The position numbers and the translations under genes are program-made. The notes under the pieces are model-generated. The model saw nothing but the letters and a program-made list of their open reading frames with translations. It was not told where the DNA came from and searched no databases. Below are positions 1-64,000 of a DNA stretch of 64,000 nucleotides, piece by piece (position 1 is the stretch's first letter; every line of letters begins with the position of its first letter). The stretch lies in contig NC_091985.1 in the NCBI RefSeq assembly GCF_044704955.1, positions 208,568,001 through 208,632,000 of the forward strand, in the 5' to 3' direction. The DNA is from Pristiophorus japonicus (taxonomy: Eukaryota).

Positions 1-200
1 CTTGTTCTGTTGCTCACTAAATACAGTTCAGTATCAATGTGTCTCGGCCATTCACCTCCCCAGAAAGTGCTGAATTTTCTGTTTCAATTGGTGCATTCTG
101 ATCAATTTGATTCTGGTATCTAACAGCAGAAAACAACTGCTGCAGAGTCTTGGCAAATAAATCTCTATTTGGATTATTTCACCAGTCCTGGCAACTGCTC

Positions 201-1288
201 CATAGGAACAGGAGTAGGCCATTGAGCCCCTCGAACCTGTTCCCCCATTCAATGAGATGATGGCTGATCTGTGACTTATTCCATATGCCCACCTTTGGCC
301 AGATCCTTTAATACCTTTAGTTAACAAACAGCTATCAATCTCCGATTTAAAATTAACAACTGACCTAGCATCAATTGGTGTTTGAGGAAGCGAGTTCCAA
401 ACTTCTACCACCTATTATGTATAAATGTGTTCCCTCATTTCACTGCTAAAAGTTCTGGCTCTAATTTTTAGACTATGCCCCGAGTCCTAGAATCCCCAAC
501 CAGCGGAAATAGTTTCTCTCTCTCTACCCCATCTGTTCCGCTTAATATCTTAAACTTCGATCAGATCAGCCCTTAACCTAAATTCTAGGGGATACAGCCC
601 TAATTTGTGTAATTTTTCCTCATACCTTAAATCTTGGAGTCCGAGTATCATTGTGGTAAATCTACGCTGCACTCGCTCCAAGGCCAATATAACCTTCCTA
701 AGGCATGGTGCACAGAACTGCTCATAGTGCTCCAGGTGTTGGCTAACCAGGGCTTTGTATAGCTGCAGCATAACCTCTACCCCCTAGTATTCTAGTGCTC
801 TAGATGTAAAAACCAGCATTCCATCAGCCTTTCTGATTATTTTCTGTACTTGTTCATGACATTTTAATGATCTCTGTACCTGGACTCCCAAGTCTCTGTG
901 GACTTCCACTGTTTTTAGCTTTTTACCATTTAGAAAGTACCCTCTTGTATCCTTTTTAGGTCCAAAGTGGATGACCTCACATTTGTCTACATTGAAATCG
1001 ATTTGGCGCAGCTTTGCTCATTAACTTAATTTATCGCTATCCCTTTGTAATTTGATTCTTTCAACTACACTGCCTGCAATGCCATCTTTCTTTTGTGTTC
1101 AGTGGCAAATTTAGATATATGACTTTCTATGCCATCAACTAAGTCATTAATAAATACTAGGGATAGTTGAATCCCCAACACAGATCCCTGTGGGACACCA
1201 CATCCTGCCAACTTGAGAACCAACCTTTGTCCCTACCCTCTGTCTCCGACAGCTCAGTCAATTTCCTAACCAGGTCAATAATTTGCAA
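201..1288 (-). mobile_element. Old 5'-truncated CR1-clade LINE fragment (RT C-terminal part and 3' tail)
   Basis: Degenerate ORF pieces LQLYKALV..HLE..QF and VWNSLPQ. The 3' tail motif gaatggcctactcctgttcctatg is on the minus strand. Confidence 0.9.
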
Positions 1289-1669
1289 TGAATTCGTACT
1301 ATCACCAAATTCCTCCACCCTGCTTGCGATCCACTTATCTGTGATGTTACAAGAAAAAGATAAATACCAATCTGGTGATTATTTACCTTACTCATCGAAT
1401 ACCTACCAGTGAATTCGTACTATCACCAAATGAATCCAGTCGGCTTATGTGAACGATCCAGTGATGGATTCCCACCAGCCCGAGCTCTCTCTCTAAATCT
1501 ACTGGGACTTGTTTTCCATTATTTTTGACAGCTTGTGTCTGTTTTTGAAGCAGTTTGGTCATTTTGTGCATTTATCTGAAACGTTTGAATAATCGGCAAG
1601 CGATTCGTACTGATCTGCTGAGTTTATTTCCAGAGGACACCTATGCCACGAGGGAGCAGGTTTCATAGC

Positions 1670-2135
1670 CAGGTTAAAATAGAATAAACCTAAACTCACA
1701 TTCCAGAGATTGACAGGTACAAAAAAAACCTACACTCACATATTAGAAACTGACAGGTACAGAATTAAACCCACATTCCCATAGCAGAGACTAACAGGTA
1801 AGGAATAAAACCCAAACTCACACATTAGGAACTGACAGGTACAGAGTAAAATGCACACTTTCACAACATAGACTGACAGCTACAGAATAAAACCCACACT
1901 CCCACCATAAACTGAGGATAAAAACCCACACTCTCATACTAGAAGCTGACAGGTAGAGTAAAACCCATTTTTGCATAGCAGAGACTGACGAGTCCAGAAT
2001 GAAACCGACATTCCCATAGCATAAACTGATAGGAACAGAATTAAACCCACACTCACATAGCAGAGACTGACAGGTACAGAATAAAACTCACATTCCCATA
2101 GCAGAGACTGACAGGTACAGAATAAAACCCATCAG
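1670..2135. repeat. About 41-bp degenerate minisatellite (cacactcacataccagaaactgacaggtacagaataaaacc)
   Basis: Tandem diverged units. The same family occurs at 8430-9650, 10365-10632, 12085-13030 and 40480-40930. Confidence 0.9.
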
Positions 2136-2170
2136 AACAATAATATGCAGCAAGTAAAACCCATAGTCCC

Positions 2171-5100
2171 CTAGGAGCTAAATTAAAAAGTAGGACCTCA
2201 AAAGTAGTAATCTCGGGATTGCTACCAGTGCCACGTGCTAGTCAGAGTAGGAATCGCAGGATAGCTCAGATGAATACGTGGCTTGAGCAATGGTGCAGCA
2301 GGGAGGGATTCAAATTCCTGGGGCATTGGAACCGGTTCTGGGGGAGGTGGGACCAGTACAATCCGGACGGTCTGCACCTGGGCAGAATCGGAACCAATGT
2401 CCTCGGGGGAGTGTTTGCTCGTGCTGTTGGGGAGGAGTTAAACTAATATGGCAGGGGGATGGGAACCAATGCAGGGAGATAGAGGGAAACAAAAAGGAGG
2501 CAAAAGCAAAAGACAGAAAGGAGATGAGGAAAAGTGGAGGGCAGAGAAACCCAAGGCAAAGAACAAAAAGGGCCATTGTACAGCAAAATTCTAAAAGGAC
2601 AGAGGGTGTTAAAAAAACAAGCCTAAAGGCTTTGTGTCTTAATGCAAGGAGTATCCGTAATAAGGTGGATGAATTAACTGTGCAAATAGATGTTAACAAA
2701 TATGATGTGATTGGGATTACGGAGACGTGGCTCCAGGATGATCAGGGCTGGGAACTCAACATCCAGGGGTATTCAACATTCAGGAAGGATAGAATAAAAG
2801 GAAAAGGAGGTGGGGTAGCATTGCTGGTTAAGGAGGAGATTAAGGCAATAGTTAGGAAGGACATTAGCTTGGATGATGTGGAATCTATATGGGTAGAGCT
2901 GCAGAACACCAAAGGGCAAAAAACGTTAGTGGGAGTTGTGTACAGACCTCCAAACAGTAGTAGTGATGTTCGGGAGGGCATCAAACAGGAAATTAGGGGT
3001 GCATGCAATAAAGGTGCAGCAGTTATAATGGGTGACTTTAATATGCACATAGATTGGGCTAACCAAACTGGAAGCAATACAGTGGAGGAGGATTTCCTGG
3101 AGTGCATAAGGGATGGTTTTTTAGACCAATATGTCGAGGAACCAACTAGGGGGGAGGCCATCTTAGACTGGGTGTTATGTAATGAGAGAGGATTAATTAG
3201 CAATCTCGTTGTGCGAGGCCCCTTGGGGAAGAGTGACCATAATATGGTGGAATTCTGCATTAGGATGGAGAATGAAACAGTTAATTCAGAGACCATGGTC
3301 CAGAACTTAAAGAAGGCTAACTTTGAAGGTATGAGGCGTGAATTGGCTGGGATGGATTGGCGAATGATACTTAAGTGGTTGACTGTGGATGGGCAATGGC
3401 AGACATTTAGAGACCGCATGGATGAACTACAACAATTGTACATTCCTGTCTGGCATAAAAATAAAAAAGGGAAGGTGGCTCAACCGTGGCTATCAAGGGA
3501 AATCAGGGATAGTATTAAAGCCAAGGAAGTGGCATACAAATTGGCCAGAAATAGCAGCGAACCTGGGGACTGGGAGAAATTTAGAACTCAGCAGAGGAGG
3601 ACAAAGGGTTTGATTAGGGCAGGGAAAATGGAGTATGAGAAGAAGCTTGCAGGGAACATTAAGACAGATTGCAAAACTTTCTATAGATATGTAAAGAGAA
3701 AAAGGTTAGTAAAGACAAACGTAGGTCCCCTGCAGTCAGAATCAGGGGAAGTCATAATGGGGAACAAAGAAATGGCGGACCAATTGAACAAGTACTTTGG
3801 TTCGGTATTCACAAAGGAGGACACAAGCAACCTTCCGGTTATAAAAGGGGTCGGGGGGTCTAGTAAGGAGTAGGAACTGAGGGAAATCCTTATTAGCCGG
3901 GAAATTGTGTTGGGGAAATTGATGGGATTGAAGGCCGATAAATCCCCAGGGCCTGATGGACTGCATCCCAGAGTACTGAAGGAGGTGGCCTTGGAAAAAG
4001 TGGATGCATTGACAGTCATTTTCCAACATTCCATTGACTCTGGATCAGTTCCTATGGAGTGGAGGGTAGCCAATGTAACCCCACTTTTTAAAAAAGGAGG
4101 GAGACAGAAAACAGGGAATTATAGACCGGTCAGCCTGACATCGGTAGTGGGTAAAATGATGGAATCAATTATTAAGGATGTCATAGCAGTGCATTTGGAA
4201 AGAGGTGACATAGGTCCAAGTCAGCATGGATTTGTGAAAGGGAAATCATGCTTGACAAATCTTCTGGAATTTTTTGAGGATGTTTCCAGTAGAGTGGACA
4301 AGGGAGAACCAGTTGATGTGGTATATTTGGACTTTCAGAAGGCGTTCGACAAGGTCCCACACAAGAGATTGATGTGCAAAGTTAGAGCACATGGGATTGG
4401 GGGTAGTGTGCTGACATGGATTGAGAACTGGTTGTCAGACAGGAAGCAAAGAGTAGGAGTAAATGGGTACTTTTCAGAATGGCAGGCAGTGACTAGTGGG
4501 GTACCGCAAGGTTCTGTGCTGGGGCCCCAGCTGTTTACACTGTACATTAATGATTTAGATGAGGGGATTAAATGTAGTATCTCCAAATTTGCGGATGACA
4601 CTAAGTTGGGTGGCAGTGTGAGCTGCGAGGAGGATGCTGTGAGGCTGCAGAGCGACTTGGATAGGTTAGGTGAGTGGGCAAATGCATGGCAGATGAAGTA
4701 TAATGTGGATAAATGTGAGGTTATCCACTTTGGTGGTAAAAACAGAGAGAGAGACTATTATGTGAATGGTGACAGATTAGGAAAAGGGGAGGTGCAAAGA
4801 GACCTGGGTGTCATGGTACATCAGTCATTGAAGGTTGGCATGCAGGTGCAGCAGGCGGTTAAGAAAGTAAATGGCATGTTGGCCTTCATAGCAAGGGGAT
4901 TTGAGTACAGGGGCAGGGAGGTGTTGCTACAGTTGTACAGGGCATTGGTGAGGCCACACCTGGAGTATTGTGTACAGTTTTGGTCTCCTAACCTGAGGAA
5001 GGACATTCTTGTTATTGAGGGAGTGCAGCGAAGGTTCACCAGACTGATTCCCGGGATGGCGGGACTGACCTATCAAGAAAGACTGGATCAACTGGGCTTG

Positions 5101-5517
5101 TATTCACTGGAGTTCAGAAGAATGAGAGGGGACCTCATAGAAACATTTAAAATTCTGACCGGGTTAGACAGGTTAGATGCAGGAAGAATGTTCCCAATGT
5201 TGGGGAAGTCCAGAACCAGAGGTCACAGTCTAAGGATAAGGGGTAAGCCATTTAGGACCGAGATGCGGAGGAACTTCTTCACCCAGAGAGTGGTGAACCT
5301 GTGGAATTCTCTACCACAGAAAGTTGTTGAGGCCAATTCACTAAATATATTCAAAAAGGAGTTAGATGAGGTCCTTACTACTAGGGGGATCAAGGGGTAT
5401 GGCGAGAAAGCAGGAATGGGGTACTGAAGTTGAATGTTCAGCCATGAACTCATTGAATGGCGGTGCAGGCTAGAAGGGCTGAATGGCCTACTCCTGCACC
5501 TATTTTCTATGTTTCTA
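2171..5517 (+). mobile_element. Young CR1 LINE copy 1, 5'-truncated inside ORF1
   Basis: ORF1 esterase C-terminus (..DGLHL..GEELN*, stop 2446). ORF2 has APE endonuclease (NARS, ITETWL, GDFN, SDH) and RT (QGSVLGP, FADD). TTTCTATG tail, with CTA at both junctions. Confidence 0.97.
2446..5427 (+). pseudogene. CR1 ORF2 (endonuclease-reverse transcriptase) with a single nonsense codon
   Basis: ORFs 2290-3873 and 3907-5427 are in the same frame, separated only by TAG at 3871-3873 (GAG in the sister copies). Confidence 0.92.
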
Positions 5518-5518
5518 T

Positions 5519-7650
5519 CAGAAATGGCAGGGACACACTCACACACCAGAGACTGACGGAAAGAGTAAAACTCTCTAGGAAATCCCACTCCAGTGTCCGG
5601 CTCACCGAATCATTTTGTTGGTAATTCGGATTATAATTAAAATTCTCTCAATGTGGCCCATTTAATTAGTGATAAAAGCAACTTGTGAAACAATCCCATT
5701 TTTGTTGATTTAAATAGTGACAAAAAGATGGTCTGAGCATGCACTAAATACAAGCTGCTCCCCCCTCTCACCGCCCAGTGTTTAAACCGACGGGAAGGGC
5801 CCATGTGAGCTCCCCTCCCCCAGCTCTGTCAGCGGCTGCCGTTTCCTCTGTGCTGGGCTGATGATCGTTGAACACATCACGGAGCGGAGATATCCCGGGC
5901 CCAAGTAAGGGAGCAAACAGCAGCCTCCTTACAGCAGCTCATCACATTAGCACTGTGTCCACAGATGGGCTTTGAGTCGGGGTAAGTTCAGCGGCAGTCG
6001 GGGGCTGTCTGTAATAGGTGGAGTGGAGCAGGAACTAGTTCTGGAACATGGAGTGAGTGGGGGAAGGGAGAGGCCATTCTCGGGCTGTGTGTGTACGGTG
6101 TAAGGTAACAGAGAAAGTAAATCACCTCGCTCTTTCAAATCAGTGCTGCTTTCTTTCCCCAAATCAGTAGTGAATGTTCCTGATTCAATTCCAATCTCAG
6201 TGTCTGTTGTTCTTGGACATTGAACAGTGGAAACACAGCCTGACTGAGAAGTGTCACGAAGTGCATCTATTGCAGGCACCAGGAGAGGAGTGTGAAAGGA
6301 GACATTTCAATAATCGGTTATTTTGTTTCGGTGTGTTGAATTCTCTAGAACCGTGTTGCAGGAGATCGAGAGATACATTGTCGCTCCCTCAGATACATCT
6401 GTGACATTCTGTTAACTGTACAGGCTCTCAGCTCTGTTCATTAGACTGAAAACAATTGTTGTACAGCCCAGGTACCTGTGGTTATAATCCAGGAAGCGAT
6501 TCAGAACTTTACAGATTGTCCCATGGAAGTGGGAGATATAAACCTGGACTCTGCCAGTCGGGTGTTCCCATTCATGGACCAGTGCTGGGTTTGGGTTGTG
6601 TCTGGATGCTGATAACTTACTATCGAACCGTCTGACACAGCTGGTGTGGGGAATCTGATCACTCACCACACCTCCGCCACGACCGTCCCGCTCCTCTGCT
6701 CATGGTCGTGGCGGAGGTGCGGTGAGTGATCGAGGCGGAGGGGCATGGAGGGATCATGGCTGAGATTCGGTGGGTGATCGTGGCGGAGGTGTGGCGAATG
6801 TTTGTGGCAGAGGTGCGGCGAGTGTTTTGTGGTGGAGGAGCGCTGAGAGATCGTGGCGGAGGTGTGGCGAATGAGGGTACAGGGCCCAGAAGAGCCGATG
6901 GCCCAGGGGCAGCACAGGCCAGCACACACTGGGTCTGTGCGCACTAGGTCCGTGCAGCCGAGCAGGTCTCCAGTCCTGGTCAACCCTTGCCACTGGTTAA
7001 AGTCCTAGTTCTGTCATGTACATGTGGTGGCTGATGTGTAATGGTCACCACACGTTAAAAAAATCCACGCACAGGCATCTTCCACCCTTTCAATTGGAGT
7101 TCAGGACTGGAATATCAGGTCCTTCATTGAAACATCTGTGAACTCACGTGGAAGCAAGTCATCCTGGTTCGAGGGACCGCCTATGATGATGATGATGATG
7201 ATAAGAGAATCTGAGTGCCGCTGTACTGCAGTGAGGTCAGACAATGTCACTGTTTGTATCACGCATGCCTCTCTCCAGATACTTTACTTTATTATAAAGA
7301 AACACATTAATTATAACTTTATCGTTATAGTCTATGGGCACCTGTCCATGACTTGTACCTAATATTTTACTCATATTATTATTCTCAGAGCAAAATACTT
7401 CACCCCCAGAATAAATGTGATCTTTCCGCCACCTGGAACACAAGGAACAGTGCAGGCAGCTCCTTCTCACACACAGTAAGTACATTATCACTCACAGAGC
7501 GCAGAGACACAGAACTGACCTCAATCATATTGTCACAGGTAGCAGAAGCTGTCAGTCCCACAGTGATCCGAATCCCAGAGTTACATTATGAATCCCACAG
7601 TCACTTGGAACAGTACAATAAGATGTTGTTTCAAAGTCCAAACATATCGC
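5519..7650 (+). repeat. Dispersed promoter/non-coding module, copy A (interrupted by a SINE)
   Basis: Collinear with 10745-12075, 37200-38270 and 40855-43283, e.g. cagcctccttacagcagc, gtagtgaatgttcctga and tctattgcaggcacc. Confidence 0.85.
6659..7204 (+). mobile_element. RTE-tailed SINE-like insertion
   Basis: Absent from module copies B and D. Flanked by TSD gggaatctga/gagaatctga. Ends ggaagcaagtcatcc..gagggaccgcct(atg)n, resembling RTE 3' ends. Confidence 0.8.
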
Positions 7651-7954
7651 TCTGAGAGGCAGATCCATTTTCACTCACTTGCTCACACACAAGGACTGAC
7701 TGACACGGTGTCAATCCACACTGGTGTCGGTACACTGACTCTCAAACCCAGCAACTAACATACAAGAGCAGAGAAACGGAGGTAATGGACTGAACCAAAC
7801 CTCCTCCTGAGACAATCACGGATAATCTCAAACTAGCATAGGCCTAAAGAAGGAACAGAATCCAACAGTCACACAGCAAGAATAGCTGACAACAAGAGAC
7901 TGTCAATTACATAATAACTCTCGCACTCACACACATCACTATTCTAACAGACAT

Positions 7955-8362
7955 AGTGAACCCCACACCCACAAACAGTGCCAGGGACTGAGACATAGAA
8001 TGGACCCCACACCCACAAACAGTGCCAGGGATTGAGAGACACAGAATGGACCCCACACCCACAAACAGTGCCAGGGATTGAGAGACACAGAATGGACCCC
8101 ACACCTACAAACAGTGCCAGGGATTGAGAGACACAGAATGGACCCCACACCTACACACAGTGCCAGGGACTGAGAGACACAGAATGGACCCCACACCCAC
8201 AAACAGTGTCAGGGACTGAGACACAGAATGGACCCCACACCTACACACAGTGCCAGGGATTGAGAGACACAGAATGGACCCCACACCTACACACAGTGCC
8301 AGGGACTGAGACACAGAATGGATCCCACACCTACAAACAGTGCCAGGGACTGAGAGAGACAG
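7955..8362. repeat. 44-46-bp minisatellite, about 9 copies
   Basis: Unit gaccccacacccacaaacagtgccagggattgagagacacagaatg. Confidence 0.95.
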
Positions 8363-8429
8363 AATGATACATACTCTCGGGCACAGTGAATGACGGATTG
8401 AGATTGAATCACAATCACATATGGTAACA

Positions 8430-9650
8430 CACTGACTGACTGGCAGATATAGGTTAAAATCCACACTCACATATCGGAAAGTGACTGGTGCAGAGTAAAA
8501 TGGATATTCACATAACTTTTATTCTGTACCTCTCAGTTTTTGTTAATACATTCTGTAAACCAGCAGATACAGAATAAAATACACTTGCATCCCAGAGTCA
8601 GACAGTTATAAAGTAAAACACACACTCACATACCAGAGACTGGAAGATATGACTAATATCCACACTCCGGTACAAGAAACTGGCAGGTACTGATTAAAAT
8701 ACACAATCACATCCTGGAAACTAACAATTGGAGAGTAACAACAACAGACAAATACCAGAAATTGACAGATAAAGATTAAAACCATACTCACATTCCAAAG
8801 ACTGACAGATACAGAGTAAAGCCCACACTCACACCACAGAGAGTGACACATACAGTCTATAACACACTCACACATGAGAAAATGACACCTACAGAGTCAA
8901 ACCCACATTCACATCCCAGAGAGTGACAGCTACAGAGCAAAATCAACAGCCACATAAAAGATACTGATCGATGCAGAGTCAAACACATGCTCACATCCCA
9001 CAGCCTAACAGGTACAGATTAAAACAGACTCACACATCAGAAACTGACAGATACAGCACAAAAGCAGCACTATCACAGCAGAAAATGACAGGTACAGAAT
9101 AAAACCCCACTCACATACCAGAGTCTGAATGATAAAGTGTAAAATCACACTCGCATAGCAGAGAAAGACAGCTATAGAATAAAACCCACTCACATACCAA
9201 AGACGTGACTGATACAGAGTAAAACGCACACTCACATCCCAGAGACTGAGAACTACATAGTTTTATCTACATTCCGATACTGGAAACAGACAGGTACAGA
9301 CAAAAAATGACACTCACATCCCAGAAACTGGCAGGTACAGAGGAAAACCCATGTTACAAATTCAGAAAATAACAGGTACAGAATAAAACTCACATAACAG
9401 AAACTGATAAGTACAGAATAAATTCCCAATCACATATGAGAAACTGACAGGTACAGGGTAATACCCACATTGACATACCAGAGACCGACAGGTACAGAGT
9501 AAAATCCACACTCACATCCCGGAGACAGGCAAAAACAGAGTGGAACTCGCAGTCACATTCCAGAAGCTGACATGGTGTATAATAAAACCCACTTTTGCCC
9601 ACCAAAAACTGAAGAAAGAACAACACTCATGTACCAGATACTGACAGCTA
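8430..9650. repeat. About 41-bp degenerate minisatellite
   Basis: Same family as 1670-2135. Confidence 0.9.
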
Positions 9651-10355
9651 TAAGAGAATAAGAAATAGCAGGCGGTAAGGCCGCTCGAGCCTGCTCCGCA
9701 ATTCATTACATTCATGGCTGAACTTCACCCTGAACTCCTGCCTGATACCCATTTCCCTTGATTCCCTTTGTTCTCTGTCTTGAATATACTCAATGAATGA
9801 GTGTCTCAGACCTATGTGTATAGAATTCCAAAGATTCACATCCCTCTGAGTGAACACATTGCTCCTCATCTCAGTCCTAAGTGTCCGATCCCTTATCCTG
9901 AGATTATGACCCCTAGATCTAGACTATCCAGCAAAGGGAAACATCCTCACAGCATCTACCCTGCCAAGACTTCTAAGATTCTTTTTAGGTTTCAATGAGC
10001 TCAGCTCTCATTCTTCTAAACTCCAGAGTGTATAGGTGCATTTCACTCAATCTCCCTATCCCAGGATTCAATGTTGCACCCCCTCTAATATCCTTCATTA
10101 GGCAATGAGACCAAAACTGTGCCCAGTAATCCAGGTGTGGTCTCACCAAAGCCCTACATAATTGCAGCCACATTTCTTTACTCTTCTACTCCAAACCCCT
10201 TGTAATAAAGGCCAACATATCCTTTACCTTCCTAATTGCTTGCAGTAGCTGCAAGTTAACTATATGTGATTCGTGCACAATGACACTCAAATCCCCCTGA
10301 ATAACTACATTTACAAGTCTCTCCTCTTTTAAACATTCTGCTTTTTGATTCATAT
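9651..10355 (-). mobile_element. Old CR1 3' fragment
   Basis: ALVRPHLDY.AQFWS, LEFRRMR and the 3' tail. Confidence 0.88.
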
Positions 10356-10364
10356 AAAATTTAA

Positions 10365-10632
10365 CACACACTCACATCCCATAGTCTGAACTATACAGTG
10401 TAAAACACACACACATCCCATAGTCTGAACAATACAGTGTAAAACACACACTCAAATCCCATAGTCTGAACTATATAGTGTAAAAATCCCATAGTCTGAA
10501 CGAAACAGTGTAAAACACACACTCACATCCCATAGTCTGAACTATACAGTGTAAAACACACACTCACATCCCATAGTCTGAACAATACAGTGTAAAACCC
10601 ACACTCACATCCCATAGTCTGAACAATACAGG
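10365..10632. repeat. Homogenised 41-bp minisatellite variant
   Basis: Unit cacatcccatagtctgaactatacagtgtaaaacacacact, period 41 (10531 to 10572). Confidence 0.92.
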
Positions 10633-10744
10633 GTGACAGATTGGGCAGAGACAGCGGCCTCTGAGCTTCCAGATTCACCTCCAAGCTTCACGCTCCAGCA
10701 TTGAAATACTTGCCTGCTCCCCCCCCCAACACCGCCCCCCACCC

Positions 10745-12075
10745 CCCACTTGTCTCCCGCCCAGTATTTAAACTGACAGGAAGGGCACATGCGAGCTCCC
10801 CTTCCCCAGCTCTGCCAGTGGCTGCCATTTCCTCTGTGCTGGGCTGATGATCGTTGAACACATCAGGGAGCGGAGATATTCCAGGCCAGAGTAAGGGAGC
10901 AAACAGCAGACTCCTTACAGCAGCTCATCGCATTGAGACTGTTTCCGCAAATGGGCTTTGTGTCGGGGAATCGGGGGCTGCTTGTAAGAGGCAGAATGGA
11001 GCAGGAAGTAGTTTGGGAACATGGAGTGAGTGGGGGGAAGGGAGCGGGGATATCCCGGGCTGTGTGTGTACAGTGTAAGGTAACAGAGAAAGTTAATCAC
11101 CACACTCTTTCAAATCATTGCTGGTTTCTGTCACCAAACCAGTAGTGAATGTTCCTGATTCAGTCCCAATCTCACCGTGTCTGCCCTTCTTGGACATTGA
11201 ACAGTGGAAACACAGCCTGACAGTGAGGATGTGAGGAGTGTCACAAAGTGTATCTATTGCAGGCACCAGGACAGAAAGTAGACATTTCAAATTTGGTAAT
11301 TTTGTTTCGTTGCATTGAGTTCTCCAGATCCGTGTTGAAGGTGATCGAGAGATACATTGTCGCTCCCTCAGATACATCATGATCCGGGCTCTGTGACATT
11401 CTGTTGTCTGCACAGGCACTTAACTCGGTTCCAATAGACTGAGAACAATTGTTGTACATCCCAGGTACCTGTGGTTATAATCCAGAAAGCGATTCAGAAT
11501 TTTACAGGTAGTCCTATGGGAGTGGAGGATATAAACCTCGATTGTATTAATCGGGTGATCCCATTCATGGACCAGTGCTGGGTTTGAGTTGTGTCTAGAT
11601 GCTGATAACTTTCTATAGAACCGTCCTACACACCTGGTGTGGAAAATCTGAGTGCTGCTGTACTGCAGTGAGGTCAGACAAGAACACTGTTTGTATCACG
11701 GTTTCCTCTCTCCAGATACTTTACTTTATTATAAACATATACATTCATTACAACTTTATTTTATATTTTCCCCATCAGTTGTCCATATCATAACTAATAT
11801 TTTTCTGGTATTATTATTCTCAAAGCAAAATACTTCATTGAGCCAGTATAAATATGATATTTCTTCCACCCAGCACACAAGAAAAAATGCAGGCAGCTCC
11901 TTCTCGCATACAGTAAGTACATTATCACTCAGAGCGCAGAGACACAGAACTGACCTCAATCCTGTTATCACAGGCAGCAGAAGCTGTCAGTCCAACAGTG
12001 ATCTGAAGTGGCTGAGTTTCATTGTGAATCTTACAGCCACACAGAGCGGTAGGATCAAATGCTGTTTCACTATTG
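10745..12075 (+). repeat. Dispersed promoter/non-coding module, copy B
   Basis: Collinear with copy A and lacks the SINE insertion. Confidence 0.85.
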
Positions 12076-12084
12076 AAACATATC

Positions 12085-13201
<1,117 letters not shown>

Positions 13202-13475
13202 ACCCACAACCTCTCTGAAAGACCTAAAGCGCATCACCCTTTAGACTCAATTTACTGTAATTATTTCCTGAACAAGTGTGTTTGGGAACCTTTGCAGTTC
13301 CAGCTGTGGAGTTAGTTTTGAATTCTCATAAGCAGCTTCACTGTCTGGTTCGACGTTGGGACTGCTGTTGAATTTCCCGCCATTCATGCTACAAACACGA
13401 TTCCTTGTCGCTCGTTCCCATTTACAGCGCCTGCCGAGGAATTAAGAGCTTGTTTAGGGAATGAGGCTCAGATTT

Positions 13476-16400
13476 CATAGAAACATAGAAACATAGAAAA
13501 TAGGTGCAGGAGTAGGCCATTCGGCCCTTCTAGCCTGCACCGCCATTCAATGAGTTCATGGCTGAACATTCAACTTCAGTACCCCATTCCTGCTTTCTCG
13601 CCATACCCCTTGATTCCCCCTAATAGTAAGGACCTCATCTAACTCCTTTTTGAATATATTTAGTGAATTGGCCTCAACAACTTTCTGTGGTAGAGAATTC
13701 CACAGGTTCACCACTCTCTGGGTGAAGAAGTTCTTCCGCATCTCGGTCCTAAATGGCTTACCCCTTATCCTTAGACTGTGACCTCTGGTTCTGGACTTCC
13801 CCAACATTGGGAACATTCTTCCTGCATCTAACCTGTCTAACCCCGTCAGAATTTTAAATGTTTCTGAGGTCCCCTCTCATTCTTCTGAACTCCAGTGAAT
13901 ACAAGCCCAGTTGATCCAGTCTTTCTTGATAGGTCAGTCCCGCCATCCCGGGAATCAGTCTGGTGAACCTTCGCTGCACTCCCTCAATAGCAAGAATGTC
14001 CTTCCTCAGGTTAGGAGACCAAAACTGTACACAATACTCCAGGTGTGGCCTCACCAAGGCCCTGTCCAACTGTAGCAACACCTCCCTGCCCCTGTACTCA
14101 AATTCCCTTGCTATGAAGGCCAACATGCCATTTGCTTTCTTAACCGCCTGCTGCACCCGCATGCCAACCTTCAATGACTGATGTACCATGACACCCAGGT
14201 CTCTTTGCACCTCCCCTTTTCCTAATCTGTCACCATTCACATAATAGTCTGTCTCTGTTTTTACCACCAAAGTGGATAACCTCACATTTATCCACATTAT
14301 ACTTAATCTGCCATGCATTTGCCCACTCACCTAACCTATCCAAGTCGCTCTGCAGCCTCACAGCATCCTCCTCGCAGCTCACACTGCCACCCAACTTAGT
14401 GTCATCCGCAAATTTGGAGATACTACATTTAATCCCCTCATCTAAATCATTAATGTACAGTGTAAACAGCTGGGGCCCCAGCACAGAACCTTGCGGTACC
14501 CCACTAGTCACTGCCTGCCATTCTGAAAAGTACCCATTTACTCCTACTCTTTGCTTCCTGTCTGACAACCAGTTCTCAATCCATGTCAGCACACTACCCC
14601 CAATCCCATGTGCTTTAACTTTGCACATCAATCTCTTGTGTGGGACCTTGACGAAAGCCTTCTGAAAGTCCAAATATACCATATCAACTGGTTCTCCTTT
14701 GTCCACTCTACTGGAAACATCCTCAAAAAATTCCAGAAGATTTGTCAAGCATGATTTCCCTTTCATAAATCCATGCTGATCTGGACCTATCATGTCACCT
14801 CTTTCCAAATGAACTGCTATGACATCCTTAATAATTGATTCCATCATTTTACCCACTACCGATGTCAGGCTGACCGGTCTATAATTCCCTGTTTTCTCTC
14901 TCCCTCCTTTTTTAAAAAGTGGGGTTACATTGGCTACCCTCCACTCTATAGGAACTGATCCAGAGTCAATGGAATGTTGGAAAATGACTGTCAATGCATC
15001 CACTATTTCCAAGGCCACCTCCTTAAGTACTCTGGGATGCAGTCCATCAGGCCCTGGGGATTTATCGGCCTTCAATCCCATCAATTTCCCCAACACAATT
15101 TCCCGGCTAATAAGGATTTCCCTCAGTTCCTCCTCCTTACTCGACCCCCCGACCCCTTTTATAACCGGAAGGTTGTTTGTGTCCTCCTTCGTGAATACCG
15201 AACCAAAGTACTTGTTCAATTGGTCTGCCATTTCTTTGTTCCCCGTTATGACTTCCCCTGATTCTGACTGCAGCGGACCTACGTTTGTCTTTACTAACCT
15301 TTTTCTCTTTACATATCTATAGAAGCTTTTGCAGTCTGTTTCAATGTTCCCTGCAAGCTTCCTCTCGTACTCTATTTTCCCTGCCCTCATCAAACCCTTT
15401 GTCCTCCTCTGCTGAGTTCTAAATTTCTCCCAGTCCCCAGGTTCGCTGCTATTTCTGGCCAATTTGTATGCCACTTCCTTGGCTTTAATACTATCTCTGA
15501 TTTCCCTTGATAGCCACGGTTGAGCCACCTTCCCTTTTTTATTTTTATGCCAGACAGGAATGTACAATTGTTGTAGTTCATCCATGCGGTCTCTAAATGT
15601 CTGCCATTGCCCATCCACAGTCAACCCCTTAAGTATCATTCGCCAATCCATCCCAGCCAATTCACGCCTCATACCTTCAAAGTTAGCCTTCTTTAAGTTC
15701 TGGACCATGGTCTCTGAATTAACTGTTTCATTCTCCATCCTAATGCAGAATTCCACCATATTATGGTCACTCTTCCCCAAGGGGCCTCGCACAACGAGAT
15801 TGCTAATTAATCCTCTCTCATTACATAACACCCAGTCTAAGATGGCCTCCCCCCTAGTTGGTTCCTCGACATATTGGTCTAAAAAACCATCCCTTATGCA
15901 CTCCAGGAAATCCTCCTCCACCGTATTGCTTCCAGTTTGGTTAGCCCAATCTATGTGCATATTAAAGTCACCCATTATAACTGCTGCACCTTTATTGCAT
16001 GCACCCCTAATTTCCTGTTTGATGCCCTCCCGAACATCACTACTACTGTTTGGAGGTCTGTACACAACTCCCACTAACGTTTTTTGCCCTTTGGTGTTCT
16101 GCAGCTCTACCCATATAGATTCCATATCATCCAAGCTAATGTCCTTCCTAACTACTGCCTTAATCTCCTCCTTAACCAGCAATGCTACCCCACCTCCTTT
16201 TCCTTTTATTCTATCCTTCCTGAATGTTGAATACCCCTGAATGTTGAATACCCCTGGATGTTGAGTTCCCAGCCCTGATCATCCTGGAGCCACGTCTCTG
16301 TAATCCCAATCACATCATATTTGTTAACATCTATTTGCACAGTTAATTCATCCACCTTATTGCGGATACTCCTTGCATTAAGACACAAAGCCTTTAGGCT

Positions 16401-16961
16401 TGTTTTTTTAACACCCTCTGTCCTTTTAGAATTTTGCTGTACAATGGTCCTTTTTGTTCTTTGCCTTGGGTTTCTCTGCCCTCCACTTTTCCTCATCTCC
16501 TTTCTGTCTTTTGCTTTTGCCTCCTTTATGTTTCCCTATATCTCCCTGCATTGGTTCCCATCCCCCTGCCATATTAGTTTAACTCCTCCCCAACAGCACG
16601 AGCAAACACTCCCCCGAGGACATTGGTTCCGATTCTGCCCAGGTGCAAACCGTCCGGATTGTACTGGTCCCACCTCCCCCAGAACCGGTTCCAATGACCC
16701 AGGAATTTGAATCCCTCCCTGCTGCACCATTGCTCAAGCCACGTATTCATCTGAGCTATCCTGCGATTCCTACTCTGACTAGCACGTGGCACTGGTAGCA
16801 ATCCCGAGATTACTACTTTTGAGGTCCTACTTTTTAATTTAGCTCCTAGCTCCTTAAATTCATTTCGTAGGACCTCATCCCTTTTTTTTACCTATGTCAT
16901 TGGTACCAACGTGCACCACGACAACTGGCTGTTCTCCCTCCCTTTTTAGAATGTCCTGCAC
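13476..16961 (-). mobile_element. Young CR1 LINE copy 2, 5'-truncated in ORF1, inverted relative to copy 1
   Basis: Near-identical to copy 1. ORF2 is broken by a 17-bp tandem duplication (about 16221-16254) and small deletions near 14250 and 13866. It interrupts the H2B-H2A spacer seen intact near 25160. Confidence 0.97.
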
Positions 16962-17558
16962 CTCATTCTCTCGCAAGCCCTTTATAAGTTTATTTTTCAA
17001 TTCCTGTTACGGTCAATCTGTTTATTAACCCGGGACTCCCTGCAGTGTAAAAACCCAGAATGGGAGTTTGTACAGAGACCAGAATGGGAGCAGTGTGAAC
17101 ACTCTATCCCTCTTCCCTTTTCACAGAAGGGCTCCCAGTTCTGGTCTCACTCCCGCCTGTGCGGAAGATCAATCCATGATTTGTGATTCCCAACATTGAC
17201 ACAGTTTGAGCTGGAATGTGCCCTGTTACAGAATCAGTGGGGATTGATTGCCGTCCGTTACAGACAGATTGACAGTGAACGCAAATTTAATTTTGATTGT
17301 AACAGCCTGGAATTAGTAAGGGAAATATGGAATAAAATAAAAGGAAGTAAAACCTGTTTGTAAACCTTTGGCTAATGGTGCATTTATTAACATAATCCGC
17401 ACTTTAAAAAATTATTGGCGGTATTTTTGAAATTAAAAATCTTTCGAGGTGTGACTGTTGAGGACAGGAATTTCCACCCTCGTTTCATTGGTGATCTCAA
17501 CAGACAATGGGTAAGGCGAGAGATTAACATTCAGCGGCGATTTCAGTAAAGAATCATC

Positions 17559-17870
17559 ATGACTGGAGGAGGTAAAGGAGGCAAAGGACTGGGTAAAGGC
17601 AGAGCCAAACGGCACCATAAAGTGCTCCGTAATAACATCCAGGGCATCACCAAACCAGCCATCTGCCACCTGGCTCGCCGTGGCCGTGTCAAGCGGATCT
17701 CGGGCCTGATCTACGAGGAGACCCGCGGGGTGCTGAAGGTTTTCCTGGAGAATGTGATCAGGGATGCGGTCATCTACACTGAACACGCCAATCGCAAGAC
17801 GGTCACTGCCATGGATGTGGTGTACGCTCTGAAACAGCAGAGCCGCACTCTCTATGGATTCGGCGGCTGA
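17559..17870 (+). pseudogene. H4: Histone H4, full-length ORF but diverged; probable pseudogene
   Basis: 12 substitutions relative to the canonical H4 at 28748-29059. Stem-loop is damaged (ggctcttctcagaccc) and there is no H4 promoter upstream. Confidence 0.85.
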
Positions 17871-18144
17871 ATAACATGACCCTTTTCCCCCAAACACAAC
17901 ACAAAGGCTCTTCTCAGACCCATCCACCTCCTCACAGAGAGAGCAGTGACCTGGGGAACGGGGGCGAGATAGTTGCTTTACACTTTGTTCTGTATAGATA
18001 TGTTTTTTGCCAAGATCTATATTGTGGTGTCAGGTGTTTTAAATCAGCATATACACGGTGGACAGAATGTCCTTTTAGTTTTCAAATCATAGACATTTAC
18101 GGGGCATTCCAGCTGAAGGTAATACTGAAAAAACGAATGTAGTT

Positions 18145-19415
18145 AGAACATAAAAACATAAGAAATAGGAGCAAATGTAGGCCATACGGCCCCTCGAGCC
18201 TGCTCCGCCATTTAATACGATCATGGACTCTGGTCTACTTCCCTGCCCCATATTCCCTTATTCCCTTATCATGAAGAAACTGTCTGTTTCTGTCTTAAAT
18301 TTATTCAATGTCCCAGCTCTCTGAGGCAGCGAATTCCACAGATTCACAATCCTCAGAGAAGAAATTTCTCCTCATCTCAGTTTTAAATGGGCGGCCTCTT
18401 ATTCTAAGATTAAGCCCTCTAGTTCTAGTTTCCCCTAGCAGTGGAAACATCCTCTCTGCATCCACCTTGTTAAGCCCCCTCATAATCTTAGTTTCGATAA
18501 GATCACCTCTCATTCTTCTGAATTCCAATGAGTAAAGGCCCAACCTACTCAACCTTTCCTCAAGTCAACCCCCTCATTCCGGAATCAACCTTGTGAAACT
18601 TCTCTGAACTGCCTCCAAAGCAAGTATATCCTTTTGTAAATATGGAAACCAAAACTGCATGCAGTATTCCAGGTGTGGCCTCACCAATACCCTGTACAAC
18701 TGTAGCAAGACTTCCCTGCTTTTATACTCCATCCCCTTTGCAATAAAGGCCAGATTCCATTGGCCTTCCTGATCACTTGCTGTACCTGCATACTAACCTT
18801 TTGTGTTTCATGCACAAGTACCCCCAGGTCCCGCTGCATTGCAGCACTTTGCAATCTTTCACCATTGAAATAATAACTTGCTCTTTGATTTTTTTCTGCC
18901 AAAGTGCATGACCTCACACTTTCCAATATTATACTCCATCTGCCAAATCCTTGCTCACTCACTTAGCCTGTCTATGTCCTTTTGCAGAATTTTAGTGTCC
19001 TCCTCACCCATTGCTTTTCCTCCCATCTTTGTATCGTCAGCAAACTTGGCTGCATTACACTCGGTCCCTTCTTCCAAGTCGTTAATATAGATCATAAATA
19101 GTTGGGGTCCTAGCACTGATCCCTGTGGCATCCCATTGGTTACTGATTGCCAACCCGGGAATGAACCATTTATCCCCACTCTCTGGTTTCTGTTTGTTAG
19201 CCAATCTGCTATCCATGCTACTATATTACCCCCAACCCCGTGAACTTTTATCTTGTGCAGTCAGTAACCTTTTATGTGGCACTTTGTCAAATGCGTTCTG
19301 GAAGTCCAAATATACCACATCCACGGCTTCCCCATTATCCACCCTGTTCATGACATCCTCAAAGAATTCCAGCAAATTTGTCAAACATGACTCCCCTTCA
19401 TAAATCCATGCTGTT
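18145..19415 (-). mobile_element. CR1 3' fragment with RT (different subfamily)
   Basis: SCLTNLLEFFED, QGSVLGPQLF, FADDTK, frameshifted. Tail (cataagaa)n. Confidence 0.92.
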
Positions 19416-19739
19416 ACATCCATGTTACAGCAGTGACAGATAAGAAAGGTGTTGAATTAAACGATGGGATGAAGGCAGCATCAGGGCGGAAGGACAGTGA
19501 GGGTCCCTTGCCCTCATAGAAGGACTCCCAAGTCCTGATCAGAAGTGACCCTCAGGCAATCTCAGTTATAAACCGGTCAATGTCTCGAACATGTAGAAAT
19601 CTAGATCGACATACACAGCAGCGAGTTTGCTGTTCAGATTATTGAATGTATATATAGGAAAAAACGTGAATTAACTTTCCTTATAAGTTTGGCCGTCATT
19701 AACCATTTTTGCCTGAGAGCAGAACAGAAACATAAAGAA

Positions 19740-20870
19740 ATTCTTTTAGAGTCTACCTGCAAAACATAAACATTAAACTGTGCCACCCGACCTGGGTGAC
19801 ACACCAGACATTTACAAGGCCCTTTTTTCCTTTTTTTGGTTTTTTTTTTGTGTTTTTTTTTTGTTTTTTTTTTTGGGCACTAAAATCACAATTTTTCCCC
19901 AGTGCCCCCTATAAAAGGGAAGGGGACACTAAAAGCACCGGCAATTAAAACAAATTAACTTTAAAACGTAAAATCAAATTAAAATTTGGTTGCCGGGCGT
20001 GATGATGCACTCCAGTCCCTCCGGTGCCCACCTCTCGCGGAAGGCCGCGAGCGTACCGGTGGACACCGCGTGCTCCATCTCCAAGGACACCCTGGACCGG
20101 ATGTAAGAGCGGAAGAGAGGCAGGCAGTCAGGTTGAACGACCCCCTCGACCGCCCGCTGCCTGGACCGGCTGATGGCACCCTTGGCCGTGCCCAGGAGCA
20201 GTCCTACGAGGAGGCCTTCGGACCTACCCGCTCCCCTCCGCACAGGGTGCCCAAAGATCAGGAGAGTGGGACTGAAGTGCAGCCAGAATTTCAGGAGCAG
20301 CCCCTTCAAATAGTGGAACAGGGGCTGCAACCTTGTGCACTCCATAAAAACATGGAACACGGACTCCTCCAGACCGCAGAAATTGCAGGCGGCCTGGGAG
20401 TCCGTGAACCGGCTTAAAAATTTGTTGCACGGCACTGCTCCGTGCACCACCCTCCAGGCCAAGTCCCCGATGAATAGTGGGAGGACCCCTGCGTAGAGTG
20501 CCCTCCATCGGGGACCCCCGCCTCCTCCGGACGGCAAGATGGTACGCCATGGCGTGTCCGGACGGCCGGCGAGGATGGCAAAGTTGAGGGTGTGCAGGAG
20601 CAGCCCGTACAGGAAACCCCTCCGCGCGGAACTGAAAGGCACGGAGGGGATTTCCCTGAGGCGGCTCAAGTTGTGAGGCGCCGGCCCCCGAGGGAGGTTC
20701 CGGGGTTTGGCACCGATGAGGAATTCCGTCCGGACGGGGGTCAGTTCGGACGGGATCTCCCCAAGTGCCTGAGCCTCCTCGATGCACCTAACGGAGTCAG
20801 GGCCCAGAGCTGTTTTTAGCGACTCGATGGCATCGGCCGCGTGGCGGACGTTGGCAGAATTTAGGCGCCG
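19740..20870 (-). mobile_element. 5'-truncated Tx1/L1-like non-LTR retrotransposon
   Basis: ORF2 C-terminus with CCHC zinc-binding region (CNFC..ESVFHVFMEC, WRVVHGAV). Perfect 15-bp TSD cagaaacataaagaa at 19725-19739 and 20871-20885. Confidence 0.88.
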
Positions 20871-21154
20871 CAGAAACATAAAGAACGGAGTATAAATCGG
20901 GAGGGGATGTCATTGATGACCGAATTCAAGAATTTGAGATTGTGGCGAGCAATAAATCTGATTGGTCCCTTTAAACATCCAATCAGAGAGATACAGAACA
21001 ATGGAAATTGACAACGGAGCTAATGAACCAATCACAATCGTTACCTTTACCCATCCCTTATTAGCATAGGGATGTGGGCGGAGTGTGGGGCTGCCTATAT
21101 AATACGAGCCCGGAGCAGACTTTCCTTCATATCTATAACTGACTGAACAAGACG

Positions 21155-21529
<375 letters not shown>

Positions 21530-22313
21530 AACTACACGCTGTCCTGACAACAAACCCCAAACACAACGGCTCTTTTAAGAGCCACCCACAACATCATTGA
21601 AAGAGCTGCACAAACGCATCACCCTTTAGACTGAATTTACTGTAATTATTTCCCGAACAAATGTGTGTGAGAACCTTTGTAGTTCCAGCTGTAGATTTAG
21701 TTTTGAATTCTCATAAAAAGCTTCACTGACCGGCTTGACCTTGGCGTCTCTGGAATTTGCTGCAGTGAGTAAACTACAAACACGGGCCCTGGTCGCTTTC
21801 CCTTTGTTCTCAGACTCGTTCATTCACAGCGCCTACCGACGAATTTATTTTGGGGGGCGGGGAAACTCCGATTTCAGTCGCATTCTCACTCAAGCCCTTT
21901 TCACATGTTTTTTTTATTCCGTTGCGCTCAGTCCGTTTATTAACCCGAGACTCCCCGCAGTGTAACAACCCAGAATGGGAGTTCTTAGAGACTAGAACAG
22001 GGGCAGTTTGAACACCCTGTCCCTCTTCTCTTTTTACAAAAGGACTCTCGGTTCTGGTCTCACTCCCACAGCAGCTCCTGTGAAAAGAAGTTCACTTTTA
22101 CAAAGATGGAGCTGGAATGTGTCCCGTTACACAATCAGTGGGGACTGAGTCCCGCCCGTTACAGACAGTTTGAAACTGAAGCCGAATTTAATCCTGATTG
22201 TAACAGGCTGGAATTTGCAAGGGGAACATGGAATAAGACAAAAGGAAACAAAGTGTTTTAAAGTATTTGGCTAATGGTGAAGTTGCTAACATAATCCGCA
22301 ATTTTAACAATTA

Positions 22314-22937
<624 letters not shown>

Positions 22938-23380
22938 AGCGGACAAGATTTAAACTTATAACCCAAAGGCTCTTTTCAGAGCCACTCACAATATATGTGA
23001 AAGGGCTGCTTACTGTATTAATGGAGACCTTGTTTTCAGGTACCAATAAATTGGTCTATTTCAGACCTGTATGCGGGAGTTTTCAGTTCCTGGTATCTGC
23101 ATTATGGTTTTCTGCTCACACAAACTGTTCTAGTTAGCAACTAATAATTAATCTACAGTTGTCAGAGACTCAAATTGTATAAATACCGCAAACGGTTCCC
23201 TAAATATTATTTAATCTATCAATGAAAGCTGTATGAAGAAAGTCGGCGGTTATTAAAAGGGCCTAGTTTAATTCTGGTCTGGTTTGAGAGTTTGAATGCT
23301 GGTTCTGTTTCCGGGATCTCCGGTCGTTCCGGGTTGTGTATTTCTCTCCTAAGCCGGTCAGTTTAGGCCGACACTAAGCA

Positions 23381-23520
23381 GCCAAGCACAAGACAGTCAC
23401 TGTCATGGATGTGCTGTATACTCTGAAACGGCAGGGCCGCACTTTCTATGGATTCAACGCGACCCTCTCCCCCAAGCAGAAAGCAAAGGCTCGTCTAAGT
23501 GCCACCCACCGCCTCACGGG
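23381..23520 (+). pseudogene. H4: Histone H4 3' fragment
   Basis: [25 protein letters not shown], followed by a degenerate stem-loop ggctcgtctaagtgcc. Confidence 0.85.
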
Positions 23521-23665
23521 GGGAGAGGAGGGGAGGGAGGGAGATACAGTTCATTTACATTTTGTTCGGTATAGATATATATTTTTCGCCAAGGTCTATA
23601 TGTTTTAAATCAGCATATGCACGATGGACGGAATATCCTTTTAGTTTCAGAATTATAGACATTTA

Positions 23666-23960
23666 TCATAGAAGCTTACAACACGGAATGAGGCCACTTC
23701 GGCCCATCGTGTCCGTGCCGGCCAACAAAAGGCTATCCAGCCGAATCCCACTTTCCAGCTCTCGGTCCGTAACCCTGCAGGTTACGGCACTTCAAGTGCA
23801 CGTCCAAGTAGTTTTAAATGTGGTGAGGGTTTCTGCCTCTACCACCCTTTCAGGCAGTGAGTTTCAGACCGCAGCCTGCGTGAAGATATTTCCCCTCTAA
23901 ATCCTCTACCAATTACTTTACATTTATGCCTCCTGTGCTAAGGGAAATAGGCCCTTTACG
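23666..23960 (-). mobile_element. Short CR1-related 3' fragment
   Basis: Matches the 3' end of the CR1 at 50640-51815 (ggcccatcgtgtccgtgccggcc, tctaccaccctttcaggcagtgag). Confidence 0.8.
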
Positions 23961-24269
23961 GCACAGAAGGTACGGCATATTCCAGGTGAAGGTAACACTG
24001 AAACAACTAATGTAGTTACAGCAGTGACAGATCAGAAAGGTGTTGAATTAAACGGTGGGAGGAGAGCGGAAGGACAGTGAGGGCCTTTTGCCTCATAGAA
24101 GGACTCCCAAATCCTAACCAGAAGTGACCCTCAGACAATCTCGGTTACAAACCGGTCAATGTCTGTCGAACATGTAGACATCTCGATCGATAAAGAACAG
24201 AATATGGCTCGGGAGGGGATGTAACTGATGACCTAATTCAAGAATTTGAGATTGTGGCGAGCAGTAAAT

Positions 24270-24414
24270 CTGATTGGATGTTTAAAGAGACCAATCAGAG
24301 AATTACAGAACAATAGAAATTGACAACGCAGCGAGTGAACCAATCACAATCGTTGCCTTCACCCATCCCTCATTAGCATAGGGCTGTGGGCGGAGTGTGG
24401 GGCTGCCTATATAA
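24270..24414 (+). promoter_or_regulatory. H2B promoter: CCAAT boxes, octamer variant, GC box, TATA
   Basis: ctcATTAGCATag at 24372-24379 (also 21060-21067), gggcgg, tatataa. Confidence 0.75.
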
Positions 24415-24466
24415 TGCGAGCTCCGAGCTAAGTTTAGGTCATGTCTGCGTCGGATTGAACAAAACG

Positions 24467-24844
24467 ATGCCTGAAGAGAAGAAATCAGTTACTGCCAAGA
24501 AAGGCGCCAAGAAAGTGATCAAGAAAACACCACCGAAGGGCGGTAAGAAGCGCAGGAAGTCGAGGAAGGAGAGTTACTCCATCTACATCTACAAAGTGAT
24601 GAAGCAGGTTCACCCCGACACCGGCATCTCCTCCAAGGCCATGGGCATCATGAACTCTTTTGTGAACGATATTTTTGAGCGCATCGCGGGTGAGGCTTCC
24701 CGCCTGGCCCATTACAACAAGCGATCCACCATCAGCTCCCGGGAGATCCAGACCGCCGTGCGCCTGCTGCTGCCCGGGGAGCTGGCCAAGCACGCCGTGT
24801 CGGAAGGGACAAAGGCGGTAACCAAGTACACCAGCTCCAAGTAA
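24467..24844 (+). CDS. H2B: Histone H2B (125 aa)
   Basis: MPEEKKS...[26 protein letters not shown]...YTSSK. Confidence 0.97.
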
Positions 24845-24884
24845 AACTCCACTCTGTCCTGATACAACAAACCAGAAACACAAC

Positions 24885-24927
24885 GGCTCTTTTAAGAGCC
24901 ACCCACAACGTCTCTGAAAGAGCTGCA
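24885..24927 (+). terminator. Histone 3' stem-loop and HDE
   Basis: ggctcttttaagagcc-accca followed by aaagagctg. Confidence 0.93.
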
Positions 24928-25689
24928 CAAACACATTACCCTTTAAATTCAATTTGCTGTAGTTATTTCCTGAGCAAGTGTTTGACAACATTTAAAGTTC
25001 CAGCTGTAGATTTAGATTTGAATTCTCAGATAAGCAGTTTTACTGTCCGGTTCAACCTTAGCTTCTCTGATGAATTTCCCTCCCAGTAAAGTGCACACAC
25101 TGTCCCTGGCCGCCTGCCAATGAATTATGATCTTGTTTTAGGAGGTGAAATTCAGACTTTAGTCACCTCATTCTCTCTCAAGCCCTTTACAATACAAAAA
25201 AAATTCTAGTTCGGGTCAACCCGCTTATTAATCCGAGATTCCGAGTGCAACGGCCCAGACTGGGAGTTCTTACAGAGTCCAGAACAGGGAGTTTGAATCC
25301 TGTGTCCCTCTTCTCTTTTCACAGAAGAACTCCCAGTTCTGGTCTCAATCCCGCCTGTGCGGAGGATCGATCCATGATCTGTGATTCCCAAATTGTACAA
25401 AGATTGAGCTGGAATGTGTCCCGTTACAGAACGTATGAAACTGAACCCGAATTTAAACCTGATTGTAACATCCTGGAATTTTGAAGGTAATATGGAATAC
25501 GGCAAAAGGAAATAAAAAGTGTTTGGAAATCTTTGGCTAATGGTGAATTTATTAACATAATCCGCATTGTAAAAATTATTGGCGGGGTTTTTGAAATTGA
25601 AGATTCGTTGGAAGTCGAACAGTAATTTTCGCCCTCTTTTCATTGGCAGGCGAAGCAGACGGTGATTGGTCAGCGGAAAAGACCAATGA

Positions 25690-26193
<504 letters not shown>

Positions 26194-26333
26194 AGCGGAC
26201 AAGATTTAATCTAATAACCCAAAGGCTCTTTTCAGAGCCACCCACAGGATCTGTGAAAGGGCTGCTTACTGTCTTAATGGAGTCAGAGACCTTTAATTCA
26301 TGTACCGATAGATTGGCCTGTTTTAGACCTGTA

Positions 26334-26600
26334 AACATAGAAAATAGGTGCAGGAGGCGGCCATTCGGCCCTTCGAGCCTGCACCACCATTCAAGAAGAT
26401 CATGGCTGATTATTCCCTCAGTACCCCTTTTCTGCTTTCTTTCAATATCCCTTTAGCCATAAGGGCCACATCTAACTCCCTCTTGAATATATCTAACGAA
26501 CTGGCATCAACAACTCTCTGCGGTAGGGAATTCCACAGGTTAACAACTATGAGTGAATAAGTTTCTCCTCTCAGTCCTAAATGGCTTACCCCTTATCCGT
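26334..26600 (-). mobile_element. Short CR1 3' fragment
   Basis: aacatagaaaataggtgcagg tail. Absent from the paralogous H2A flank near 23070. Confidence 0.88.
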
Positions 26601-27295
26601 ATGCGGGAGTTTTCAGTTCACGGTCTCTGCAGTACGGTTCTCTGCTCACACATACACTCTTGCCGTTAACAGCGAATAATTGAACTACAGTTGTCACTCA
26701 ACAATTGTATAAATACCGCCACCGGTTCTTTAAATATTCTTTAATCTGTCTGAAAACGAGAGAGTCGGCGATGATGAATTAATGTAGTAATAAAAGGGCC
26801 TAGTTTAATTCTGGTCTGGTTTGAGATAGTTTGAATGCTGGTTTCGTTCTCGGGAGCTCCGGCCGTTCCCGGGCTCTTTATTTCTCTGCTAAGCCGGTCA
26901 GTTTAGACCGCACTGCACAACACATACAGGATCCGGGTCAATTGCAGTGCTTCCCAGATCTGCCTGCCCCCATTCTCCGGCAACACCGAATAGGGAAATC
27001 TGTGTTCTGCCCCGGGGAACTTGGGGTCAGAGCGACGCAAAGCCGATGTCAGTTTCCGAAAATATTAAAGGGCTCATCAGTTAATCGTCAATAACTCACA
27101 TGTGAACTGAGCTGGTATATGAACACACGAGCAGTAATCAGTCCCACACCCTCTGCCCGTCCCTACAATAGGTTAATGAACAACACGAAACTCTGGTTAC
27201 AGGAGATCGCAGCTCTTTCCTTTGCTGATTTGGTGGCTCTGAAAAGAGCCGTTGTTGCACTTGGTGCTGAAGCTTCGAGCCGAGGCAGGGGNNNN

Positions 27296-27832
<537 letters not shown>

Positions 27833-28334
27833 TCAAGTTTGAACCAAGCACCGAGAGTGAAAATGAAGGGTGGGGATTACTGGGCCCTGATTGGCTGAAC
27901 TGAAACTGACAGTTGGTCAATTTCAAAAAGCCCGCCAATTTCAGAATATCAACCAACAGAGATTAAATAAAATCTAATTTCCCGCCAGCAATTTAAGAAT
28001 CCCGCTCTTTATAACGGCGATTGTGCCCCATTATAAGTCACCAATCCCATTCTGTCACATTCCGGTTTGAATTCTGTTCCATTCCGTGATCCGTCTGTAC
28101 CGGGCGGGAATAAATCCCCGGTCACTGCTTCCTGTAAACATAAAGTCCCGCATCAATCCCGCCAGTGCCGTCCCATTTAACCGATTCTCACACAGAAACC
28201 GCACATGACAGGAATTATCTGTGAGGGGAGACTGTAATGTCTGGGACTGTGTATCCTGCCCAGTAATTGTGACTGTCAGCCGGAATTTTTGATCTCTCAT
28301 ATTTACAATAGTTGTAAAATATTTAATAATTCCC

Positions 28335-28612
28335 ATATTCCTACAGCGACTACACTCCAAAAGTACTTCATTGGTCTTGTTCATTGGATGTGTTCGGGAG
28401 GGAGTTGGATGTGGTCCTTGCGGCTGAGGGGGGGCGGGGGTCGGGGAGTGGAGGTGCTGGAGTGGGTGATCAGCTGTGATCTTGTTGAATGGCGGTGCAG
28501 GCTCGAAGGGCCGAATGGCCTATTCTACTCCTGCACATATTTTCTGTTTCTATGTCTTGAGACGTTCGGTGGTCGTGAAAGGCGCTATATAAATCCAAAC
28601 CTTTCTTTCCAT
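28335..28612 (+). mobile_element. SINE 3' remnant with L2-like tail, interrupted by a CR1-type tail
   Basis: gactacactccaaaagtacttcattgg..gtgaaaggcgctatataaat; internal ggctcgaagggccgaatggcc. Confidence 0.6.
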
Positions 28613-28747
28613 TAATTAAACAGCCGAAACCATTTCCCAACCCAACTGTCCGCGTTCCGATCCCCAGGTCGCTGCTCTCTCTGTGAACCGGTGGGTGGCT
28701 CTTAGAAGAGCCTTTGTGTTGTGATTGGGGGAAAAGGGTCGAGTTAT

Positions 28748-29071
<324 letters not shown>

Positions 29072-29863
29072 TCACTCAAACAGCTGCTGAATGAGAAGTG
29101 AACTGCTGCCGGCTCCTTTTTATAGAGCCGGAGCCGACCTGACTGAGAAAGCGCAGAGTGAGAGAGGCGGGAAGGGGAGGAGACAGTCAAGATTGACAGA
29201 CAGAGCAGTGAGCGGCCTCTGATCTTCCAGCTCCGCCTCCAGCTTTCTGCAGCCGCCAATTTCAAACCGTTTTCCGACAATAGAACCGAAACAGACTCGG
29301 AATTTATATTCAAAGCTTCCAGGAACCAGAAGCTTTTAAATAAGGTCCCGTTACAATTAACAATCGCGAATATTCCCGCCTATATACAGCCCTTTCCCTG
29401 TCAATCTCAGACCTTGTTCCATCTCCCCACACTTCCTCTCACAGAAGGGTTCAGCAGTTTACAAACACCTTATTCCAGCTGATTTGGAGAATGTGGTGTT
29501 TGGGGTTTGAGTTGTGAGGCGGGGTATCTCCGCCAGTATCACCGTCTCACAGACTCTCCCCCTGAAAATGACAATGAGCAGGAACTGAGACTGGAGCTGA
29601 ACACATCCCCAGTTAGTGAGGTCCGGGCCGGACATCCCGTTCTCAATGTGTGTTTTATTGCAGACACTGGGGGAGGGGTGAGTGCAGCCAATGTCAGCGA
29701 GTCACCAGGGATCCTGGCTTCATGTTCAATGATTTCTGTCTGAAATCTGAGCCCGGCCCCGGGACAGGGATCATTTGATTCGGGGATCAACTCTTTTCTG
29801 AGAGATGTGGGTGGCTCTGAGAAGAGCCTTTGGGTTCAGATGTTTACAAGTTGCACTTTTTAT

Positions 29864-30562
29864 TTACTTTTTGAGCGCTGCTTTCTTGGGTTTTGCTGAT
29901 TTGGCCTTGGCCCTCGGTTTTTCCACCTTTTTGGCCACCTTCACCTTTGCGCCCGAGGCCTTCTTGGGGCTCTTGGGCGTCGCCGCTGTCGCCTTCTTCC
30001 CAGCCGCAGCTTTCGCTGTCTTTTTTACTGTTGGCGCCTTCTTGGTGTTCGTTTTCTTGGCCGGAGATTTCTTGGCTGCTGGTTTCTTGGCCGGAGATTT
30101 CTTGGCTGCTGGTTTCTTGGCCGGAGATTTCTTGGCTGCTGGTTTCTTGGTCGGAGATTTCTTGGCTACTGGTTTTTTGCCTGGAGATTTCTTGGCTGCT
30201 GGTTTCTTCACCTTCGTTCCCACTTTCCCCTGGTTTTCCTTCTTAGCGACTCTGAAGGAACCCGAGGCGCCCGTGCCCTTGGTCTGCACCAGGAAGCCAT
30301 TTGTCACATTCCTCTTGATACTGAACCTGATCTGGGACCCGCGCTTCTCCACATTCACGCCTTTGGCCGCCAGAGCCTTCTTTATCGCGGACAGGGACAT
30401 CCCCTTGCGATCGCCGCCATCGGCCACAACCTTGAGGATCTGTTCGCCCAACGTGGGACCGGCTGGCTTGGAGCGGGGAGCTGGCTTCTTCTTCTTGCTG
30501 AGAGCCTTGGTTTGAGCGGCGGCGGCAGGAGGAGCCGTTTCGGCGGCTGCAGTGTCAGTCAT
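29864..30562 (-). CDS. H1: Linker histone H1 (232 aa)
   Basis: [12 protein letters not shown].. globular domain ending [13 protein letters not shown], Lys/Ala/Pro tail. Stem-loop at 29813-29828. Confidence 0.95.
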
Positions 30563-30639
30563 GTCCGCGACTCTGTGAAAAATCTCTCTGACAGTCAGAG
30601 CTCGGTCAGAAATGAAACGGGAGGCGGCGGCACAGAGCA

Positions 30640-30713
30640 ACTTAAAGGCAGCGAGCGGACGGGGCGGAGACATCCTGCTGTCAGCTCCCCGCCCCTCCAG
30701 CCTCTCTGTGTTT
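30640..30713 (-). promoter_or_regulatory. H1 promoter: H1 box, GC box, TATA-like
   Basis: AAACACA at 30707-30713, GGGGCGGGG at 30687-30695, tttaag at about 30641-30646. Confidence 0.7.
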
Positions 30714-33700
30714 CTCTCTCCTCATTAACTGTCCGATTCCAATTCAACCCGGGCCCTCCAGATTCCCAGACTGGCCTCTTTCTGTCCCGAAGACCGGGAT
30801 GTTTGTTGTCGAGAAAGCTTCCTCCGAATTGAAGGCAGCAATTTAGATTTAAACCCGTTTCATTGCTGCACTGATCGCGCTCTCTCACCCGATTGCGGAC
30901 ATTTTCTTCGTTTTTCGATTGAAATTTGAAATCACATCAAACTTAACGTTTAATTCCCACTTTAGACCTGAGCAGGGCAGCAGGGCGATCCTGTGACAGG
31001 AAAATCTTTGAATTTTATACAAGAGGGACTCTGGAATCCGGCGATGAGACGGACACACAAACACAGTGACATTAGTCTCACCGGCCCGCCCCTTTAACAC
31101 ACTCTCGCTCACACAATGTTCACATCTGCACATTCACAGCACAAACTATCCCAGATTTACAGCTCCCAGCACAGGGTTACCTCTCCGCTCGGCCTGTGCT
31201 GCCGATTCTCGGGGTTTTTTAAGTTTCCCAGCTCAGTAAGTGTTAAACACTCTGAGGTCGGCGCTCCTCAGTGTCTGTTCCCCAGATTCAGGGGCAGGAG
31301 CCAATCACAGCTGTGGCTGGCTTAACCTATATATGCTGTTAAGTTGTTACATTGTTCGTACGCAGAAATATGTTTGATTAACGTGAAAATAGAAATTATG
31401 AGTTCACCGCCCATCCACCCTCTCTTTGTCTGTCTCTATCCTCCGAAAATGAGGGACATATCACAGTAACTGGTGAACTATCCATACCATGCTCACCACC
31501 CAGAGATGGCTATCAGAGGGAGCGACAGAGAGACAGACACAGAATCAGTCTTAAACTCCCTAACTGTGTCTCCATATTACGCTCAATAATAGTATCACAC
31601 ATTCATGTACAGCACCACCGAAAGAGAGGGAAAGAGACACATTATTAGTCTTACACTTGGTATCAGTGTCTCCATATTACGCTCAGTAACAGTGCCACAC
31701 CGTCATGTATAGCAACAGAGAGAGAAACAGAAACAGTATCATAGAAACATAGAAAATAGGTGCAGGAGTAGGCCATTCGGCCCTTCAAGCCTGCACCACC
31801 ATTCAATATGATCATAGCTGATCATGCAACTTCAGTACCCCATTCCTGCTTTCTCTCCATACCCCTTGATCCCTTTCATAGAAACATAGAAAATAGGTGC
31901 AGGAGTAGGCCATTCGGCCCTTCTAGCCTGCACAGCCATTCAATGAGTTCATGGCTGAACATGCAACTTCAGTACCCCATTCCTGCTTTCTCGCCATACC
32001 CCTTGATCCCCCTAGTAGTAAGGACTACATCTAACTCCTTTTTGAATATATTTAGTGAATTGGCCTCAACAACTTTCTGTGGTAGAGAATTCCACAGGTT
32101 CACCACTCTCTGGGTGAAGAAGTTTCTCCTCATCTCGGTCCTAAATGACTTACAACTTATCCTTAGACTGTGACCCCTAGTTCTGGACTTCCCCAACATT
32201 GGGAACATTCTTCCTGCATCTAACCTGTCTAAACCCATCAGAATTTTAAACGTTTCTATGAGGTCCCCTCTCATTCTTCTGAACTCCAGTGAATACAAGC
32301 CCAGTTGATCCAGTCTTTCTTGATAGGTCAGTCCCGCCATCCCGGGAATCAGTCTGGTGAACCTTCGCTGCACTCCCTCAATAGCAAGAATGTCCTTCCT
32401 CAGGTTAGGAGACAAAAACTGTACACAATACTCCAGGTGTGGCCTCACCAAGGCCCTGTACAACTGTAGCAACACCTCCCTGTCCCTGTACTCAAATCCC
32501 CTCGCTATGAAGGCCAACATGCCATTTGCTTTCTTAACCGCCTGCTGTACCTGCATGCCAACCTTCAATGACTGGTGTACCATGACACCCAGGTCTCATT
32601 GCACCTCTCCTTTTCCTAATCTGTCACCATTCAGATAATAGTCCGTCTCTCTGTTTTTACCACACATTTATCCACATTATACTTCATCTGCCATGCATTT
32701 GCCCACTCACCTAACCTATCCAAGTCGCTCTGCAGCCTCATAGCATCCTCCTCACAGCTCACACTGCCACCCAACTTAGTGTCATCCGCAAATTTGGAGA
32801 TACTACATTTAATCCCCTTGTCCAAATCATTAATGTACAATGTAAATAGCTGGGGCCCCAGCACAGAACCCCACTAGTCACCGCCTGCCATTCTGAAAAG
32901 TACCCATTTACTCCTACTCTTTGCTTCCTGTCTATCAACCAGTTCTCAATCCATGTCAGCACACTACCCCCAATCCCATATGCTTTAACTTTGCACATTA
33001 ATCTCTTGTGTGAGACCTTGTCGAAAGCCTTATGAAAGTCCACATATACCACATCAACTGGTTATCCCTTGTCCACTCTACTGGAAACATCCTCAAAAAA
33101 TTCCAGAAGATTTGTCAAGCATGATTTCCCTTTCACAAATCCATGCTGACTTGGACCTATCATGTCACCTCTTTCCAGATGCGCTGCTATGACATCCTTA
33201 ATAATTGATTCCATCATTTTACCCACTACCGATGTAAGGCTGACCGGTCTATAATTCCCTGTTTTCTCTCTCCCTCTTTTTTTAAAAAGTGGGGTTACAT
33301 TGGCTACCCTCCACTCGATAGAAACTGATCCAGAGTCAATGGAATGTTGGAAAATGACTGTCAATGCATCCGCTATTTCCAAGGCCACCTCCTTAAGTAC
33401 TCTGGGATGCAGTCCATCAGGCCCTGGGGATTTATCGGCCTTCAATCCCATCAATTTCCCCAACACAATTTCCCGACTAATAAGGATTTCCCTCAGTTCC
33501 TCCTCCTTACTAGACCCTCTGACCACTTTTATATCTGGAAGGTTGCTGGTGTCCTCCTTAGAGAATACTGAACCAAAGTACTTGTTCAATTGGTCTGCAA
33601 CCCCTTAAGTATCATTCGCCAATCTATCCTAGCCAATTCACGCCTCATACCTTCAAAGTTACCCTTCTTTAAGTTCTGGACCATGGTCTCTGAATTAACT

Positions 33701-34532
33701 GTTTCATTCTCCATCCTAATGCAGAATTCCACCATATTATGGTCACTCTTCCCCAAGGGGCCTCGCACAACGAGATTGCTAATTAATCCTCTCTCATTAC
33801 ACAACACCCAGTCTAAGATGGCCTCCCCTCTAGTTGGTTCCTCGACATATTGGTCTAGAAAACCATCCCTTATGCACTCCAGGAAATCCTCCTCCACCGT
33901 ATTGCTTCCAATTTGGTTAGCCCAATCTATGTGCATATTAAAGTCACCCATTATAACTGCTGAACCCTTATTGCATGCACCCCTAGTTTCCTGTTTGATG
34001 CCCTCCCCAACATCACTACAACTGTTTGGAGGTCTGTACACAACTCCCACTAACGTTTTTTGCCCTTTGGTGTTCTGCAGCTCTACCCATATAGATTCCA
34101 CATCATCCAAGCTAATGTCCTTCCTAACTATTGCATTAATCTCCTCTTTAACCAGCAATGCTACCCCACCTCCTTTTCCTTTTATTCTATCCTTCCTGAA
34201 TGTTGAGTACCCCTGGATGTTGAGTTCCCAGCCTTGATCATCCTGGAGCCATGTCTCCGTAATCCCAATCACATCATATTTGTTAACATCTATTTGCACA
34301 GTTAATTCATCCACCTTATTGCGGATACTCCTTGCATTAAGACACAAAGCCTTCAGGCTTGTTTTTTTAACACCCTTTGTCCTTTTAGAATTTTGCTGTG
34401 CAGTGGCCCTTTTTGTTCTTTGCCTTGGGTTTCTCTGCCCTCCACGTGTACTCATCTCCTTTCTGTCTTTTGCTTTTGTCTCCTTTTTGTTTCCCTCTGT
34501 CTCCCTGCATTGGTTCCCATCCCCCTGCCATA

Positions 34533-35481
34533 TTAGTTGAACTCCTCCCCAACAGCACTAGCAAACACTCCCCCTAGGACATTGGTTCCGGTCCTGCCCA
34601 GGTGCAGACCATCCGGTTTGTACTGGTCCCACCTCCCCCAGAACCGGTTCCAATGCCCCAGGAATTTGAATCCCTCCCTGCTGCACCACTGCTGAAGCCA
34701 CGTATTCATCTGTGCTATCCTGCGATTCCTACTCTGACTAGCACGTGGCACTGGTAGCAATCCCGAGATTACTACTTTTGAGGTCCTACTTTTTAATTTA
34801 GCTCCTAGCTCCTTAAATTCGTTTTGTAGGACCTCATCCCTTTTTTTTATCTATGTCGTTGGTACTAATGTGCACCACGACAACTGGCTGTTCTCCCTCC
34901 CTTTTTAGAATGTCCTGCATCCGCTCCGAGACATCCTTGACCCTTGCACCAGGGAGGCAACATACCATCCTGGAGTCTCGGTTGCGGCCGCAGAAACGTC
35001 TATCTATTCCCCTTACAATTGAATCCCCTATCACTATCGCTCTCCCACTCTTTTTCCTGCCCTCCTGTGCAACAGAGCCAGCCACAGTGCCATGAACTTG
35101 GCTGCTGCTGCCCTCCCCTGATGAGTCATCCCTCTCAACAGTACTCAAAGCAGTGTATCTGTTTTGCAGGGGGATGACCACAGGGGCCCCCTGCACTACC
35201 TTCCTTGCACTGCTCTTCCTGCTGGTCTTCCATTCCCTATATGACTGTGGACCCTTCACCTGTGGTACGACCAACTCGCTACACGTGCTACTCACGTCAT
35301 TCTCAGCATCGTGGATGCTCCAGAGTGAATCCACCCTCAGCTCCAACTCCACAACGTGGTCTGTCAGGAGCTTGAGCTGGACACACTTCCTGCAGATATA
35401 GTCGTCACGGACACTGGTGTCGTCCCTGAGTTCCCACATGGTACAGGAGGAGCATAACATGTGACCGAGCTGTCCTGCCAT
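34533..35481 (-). pseudogene. CR1 ORF1 (Cys zinc finger/leucine zipper and SGNH esterase), frameshifted at an A8 run
   Basis: CSSC..CRKC, IVIGDSIVR, STND, DGLHL. The frame changes at about 34841-34848. Confidence 0.88.
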
Positions 35482-35661
35482 GACTTAACCCTTAGATAGG
35501 CAACAACAATGCTAAAGTTTACTCACTGTTTTTGAAGAGAAAAAAGAAAAACGAAAAACTACTCACCAATCACCAGCCAATCACTTACCCCCTTGGCTGT
35601 GATGTCACCTTTCTGTTTCTTTCTACTTCTTTTTTGCCTTCTCCCTGTAGCTGCACCGGCA

Positions 35662-36015
35662 CGCCTCTCCCCGCACCTCTCGCGGACTCTGGGCCCCGGA
35701 CTCCCTGCTGTGCCTTTTATAGGCCTCTCACCGAAGTCCCGACTGCCTCTCCATGCACCTCTTGCGGACTCTGGGCCCCGGACTCCCTGCTGTGCCTTTT
35801 ATAGGCCTCTCACCGAAGTCCCGACTGCCTCTCCATGCACCTCTCGCGGACTCTGGGCCCCGGACTTCCTGCTGTGCCTTTTATAGGCCTCTCACCGAAG
35901 TCCCGACTGCCTCTCCACATCCCTCTCGCCGACTCTGGGCCCTGGACTCCCTGCTGTGCCTTTTATAGGCCTCACACCGAAGTCCCGACTGTCTCTCCAC
36001 GCACCTCTCGCCGAC
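35662..36015 (-). repeat. 82-bp tandem monomers (about 4.3 copies) in the CR1 5' UTR, each with TATAAAAG
   Basis: Period 82 (35684, 35766, 35848, 35930); cttttata at 35714, 35796, 35878 and 35960. Confidence 0.93.
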
Positions 36016-37199
36016 GCCATCAGGGCCATATCTAACTCCCTTTTGAATATATCTAACGAACTGGCCTCAACAACTTTCTGTGGTAGAAAATTCCACAGGT
36101 TAACAATTCTCTGAGTGAAGAAGTTTCTCCTCATCTCGGTCCTAAATGGCTTACCCCTTATCCTTAGACTGTGACCTCTGGTTCTGGACATCCCCAACAT
36201 CGGGAACATTCTTCCTGCATCTAACCTGTCCAATCCCGTCATAATTTTATATGTTTCTATGAGATTCCCTCTCATTCTTCTAAATTCCAGAGAATATAAG
36301 TCTATTCTATCCAGTCTTTCTTCATATGTCAGTCCTGCCATCCCGGGAATCAGTCTGGTGAACCTTTGCTGCACTCTCTCAATAGCAAGAATGTCCTTCC
36401 TCAGATTAGAAGACCAAAACTGTACACAACATTCAAGGTGTGACCTCACCAAGGCCCTGTGCAACTGCAGTAAGACCTCCCTGCTCCTATTGTGTTGTAC
36501 TCATAAGTGTTTCCACATCACGCGAAATAACAGAATCCCGCCTTCACAGACAGTACAAGAGAAAGGGGAAAGCGACAGAGAGAGAAAGAGTGGGCTGAGA
36601 GAGAGAGACAGGGGAGTGCGAGGCAGGACGGTGAGACACAGAAACGTGCACAGTATCAGTTCTAGACTGACCTGTGAGGTCCGGTTTTATCCTGAAAGAT
36701 CCCATTGGAGGGACAGAAGATGCAGTCCCCTCTCTCACTGATATTGTACCACAGACAGACACATTATTAGCCCCACACTGCGGAACAGTGTCAGAGAGTG
36801 AGAGAAACAAGGTCCCACATTTAACCCTCGCTTGCCTGTTGTACTCTCTGTAATCTTGCAGCTCAGGGCCGTTCGGTATTACTCTCAGTGACCGAATGTT
36901 TCACTCTGATTAAATTAAACTGGGACAGTTTCTGTCAGATATTGACTCCTGCACAGTTCCAGCAAACACTCCTACTCTGCCGTCCCTCCGATGTTTCTGC
37001 AGGATTACTTTGTGAGGACAGGCTCACGAAGAGAAAAAAACCCTGCACGGAATGATCACAAATTGAGCATCTCAAAGGGGCAAGGCCCCCAGCTTTAAAC
37101 ATTCTCTGTCCTTGCCCCCCAGGCCCAGTTCCTTTGCTCAGATTCTGATAAAAGTAAATCGAGAAAAGTGCACTTTGCTTTTTGAAGGCTGAATTATTG

Positions 37200-38270
37200 C
37201 AGAGCTGCGCATGCGCGATTAAGCCCCGAACCTTGAGTCGATTTCCAGTGAGCAGAAGAGCGCATGCGCCTTCCCCTCCCCCAGCCCAGCCTGTGCGCGC
37301 CATTCAGTCAGTGAACGGAAGATGGTTTAAACAGCCGGGAATGGACACACCGCGGTCTCGGGGTAAGGCAGCGAGCAGCAGCCTCCTTACAGCAGCACAT
37401 CGCTTTGGGAGCGTGTCCGCAGATGGGCTCAGAGATCGGCACTGAGTCCGGGGGAAGTTCAGGGGGAGTCGGGGTCTGTGTGTAACAGGCGGAGTGGAGC
37501 AAGAACTGGTCTCAGTGCGTGGAGTGAGTGGGGGAAGGGAGAGACCATTCTCGGGCTGTGTGTGGACAGCGTGTGTCCCGGGTAAGGGAGACAGAATGGG
37601 AAGGATCTGCTGTTTACAATCATTGCTGCTTTCTCCCTGCAAACCAGTAGTGAACGTTCCTGCTTTAGTTCCAGTCTCACCGTGTTTGTTGTCATTGGAC
37701 AACGAGCGGTGGAAGCAGAGCCGGACACTGAGGATTTATACAAGGAGCATCTATTGCAGGCACCGGGTGAGAAATGTGAAGGACACGTTTTAAACAGCGG
37801 CTCTTTGTTTCTGGTTGAACGGTTAGTGCCCTGGGAGAGGGGAGTAGCAATCTGAGCTGTGTAAAAGTTCGTGCTCCATCGGGTAGTCCCATTCCTGAAG
37901 CAGGGGTTGGGTTGTGTCTGGATGTCAGTAAATTGCTGTAAATCTGCCCAACACGCTTGGTGTGCAGAAGCTCAGTACTGCAGTACTGCAGTGGAGTCAG
38001 ACACTGACACTGTTTGTATCGCTGGCTTCCCTTTGTGAATGTTCATAATGAATATTAATTGAACGATTACATTCATCACTTTAGTCTTTTCTACCTCTCC
38101 TGTTCTTGAATGATCAGAGGTACCTTATCCTCCTACAGGCAAGAAATTGAAGGAACCAGAACAAATGTGAAGTTTCCTCCACCTGAGACATAAGGAACAG
38201 TGCAACCAGCTCCTTCTCACACACAATAGGTACGGTACCTATCACACTGTGCGGGTATACAGACAGGTTA
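37200..38270 (+). promoter_or_regulatory. Module copy C (most diverged) with NRF1 x2 and ETS/YY1 motifs
   Basis: gcgcatgcgc at about 37207 and 37260, cggaagatgg at about 37316; collinear with copies A, B and D. Confidence 0.7.
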
Positions 38271-38289
38271 TCCGAATTAAACATGTTTG

Positions 38290-40110
38290 TGGTGCTGAAT
38301 GGCCGCCTCCTATTCCTGTGTAACAGGCCCGAGGGGGCTGATAACCGTCTCCTGTTCCTAAATTAACAGACTGGAGATACTGAGTGGCCTTCTCGTGTTC
38401 CTAATGTTATAAACACGAGGGACTTATTGGCCTCCTCCTGTTCATAGGTACCACCTCTAGGGGCAGAATGACCTCCTCCTGTACCTATGTATCAGGCTAG
38501 AATGGGATGAATGGCCTCCTTTAGTTCTGATGTAACAGGTTCCAGGGGCTGAATAGCCTCCTCCAGTTCCTATGTAACAAGCTTGAGGGGCTGAATGGCC
38601 TCCTCCTGTTCCCATGAAACAATCCCATGGGGATGATTGCCTTTGTCCTATTCCTAATGTAACAGACCCAAGGGGCAGAATTGCATCATCCTATTGCTTT
38701 TTAAATCCAGTTGCTGAATAGCCCTCTCCAGTTCCTAATATAATCGGCTCGAGGAGCTGAATGGCCCTCTCCAGTTCCTAATGTAATAGGCTCGAGGAGC
38801 TGAATGGCCCTCTCCAGTTCCTAATGTAATAGGCTCGAGCAACTGAATGACCCGCTCCAGTTCCTAATGTAATAGGCTCGAGGAGCTGAATGGCCCTCTC
38901 CAGTTCCTAACGTAATAGGCTCGAGGAGCTGAATGACCCCCTCCAGTTCCTAATGTAATAGGCTTGAGGAGCTGAATGACCCCCTCCAGTTCCTAATGTA
39001 ATAGGCTCGAGGAGCTGAATGGCCCTCTCCAGTTCCTAACGTAATAGGCTCGAGGAGCTGAATGACCCCCTCCAGTTCCTAATGTAATAGGCTCGAGCAA
39101 CTGAATGACCCGCTCCAGTTCCTAATGTAATAGGCTCGAGGAGCTGAATGGCCCTCTCCAGTTCCTAACGTAATAGGCTCGAGGAGCTGATGACCCCCTC
39201 CAGTTCCTAATGTAATAGGCTTGAGGAGCTGAATGGCTTTCTCCAGTTCCTAATATAATAAGCTCGAAGAGCTGAATGGCCTCCTCCTGCTCCTATATAA
39301 CATGCAGGAGGGGCTGAATGGCCTCCTCCAATTCCTCTGTAACAGGCTTGAGGGGATGAATGGTCACCTCCTGTTCCTGGTTAACAGTTCCGAGGGGTGG
39401 AATTGGCCTACTCCTATTCCTATGTAACAGACCCGAGGGACTGAGTGGTCTTCTCCTGTTCCTAATGTAAGAAGCTCGAGGGGATGAAAAACGTCCTGCT
39501 GTTCCCATGTCACAGAATCAAAGGCTGAGTGGTTTGCTTGTGTTTCTAATGTTAGAGAGGCTGAATGGACTCTTCTTCTTCCCACATAACAGAATGGAAG
39601 GGCAGAATGGCATCCTCCTGATCCAATGTAACAGGCTCAAGGGGAAGAATGGCCTCATCCTGTTCCTGTCTAACAACATTCGGTGCTGAACAGCCACCTC
39701 CTGTTCCTGTGTAATAAGTTAGATGGGATGAGTGGCCTCTTCCAGTTCCAATATAACATGTGCGACTGGCTTATTGGCCTCTTCCAGTTCCTATAACATT
39801 GTCGGTGGGCTGAATGGCCTCCTCCAGTTCCTACATAACACGCTTGAGGGTCTGAATGGCCTACCCCTGTTCCGATGTGAAAGGCTCCAGAGGATGGATG
39901 GCCGCCTCTATTCCTGTGTAACAGTATCCAGTCGATGCATCGCCTCCATCAATTCCTTTATTAGCATGGCTGAGGTGCTGAATGCCCACCTCCTGTTACT
40001 TATGTAACAGGCTCGAGGGACTGAATGGCCTCCTCCTGTTCCTTATGTAACAGGCTCGAAGGGACTGAATGGCCTCCTCCTGTTCCTTATGTAACAGGCT
40101 CGAAGGTATG
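38290..40110 (+). repeat. 42-43-bp satellite derived from the CR1 3'-terminal motif, about 40 copies
   Basis: Core unit ggctcgaggagctgaatggccctctccagttcctaatgtaata, compared with the LINE tail ggctagaagggctgaatggcctactcctgcacctat at 5468-5503. Confidence 0.92.
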
Positions 40111-40479
40111 ATTTGCCTCCAGGTTCCATGTGCTGAAAGGCCTCCTCAAGTTCACAGATCCAGGGACTGTTCTTCCCCATTGTTTTGGAAATAGCATCGG
40201 GCAGTAAACAGGAGCTCACTGCTTCTTGCCCACCAGCTCTCTGATTGGGCTCCTTGTGCTGATTATGTTTTCTCATCTCGCTCAAATGTTGCTTTCTTTT
40301 CCATCACCTCTAGAGTTATTAGCCAAGTTTGTATCGAGCACATCGTGATCTCACCAGTAACAGCACTTTTCTGATGGTTATCCACGAGGCTGCTTCTGAC
40401 ATTTTCTTCTGCGTAAATGTTAGCCACCGTAAGTAACTGAAAAGCTTCATTTCTACAGCAACAACAAACACTTGCATTT

Positions 40480-40930
40480 ATGACAGATACAGAGTGAATC
40501 CCACACTCACTCACTGTACCACAGACACATATGGTTTATATTATGTACTAATAGCTCGTCTCTACTCAAAATATTTCTGAATCGCATTCATCCAATATAA
40601 TGAGAGAAAAAAAATCACAGATATAGGATAAAACACACTCTCACATACCAGAAGCTGACAGATACAGAATAAAACCAACGCACACATACCAGAAACTGAC
40701 AGATACAGAATAAATCCCACTCAGATACTAGAAAATGACAGGTTCAGAATAAAACCCACACTCACATACCAGAAACTGACAGGTACAGAATAAAACCCAC
40801 ATTCACATCACAGAAACTGACCGGTACAGTATGAAACCCACATCCACGTATCTGAACAATAATATGCAAGTAAAACCCACATCCGCCTATTAGAAACTGA
40901 CAGGGAAACACTCACACACCAGAGACTGAC
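40480..40930. repeat. 41-bp minisatellite
   Basis: Same family as 1670-2135; period 41 (40741 to 40782). Confidence 0.9.
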
Positions 40931-41039
40931 GGAACGAATAGAACAGGTTAGTCACTCTTACTCCAGTGTCAGGCTCACACAATTGTTTATTCAGTAATTC
41001 GGATGATAACTAACATGCTCTCAATGTGGTCCATTTAAT

Positions 41040-42283
41040 GGGCCCAAGTTTCCACACGATAAAAAACGGGGGCCCCTCCGAGCTGGGCGCCCGTTTTTCG
41101 CGCCTAAAACGGTGCCTAAAAAAAATCGCGATTCTGGAGCGTTCTGCAGCTCTTTGTCTGCCTGGCGCGGTGCCCAGGGGGGCGGAGCCTACACTCGCGC
41201 CGATTTTGTAAGTGGGAGGGGGCGGGTACTATTTTAATTAGTTTTTTCCCTGCCGGCAACGCTGTGTGTTGGAGCGTTCGCGCACGCGCAGTGTGAAAAA
41301 AACATTGGCACTCGGCCATTTTTGTAGTTCTTTGTCGCTGTTTAATTTTGAAAATTTTTTAAATAAACGCACATTGCCATCAGCACATCAGCACTTGCAG
41401 CCTTCTCACTGCCTCCCCCCCCCACCCGCGGGAAGAACGGGCGCCGCCTCCTCCCCCCCCCACGGGAAGAACGGGCGCCTCCTCGCCCCCTGCGGGAAGA
41501 ATGGGCGCCTCCTCCCCCCGCCCCCCCGTGGGAAAGAACGGGCGCCTCCTCTCCTCCCCCCCCCCCCCCCGCGGGAAGAACGGGCGCCTCCTCGCCCCCT
41601 GCGGGAAGAACGGGCGCCTCCTCCCCCCGCCCCCCCGTGGGAAAGAACGGGCGCCTCCTCTCCTCCCCCCCCCCTCCTCCCCCCCTCCTCCCCCCCCCCC
41701 ACGGGAAGAACGGGCGCCTCCTCGCCCCCTGCGGGAAGAACGGGCGCCTCCTCCCCCCGCCCCCCCCCCCCGCGGGAAGAACGGGCGCCTCAGGCTGACT
41801 GCAGCATTCTCCGTGCCTTCACACAGGTAGGAAGATGGTTTATTTAATCTTTTCTTTGCTTATAAATGTTTATTCAGGTTGGATTTATTTGTATAATATT
41901 TGTAGAAGTATAAATAAGGATTTATTGTAGAATTTAATGACTTCCCTTCCCCCCCCCCCCCACACCTCGTTCTGGATGCCTAATTTGTAACCTGCGCCTG
42001 ATTTTTTAATGTGTAGAACAGATTTTTTCAGTTCTACAAAAATCTTCACTTGCTCCATTCTAACTTAGTTTGGCGTACGTTTTCACTGTGGAAACTTTGA
42101 AATCAGGCGTCAGTGGCCGGACATGCCCCCTTTTGAAGAAAAAAATTCTGTTCCAAAGTAGAACTGTTCTACCTGACTAGAACTGCAGAAAAAAAAATGT
42201 GGAGAATTGCGATTTCTAAGATAGTCCGTTCTCCACCAGTTGCTCCTAAAAATCAGGTGCAAATCATGTGGAAATTTGGGCCC
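41040..42283. mobile_element. Non-autonomous TIR DNA transposon (MITE), possibly PIF/Harbinger-like
   Basis: 21-bp TIRs gggcccaagtttccacacgat / atcatgtggaaatttgggccc (2 mismatches), flanked by aat/tat. Empty site in copy A at about 5665. Superfamily inferred only from the TIR start and 3-bp TSD. Confidence 0.85.
41425..41790. repeat. GC-rich 30-40-bp minisatellite inside the MITE
   Basis: gggaagaacgggcgcctcct followed by a variable poly-C tract, about 11 copies. Confidence 0.92.
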
Positions 42284-43311
42284 TATGAGTGATAAAAGCA
42301 ACTTGTGAAACAATCCCATTTTTCCTAATTTAATTTGTGACAAAAAGATGGTCTGAGCATGCGCTAAATACATGCTGCTCCTCCCCTCCCCACACAGTGT
42401 TTAAACCGACGGGAAGGGCCCAGGCGAGCTCCCCTCCTTCAGCTCTGTCAGCGGCTGCCGTTTCCTCTGTGCTCGGCTGATAATCGTTGAACACATCAGG
42501 GAGTGCAGATATCCCGGGCCCGAGTAAGGGAGCAAACAGAAGCCTCCTTCCAGCAGCTCATCGCATTGGGACTGTGTCCACAGATGGGCTTTGTGTCGGG
42601 GTAAGTTCAGCGGCAGTCGGGGGCTGTTTGTAAGGGGCAGAGTGGAGCAGGAACTAGTTGTGGAACATGGAGTGAGTGGTGGAAGGGGGAGGCCATTCTT
42701 GGGCTGAGTGTACAGTGTAAGGTAACAGAGAAAGTAAATCACCTCGCTCTTTCAAATCAGTGCTGCTTTCTTCCCCCAAATTAGTAGTGAATGTTCCTGA
42801 TTCAGTTCCAATCTCACAGTGTCTGTTCTTGGACAGTGAACAGTGGAAACACAGCCTGACTGAGGAGTGTCGCAAAGTGTATCTATTGCAGGCAGCGGGG
42901 GAGGAGTGTGAAAGGAGACATTTCAAAAATGGGTTATTTTGTTTCGATGTGTTGAATTCTCCAGAATCCTGTGGCTGGTGATCGAGAGATACATTGTCGC
43001 TCGCTCAGATACATCAGCATCTGGTCACTGTGACATTCTGTTAATGACACAGGCCCTCAACTCGGTTTCAATGGACTGAGAACAATTGTTGTACAGCCCA
43101 GGTACCTGTGGTTAGATTCCAGGACGCGATTCAGAGTTTTACAGGTAGTCCCATGGGAGGACTGTGCCAATCGGGTGTTCCCATTCATGGACCAGTGCTG
43201 GGTTTGGGTTGTGTCTGGATGCTGATAACTTACTATAGAATCGTCCTACACACCTGGTGTGGGGAATCTGAGTGTCGCTGTAGTTCTTGCATCTCTCTGC
43301 AAATTTGCTCC

Positions 43312-44125
43312 CCCATAATGTTGGAAAGTGTGAGATCATGCACTTTGGCAGGAAAAATCAAAGAGCAAGTTATGATTTAAATGGAGAAAGATTGCAAAGT
43401 GCTGCAACAGCGGGACCTGGGGGCACTTGTGCATGAAACACAAAAGGTTAATATGTAGGTACAGCAAGTGATCAGGAAAGCCAATGGAATCTTGGCCTTT
43501 ATTGCAAAGGGGATGGAGTATAAAAGCAGGGAAGCCTTGCTACAGTTGTACAGAGTATTGGTGAGGCCACACCTGGAATACTGCGTGCAGTTTTGGCTTC
43601 CATATTTACAAAAGGATATACTTGCTTTGGAGGCAGTTCAGAGAAGGTTCACAAGGTTGATTCTGGAGAAGAGGGGGTTGACTTATGAGGAAAGGTTGAG
43701 TAGGTTGGGCCTCTACTCATTGGAGTTCAGAAGAATGAGAGGTGATCTTATCGAAACATATAAAATTATGAGGGAGCTTGACAAGGTGGATGCAGAGAGG
43801 ATGTTTCCACTGATAGGGGGAACTAGAACTAGAGGGCATAATCTTAGAATAAGGGGCTGCCCATTTAAACCTGAGATGAGGAGAAATTTCTTCTCAGAGG
43901 GTTGTGGATCTGTGGAATTCTCTGCCTCAGAGAGCTGTGGAAGCTGGGGCATTGAATAAATTTAAGACAGAAATAGACAGTTTCTTAAATGATAAGGGGT
44001 TATGGAGAACGGGCAGGGAAGTGGACCCGAGTCCTTGATCAGATCAGCCATGTTTGTATTAAATGGCGGAGCAGGTTCGAGAGGCCCTATGGCCTACTCC
44101 TGCTCCTATTTCTTATGTTTTTATA
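43312..44125 (+). mobile_element. CR1 3' fragment (same subfamily as 18145-19415)
   Basis: KANGILAFIAKGMEYKSRE..RPHLEYCVQFW and the 3' tail. Confidence 0.93.
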
Positions 44126-44129
44126 AACC

Positions 44130-45482
44130 TTAGAATCATAGAAAAATGACGACACAGAATGGGGCTATCTGTCCCATCGTGTCCGTGCTGGTGTACATCA
44201 TGTCCCATATTTTTCCCTCTAGTTGGTGGCCTTTACAATACACCTATTGTGTAACCTCTATTATTTCTTAACCATAGCCATATAGATTCTGTCCTTGACC
44301 CCTCCAGGACATCCTCTCTCTCCAGCATTGTAACATTCTCCTTAACCAATACTGCCACATCACCTCCTATCTGTCCTTCCCTATCTTTCCTGAACTCCTA
44401 TATCCAGGAATATTTAATACCCAATCCTGCCCTTTTTGAGCCAGGTCTCCGTTATTGCCATGACATCATATTCCATGCAGCTCACCAGCCTTGTTTACTA
44501 TGCTTCATGTGTTTACATACATACACCATAAACCCATCTTAGACCATTCTGTGTTCTCTCTTAGTCTGACCCCACCTAATACCTTACTATTTCTTGCTTT
44601 GGTGCTATCCGTCTCTCCCAATCCTTTGTGCCCTTTGTTTTTCCTTTATAATTTTACATCCTGGTGTCCATCCTCCTGCCAACTTAGTTTAAACCCTCCC
44701 CAATAGCACTACCAAACCTCCCCGCAGGGATATTGGTGCCGGCTCTGTTGAGGTGCAACCCGTCTGGCCTGTACAGGTCCCACCTCCCACATAAACGGTC
44801 CTAATGCCCCAGGAATCTGAAGCATCTCTCCAGCCATGCATTCATCGGCTCTATCCTACTATTTCAATACTCGCTCGCGCATGGCACCGGGAGTAATCTG
44901 GAGATTACTACTTTTGAGGTCCTGCTTTTTAATCTCTTTCCTAACTCCCTATAATGCCTGCAGGATCTCATCCAGTTTCTACCTCTGTCGTTGGTACCAA
45001 CTTGGACCACGACCTCTGGCTGTTCACCCTCCCTCCTCACAATGTTCTGCAACCATTCAGTGACATACTTAACCCTAACACCAGGGAGGCAACATACCAT
45101 CCTGGAGTCACATCTGTGGCCGCAGAAACACCTGTCTGCTCCCCTGACTATCGAAGTCCCTACCACTATTGCTTTTCCTATCTTCCTCCTTGCTCCCTCC
45201 CCCGCTGTACAGCTGAGCCACTCGTGGTGACATGGATTTGGCCCTGGCTATATTCCTCACCCTCACCAGTACTCAGAACGGAATACTGGTTGGAGAGCGA
45301 GATGCAGTAGTGTTTTATATAGATTTAGCATCAATTCCTGGCTTTGTTAACCTGTCCTGCCACCTCCAAAGAATTTTGCACAGGCATCCGCAGGTCTCTC
45401 TCTTCTTCCATCCTGTTAACATTGTACCATTTGGAATGTATTGTCTCTCATTCTTCCGACCAAAATGGACCACCTCACTGTA
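44130..45482 (-). mobile_element. Old rearranged CR1 fragments including an ORF1/ORF2 junction
   Basis: VGTSIVRG..MVCCLPG..VGTND esterase, junction at 44684-44693, endonuclease start, and an RT piece at 45310-45480. Confidence 0.82.
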
Positions 45483-45510
45483 TTGAATTTTATCTGCACT
45501 CCTTTTACAG

Positions 45511-47235
45511 GGTTTTAGAAGAGGAGCATTTACCAACTGTAAACTCAAAACAAACATCACGTCAAGATCTGACAGAGTCACACGATTCATCAGGACCTAA
45601 TTCAATCGGTCCTCGAATCATCTGGCATATTAGCGAGTTCACACTCATGACAGACCTTTTCAATCTGAGTGTGGGAAGGCCTTCAAAATCTACAAGTACC
45701 CAAAGAGACACCAGCGCCGAGACACTGAGGGAGCCTATTCACTTGCTTGTGTGAGGGATGGGATTCACTCGATCATCCGCTGCGATTAACACCAGTGAAT
45801 TTGCAGTAGGGAGGGACCGTTAACCCGCTCCATTAGTGGGAAGGGATTAATTGCACCATCCGTGCTGCTGAGACACCAGCATGTCCACTCTGATGAGGGT
45901 CGGTTGACCTGCTTCGTGTTTTTGAAGTGATTCACTTATTCTTCCACCCTCCTGAGACACCAGTTTATGCACAGTGATGAGAAACCAATTAAATGGTCTG
46001 ACTTTGGAACGAGATTTAAAAGTTCCCAGGATCTGAAGGGACATCAGCTGGAGAGAATAGGAGAGATTCTGTTCACCTGCTCCGTGTGCGGGAAGGAGTT
46101 CATTCAGTCATCCCACCTGCTGAGGCACCTGTGAGTTCATGGGGGGGGACATGCCGGTGAAACATTCTGACTGTGGGAAAAGCTTTAAAAGGTCTCAGGA
46201 GCTGAAGCAATTCCAGCTGGAGGGAGCTGGACAGAGACCGTTCACCTGCTCCATGTGTGGGAAGGGATTCAAACAGTCATCCAGCCTGCTGACACACCAG
46301 AATGTTCACACTGACGAGAGACCATTTAAATGTTCTGACTGTGTGAAGAGCTTTAAAAGCTTTGGGAACCTGCTGACACACCAGCGTACTCACACTGGAG
46401 AGAGGCTGTTCACCTGCTCCGTGTGTGAGAAGAGATTCAGTCTCTCCTCCACCCTGCTGACACACCAGCGTGCTCACACTGGGGAGAGGCCATTCACCTG
46501 CTCCGTGTGTGAGAAGGGATTCAGTCTCTCCTCCACCCTGCTGACACACCAGCGTGCTCACACTGGGGAGAGGCCGTTCACCTGATCCGTGTGTGAGAAG
46601 AGATTCACTCGGACATCCCACCTGATGACACACCGGCGAACTCACATTGATAAGAGACCATTTACATGTTCTGACTGTGGGAAGAGCTTTAAAAGCTCTG
46701 GGGATCTGAAGGGACACCAGCGAGTTCACACTGATGAGAGGCCGTTCACATGTTCTGTTTGTGGGGAGAGCTTTAAAAGCTCTGGGGATCTGAAAGGACA
46801 CCAGCTTGTTCACACCGATGAGAGACCTTTTAAATGTTCTGACTGGGAAGAGCTTTAAAAGCTTCGGGAATCTGATGGCACACCAGCGTGATCACAGTGG
46901 GGACAGACCATTTCACTGCTCCGTGTGTGGGAAGGGATTTACTCGATCCTCGACTCTGCTGACACACCAGCGAGTTCACACTGGGGAGAGGCCGTTCATC
47001 TGCTCTGTGTGTGGGAAGTGATTCACTCGGCTGACCCACCTGCAGACACACCAGCGAGTTCACACTGGGAACAGGCCAGTGAAACGTTCGGGATTGGGAA
47101 AAAAGTTTAAATGGTCCCAGGAGCTGAAGAGACACCAGCTGGAGAGAGCGGGAAAGAGACTGTTCACCTGCTCTGTGTGTGGGAAAGAATTCCCTCGGTC
47201 CTGGACTCTGCTGACACACCAGCGAGTTCACATTG
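45511..47235 (+). pseudogene. C2H2 zinc-finger array exon, disrupted
   Basis: Acceptor ccttttacag ending at 45510. Many [12 protein letters not shown] units, with stops (e.g. 46583-46585, about 47019) and frameshifts. Confidence 0.9.
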
Positions 47236-47374
47236 TTCTGTAACACAGGGCCCTGCAGAAAGCTGGGCCCACATGAACATGGAACGGATGAATGTTTTAT
47301 AAATTCTTGTACTGCTGATAATCTTTCAAACTGTTGTGCTGATAATTCCCTTTATTTGACTTTTCATGCTATTA

Positions 47375-47660
47375 CATAGAATATACAGCACAGAAACAGG
47401 CCATTTGGCCCAACCAGTCTATGCTGGTGTTTATGCTCCACTCGAACCTCTTTTGACCCTACTTTAATTAACCCGATGAAAATAACTTTGTATAGCTTTG
47501 TCCCTTGTGTTTATCTGGCTTCCCCTTAAATGCATCTGTGCTATTCACCTCAACGACTCTTTGTGGTAGCGAGTTCCACATTCTAACCACTCTCTGAGTA
47601 AAGAAGTTTCTCCTGAGTTTCCTCCTGGATTTATTAGTGACTATCTTATATTTATGGCAC
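47375..47660 (-). mobile_element. CR1 3' fragment
   Basis: tacagcacagaaacaggccat tail; tggtagcgagttccacatt (MWNSLP antisense). Confidence 0.8.
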
Positions 47661-48399
47661 CAGAAATATGATGAGTTTCTGTTAAGCTGAGCAGTATATC
47701 GTTGTGCTTTACTTGTTCTGATGATATTAAATAAATGAAGTTATCGGAGCTGCAAGATATTTGCAGCTTTGGATTAGCAACCAACAGTATAAACAACTTA
47801 GCACTGTGTTCCTTCATGGTAATACTTCACGTTAACAAGTTCTGAAACTATTTATAGGGATGAGAAAACAAGAGACTTAAAACACTTCAAATATCTGACC
47901 CATGATTACAAACGCAGAGGTTAATTATCGCCACTAATTTTCACTTTTTAAAAAAAAAGTATGAGCAGGTCCTCTCATTTTAAAACAAAGTTTAAAAAAA
48001 AACAGTTGGAGTGAGTTAAGTATCAAAGCTTTAACTACAGCTAACAAGCTCATTTTTCTTGTTGAGAAATTAATGGTTTGAGATACACAGGAACAAAGGA
48101 TGGTTAAAAACATTAGAAAGCAAAATAAATCAGGAAGTAATTGGTGCCACCGAGCTTGGGTTTTTTAAAGCCTGGTTGTAAGAGGAAGCTAATGGTTTGA
48201 AGTTGTGGAAAGTAATGAGAGTTAGGTCAGGACACTGTGATAGGAGCATTGATTACAACACAATGATATAACCCAGCTGTGTACAGTCCTCAGTTCAACA
48301 TAGTCATATCTCCCAGAAACCTTGCTTTTTCCTAGAATATAGGGGGCACAGTTCTGATCCACATTAGTGCCAATATCAAGTAAATAAAAACATTGAGCT

Positions 48400-48645
48400 A
48401 CAGATTAGCATGTTTAAATGTTAAAAGGATTCGATAGGTTAGATATGGAGAAACTATTTTATCATGAAGGGAAATAATCTTAAAATTAGAGCTAGGCCAT
48501 TTAGGAGGGAAATCAGGAAACACTTTTTCATATAAAAGGCTGTAAAAAAAACTGGAATTATCTCCCCAAAAGGCTGTGAATGCTGGGATAATTGGAGCTT
48601 TCAAGACTGAGATCGATAATATTGTTAGTTAATGGTATCCAGGGA
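48400..48645 (+). mobile_element. Old CR1 3' fragment running into a minisatellite
   Basis: ttaaaaggattcgatagg..ttcaagactgagatcgat..ggtatccagggatat. Confidence 0.75.
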
Positions 48646-49213
48646 TATAGAGATAGAGATGGGTCCTGTGGAAGGATCCAGGGATATAAAGATAGAGAGG
48701 GGCCCTGTGGAAGGATCCAGGGATATAGAGATAGAGAGGGGTCCTGTGGAAAGATCCAGGGATATAGAGATAGAGAGGGGTCCTGTGGAAAGATCCAGGG
48801 ATATAGAGATAGAGAGGGGCCCTGTGGGAGGATCCCGGGATATAGAGAGAGAGGGGCCCTGTGGAAAGATCCAGGGATATAGAGATAGAGAGGGGTCCTG
48901 TGGAATGATCCAGGAATATAGAGATAGAGAGGGGTCCTGTGGAAAGATCCATGGATATAGAGATAGAGAGGGACCCTGTGGAAAGATCCATGGATATAGA
49001 GAGGGGTCCTGTGGAAAGATCCAGGGATATAGAGATAGAGAGGGGTCCTGTGGAATGATCCAGGGATATAGAGATAGAGAGGGGTCCTGTGGAAAGATCC
49101 ATGGATATAGAGATAGAGAGGGGTCCTGTGGAAAGATCCATGGATATAGAGATAGAGAGGGACCCTGTGGAAGGATCCAGGGATATAGAGATAGAGAGGG
49201 GCCCTGTGGAAGG
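48638..49213. repeat. 39-bp minisatellite, about 15 copies
   Basis: Unit ggatatagagatagagaggggtcctgtggaaagatccag; period 39. Confidence 0.95.
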
Positions 49214-49269
49214 AGGGAGGAAGGAGGACAGTAGGAGTATGTTTGAGATTGTGTGTATGTATTGGCACA

Positions 49270-49506
49270 TGTGGCAGAGCCTGGTCTCCAGTTGTCTTGG
49301 ATCCCCTTACCACTGGACCAAGACCTTGCTCCGTCCAGTCCGTGTGGTGGCTGGTGTGCAACGGCCAGCTCACATTAAAATAATTCAGGCACAGGCATTT
49401 TAAAATGTTTAAACCGTTTAAAATGAGTTCATTGGTCACCTGGGTGCTCATCTTTGGTCTGGAAGCAAGTCATCATCGACCCCGAGGGACTGCTTATGAT
49501 GATGAT
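49270..49506 (+). mobile_element. RTE-tailed SINE-like fragment
   Basis: Homologous to about 6955-7204; ends gagggactgctt(atg)n. Confidence 0.75.
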
Positions 49507-49889
49507 TTTCTGAGGAATGAAACATTACTGAGCCCCATGTTATGGGATGAAGTGCTAGACAAGTAAAGGCCCAGTGTCTGGGTGTGAATCTAATAATAAC
49601 CTCAGGGACCGTATAGGTGCGATAACCAGACGGGCTTGTGGTTATAGTCTGGTCACAGATGGACAAAACTCCCGGAATTAACAGGAGTTCAGGAGACGGT
49701 CAATGGATAGGTCCAAACAATCCCATTCCCTGAATTTAAGCCATTGTCAGTTGGAACAGACTCCAGAAGATCGCCTGTGAAGCCACTGTACTTCTATTCT
49801 GCAGACTGAGGGAATTATCACAATCTATGTTCTTGTGAGCTTGATTACCTGATGTCCAAAACCCTTGGACCCTGGATCATTCAAGTCAA

Positions 49890-50035
49890 CCTCAGTGTGT
49901 GGAAAGGGATTCACTGGGGTATCTCACCTGCTGACGCACCAGAATTTCCACATCATGACTGCAGTGGTTCAATTGCATTATTTCCAGTGCTTTTAAACAC
50001 ATCCAGGACTGAACACATTCAGGCAACTGGGGCTT
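49890..50035 (+). pseudogene. Isolated last zinc finger and ZNF-type 3' UTR remnant
   Basis: [20 protein letters not shown], then gactgcag..cacatccaggactgaac as in the other ZNF 3' ends. Confidence 0.65.
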
Positions 50036-50124
50036 GTTAATGTTAAGAGTCCCCAATAAGTGGGCTGGATTTAAAGATTCTTCCATGTTCTCTCTGTGCT
50101 AGTGTGCAGAGAGGAGCTGATGTT

Positions 50125-51815
50125 ACAGAATCAGAGCACAGTAGGATGCCTTTCGGCCCATCATGCTAATGCCAGCTCTCTGAAAGAGCTACGCAATTAG
50201 TCCCGCTCCCCTGCTCTTTCCCCACAGCCCCGCAAATTTCTGCTTTCAACTATATATCCAATTCCCTTTTGAAAGTTAATATTGAATCTGCTTCTGCCAA
50301 CCATTCAGGCAGTGCATTCCAAAACATAAAAACTCACTGCGTAAAAACTGTCTCTTCATTCCCCCTCTGGATTCTTTTGCCAATTATCTAAAATCTGTGT
50401 CTTCTCATTACCAGCCATCCTTCCACTGACAATATTTTCTCCTTGTTTGCTCTAAAAAAAAAAAAAGCACCTCTATCACATCTCCACTTAACCGTCTCTG
50501 CTCCAAGATACATTGCCATTGTTCTGTGAATTCCTACAGCCTGAGGAATGGGACATGCTATCTTTGTGAGCAACGAGTGTCAGCATCCAGCAATCTCTGG
50601 TCAGGGACTGTTTTTTTAAACTGCCTCATGATCATTGTATAGAAATTTACGGCACGGAAGGAGGCCATTCAGCCCATCATGTCCGTGCCGGCCGACAAGC
50701 AGTTATCCAGCCTAATCCCACTTTCCAGCTCTTGGTCCATATTACTGCACTTCAAGTGCACATCCAAGTACTATTTAGAAGTGGAGAGGGTTTCTGCCTC
50801 TACCACCCTTTCAGGCAGTGAGTTCCAGACCCCCACCATCCTCTGGGTGAAAACACTTCCCCTCATAACTCCTCTAAACCTCCTACCAATTACTTTAAAT
50901 CTATGCCCCCTGGTTGTTGACGCCTCTGCTAAGGGAAATAGGTCCTTCCTATCCACTCTATCTAGGCCCCTCATAATTTTATACACCTCAATAAGGTCTC
51001 CCCTCAGCCTCCTCTGTTCCAAAGAAAACAACCCCAGCCTATCCAATCTTTCCTCGTAGCTAAAATTCTGCAGTCCAGGCAACATCCTCAGAAATCTCCT
51101 CTGTACCCTATCTAGTGCAATCACATCGTTCCTGTAATGTGGTGACCAGAACTGCACACAGTACTCTAGCTGTGGCCTAACTAGTGTTTTATACAGTTCA
51201 AGTGTAACCTCCCTGGCTCTTGTATGCTACCTTGGCTAATAAAAGCAAGTACCCTGTATGCCTTATCTATCTGTCCTGCTACCTTCAGGGATTTGTGGAC
51301 ATGCCCTCCAAAGTCCCTCTACGCTTCTCAGTGTCCTACCATTTATTATGTATTTCCTTGCCTTGTTAGCCTTCCCCAAATGCATCACCTCACACTTCTC
51401 TGGATTGAATTCCATTTGCCACTGTTCTGCCCACCTGACCAGTCCATTGATACCTTCCTGCAGTCTACAACGCTCTTTTTCATTATCAACCACACAGACA
51501 ATTTTTTGTATCATCTGCAAACTTCTTAATCATACCCCCTACATTCAATTCTAAATCATTGATATATACCACAAAAAGCAAGGTTCCAGTACTGAGCTTT
51601 GCGGAACCCCACTGGAAACAGCCTTCCAGTCACAAAAACACCCATCAATCATTACCCTCTGCTTCCTGCCTCTGAGCCAATTTTGGATCCAACTTGACAC
51701 TTTGCCCTGGATCTGACGAGCTTTTACTTCCATGACCAGTCAGCCATGTGGGACCTTATCAAAAGCCTTGCTGAAATCTACATAGACTACATCAAATGCA
51801 CTGCACTCATTGACC
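50125..51815 (-). mobile_element. CR1 3' fragments (50125-50480 and 50640-51815)
   Basis: QFWSPHYRNDVIAL..RLRGDLIEVYKIM, SGVPQSSVL. Confidence 0.88.
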
Positions 51816-51894
51816 CTGTCTCTGTCTCTGTCTTGTGTTTAATTCCAGGAACACTATTCCAGAGTCATTCTGGAATGTAAAAATAAACTCCGGC

Positions 51895-54870
51895 TTCTAT
51901 TGTCCATGGCTAACCATCTTCTTAAACCACTCTCCTCAGTCTCCACCCTCTCCTCCGACAATGTGAGAGGAGCTCATGGCCTTCTTTGTCTCAAAGATTG
52001 AGACCATCCATTCAGCCGCCTCTGCCACTTCCCTTCCTCCCCCTAGCCCACTGGGCCAAACTTCCTCTGAACTTCCCTCCTACCCTAGCCCTAAACTCAT
52101 ATCTTTTTCTAGTTTCTCTCCAATTTCCCCTCATGACTTCTCCACGCTCATCTTGTCCATGAGACCCACTTCCTGCTGCCTCGACCCTATTCCCACCAAT
52201 ATGCTGACTACCCAACTTCCTTTTCTGGCTCCCATGTCCGCTGCCATTGTTAATGGTTCTCTCCCCTCACGTACAGTCCCCTTTTCCCTCACATCTGTCA
52301 TCACCCCGCTCCACAAAAAAACAACCCTTGACTCCTCCATTCTTGCAAACTACCATCCCATCTCCAACCTTCCATTCCTCTCCAAAGATCGTCAACATGT
52401 TGTCACCTCCCAAACCATTCCCATCTTTCCCGCAACTCCATGTTTGAATCCATCAAATTAGGTTTCCAACCCTGCCATAGTACTGAAACAGCTCTCATCA
52501 AAGTCACAACTGACATTGTTTGTGACTGTGACTAAGGTAAACTATCCCTTCTCATCCTTCTTGACTTGTCTGCAGCCTTTGATACGGTTGACCACTGCAT
52601 CCTCCTCCAATGCCTCTCCACCATCATCCTGCTGGGTAGATGTGCACTCGCCTGGTTCCATTCTTATCTAATTGTAGCCAGAGAATCATCTGCAATGGCT
52701 TCTCTTCAGAGTCAGGTGACAAGTAGCAGAATGGATAGCTCGCTGGCTTCAAGACAGAAAGCAGAGAGTAGGGGTAAAGGGTAGCTATCCACAGTGGGAG
52801 AAGGTGGGCAGTGGTGTTACACAAGGATCAGTGCTGGGACCACATGTTCGCAATTTACATTAACAATTTAGACTTTGGAATCAAAAACACAATTTCTAAA
52901 TTTGCGGATGACACCAAATTGGGAGCAATAGTCAATACTGGGGATGCCTGCAACAAATTAGAGGAGGACATTAATAAACTTGCAGAATGGGAATATAATT
53001 GGTAAATGTAGTTCAACACAGATAACTGTGAGGTATTACATTTTGGTGGGAAGAATAGGGAGGTCACTTATTACTGGAAGGGAGCGAGTCTGGGTGAGGT
53101 AGAGGAACAAAGAGATCTCAGAGTACAAATACACCAATCACTAAAAGTTACGACACAGGTTAGCAAGGCCATAAAAAGGCAAACTGAGCACTCGGGTTTA
53201 TTTCTAGAGGTATAGAGTTGAAATGTAGGGAAGTTATGCTGAACCTGTTTTGAACCTTGGTCAGACCACACTTAGAATACTGTATACAGTTCTGGTCACC
53301 ATATAAAAAGGATATAGAGGCATTGGAGAGGGTGCAGAAAAGATTTACAAGGATGATACAAGAAATGTGAGGGTATACATATCAGGAAAGGATGAACAGG
53401 CTGGGTCTCTTTTCTATTGAAAAAGGCCAAGGAGTGACCTAATAGAGGTCTTTTAAATTATGAAAGGTTTTGATAGAGTGGATAGAGAGAGAATGTTTCT
53501 ACTACTGGGGAAGAGCATAACTAGAGGCTATCAATATAAGATAGTCAACAAGAAATCCAATAGGGAATTCAGAAGAAACTTCTTTACCCAAAGAGTGGTG
53601 AGAATGTGGAACTCACTACCACAGGGAGTGGTTGAAGTGAATAGTATAGATACATTTAAGGAGAGACGAGACAAGCATATGAGGGAGAAGGGAATCGAGG
53701 GTTATGCAGATAGATTTAGATGAGGAAAGATGGGAGGATTCTCGAGTGGAGCATTAACGCTGCCGGGTCTAGTGGGGCCAAATGACCTGCTTCTGTGTCG
53801 TATATCCGATGTAATCCTATGTAATTCCTGCTCCCGCATCGTTACCTATGGTGTCCCCCAAGGATCTATCCTTGGCCCCCTAATTCTCATTTATATACTG
53901 CCCCTTGGTGATATTATCCAAAACCAAAGCAACAGTTTCCATATGTACACTGATGACATCCAGCTCTACCTCACTACCACTTCTCTCAATCCCTCCATGG
54001 CCTCTAAATTGGCAGATTGCTTGTCCTGGATGAGCACAAATTTTCTCCAATTAAATATTGGGAAGACCAAAGCCATTGTTTTCGGTCCCCGTCACAAACT
54101 CCGTTCCCTAGCCACTGACTCCATCCCTCTCCCTGGCATCTGTCTGAGGCTGAACCACACTGTTCGCAACCTTGGTGCCATACTTATCCCCGAAATGAGC
54201 TTCCGACCACATATCCGCAGTCTAACTAGGACTGCCTATTTCCATCTCTATAACATCGCCCGTCTCCGCCTTCTTCAGCTCATCCGCTGCTGAAACCTAC
54301 ATGCATGCTTTTGGTACCTCAGGACTTGACTATTCCAATTCACTCTTGGCTGGCCTCCCACTTTCTACCCAACGTAAACTTGTGGTCATCCAAAACTCGG
54401 CTGCCCATGTCCGAACTCGCACCAAGTCCCATTCACCTATCTCCCCTGTGCTCGCTGACTGACATTGGCTCCCGGTTAAACAACACCTTGATTTCAAAAT
54501 TCTCCTCATTTTCAAATCTCTCCATGGCCTCACCCCTCCCTATCTTTGTAATCTCCTCCAGCCCCACAACCTCCTGAGATGTCTCTGCTCCTCTAATTCT
54601 GCCCTTTTGAGCATCCCTGATTATAATCACTCAACTATTGGTGGCCGTGCCTTCAGCTGCCTGGGCCCTAAGCTCTGGAACTCCCTCCCTAAACCTCTGC
54701 TTCTCTACCTCTCTTTCCTGCTTTAAGATGCTTCTTAAAACCTACATCAAATATCCTAATTTCTCCTTGTGTGGCTCAGTGTCAAATTGTTTGTGTTGCA
54801 ATACTCCTGTAAAATGCCTTGTGACAATTTACTACATTGAAGGCACTATATAAATACAAGTTGTTGTTGT
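51895..54870 (+). mobile_element. L2-clade LINE (degenerate RT), split by a CR1
   Basis: [33 protein letters not shown]. Tail atataaatacaa(gtt)n. Sequence resumes at about 53825 after the CR1. Confidence 0.88.
52708..53824 (+). mobile_element. CR1 3' fragment nested in the L2
   Basis: SKFADDTKLG, RRNFFTQRVVRMWNSLPQ, tail atcctatgtaa; ttc at both junctions. Confidence 0.9.
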
Positions 54871-55016
54871 TAAAGGGACAGTGGGATTGTGATACATCTT
54901 GATTTCAGTGCAGAGAGGAGGGAGAGCAATTTTGGGCAAAACATAAAGAAAATGTAAGATTGAAAATTGTGTATTCTGAAATTCTCTCCTGCACTTACAG
55001 TCATTAGTAATGTCAG

Positions 55017-56600
55017 GGCATTACATGGAGAGGACGTGCAGAAGGGAAGATTGAAGCAAAGATCACGTCAAGATCTGACAGAGTCAGGGCCTGAATATTG
55101 TCGGCATATGGAAGTGGAAAGCAGCAATCTGAGAACGGACAAACCTTACGCGTGATCCCTTTGTGGACACTCCTTCAGCCGACCATCCAGCCTGGGGAGA
55201 CACAAGTGCAGCCGTACTGTGGAGAGACCCCATCAATGTGGGGACTATAGGACGAGAGTAAACTCTGTGTCTCAGCTAAAAACTCATCAACACAGTTACA
55301 CCAGAAAATGGCCATTCATCTGCTCCGTGTGTGTGAAGGGATTTAACCATTCGTGGAAACTGCTGAGACACCGGGGAGAGACCGTTCGCCTGCTCTCACT
55401 GTGAGAAGAGGTTTACACAGTCTTACAATCTGTTGTCACACGAGTTGGTTCACAGCGAGGAGAGACCTTTTCAATGCTCTGACTGTGAGCAGAGCTTTAA
55501 ATGGTCCAGCAACCCGATACAGCACCAGCGCTGTCACACTGGCCATTCATCTGCTCAGTGTGTGGGAAACGATTCACTCATTCATCCGCCCTGCTGGTAC
55601 ACCCTGCGAGTTCACACTGCAGAGAGGCCGTTCATCTGCTCAGTGTGTGGGAAGCGATTCACGTGTTCATCCGCCCTGCTGGTACACCAGCGAGTTCACA
55701 CTGGGGAGAGGCCGTTCACCTACTCCGTGTGTGGAAAGCGATTCACTTGTTCATCCGCGCTGCTGGTACACCAGCGAGTTCACACTGGGGAGAGGCCGTT
55801 CATCTGCTCAGTGTGTGGGAAGCGATTCACTTGTTCATCCCCGCTGCTGGTACACCAGCGAGTTCACACTGGGGAGAGGCCGTTCATCTGCTCAGTGTGT
55901 GGGAAGCGATTCACTTGTTCATCCATCCTGCTGGTACACCAGCGAGTTCACACTGGGGAGAGGTCATTCACCTGCTCCGTGTGTGGGAAGCGATTCACTT
56001 GTTCATCCACCCTGCTGGTACACCAGCGAATTCACACTGGGGAGAGGCCGTTCACCTGCTCAGTATGTGGGAAGCGATTACTCAGTCATTCAATCTGCTG
56101 ACACACCAGCAGATTCACACCGGGGAGAGACCGTTCTCCTGCTCCGTGTGTGGGAGGGCATTCACTCATTTATCTTACCTGCATGTGCACCAGCGAGTTC
56201 ACACTGACGAGAGACCCTATAAATGCCCCGAATGCAAGAGGAGCTTTAAAAGCACTGAGGAACTAAAGATGCATCAACCGGGGAGAGGCCGTTCAGCTGC
56301 TCTCACTGCGGGAAGAGGTTTGGGAGGTCAGCGACCCTGGTGAGTTCACAGCGAGGAGGCACCGTTTAAATATTCCGACAGTGAGAAGAGCTTCAGGAGC
56401 TCCAAAGACCGTTGACGAGTGCCCGTTCAAATCCTCTCATTGAGGTAAGACGTGTACACAATCATCCGGCCTTCTGAAACATGAGTGGCTTCACACCGGG
56501 GAGAGGCCGTTCCCCTGCGCCCTGAGTGAAAAGTGATTCACCAGTCCATCTGACCTGCTGAGACACCAGCGAGTTCACACTTCACTGCAGTGGTCTGATT
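55017..56600 (+). pseudogene. C2H2 zinc-finger array exon, frameshifted
   Basis: Tandem near-identical 84-bp fingers ([28 protein letters not shown]) flanked by broken fingers. Confidence 0.9.
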
Positions 56601-56717
56601 CTGCAATTAATCACACTCAGGCCTGACCCATGTTAATTATGGTATTTTAGGGGGTTTGTTGATGCTGATAATAACCCAGAATAATTAGACTGGAGTTTAA
56701 TATTCTGTATATACGTC

Positions 56718-58295
56718 TGTTGGAAGATAAATGCTCCTTTTATGCCGGAATTTCGTGCTGAACAATGAGAAAGTGGCTAACACTAGCATCATGGGTAAGC
56801 AAAGTTAGCCTGAGGTCGAACATGCAGGCAGTCTCGTGGCCCCATAAGTGCTTTGCTGACACAAAAGCCTCGGGAAAACATGTTTCTGAGCAAAGCGGCC
56901 AGAAGAGGAAGATCAGGTGAAGACAGAGACAGAGAGGTGATAGAAGGCACTGGAGAAAGAAAGGAGTGAACAGTCTGCAGCTTTGAGACAGTGGAAATAA
57001 GAGAGGGGTCTCTGAAGCAGCTGTGGTTCTACTGCCGTGTTCTCATGTTCACTGACCCGAGTTATACACAGGAACAATTATATAAGTGGGTGGGGGGGGG
57101 GGGGTGGTTAAGGGGAATAAATTTACGGATGCCACAAAATTGGGGGGGTGGGTGTAGGGAATAGTCAATACTGAGGATGACAGCAACACGCAACACATTA
57201 CAAGACTTTAATAAACTTGCAGAATGGACATATAATTGGTAAATGATTTCAATACAGATAAGTGTAAGATTTTGTTAAGAAAAATAAGGAGGTCACATAT
57301 TGCATGGAAAATATGTATCTAAATGGGGTTGCAAAGCAAAGGGAACTTAAAAATACAAGTACACAAATCACTAAAAGTAGCGACGCAGGTTGATAAGGTC
57401 ATAAAAAAGCAAACCAAGCACGAGGGTTTATTTATAGAGGGATAGAATTGAAAAGTAGAGAAGTAATGCTAAACTTGTATCGAACCTTCGTTGGAGCATG
57501 CTTGTGTATAATTCTGGTCAGCATATTATAAAAAGGTTTATAGAGGCATAGAGAGGGTGCAACAAAGATTTACAAGGATGATACCATAAATGTGAGGTTA
57601 TATTTATCAGTAAAGGATGAACAGGCTGAGTTTCTTTTTTCTTGAAAGGTGATAGCTGACGGGGGGGTGACCGAATAGAGGTATTTTTAAATTATGAAAG
57701 GTTTTGATAGAGTAGATACAGAGAGAATGTTCCCACTTGTGGCAAAGGGCATAACTAGAGGCCATCAATATAAGATAGCCACCAAGAAATCCAATAGAGA
57801 ATTTAGAAGTAACTTCATTACCCAAAGAATGGTGAAAATGTGGAACTCGCTACCACAGGGAGTGGTTTAAGCAAATAATATAGATGCATTTCAGGGGAGG
57901 CTAGACAAGACCATGAGGGAGAAGGGAATAGAGGATTATGCTGATAGTGTCAGATATCGAAGGATGGGAGGAGGTTCGAGTGGAGCATAAATGCCGGCAT
58001 GGATTGGTTGGGCTGAAGGGCCTGTTTCTGTGCCGTATATTCTATGTAATTAGTTACCCATCATATTGGGAGAACGGAGCCCAGCTCCTTGACTCAGCCG
58101 AGGTTCTACCCGGGTCATGAGGGTGTAATCACTGACGGCTTGTGGTAGAGCAGGTGTCGTAGGATTGATGTCTAGCTAAGACTGTGATGCTTGGTTAAAT
58201 TCGGATGGACTTTGGACAAATAAAGTTTTACACCCAACTGAAGTGTCTTTGTAAGTTTGTTGAATCAACTGACATGACACCTGGTGAGTGCGATA
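56718..58295 (+). mobile_element. Probable solo LTR in the ZNF 3' UTR, split by a CR1
   Basis: Starts with TG; flanked by acgtc/atgtc; tatataa at about 57079; AATAAA at about 58219, then GT-rich sequence. The 3' end is TA rather than CA. Confidence 0.5.
57087..58050 (+). mobile_element. CR1 3' fragment
   Basis: Homologous to 52890-53824. Confidence 0.88.
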
Positions 58296-58829
58296 ATGTC
58301 AAATCAGTCAGTTTTAAGAATAAAATTGTGCAGTGTTAAATTTATCCATTATAATAAACATTAAATTTAAGAAGTCTTTTTTTAAAGTTTGTTCATTTTA
58401 TTTCAGGTTCGCTGTTTCCCCATATGGGAGCCCCAATCGTTGTTTTGTTGTAACATTTTTCTAAAAAGTAAACATTTATAGAGCTTATCCACTTCTTTGT
58501 TCGTGTTAAGAATTCTGTGTTTTGATTGGCTGTTTCGGCAGCTTGTTGACATCACAGCAACTCGCGCTCGGGGATTCCCACTGCACTCTGTTGATTTGAA
58601 TAACACGTCGGAAAACACGAACATCTCGACACAGAGATTGCCACATCTTTGTGGGAAGCTTACTTTGGGACCAGGGGTGAAAGTATTTGCTTCACTGCTG
58701 ACCACAAATTACGGGCCATTATTAAACAGTTTTTGCAAAGTGACAGAGGCTGTCTCTGATACTGCAGGAAATGTGTATTTGAATAACTTATCAGGTGATG
58801 CTGATGTCCCTCTGGCCCTTTGAAAGGCC

Positions 58830-59285
58830 GCTCACTGTGGCTCCTCTCCCAGATTCCAGCCCCAGCTCTGTGTTCGCTGTGGCCCCTCTCCCAGATACCA
58901 GCCCCAGCTCTGTGCTCACTGTGGCCTCTCCTAGATTCCAATCCCAGCTCTGTGCTCACTGTGGCCCCCTCTCCCAGATTCCAGCCCCAGCTCTGTGCTC
59001 ACTGTGGCCCCTCTCCCAGATACCAGCCCCAGCTCTGTGCTCACTGTGGCCCCTCTCCCAGATTCCAGCCCCAGCTCTGTGCTCACTGTGGCCCCTCTCC
59101 CAGATACCAGCTCTGTGCTCACTGTGGCCCCTCTCCCAGATACCAGCTCTGTGCTCACTGTGGCCCCTCTCCCAAATTCCAGTCCCAGCTCTCTGCTCAC
59201 TGTGGCCCCTCTCCCAGATTCCAGCCCCAGCTCTGTGCTCACTGTGGCCCCTCACCCAGATTCCAGTCCCAGCTCTGGGCTCACT
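58830..59285. repeat. 42-bp minisatellite (some 36-bp units), about 11 copies
   Basis: Unit cagctctgtgctcactgtggcccctctcccagattccagccc. Confidence 0.95.
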
Positions 59286-59299
59286 CAGCTGCTCTCACC

Positions 59300-60130
59300 T
59301 GGGGACAGCGCGTCACAAATCGGCCCCCGCACACCTGAGCTGGGCACCAGGCCCCGCCCCCTTGCTGCGCCGCCATTGGTTGGAGGACCCGCCGCCAGCT
59401 CGCTCCGCCCATCTCTGCCGGGGCTCTTCCTATTGGTCCGAGCTCCCGTCAGTCAGGCCGAGCACACGTGGTGCTGGGCGGGCAGTTTGAGGCGGTTTGT
59501 TCTGGAACTTTCCTTCAGCAGGATGATGTGATTGACGGATGGGACAAGGATCCCGCAGCCTCTGCTGTTCAGACCTGAATCATTGGGCCGGTTAGCAACT
59601 TATTGAGGGCCCGCGGCCGGGGGTTGAAAAGCTGCTGCGGTCCCGGGGCAACATCTTGTGGCGCCGCCCAGGTCCGTCAGTCTGGTCATTGGCAGCAACA
59701 CCCGGGCTCGGCCCCGCCCACAACCAGGCTCAGCCCCGCCTCTCGCACACTCCGATTGGTTGGAGGACCAACTGCCCGCTCGATCCTCCAGCCCCGCCCC
59801 CGCTCTTTCTATTGGTCCGGAGCTGCTGTCAATCACCCGGGCAATGTGAGCTGAGCATGCGCGGTGGGGCGGCTGTGTCTGAGGCAGCAGGTGAGAGATG
59901 GGCGGAGGGAGGGAACGGGTTAATAAACCCCGGGGGGCCGGCCGCGGACTTCACACACACCGAGTGCGTGCACAGGCCCCGCCCGTCCAAGAGACAACAT
60001 TCCGCATTATCCGCTTCACACACACCCGCTGTGGGCCTCAGGCCCCGAACAACAACCTGCGGCTCCGGCTCAGGGAGGTTGGTTGCTAGGCACTGCAGTG
60101 ATGTCATAAAGCAGGGCCATTCAGCCCAGC
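59300..60130. promoter_or_regulatory. CpG-island promoter with duplicated GC-box/CCAAT block
   Basis: ccgccc..attggttggaggacc..ctattggtccg at about 59350-59455 and 59710-59835. NRF1-like gagcatgcgc at about 59853. Donor cag|gtgaga at 59890. Confidence 0.7.
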
Positions 60131-60614
60131 GGGTCCTCTCCTTGTCCCTTTAAAGGTGGAGAGCTGGGACATCCTGTCTCAACACACATCCCCCCTGTTC
60201 ATACTGAGAATCCCCGGGGAAGGGCCAGGGCCCAGAGTGTGTAACACAACTAAGGGGGAAAGAGGAGGCGAGACGGTGCAGTGTGGGAAATGAGGGAGGA
60301 GTCTGCTCATTCCCAGGGGCAGATCGGACAAAGTGCTTTGAGTGGTGTGTCCAGCAATGAAAGTGAAACCAAACCAGAGGGAACAAATAAAAATGCAATC
60401 CAAGGGAAGCGGGAAGAAACCACAACCAGCCCAAAAGTGGGACTAATCGCCCCAAGGTCACTCAAGACAGTTAGCAACTGCTCCTAGTGACTGTGTGGCT
60501 GCAGGACTCGGCTTCACTCCAGTGTTTAATGGCACAGAGTGCTGGCCTCACACCCAGGGGGTCAATGCATTAGAATTCCAGGGGCAGTGAGAACATGCTT
60601 GGAAATATCCCAGA

Positions 60615-60952
60615 GAACATAAGAAATAGGAGCAGGAGTAGGCCATTTGGCCCATTGAGCCTGCTCCGCCATTCAATAAGATCATGGCTGATGGGATCCT
60701 GGCCTCAACTCCACTTCACTGCCCGCTCCCCAAAGCCCTTGACTCCGTTCTCCTTCAAAAATCTGTATCATCACTTAAATATGTTCAAAGACCCATCCTA
60801 CACAGCTCTCTGGGGTAGAGAATTCCAAAGATTCACCACCCTCAGAGAAGAAATTCCTCCTAATTTCTGTTTTAAATGGGCAACCCCTTATTCTGAAACT
60901 ATGGCCCCTCGGTTCCCCCATGAGGGGAAACATCCTCTCTCATCTACCCTGT
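60615..60952 (-). mobile_element. CR1 3' fragment
   Basis: gaacataagaaataggagcaggagtaggcc tail. Confidence 0.85.
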
Positions 60953-62081
60953 CAGGAGCAGTGAAAGCTCAATGGGCCCCAGCATATGCTCATCGCAAAA
61001 CCCCGGGAAAGGAAAAAGTCAGCTCTGAAGCCAGTTTGCTGCTCCTTCTGCCCAGCACTGCCTGCACCCCCAGCACACGGAGGGGGAATTTTAGCCTCAG
61101 TATTACAGGTTTCATTTACAGGCTGGTGAGAGGAATAGTTCATACTGACACCGAGCTGTGTGTTTGGTTCAGTCTGTATATGACTGATGGGCTCTTTTAA
61201 ATTTGAGTGGTCATGTATTCGAATTCCCCGTAACTCTAATGGTGGATATAAAAGAGAGATGTGTTCAAATCAAAGAGTCTCCTTGGAGATTCTCAGAGAA
61301 GGAACAGGTCAGCTTGAAACGCTGAAAAAGAGAACATTTTTTATAAGTTTTCAATCAGCAGTTTTTGACCGATATTGACTCCCACAGGGACAGAGAATTC
61401 TACAATAAGGAACTGGTCACGATTTGAAAGGTATTAAAGGATTCGAGGGGCTCTTACATTTGGGCTCTTTATTTTGTTCACTCGAGGAGTTAGACAACAG
61501 ACTTCCTGCTGTCAATAAGGAGTTGGATTATTGGGCCGTGATGTATTTACTTGTTCATATTTTGTTAAATACATTTGCTGAGTGGATTTAAATTCAAGAC
61601 GAGGTTTGCAGGCATGCTGCTCTATTCACACAGCGATGGTGAGAGAGATGCTGTGAGGCACACGCTAAGTCCAGTAGCTGAACATGATTAACAAACTGTG
61701 TTTTGTGTTTAGTGATCCCGGGCATGTTACCGAGACCGTCCCTGGATACCAAGGCAAGGAGAGGCACTCTGGAAGGTAGGGGGAGCTGGGACTTGTCCCT
61801 GAGAGTAACGAACAGGTTTGAGAACTGAAATAATGTAGAGTTAGAATTGAAAAAAGGCCCAAAATAGAGCAGTCAGAAACAGGACATCAATTAGTCTCCT
61901 CTTATCTTGGAGACATTAAATATCGACACACTGTTTTATTTGAAATATCAAAATATTAAACAACAGCCCAGTTACAGGGGTCATTAACATCAGCAGAAAC
62001 AAACCCCAACTGTCAGAATGAACATGGTTCAGCCAGGATGTGCTTAACATCAGCAATAACAGTAGACTCCCACCCCTGCAG

Positions 62082-62670
62082 TCACTTGTGAACATGCTGG
62101 TGTGTCAGCAGGATGGATGAATGAGTGAATCCCTTCCCACACTCTGAGCAGGTGAACGGCCTCTCCCCAGTGTGAATTTGCTGGTGAGTAAGAAGTCTGG
62201 ATGACTGAGTGAATCGCTTCCCACACTCCAAACAGGTGAATAGGCTCTCCCTGGTGTGAACTTGCTGGTGTGTTAGAAGGTTAAATGAACTAGTGGATCC
62301 CTTCCCACACTCAGAGCAGATCAACAGTCTCTCCCCAGTGTGAACTTGCTGGTGTGTCAGCAGGTTGGATGACTGAGTGAATCCCTTCCCACACTCAGCA
62401 GGTGAATAGCCTCTCCCCAGTGTGAACTCGCTGGTGTGTCAGCAGGGTTGATGATGAAGGGAATCCCTTTCCACACATGGAGCAAGTGAATGGGCTCGCC
62501 CCAGTGTGAACTTGTTGGTGTGTCAGAAGGTTGGATGACTGAGTGAAATGCTTCCCACACATGGGGCAGGTGAATGGCCTCTCCCCGGTGTGACTGCATC
62601 GATGAGTTTCCAGCTCAGACGGGTAACTGAATCCCTTTCCACAGTCCCCACATTTCCACGGTTTCTCCAT
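62082..62670 (-). pseudogene. 7-finger C2H2 ZNF starting [14 protein letters not shown], one frameshift
   Basis: ATG at 62670, TGA at 62082-62084. A 2-bp deletion at about 62397 in finger 4. Exon acceptor at 63013/63014; AATAAA at about 61935-61940. Confidence 0.88.
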
Positions 62671-63221
62671 GGTGCAGGTGTCCTTGTGACTCTCCATGTT
62701 TGGATGATCAGTTGAAGCCTCGTCCACACACACAACACGTGTAATGGTTTCTCCGTGCTGTGAATGGTGCAATGTTTTTTCAGGTTGTGTAACTGGTTAA
62801 AGCTCCTTCCAGTCAGTGCACTGGAACACTCACGCGGATGTGTGTGTCTCAGTGCTTTTCCAGTCATGCCGATTTGTGAAATATTTTCTCAAAGACAGAA
62901 CAAGCAAATAATTCTCCTGCCACATTCAAAGGCCTGAGGAATCAAGTAACTGTCAGATCTTGACGTGATGTTTGGTTTCTGTTTCCAGTCTGAAAATCTC
63001 CCCTTCTAATATCCTGTAAAAGGAGATTACAGAACTCATCACTAAGTATAGAACAGACAATTCTAGATTCTATGGAACATTCTTTCCTCTCTTGTTCCCC
63101 CAAAGCTGTAAATCCCCATCCGACTCTCTCCCTCCTCCCTGTGCTGAAAGCCAAACACATCGCACGTCTCAAGACAGTTTGTCCTCCGCTCCCAGTTTTC
63201 ACCACCAACTCTGGCTGGGTG

Positions 63222-63478
63222 CAATTCTACACTCACTGGTTCCCCTCCCTCTCCCTTCCCTGAAGGCGCTGACTCTGGCTGGGTTCAGTTCTACACTCAC
63301 TGGTTCCCCTCCCCTGAAGGTGCTGACTCTGGCTGGGTTCAGTTCTACACTCACTGGTTCTCCTCCCCTGAAGGTGCTGATTCTGGCTGGGTTCAGTTCT
63401 ACACTCACTGGTTCCTCTCCCTCTCCTCCCCTGAAGGTGCTGACTCTGGCAGGTTTCAGTTCTACACTCACTGGTCAC
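63222..63478. repeat. 54-64-bp minisatellite, about 4.5 copies
   Basis: Unit ttctacactcactggttcccctcccctgaaggtgctgactctggctgggttcag. Confidence 0.93.
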
Positions 63479-63479
63479 C

Positions 63480-63965
63480 TGAAATATAAAAGAAAATAAT
63501 GGAAATACTCAGGCAACATCTGTAGAGATAGAAATAGAGTTAGCGTATCAGGTCACTTTCCTTTCATCAGTACTGGAAAATAGGAGCAGGGGTCGGCCCT
63601 CCGGCCCCTCGAGCCTGCTCCGCCATTCAATAAGATCATGGCTGATCATCAACCTCAATTCCACTTTCCCGCCCCATCTCCCTATCTCTTGATTCCCCGA
63701 GACTCCAAAAATCTATCTATCTCAGTCTTGAATATAAGTTTTAAATTAGTGCAGAGGCAGGGAAAGAGGGGAGGAAAGACAGGAGTGATTAAATGACAAA
63801 AGGGATGATGCAGCAAGGCAAAAGGAGATGGTGATGGGACAAGAAACAAAAGATGGGTCTGGAGGAGGTGTAAATGGAGATCATTACCAACAGCTGCTGT
63901 ACTAAACAATGGGAGCGGTGGTTATGGTGAAATTGTGGAACTCAATGTTGAGTCCGGAAGGTGAA
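63480..63965 (-). mobile_element. Penelope-like element 3' remnant, interrupted by a CR1 tail (about 63577-63735)
   Basis: PSGLNIEFHNF (GIY-YIG C-terminal GLN motif) at about 63928-63961. Degenerate hammerhead core at 63545-63570. Confidence 0.7.
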
Positions 63966-64000
63966 ATTCTGTGCCTCGAGCGTTATTAGAACAGTGGAGG

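What the first reader, a model, noticed from the sequence alone, without database searches (positions are those of the whole stretch)
2437..2490. Viral-type slippery heptamer at the CR1 ORF1 stop: candidate -1 ribosomal frameshift making an ORF1-ORF2 fusion
Seen: ORF1 ends GAG TTA AAC TAA, i.e. G_UUA_AAC (2437-2443) in correct phase directly before the stop. ORF2 is in the -1 frame and reads KLIWQGDGN, about 80 nt before its first ATG (2524). Copy 2 is identical (16577-16583, minus). A distant old CR1 subfamily has the perfect U_UUA_AAC followed by TAA (44684-44693, minus), and its -1 frame reads KLSWQEDGH. So the heptamer and the WQxDG peptide are conserved while the sequence downstream of them is not. 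About 10 nt downstream lies G5-N2-G3-N10-G3-N7-G3, a possible G-quadruplex stimulator. Known: U_UUA_AAC is the coronavirus 1a/1b site, G_UUA_AAC is the equine arteritis virus site, and mammalian L1 ORF2 is made by reinitiation rather than frameshifting. Inference: these CR1s may express an esterase-endonuclease-RT fusion in gag-pol fashion. Against: copy 3 has G_UUC_AAC, and in-frame ATGs exist before the endonuclease domain. I cannot check whether this has been reported.
Basis: partly seen in the sequence, partly recalled or inferred. Interest (0 to 1): 0.72.

Follow-up and report, generated by a model that had tools for sequence, protein, structure and literature searches.

The report
Conserved frameshift signal in CR1 LINEs
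A very common vertebrate jumping gene (the CR1 LINE) ends its first gene on the same seven-letter 'slippery' sequence and a stop in shark and bird-type relatives, with its second gene one base back, so ribosomes likely slip there to make the copying enzyme as a fused protein; the copy in this window is a broken relic carrying that signal.

Summary
Confirmed: G_TTA_AAC at 2437-2443 plus TAA, with ORF2 in the -1 frame. All 18 CR1 lineages compared end ORF1 with TTA-AAC (5 were placed by the motif itself). Four control Leu columns use TTA in only 3 of 59 codons. The preceding amino acid varies, but its third base stays T or G. Ten different linker lengths all put the endonuclease in the -1 frame. 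One shark family of 29 copies and one unrelated locus have no in-frame AUG before the endonuclease's first catalytic Asn. G is invariant at +11, +12 and +14, but no conserved stem, pseudoknot, G-quadruplex or long-range duplex was found. Best reading: programmed -1 frameshift giving an ORF1-ORF2 fusion (0.72). Main rival: reinitiation (0.17), since 4 of 7 bird-type loci have TAG-NN-ATG in frame. No experiment shows slippage. Ten literature searches found no report for CR1; the original CR1 papers could not be read. A -1 shift is stated for Dictyostelium TRE5-A/TRE3-A. This scan noted the same signal before on other DNA. The window copy is 5'-truncated and dead.

The parts
2171..2446 (+). 3' remnant of CR1 ORF1 (SGNH/GDSL esterase C-terminus ending ...GEELN*); copy 1 is 5'-truncated
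   Evidence: Pfam Lipase_GDSL_2 on the same stretch of copy 2, E 6.5e-05, below its curated cut-off; full-length relatives carry PF13472
2437..2443 (+). Slippery heptamer G_TTA_AAC (X_XXY_YYZ type; T_TTA_AAC in most lineages)
2444..2446 (+). ORF1 stop TAA directly after the heptamer (TAA or TAG in other lineages)
2454..2463 (+). G5-AT-G3 element; G5 begins 11 nt after the heptamer; candidate stimulator
   Evidence: G at +11, +12 and +14 in 15 of 15 lineages
2437..5427 (+). ORF2 in the -1 frame: linker, APE endonuclease, RT; premature TAG at 3871-3873 in this copy
   Evidence: (Exo_endo_phos, RVT_1)
2524..2526 (+). First in-frame ATG downstream of the heptamer (family-specific position)
2290..2292 (+). 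Upstream ATG in the -1 frame, open to ORF2 in this copy and a minority of the family
5428..5518 (+). 3' UTR with predicted hairpin and TTTCTATG tail
16577..16583 (-). Same heptamer in copy 2 (element about 13485-16849, stop in the linker)
34536..34542 (-). Copy 3 junction with G_TTC_AAC
44684..44693 (-). Old CR1 copy: T_TTA_AAC + TAA

Best explanation
Esterase-type CR1 LINEs end ORF1 on a fixed T/G_TTA_AAC heptamer plus stop with ORF2 in the -1 frame, and a fraction of ribosomes likely slips back one base there to make an ORF1-linker-endonuclease-RT fusion while most would stop and release ORF1p. The predicted junction is ...GEELN-LIWQGDGN (or ...GEELK-LIWQGDGN). The pause is inferred to come from the adjacent stop together with a G run at +11, not from a local stem or pseudoknot. 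Shown: the motif, its phase, its conservation, the fixed frame and the lack of an early AUG in some lineages. Inferred: slippage, the fusion protein and the role of the G run. The copy at 2437 is a dead, 5'-truncated relic of an abundant young family that uses the G variant.
For: (1) L-N are invariant last residues in 27 aligned ORF1 proteins of 32-77% identity that I picked mostly for reaching the C-terminus; 107 of 108 proteins reaching the end of a profile that excludes these two residues continue L-N. (2) The terminal codons are TTA and AAC in 18 of 18 lineages; four control Leu columns use TTA in 3 of 59 codons and the control Asn column is AAT 10, AAC 5. (3) The codon before is E, C, A, S, G or H as lineage mode, ending in T in 16 lineages and G in 2. 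G_UU(A) is the equine arteritis virus form and U_UUA_AAC is among the most shift-prone heptamers (PMC5009743 passages). (4) 165 of 188 profile-anchored unique junctions read T/G-TTAAAC. (5) Ten distinct heptamer-to-endonuclease lengths (86, 98, 131, 140, 152, 161, 185, 233, 251, 266 nt) are all -1 frame; per copy 116 of 163. (6) The -1 frame is closed by a stop 2-6 codons upstream as the mode in 5 of 5 shark families and in 7 of 9 single loci. (7) Family S152 (29 copies) has no modal ATG up to the TETW motif, and L061's first Met lies after NARS; NARS and TETW align with ExoIII N7 and E34. (8) The stretch before the first ATG is stop-free in the -1 frame in 8 of 9 lineages where it is 16 codons or longer; shuffle probabilities 0.03-0.75 each. 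(9) The same motif ends ORF1 in 18 published consensus rows labelled as crocodilian, lizard, frog, coelacanth, bowfin, chimaera, ray and shark elements (PMC13343379 supplement).
Against: No experimental evidence. No conserved 3' structure: only 1 of 15 lineages has a folding z below -2, and that fold is weak (-7.4 kcal/mol). 4 of 7 bird-type loci with sequence past the junction (L063, L064, L065, L075) have an in-frame ATG two bases after the stop, and L066 has GTG there. Most other lineages have some in-frame ATG in the linker. S152 has in-frame CTG, TTG and GTG before the endonuclease. L086 has its endonuclease in another frame and AAG in place of the stop. The frame of the old S19x family could not be fixed because its G run varies in length. 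47 of 163 copies are out of frame, which I ascribe to decay. Lineages share ancestry, so the counts are not independent. The G run is missing in some published consensus rows (for example SquAca_CR1-17a, AldAff_Crack-2).
Confidence: 0.72

Rival explanations
1. Termination-reinitiation, as in SART1 and mammalian L1: ribosomes stop at TAA/TAG and restart nearby at an AUG or near-cognate codon, and the conserved letters are a positioning signal.
For: In-frame TAG-NN-ATG in 4 of 7 bird-type loci and GTG in a fifth. Reinitiation is the described route for SART1 and LINE-1, and tolerates non-AUG codons in caliciviruses (PMC5972666 and PMC2881922 passages). A TGGGA (TURBS core) lies 96 nt before the stop in most shark families.
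Against: Shark families have TGG at that codon; their first ATG lies 16-54 codons on or is absent. TGGGA is absent from the last 120 nt in 6 of 6 profile-anchored bird-type loci and in sharks is explained by Trp-Asp codons. It does not explain a perfect X_XXY_YYZ in ORF1 phase, nor a fixed frame where the ATG is distant.
Confidence: 0.17
2. The letters are a splice signal (branch point or acceptor) or an internal promoter that yields an ORF2-only mRNA.
For: CTAG in TAG lineages and AG|G at +10/+11 look like acceptors, and TTTAAA plus a G box resembles promoter elements (read from the sequence; consensus recalled).
Against: TAA lineages lack the first AG, there is no pyrimidine tract, and neither idea predicts phase with the ORF1 stop or an open -1 frame before the first ATG. 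AUG-less lineages would still lack a start.
Confidence: 0.06
3. Protein constraint only: ORF1p needs a C-terminal Leu-Asn and the DNA letters are inherited by descent.
For: Leu-Asn is invariant, and all lineages share an ancestor.
Against: Other conserved Leu and Asn codons in the same lineages vary freely, and the third base before TTA is kept while its amino acid changes. Third codon positions +11 and +14 are invariant G.
Confidence: 0.05

Closest known systems
Canonical vertebrate CR1 LINEs with esterase ORF1 (PMC13343379, passages and supplement rows seen)
   Same: Esterase ORF1, APE+RT ORF2, short 3' UTR with hairpin and repeat tail.
   Different: That paper's main text has 0 hits for frameshift, slippery, overlap, start codon or translation; the junction signal is not described there.
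Dictyostelium TRE5-A and TRE3-A non-LTR elements
   Same: APE-RT LINEs whose ORF2 is stated to need a -1 frameshift (PMC5911963 figure legend).
   Different: Another clade, host and ORF1. The primary paper could not be read, so site and evidence are unknown to me.
Viral -1 PRF sites U_UUA_AAC and G_UUA_AAC (IBV coronavirus, equine arteritis virus; PMC5009743 passages)
   Same: Same heptamers at the end of ORF1, with the polymerase ORF in the -1 frame.
   Different: These sites use a 3' pseudoknot or stem (recalled); none is conserved here.
PRRSV nsp2 frameshift, trans-activated by nsp1beta and PCBP (PMC5009743 passage)
   Same: A short low-complexity motif 11 nt 3' of the shift site instead of a structure.
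   Different: There the motif is C-rich (CCCANCUCC) with known binders; here it is G-rich and no binder is known.
Mammalian LINE-1 and silkworm SART1
   Same: Bicistronic LINE RNA that must express ORF2 at a low level.
   Different: Described as termination-reinitiation (63-nt spacer; stop-restart overlap) with no fusion protein.

Membership tests
CR1 LINE (esterase ORF1) | SGNH esterase ORF1 | tested here: met
   Homologues carry PF13472; window fragment E 6.5e-05, below cut-off; copy 3's N-terminal 215 aa had no Pfam hit
CR1 LINE (esterase ORF1) | ORF2 with APE endonuclease and RT | tested here: met
CR1 LINE (esterase ORF1) | 3' hairpin and short repeat tail, no poly(A) | tested here: met
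CR1 LINE (esterase ORF1) | RT phylogeny places it in the CR1 clade | not tested
   No tree built; the junction sequence resembles the published ScyCan_CR1-1a row by eye
Programmed -1 ribosomal frameshift site | X_XXY_YYZ heptamer in phase with ORF1 | tested here: met
   G_UU form listed for equine arteritis virus
Programmed -1 ribosomal frameshift site | Downstream ORF open in the -1 frame from the heptamer | tested here: met
   exceptions L086 and the unresolved S19x family
Programmed -1 ribosomal frameshift site | Nucleotide conservation beyond coding need | tested here: met
Programmed -1 ribosomal frameshift site | 3' stimulatory RNA structure a few bases downstream | tested here: not met
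   No conserved stem or quadruplex; no conserved long-range duplex. ViennaRNA does not predict pseudoknots, but the purine-rich region offers few partners.
Programmed -1 ribosomal frameshift site | Protein-bound or other non-structural stimulator | tested here: inconclusive
   Invariant G run at +11, same offset as the PRRSV motif; binding not testable
Programmed -1 ribosomal frameshift site | Measured frameshifting and a trans-frame product | not testable with these tools
   Needs a reporter assay, mass spectrometry or ribosome profiling
Termination-reinitiation (SART1, L1, calicivirus type) | Start codon at or near the ORF1 stop | tested here: inconclusive
   Met in 4 of 7 bird-type loci; not in 5 shark families, L061, L062 or L067
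Termination-reinitiation (SART1, L1, calicivirus type) | TURBS UGGGA upstream of the stop | tested here: not met
   Absent in 6 of 6 profile-anchored bird-type loci; positions differ in the other single loci

The most novel reading that the evidence does not exclude
Vertebrate CR1 LINEs have made their reverse transcriptase as a gag-pol-like esterase fusion since the shark-bony vertebrate split, and the slip is triggered without an RNA structure, by a protein (a host G-run binder or ORF1p itself) bound to a G run 11 nt past the heptamer: a G-rich counterpart of the PRRSV protein-driven frameshift in a cellular retrotransposon.
Probability: 0.25. Interest if true: 0.88.

Novelty: new variant of a known kind. 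Interest (0 to 1): 0.68.

Why it matters
CR1-group elements make up 22-34% of shark and ray genomes (PMC13343379) and about 12% of the chicken genome (PMC11835228). How LINEs translate ORF2 is described only for a few elements, mostly as reinitiation. A conserved -1 frameshift would mean that the CR1 enzyme is a fusion with the esterase ORF1, would fix the ORF1p:ORF2p ratio as in gag-pol, and would change how CR1 ORF2 starts are annotated. It gives a 40-nt cassette that one reporter assay can test, and the stimulator appears to be of an unusual, structure-free type.

Tried and rejected
G-quadruplex stimulator: tracts 3 and 4 are not conserved; a quadruplex was chosen in 3 of 15 folds. Local stem: none conserved. 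Long-range partner in ORF1: a C-rich, Pro-coding stretch 640-700 nt upstream was among the top five sites in 9 of 15 elements scanned, but registers differ and energies are mostly within the shuffled range; inconclusive, probably compositional. TURBS motif: not conserved. Sequencing runs: no RNA holder listed; contigs of 4 runs showed no joint in the 131-nt junction stretch and no variant above 8% at TTAAACTAA or the G run, while the first heptamer base was mostly T in three runs. Contigs and the 80% likeness filter limit this, so it is not counted for or against expression or splicing. A DNA search of the own genome returned nothing because common words are skipped. Viral contigs gave no relatives; prokaryote genome contigs gave 2 weak matches, not used. 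400 kb of evenly spaced genome stretches gave only 2 junctions. The Suh 2015 supplement had no motif hit in the 2 files searched, and file 1 was not searchable. Not held: the turtle CR1 paper looked up by a recalled PubMed id, Kojima 2005, Alisch 2006, Kapitonov and Jurka 2003, Marschalek 1992. The modal linkers of two sister families differ at 26 codons, none synonymous: the linker is open and in frame but shows no amino-acid conservation.

Full report
Observation. The window holds several CR1 LINE copies in a histone and zinc-finger gene region of a 5.9-Gb genome whose closest ORF1 matches are shark proteins. At 2437-2446 the sequence is G TTA AAC TAA, in phase with ORF1, and the -1 frame runs VKLIWQGDGN through a linker into an APE endonuclease and RT. 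Copy 1 is dead: it begins near 2171, inside ORF1, and has a TAG at 3871-3873. In this copy the -1 frame is also open upstream from 2287 with an ATG at 2290, which is the minority state: 16 of 23 modal-length family copies have a stop 6 codons upstream and 6 of 23 are open for 51 codons.

Data set. I searched the own genome with five ORF1 proteins or fragments and one fragment of the old copy, taking 30 loci each. I added 40 further listed matches, 400 kb of evenly spaced stretches and 44 metagenome loci, many of them cut short or not CR1. One query ended at the junction and three were whole ORF1 proteins ending in L-N, so retrieval was slightly biased to intact ends; two excluded it. Junctions were anchored with a profile of the ORF1 end that leaves out the last two residues; it was built from 119 proteins ending in L-N. 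Of 266 hits, 12 scored under 30 bits, 31 did not reach the model end or lay at a locus edge, 223 remained and 188 were unique. 165 of 188 read T- or G-TTAAAC; the other 23 are single changes, local deletions or mis-anchored rows. Clustering on the linker gave families S185a (window family; G variant 25 of 29, T 3, GTTCAAC 1), S185b (T 42 of 45), S233 (30 of 33), S152 (26 of 29), S19x (17 of 25), S161 (6 of 6, one duplicated insertion), S152b (2 of 3) and small clusters or singletons.

Is it more than Leu-Asn coding? I compared 18 lineages: 7 own-genome families (modal codons), 6 profile-anchored bird-type loci and 5 loci placed by the TTAAAC motif at the end of the ORF1 match (L061, L062, L063, L069, L086; partly circular). 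Small own-genome clusters were left out. The last two codons are TTA and AAC in 18 of 18, and in 13 of 13 without the motif-placed rows. In the same alignment four conserved Leu columns use TTA in 3 of 59 codons, with 3 to 6 codon types each, and a conserved Asn column is AAT 10, AAC 5. The codon before encodes E, C, A, S, G or H, yet ends in T in 16 lineages and G in 2. So positions 2-7 are fixed and position 1 is T or G, which are two heptamers named for viral -1 sites (PMC5009743, passages). 'Bird-type' is my label from likeness to bird-annotated ORF1 proteins; L061 and L062 are distant and unassigned. Published consensus rows in the supplement of PMC13343379 show the motif at an ORF1 end, read by eye, in 11 of 12 TTTAAACTAG hits, 6 of 8 TTTAAACTAA hits and 1 of 1 TTTAAACTGA hit seen (2 not seen); 0 of 5 GTTAAACTA hits seen were at an ORF1 end (2 not seen). 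That search was by motif and has no denominator; the species behind the row abbreviations are my reading.

Frame and start codons. The distance from the Leu codon to the endonuclease start differs widely (86, 98, 131, 140, 152, 161, 185, 233, 251, 266 nt), but all ten lengths give the -1 frame. A free frame would do so about once in 59,000 if lengths were independent, which they are only in part. Per copy, 116 of 163 are -1, 29 frame 0 and 18 +1. L086 is out of frame and lacks the stop; S19x could not be resolved. The -1 frame is shut by a stop 2-6 codons upstream in all 5 shark families tested (mode) and in 7 of 9 single loci; the other two are open for 38 codons without an ATG. The first in-frame ATG after the stop comes after 26, 16, 54 and 49 codons in S185a, S185b, S233 and S161, and is absent as a mode in S152 up to the TETW motif; L061's first Met is past NARS. 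NARS and TETW align with N7 and E34 of E. coli exonuclease III (E 0.009), which I recall as active-site residues, so an AUG-started ORF2p would lack part of the active site in those lineages. The pre-ATG stretch is stop-free in the -1 frame in 8 of 9 lineages where it is long enough to test; the exception is the decayed S161 insertion. Against: L063, L064, L065 and L075 have ATG two bases after the stop in frame, L066 has GTG, and S152 has in-frame CTG, TTG and GTG. Reinitiation, alone or beside slippage, is therefore not excluded.

Stimulator. Across 15 lineage representatives, G is invariant at +11, +12 and +14 after the heptamer and present in 14 of 15 at +8, +13 and +18; +11 and +14 are third codon positions of the -1 frame. 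No local structure is shared: 14 of 15 folding z-scores lie between -1.3 and +0.6. Searches for a long-range partner, upstream or at the element's 3' end, gave no conserved register. The offset equals that of the protein-bound PRRSV motif, 11 nt 3' of its shift site, and a nearby stop is reported to be needed at an umbravirus site (and 58 passages); both are analogies, not tests.

Mechanism. Shown: motif, phase, conservation, frame, AUG-less lineages. Inferred: most ribosomes end at L-N-stop and release the esterase ORF1p; a minority slips -1 on UUA AAC, reads CUA next and makes ORF1p-linker-endonuclease-RT. I put this at 0.72, reinitiation at 0.17, splicing or an internal promoter at 0.06 and pure protein constraint at 0.05.

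Literature. Ten full-text searches listed no paper describing a frameshift at the CR1 junction; I saw listings and abstract starts for most hits. Passages only were read in PMC11835228, PMC5009743 (first 300,000 of 449,034 characters held; 0 whole-word hits for CR1), PMC2881922, PMC13343379 (plus supplement rows), PMC2734521, PMC5006619, PMC5972666, PMC5911963 and PMC3905857; PMC4316615 supplements were searched for one motif. PMC5911963 states that TRE5-A and TRE3-A need a -1 frameshift for ORF2, so the mechanism is not new to LINEs. The original CR1 descriptions and subscription papers were not available, Repbase and Dfam notes were not searched, and bioRxiv supplements are closed; an earlier proposal for CR1 may exist. 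The scan's own notes record the same signal in other genomes; they are not independent support. Two gave leads that I followed (TRE5-A; tail pairing).

Verdict. A real, deeply conserved recoding-type signal in a known family, best explained as a programmed -1 frameshift, untested by experiment, with an unexplained structure-free G run. New variant of a known kind; interest 0.68.

Noticed in passing
L217 and L223 (G000 C17 and C5): Two copies share a chimeric layout: S185a junction, linker and endonuclease start, followed by the S233 linker (428 nt), still in the -1 frame. Possibly a recombinant subfamily.
   Followed up: no
window 44300-45400: The old CR1 copy occurs in 17 near-identical copies on C9 202-224 Mb and unplaced contigs, which points to segmental duplication of this region.
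   Followed up: no
window 17400-30800: Histone gene cluster (H1, two H2A, two H2B, H3 with the N-masked stretch 27292-27425, two H4) interleaved with CR1 copies; C2H2 zinc-finger arrays at about 46-47, 55-56 and 62 kb.
   Followed up: no
L031-L060 (family S19x), junction: The G run after the stop is highly variable in length between old copies, up to more than 20 G, which scrambles the frame.
   Followed up: partly
window 2450-2595 versus family S185b: The modal linkers of the two sister families differ at 26 codons and none is synonymous, which may indicate fast or positively selected change in the linker.
   Followed up: partly
window 2290: An upstream ATG in the -1 frame is open to ORF2 in 6 of 23 copies of this family after loss of the usual upstream stop.
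   Followed up: partly
window 19974-20909 (minus): C-terminal part of another LINE-like ORF with a CxxC...HxxxxC end, unlike CR1 (motif reading recalled).
   Followed up: no
PMC13343379 supplement rows SquAca_CR1-18 and SquAca_CR1-3: TTTAAACTAR also occurs in the 5' UTR of these consensuses.
   Followed up: no
P0012, P0133: CR1 ORF1 proteins filed under bacterial names (Pseudomonas, Klebsiella), likely vertebrate contamination of those records.
   Followed up: no
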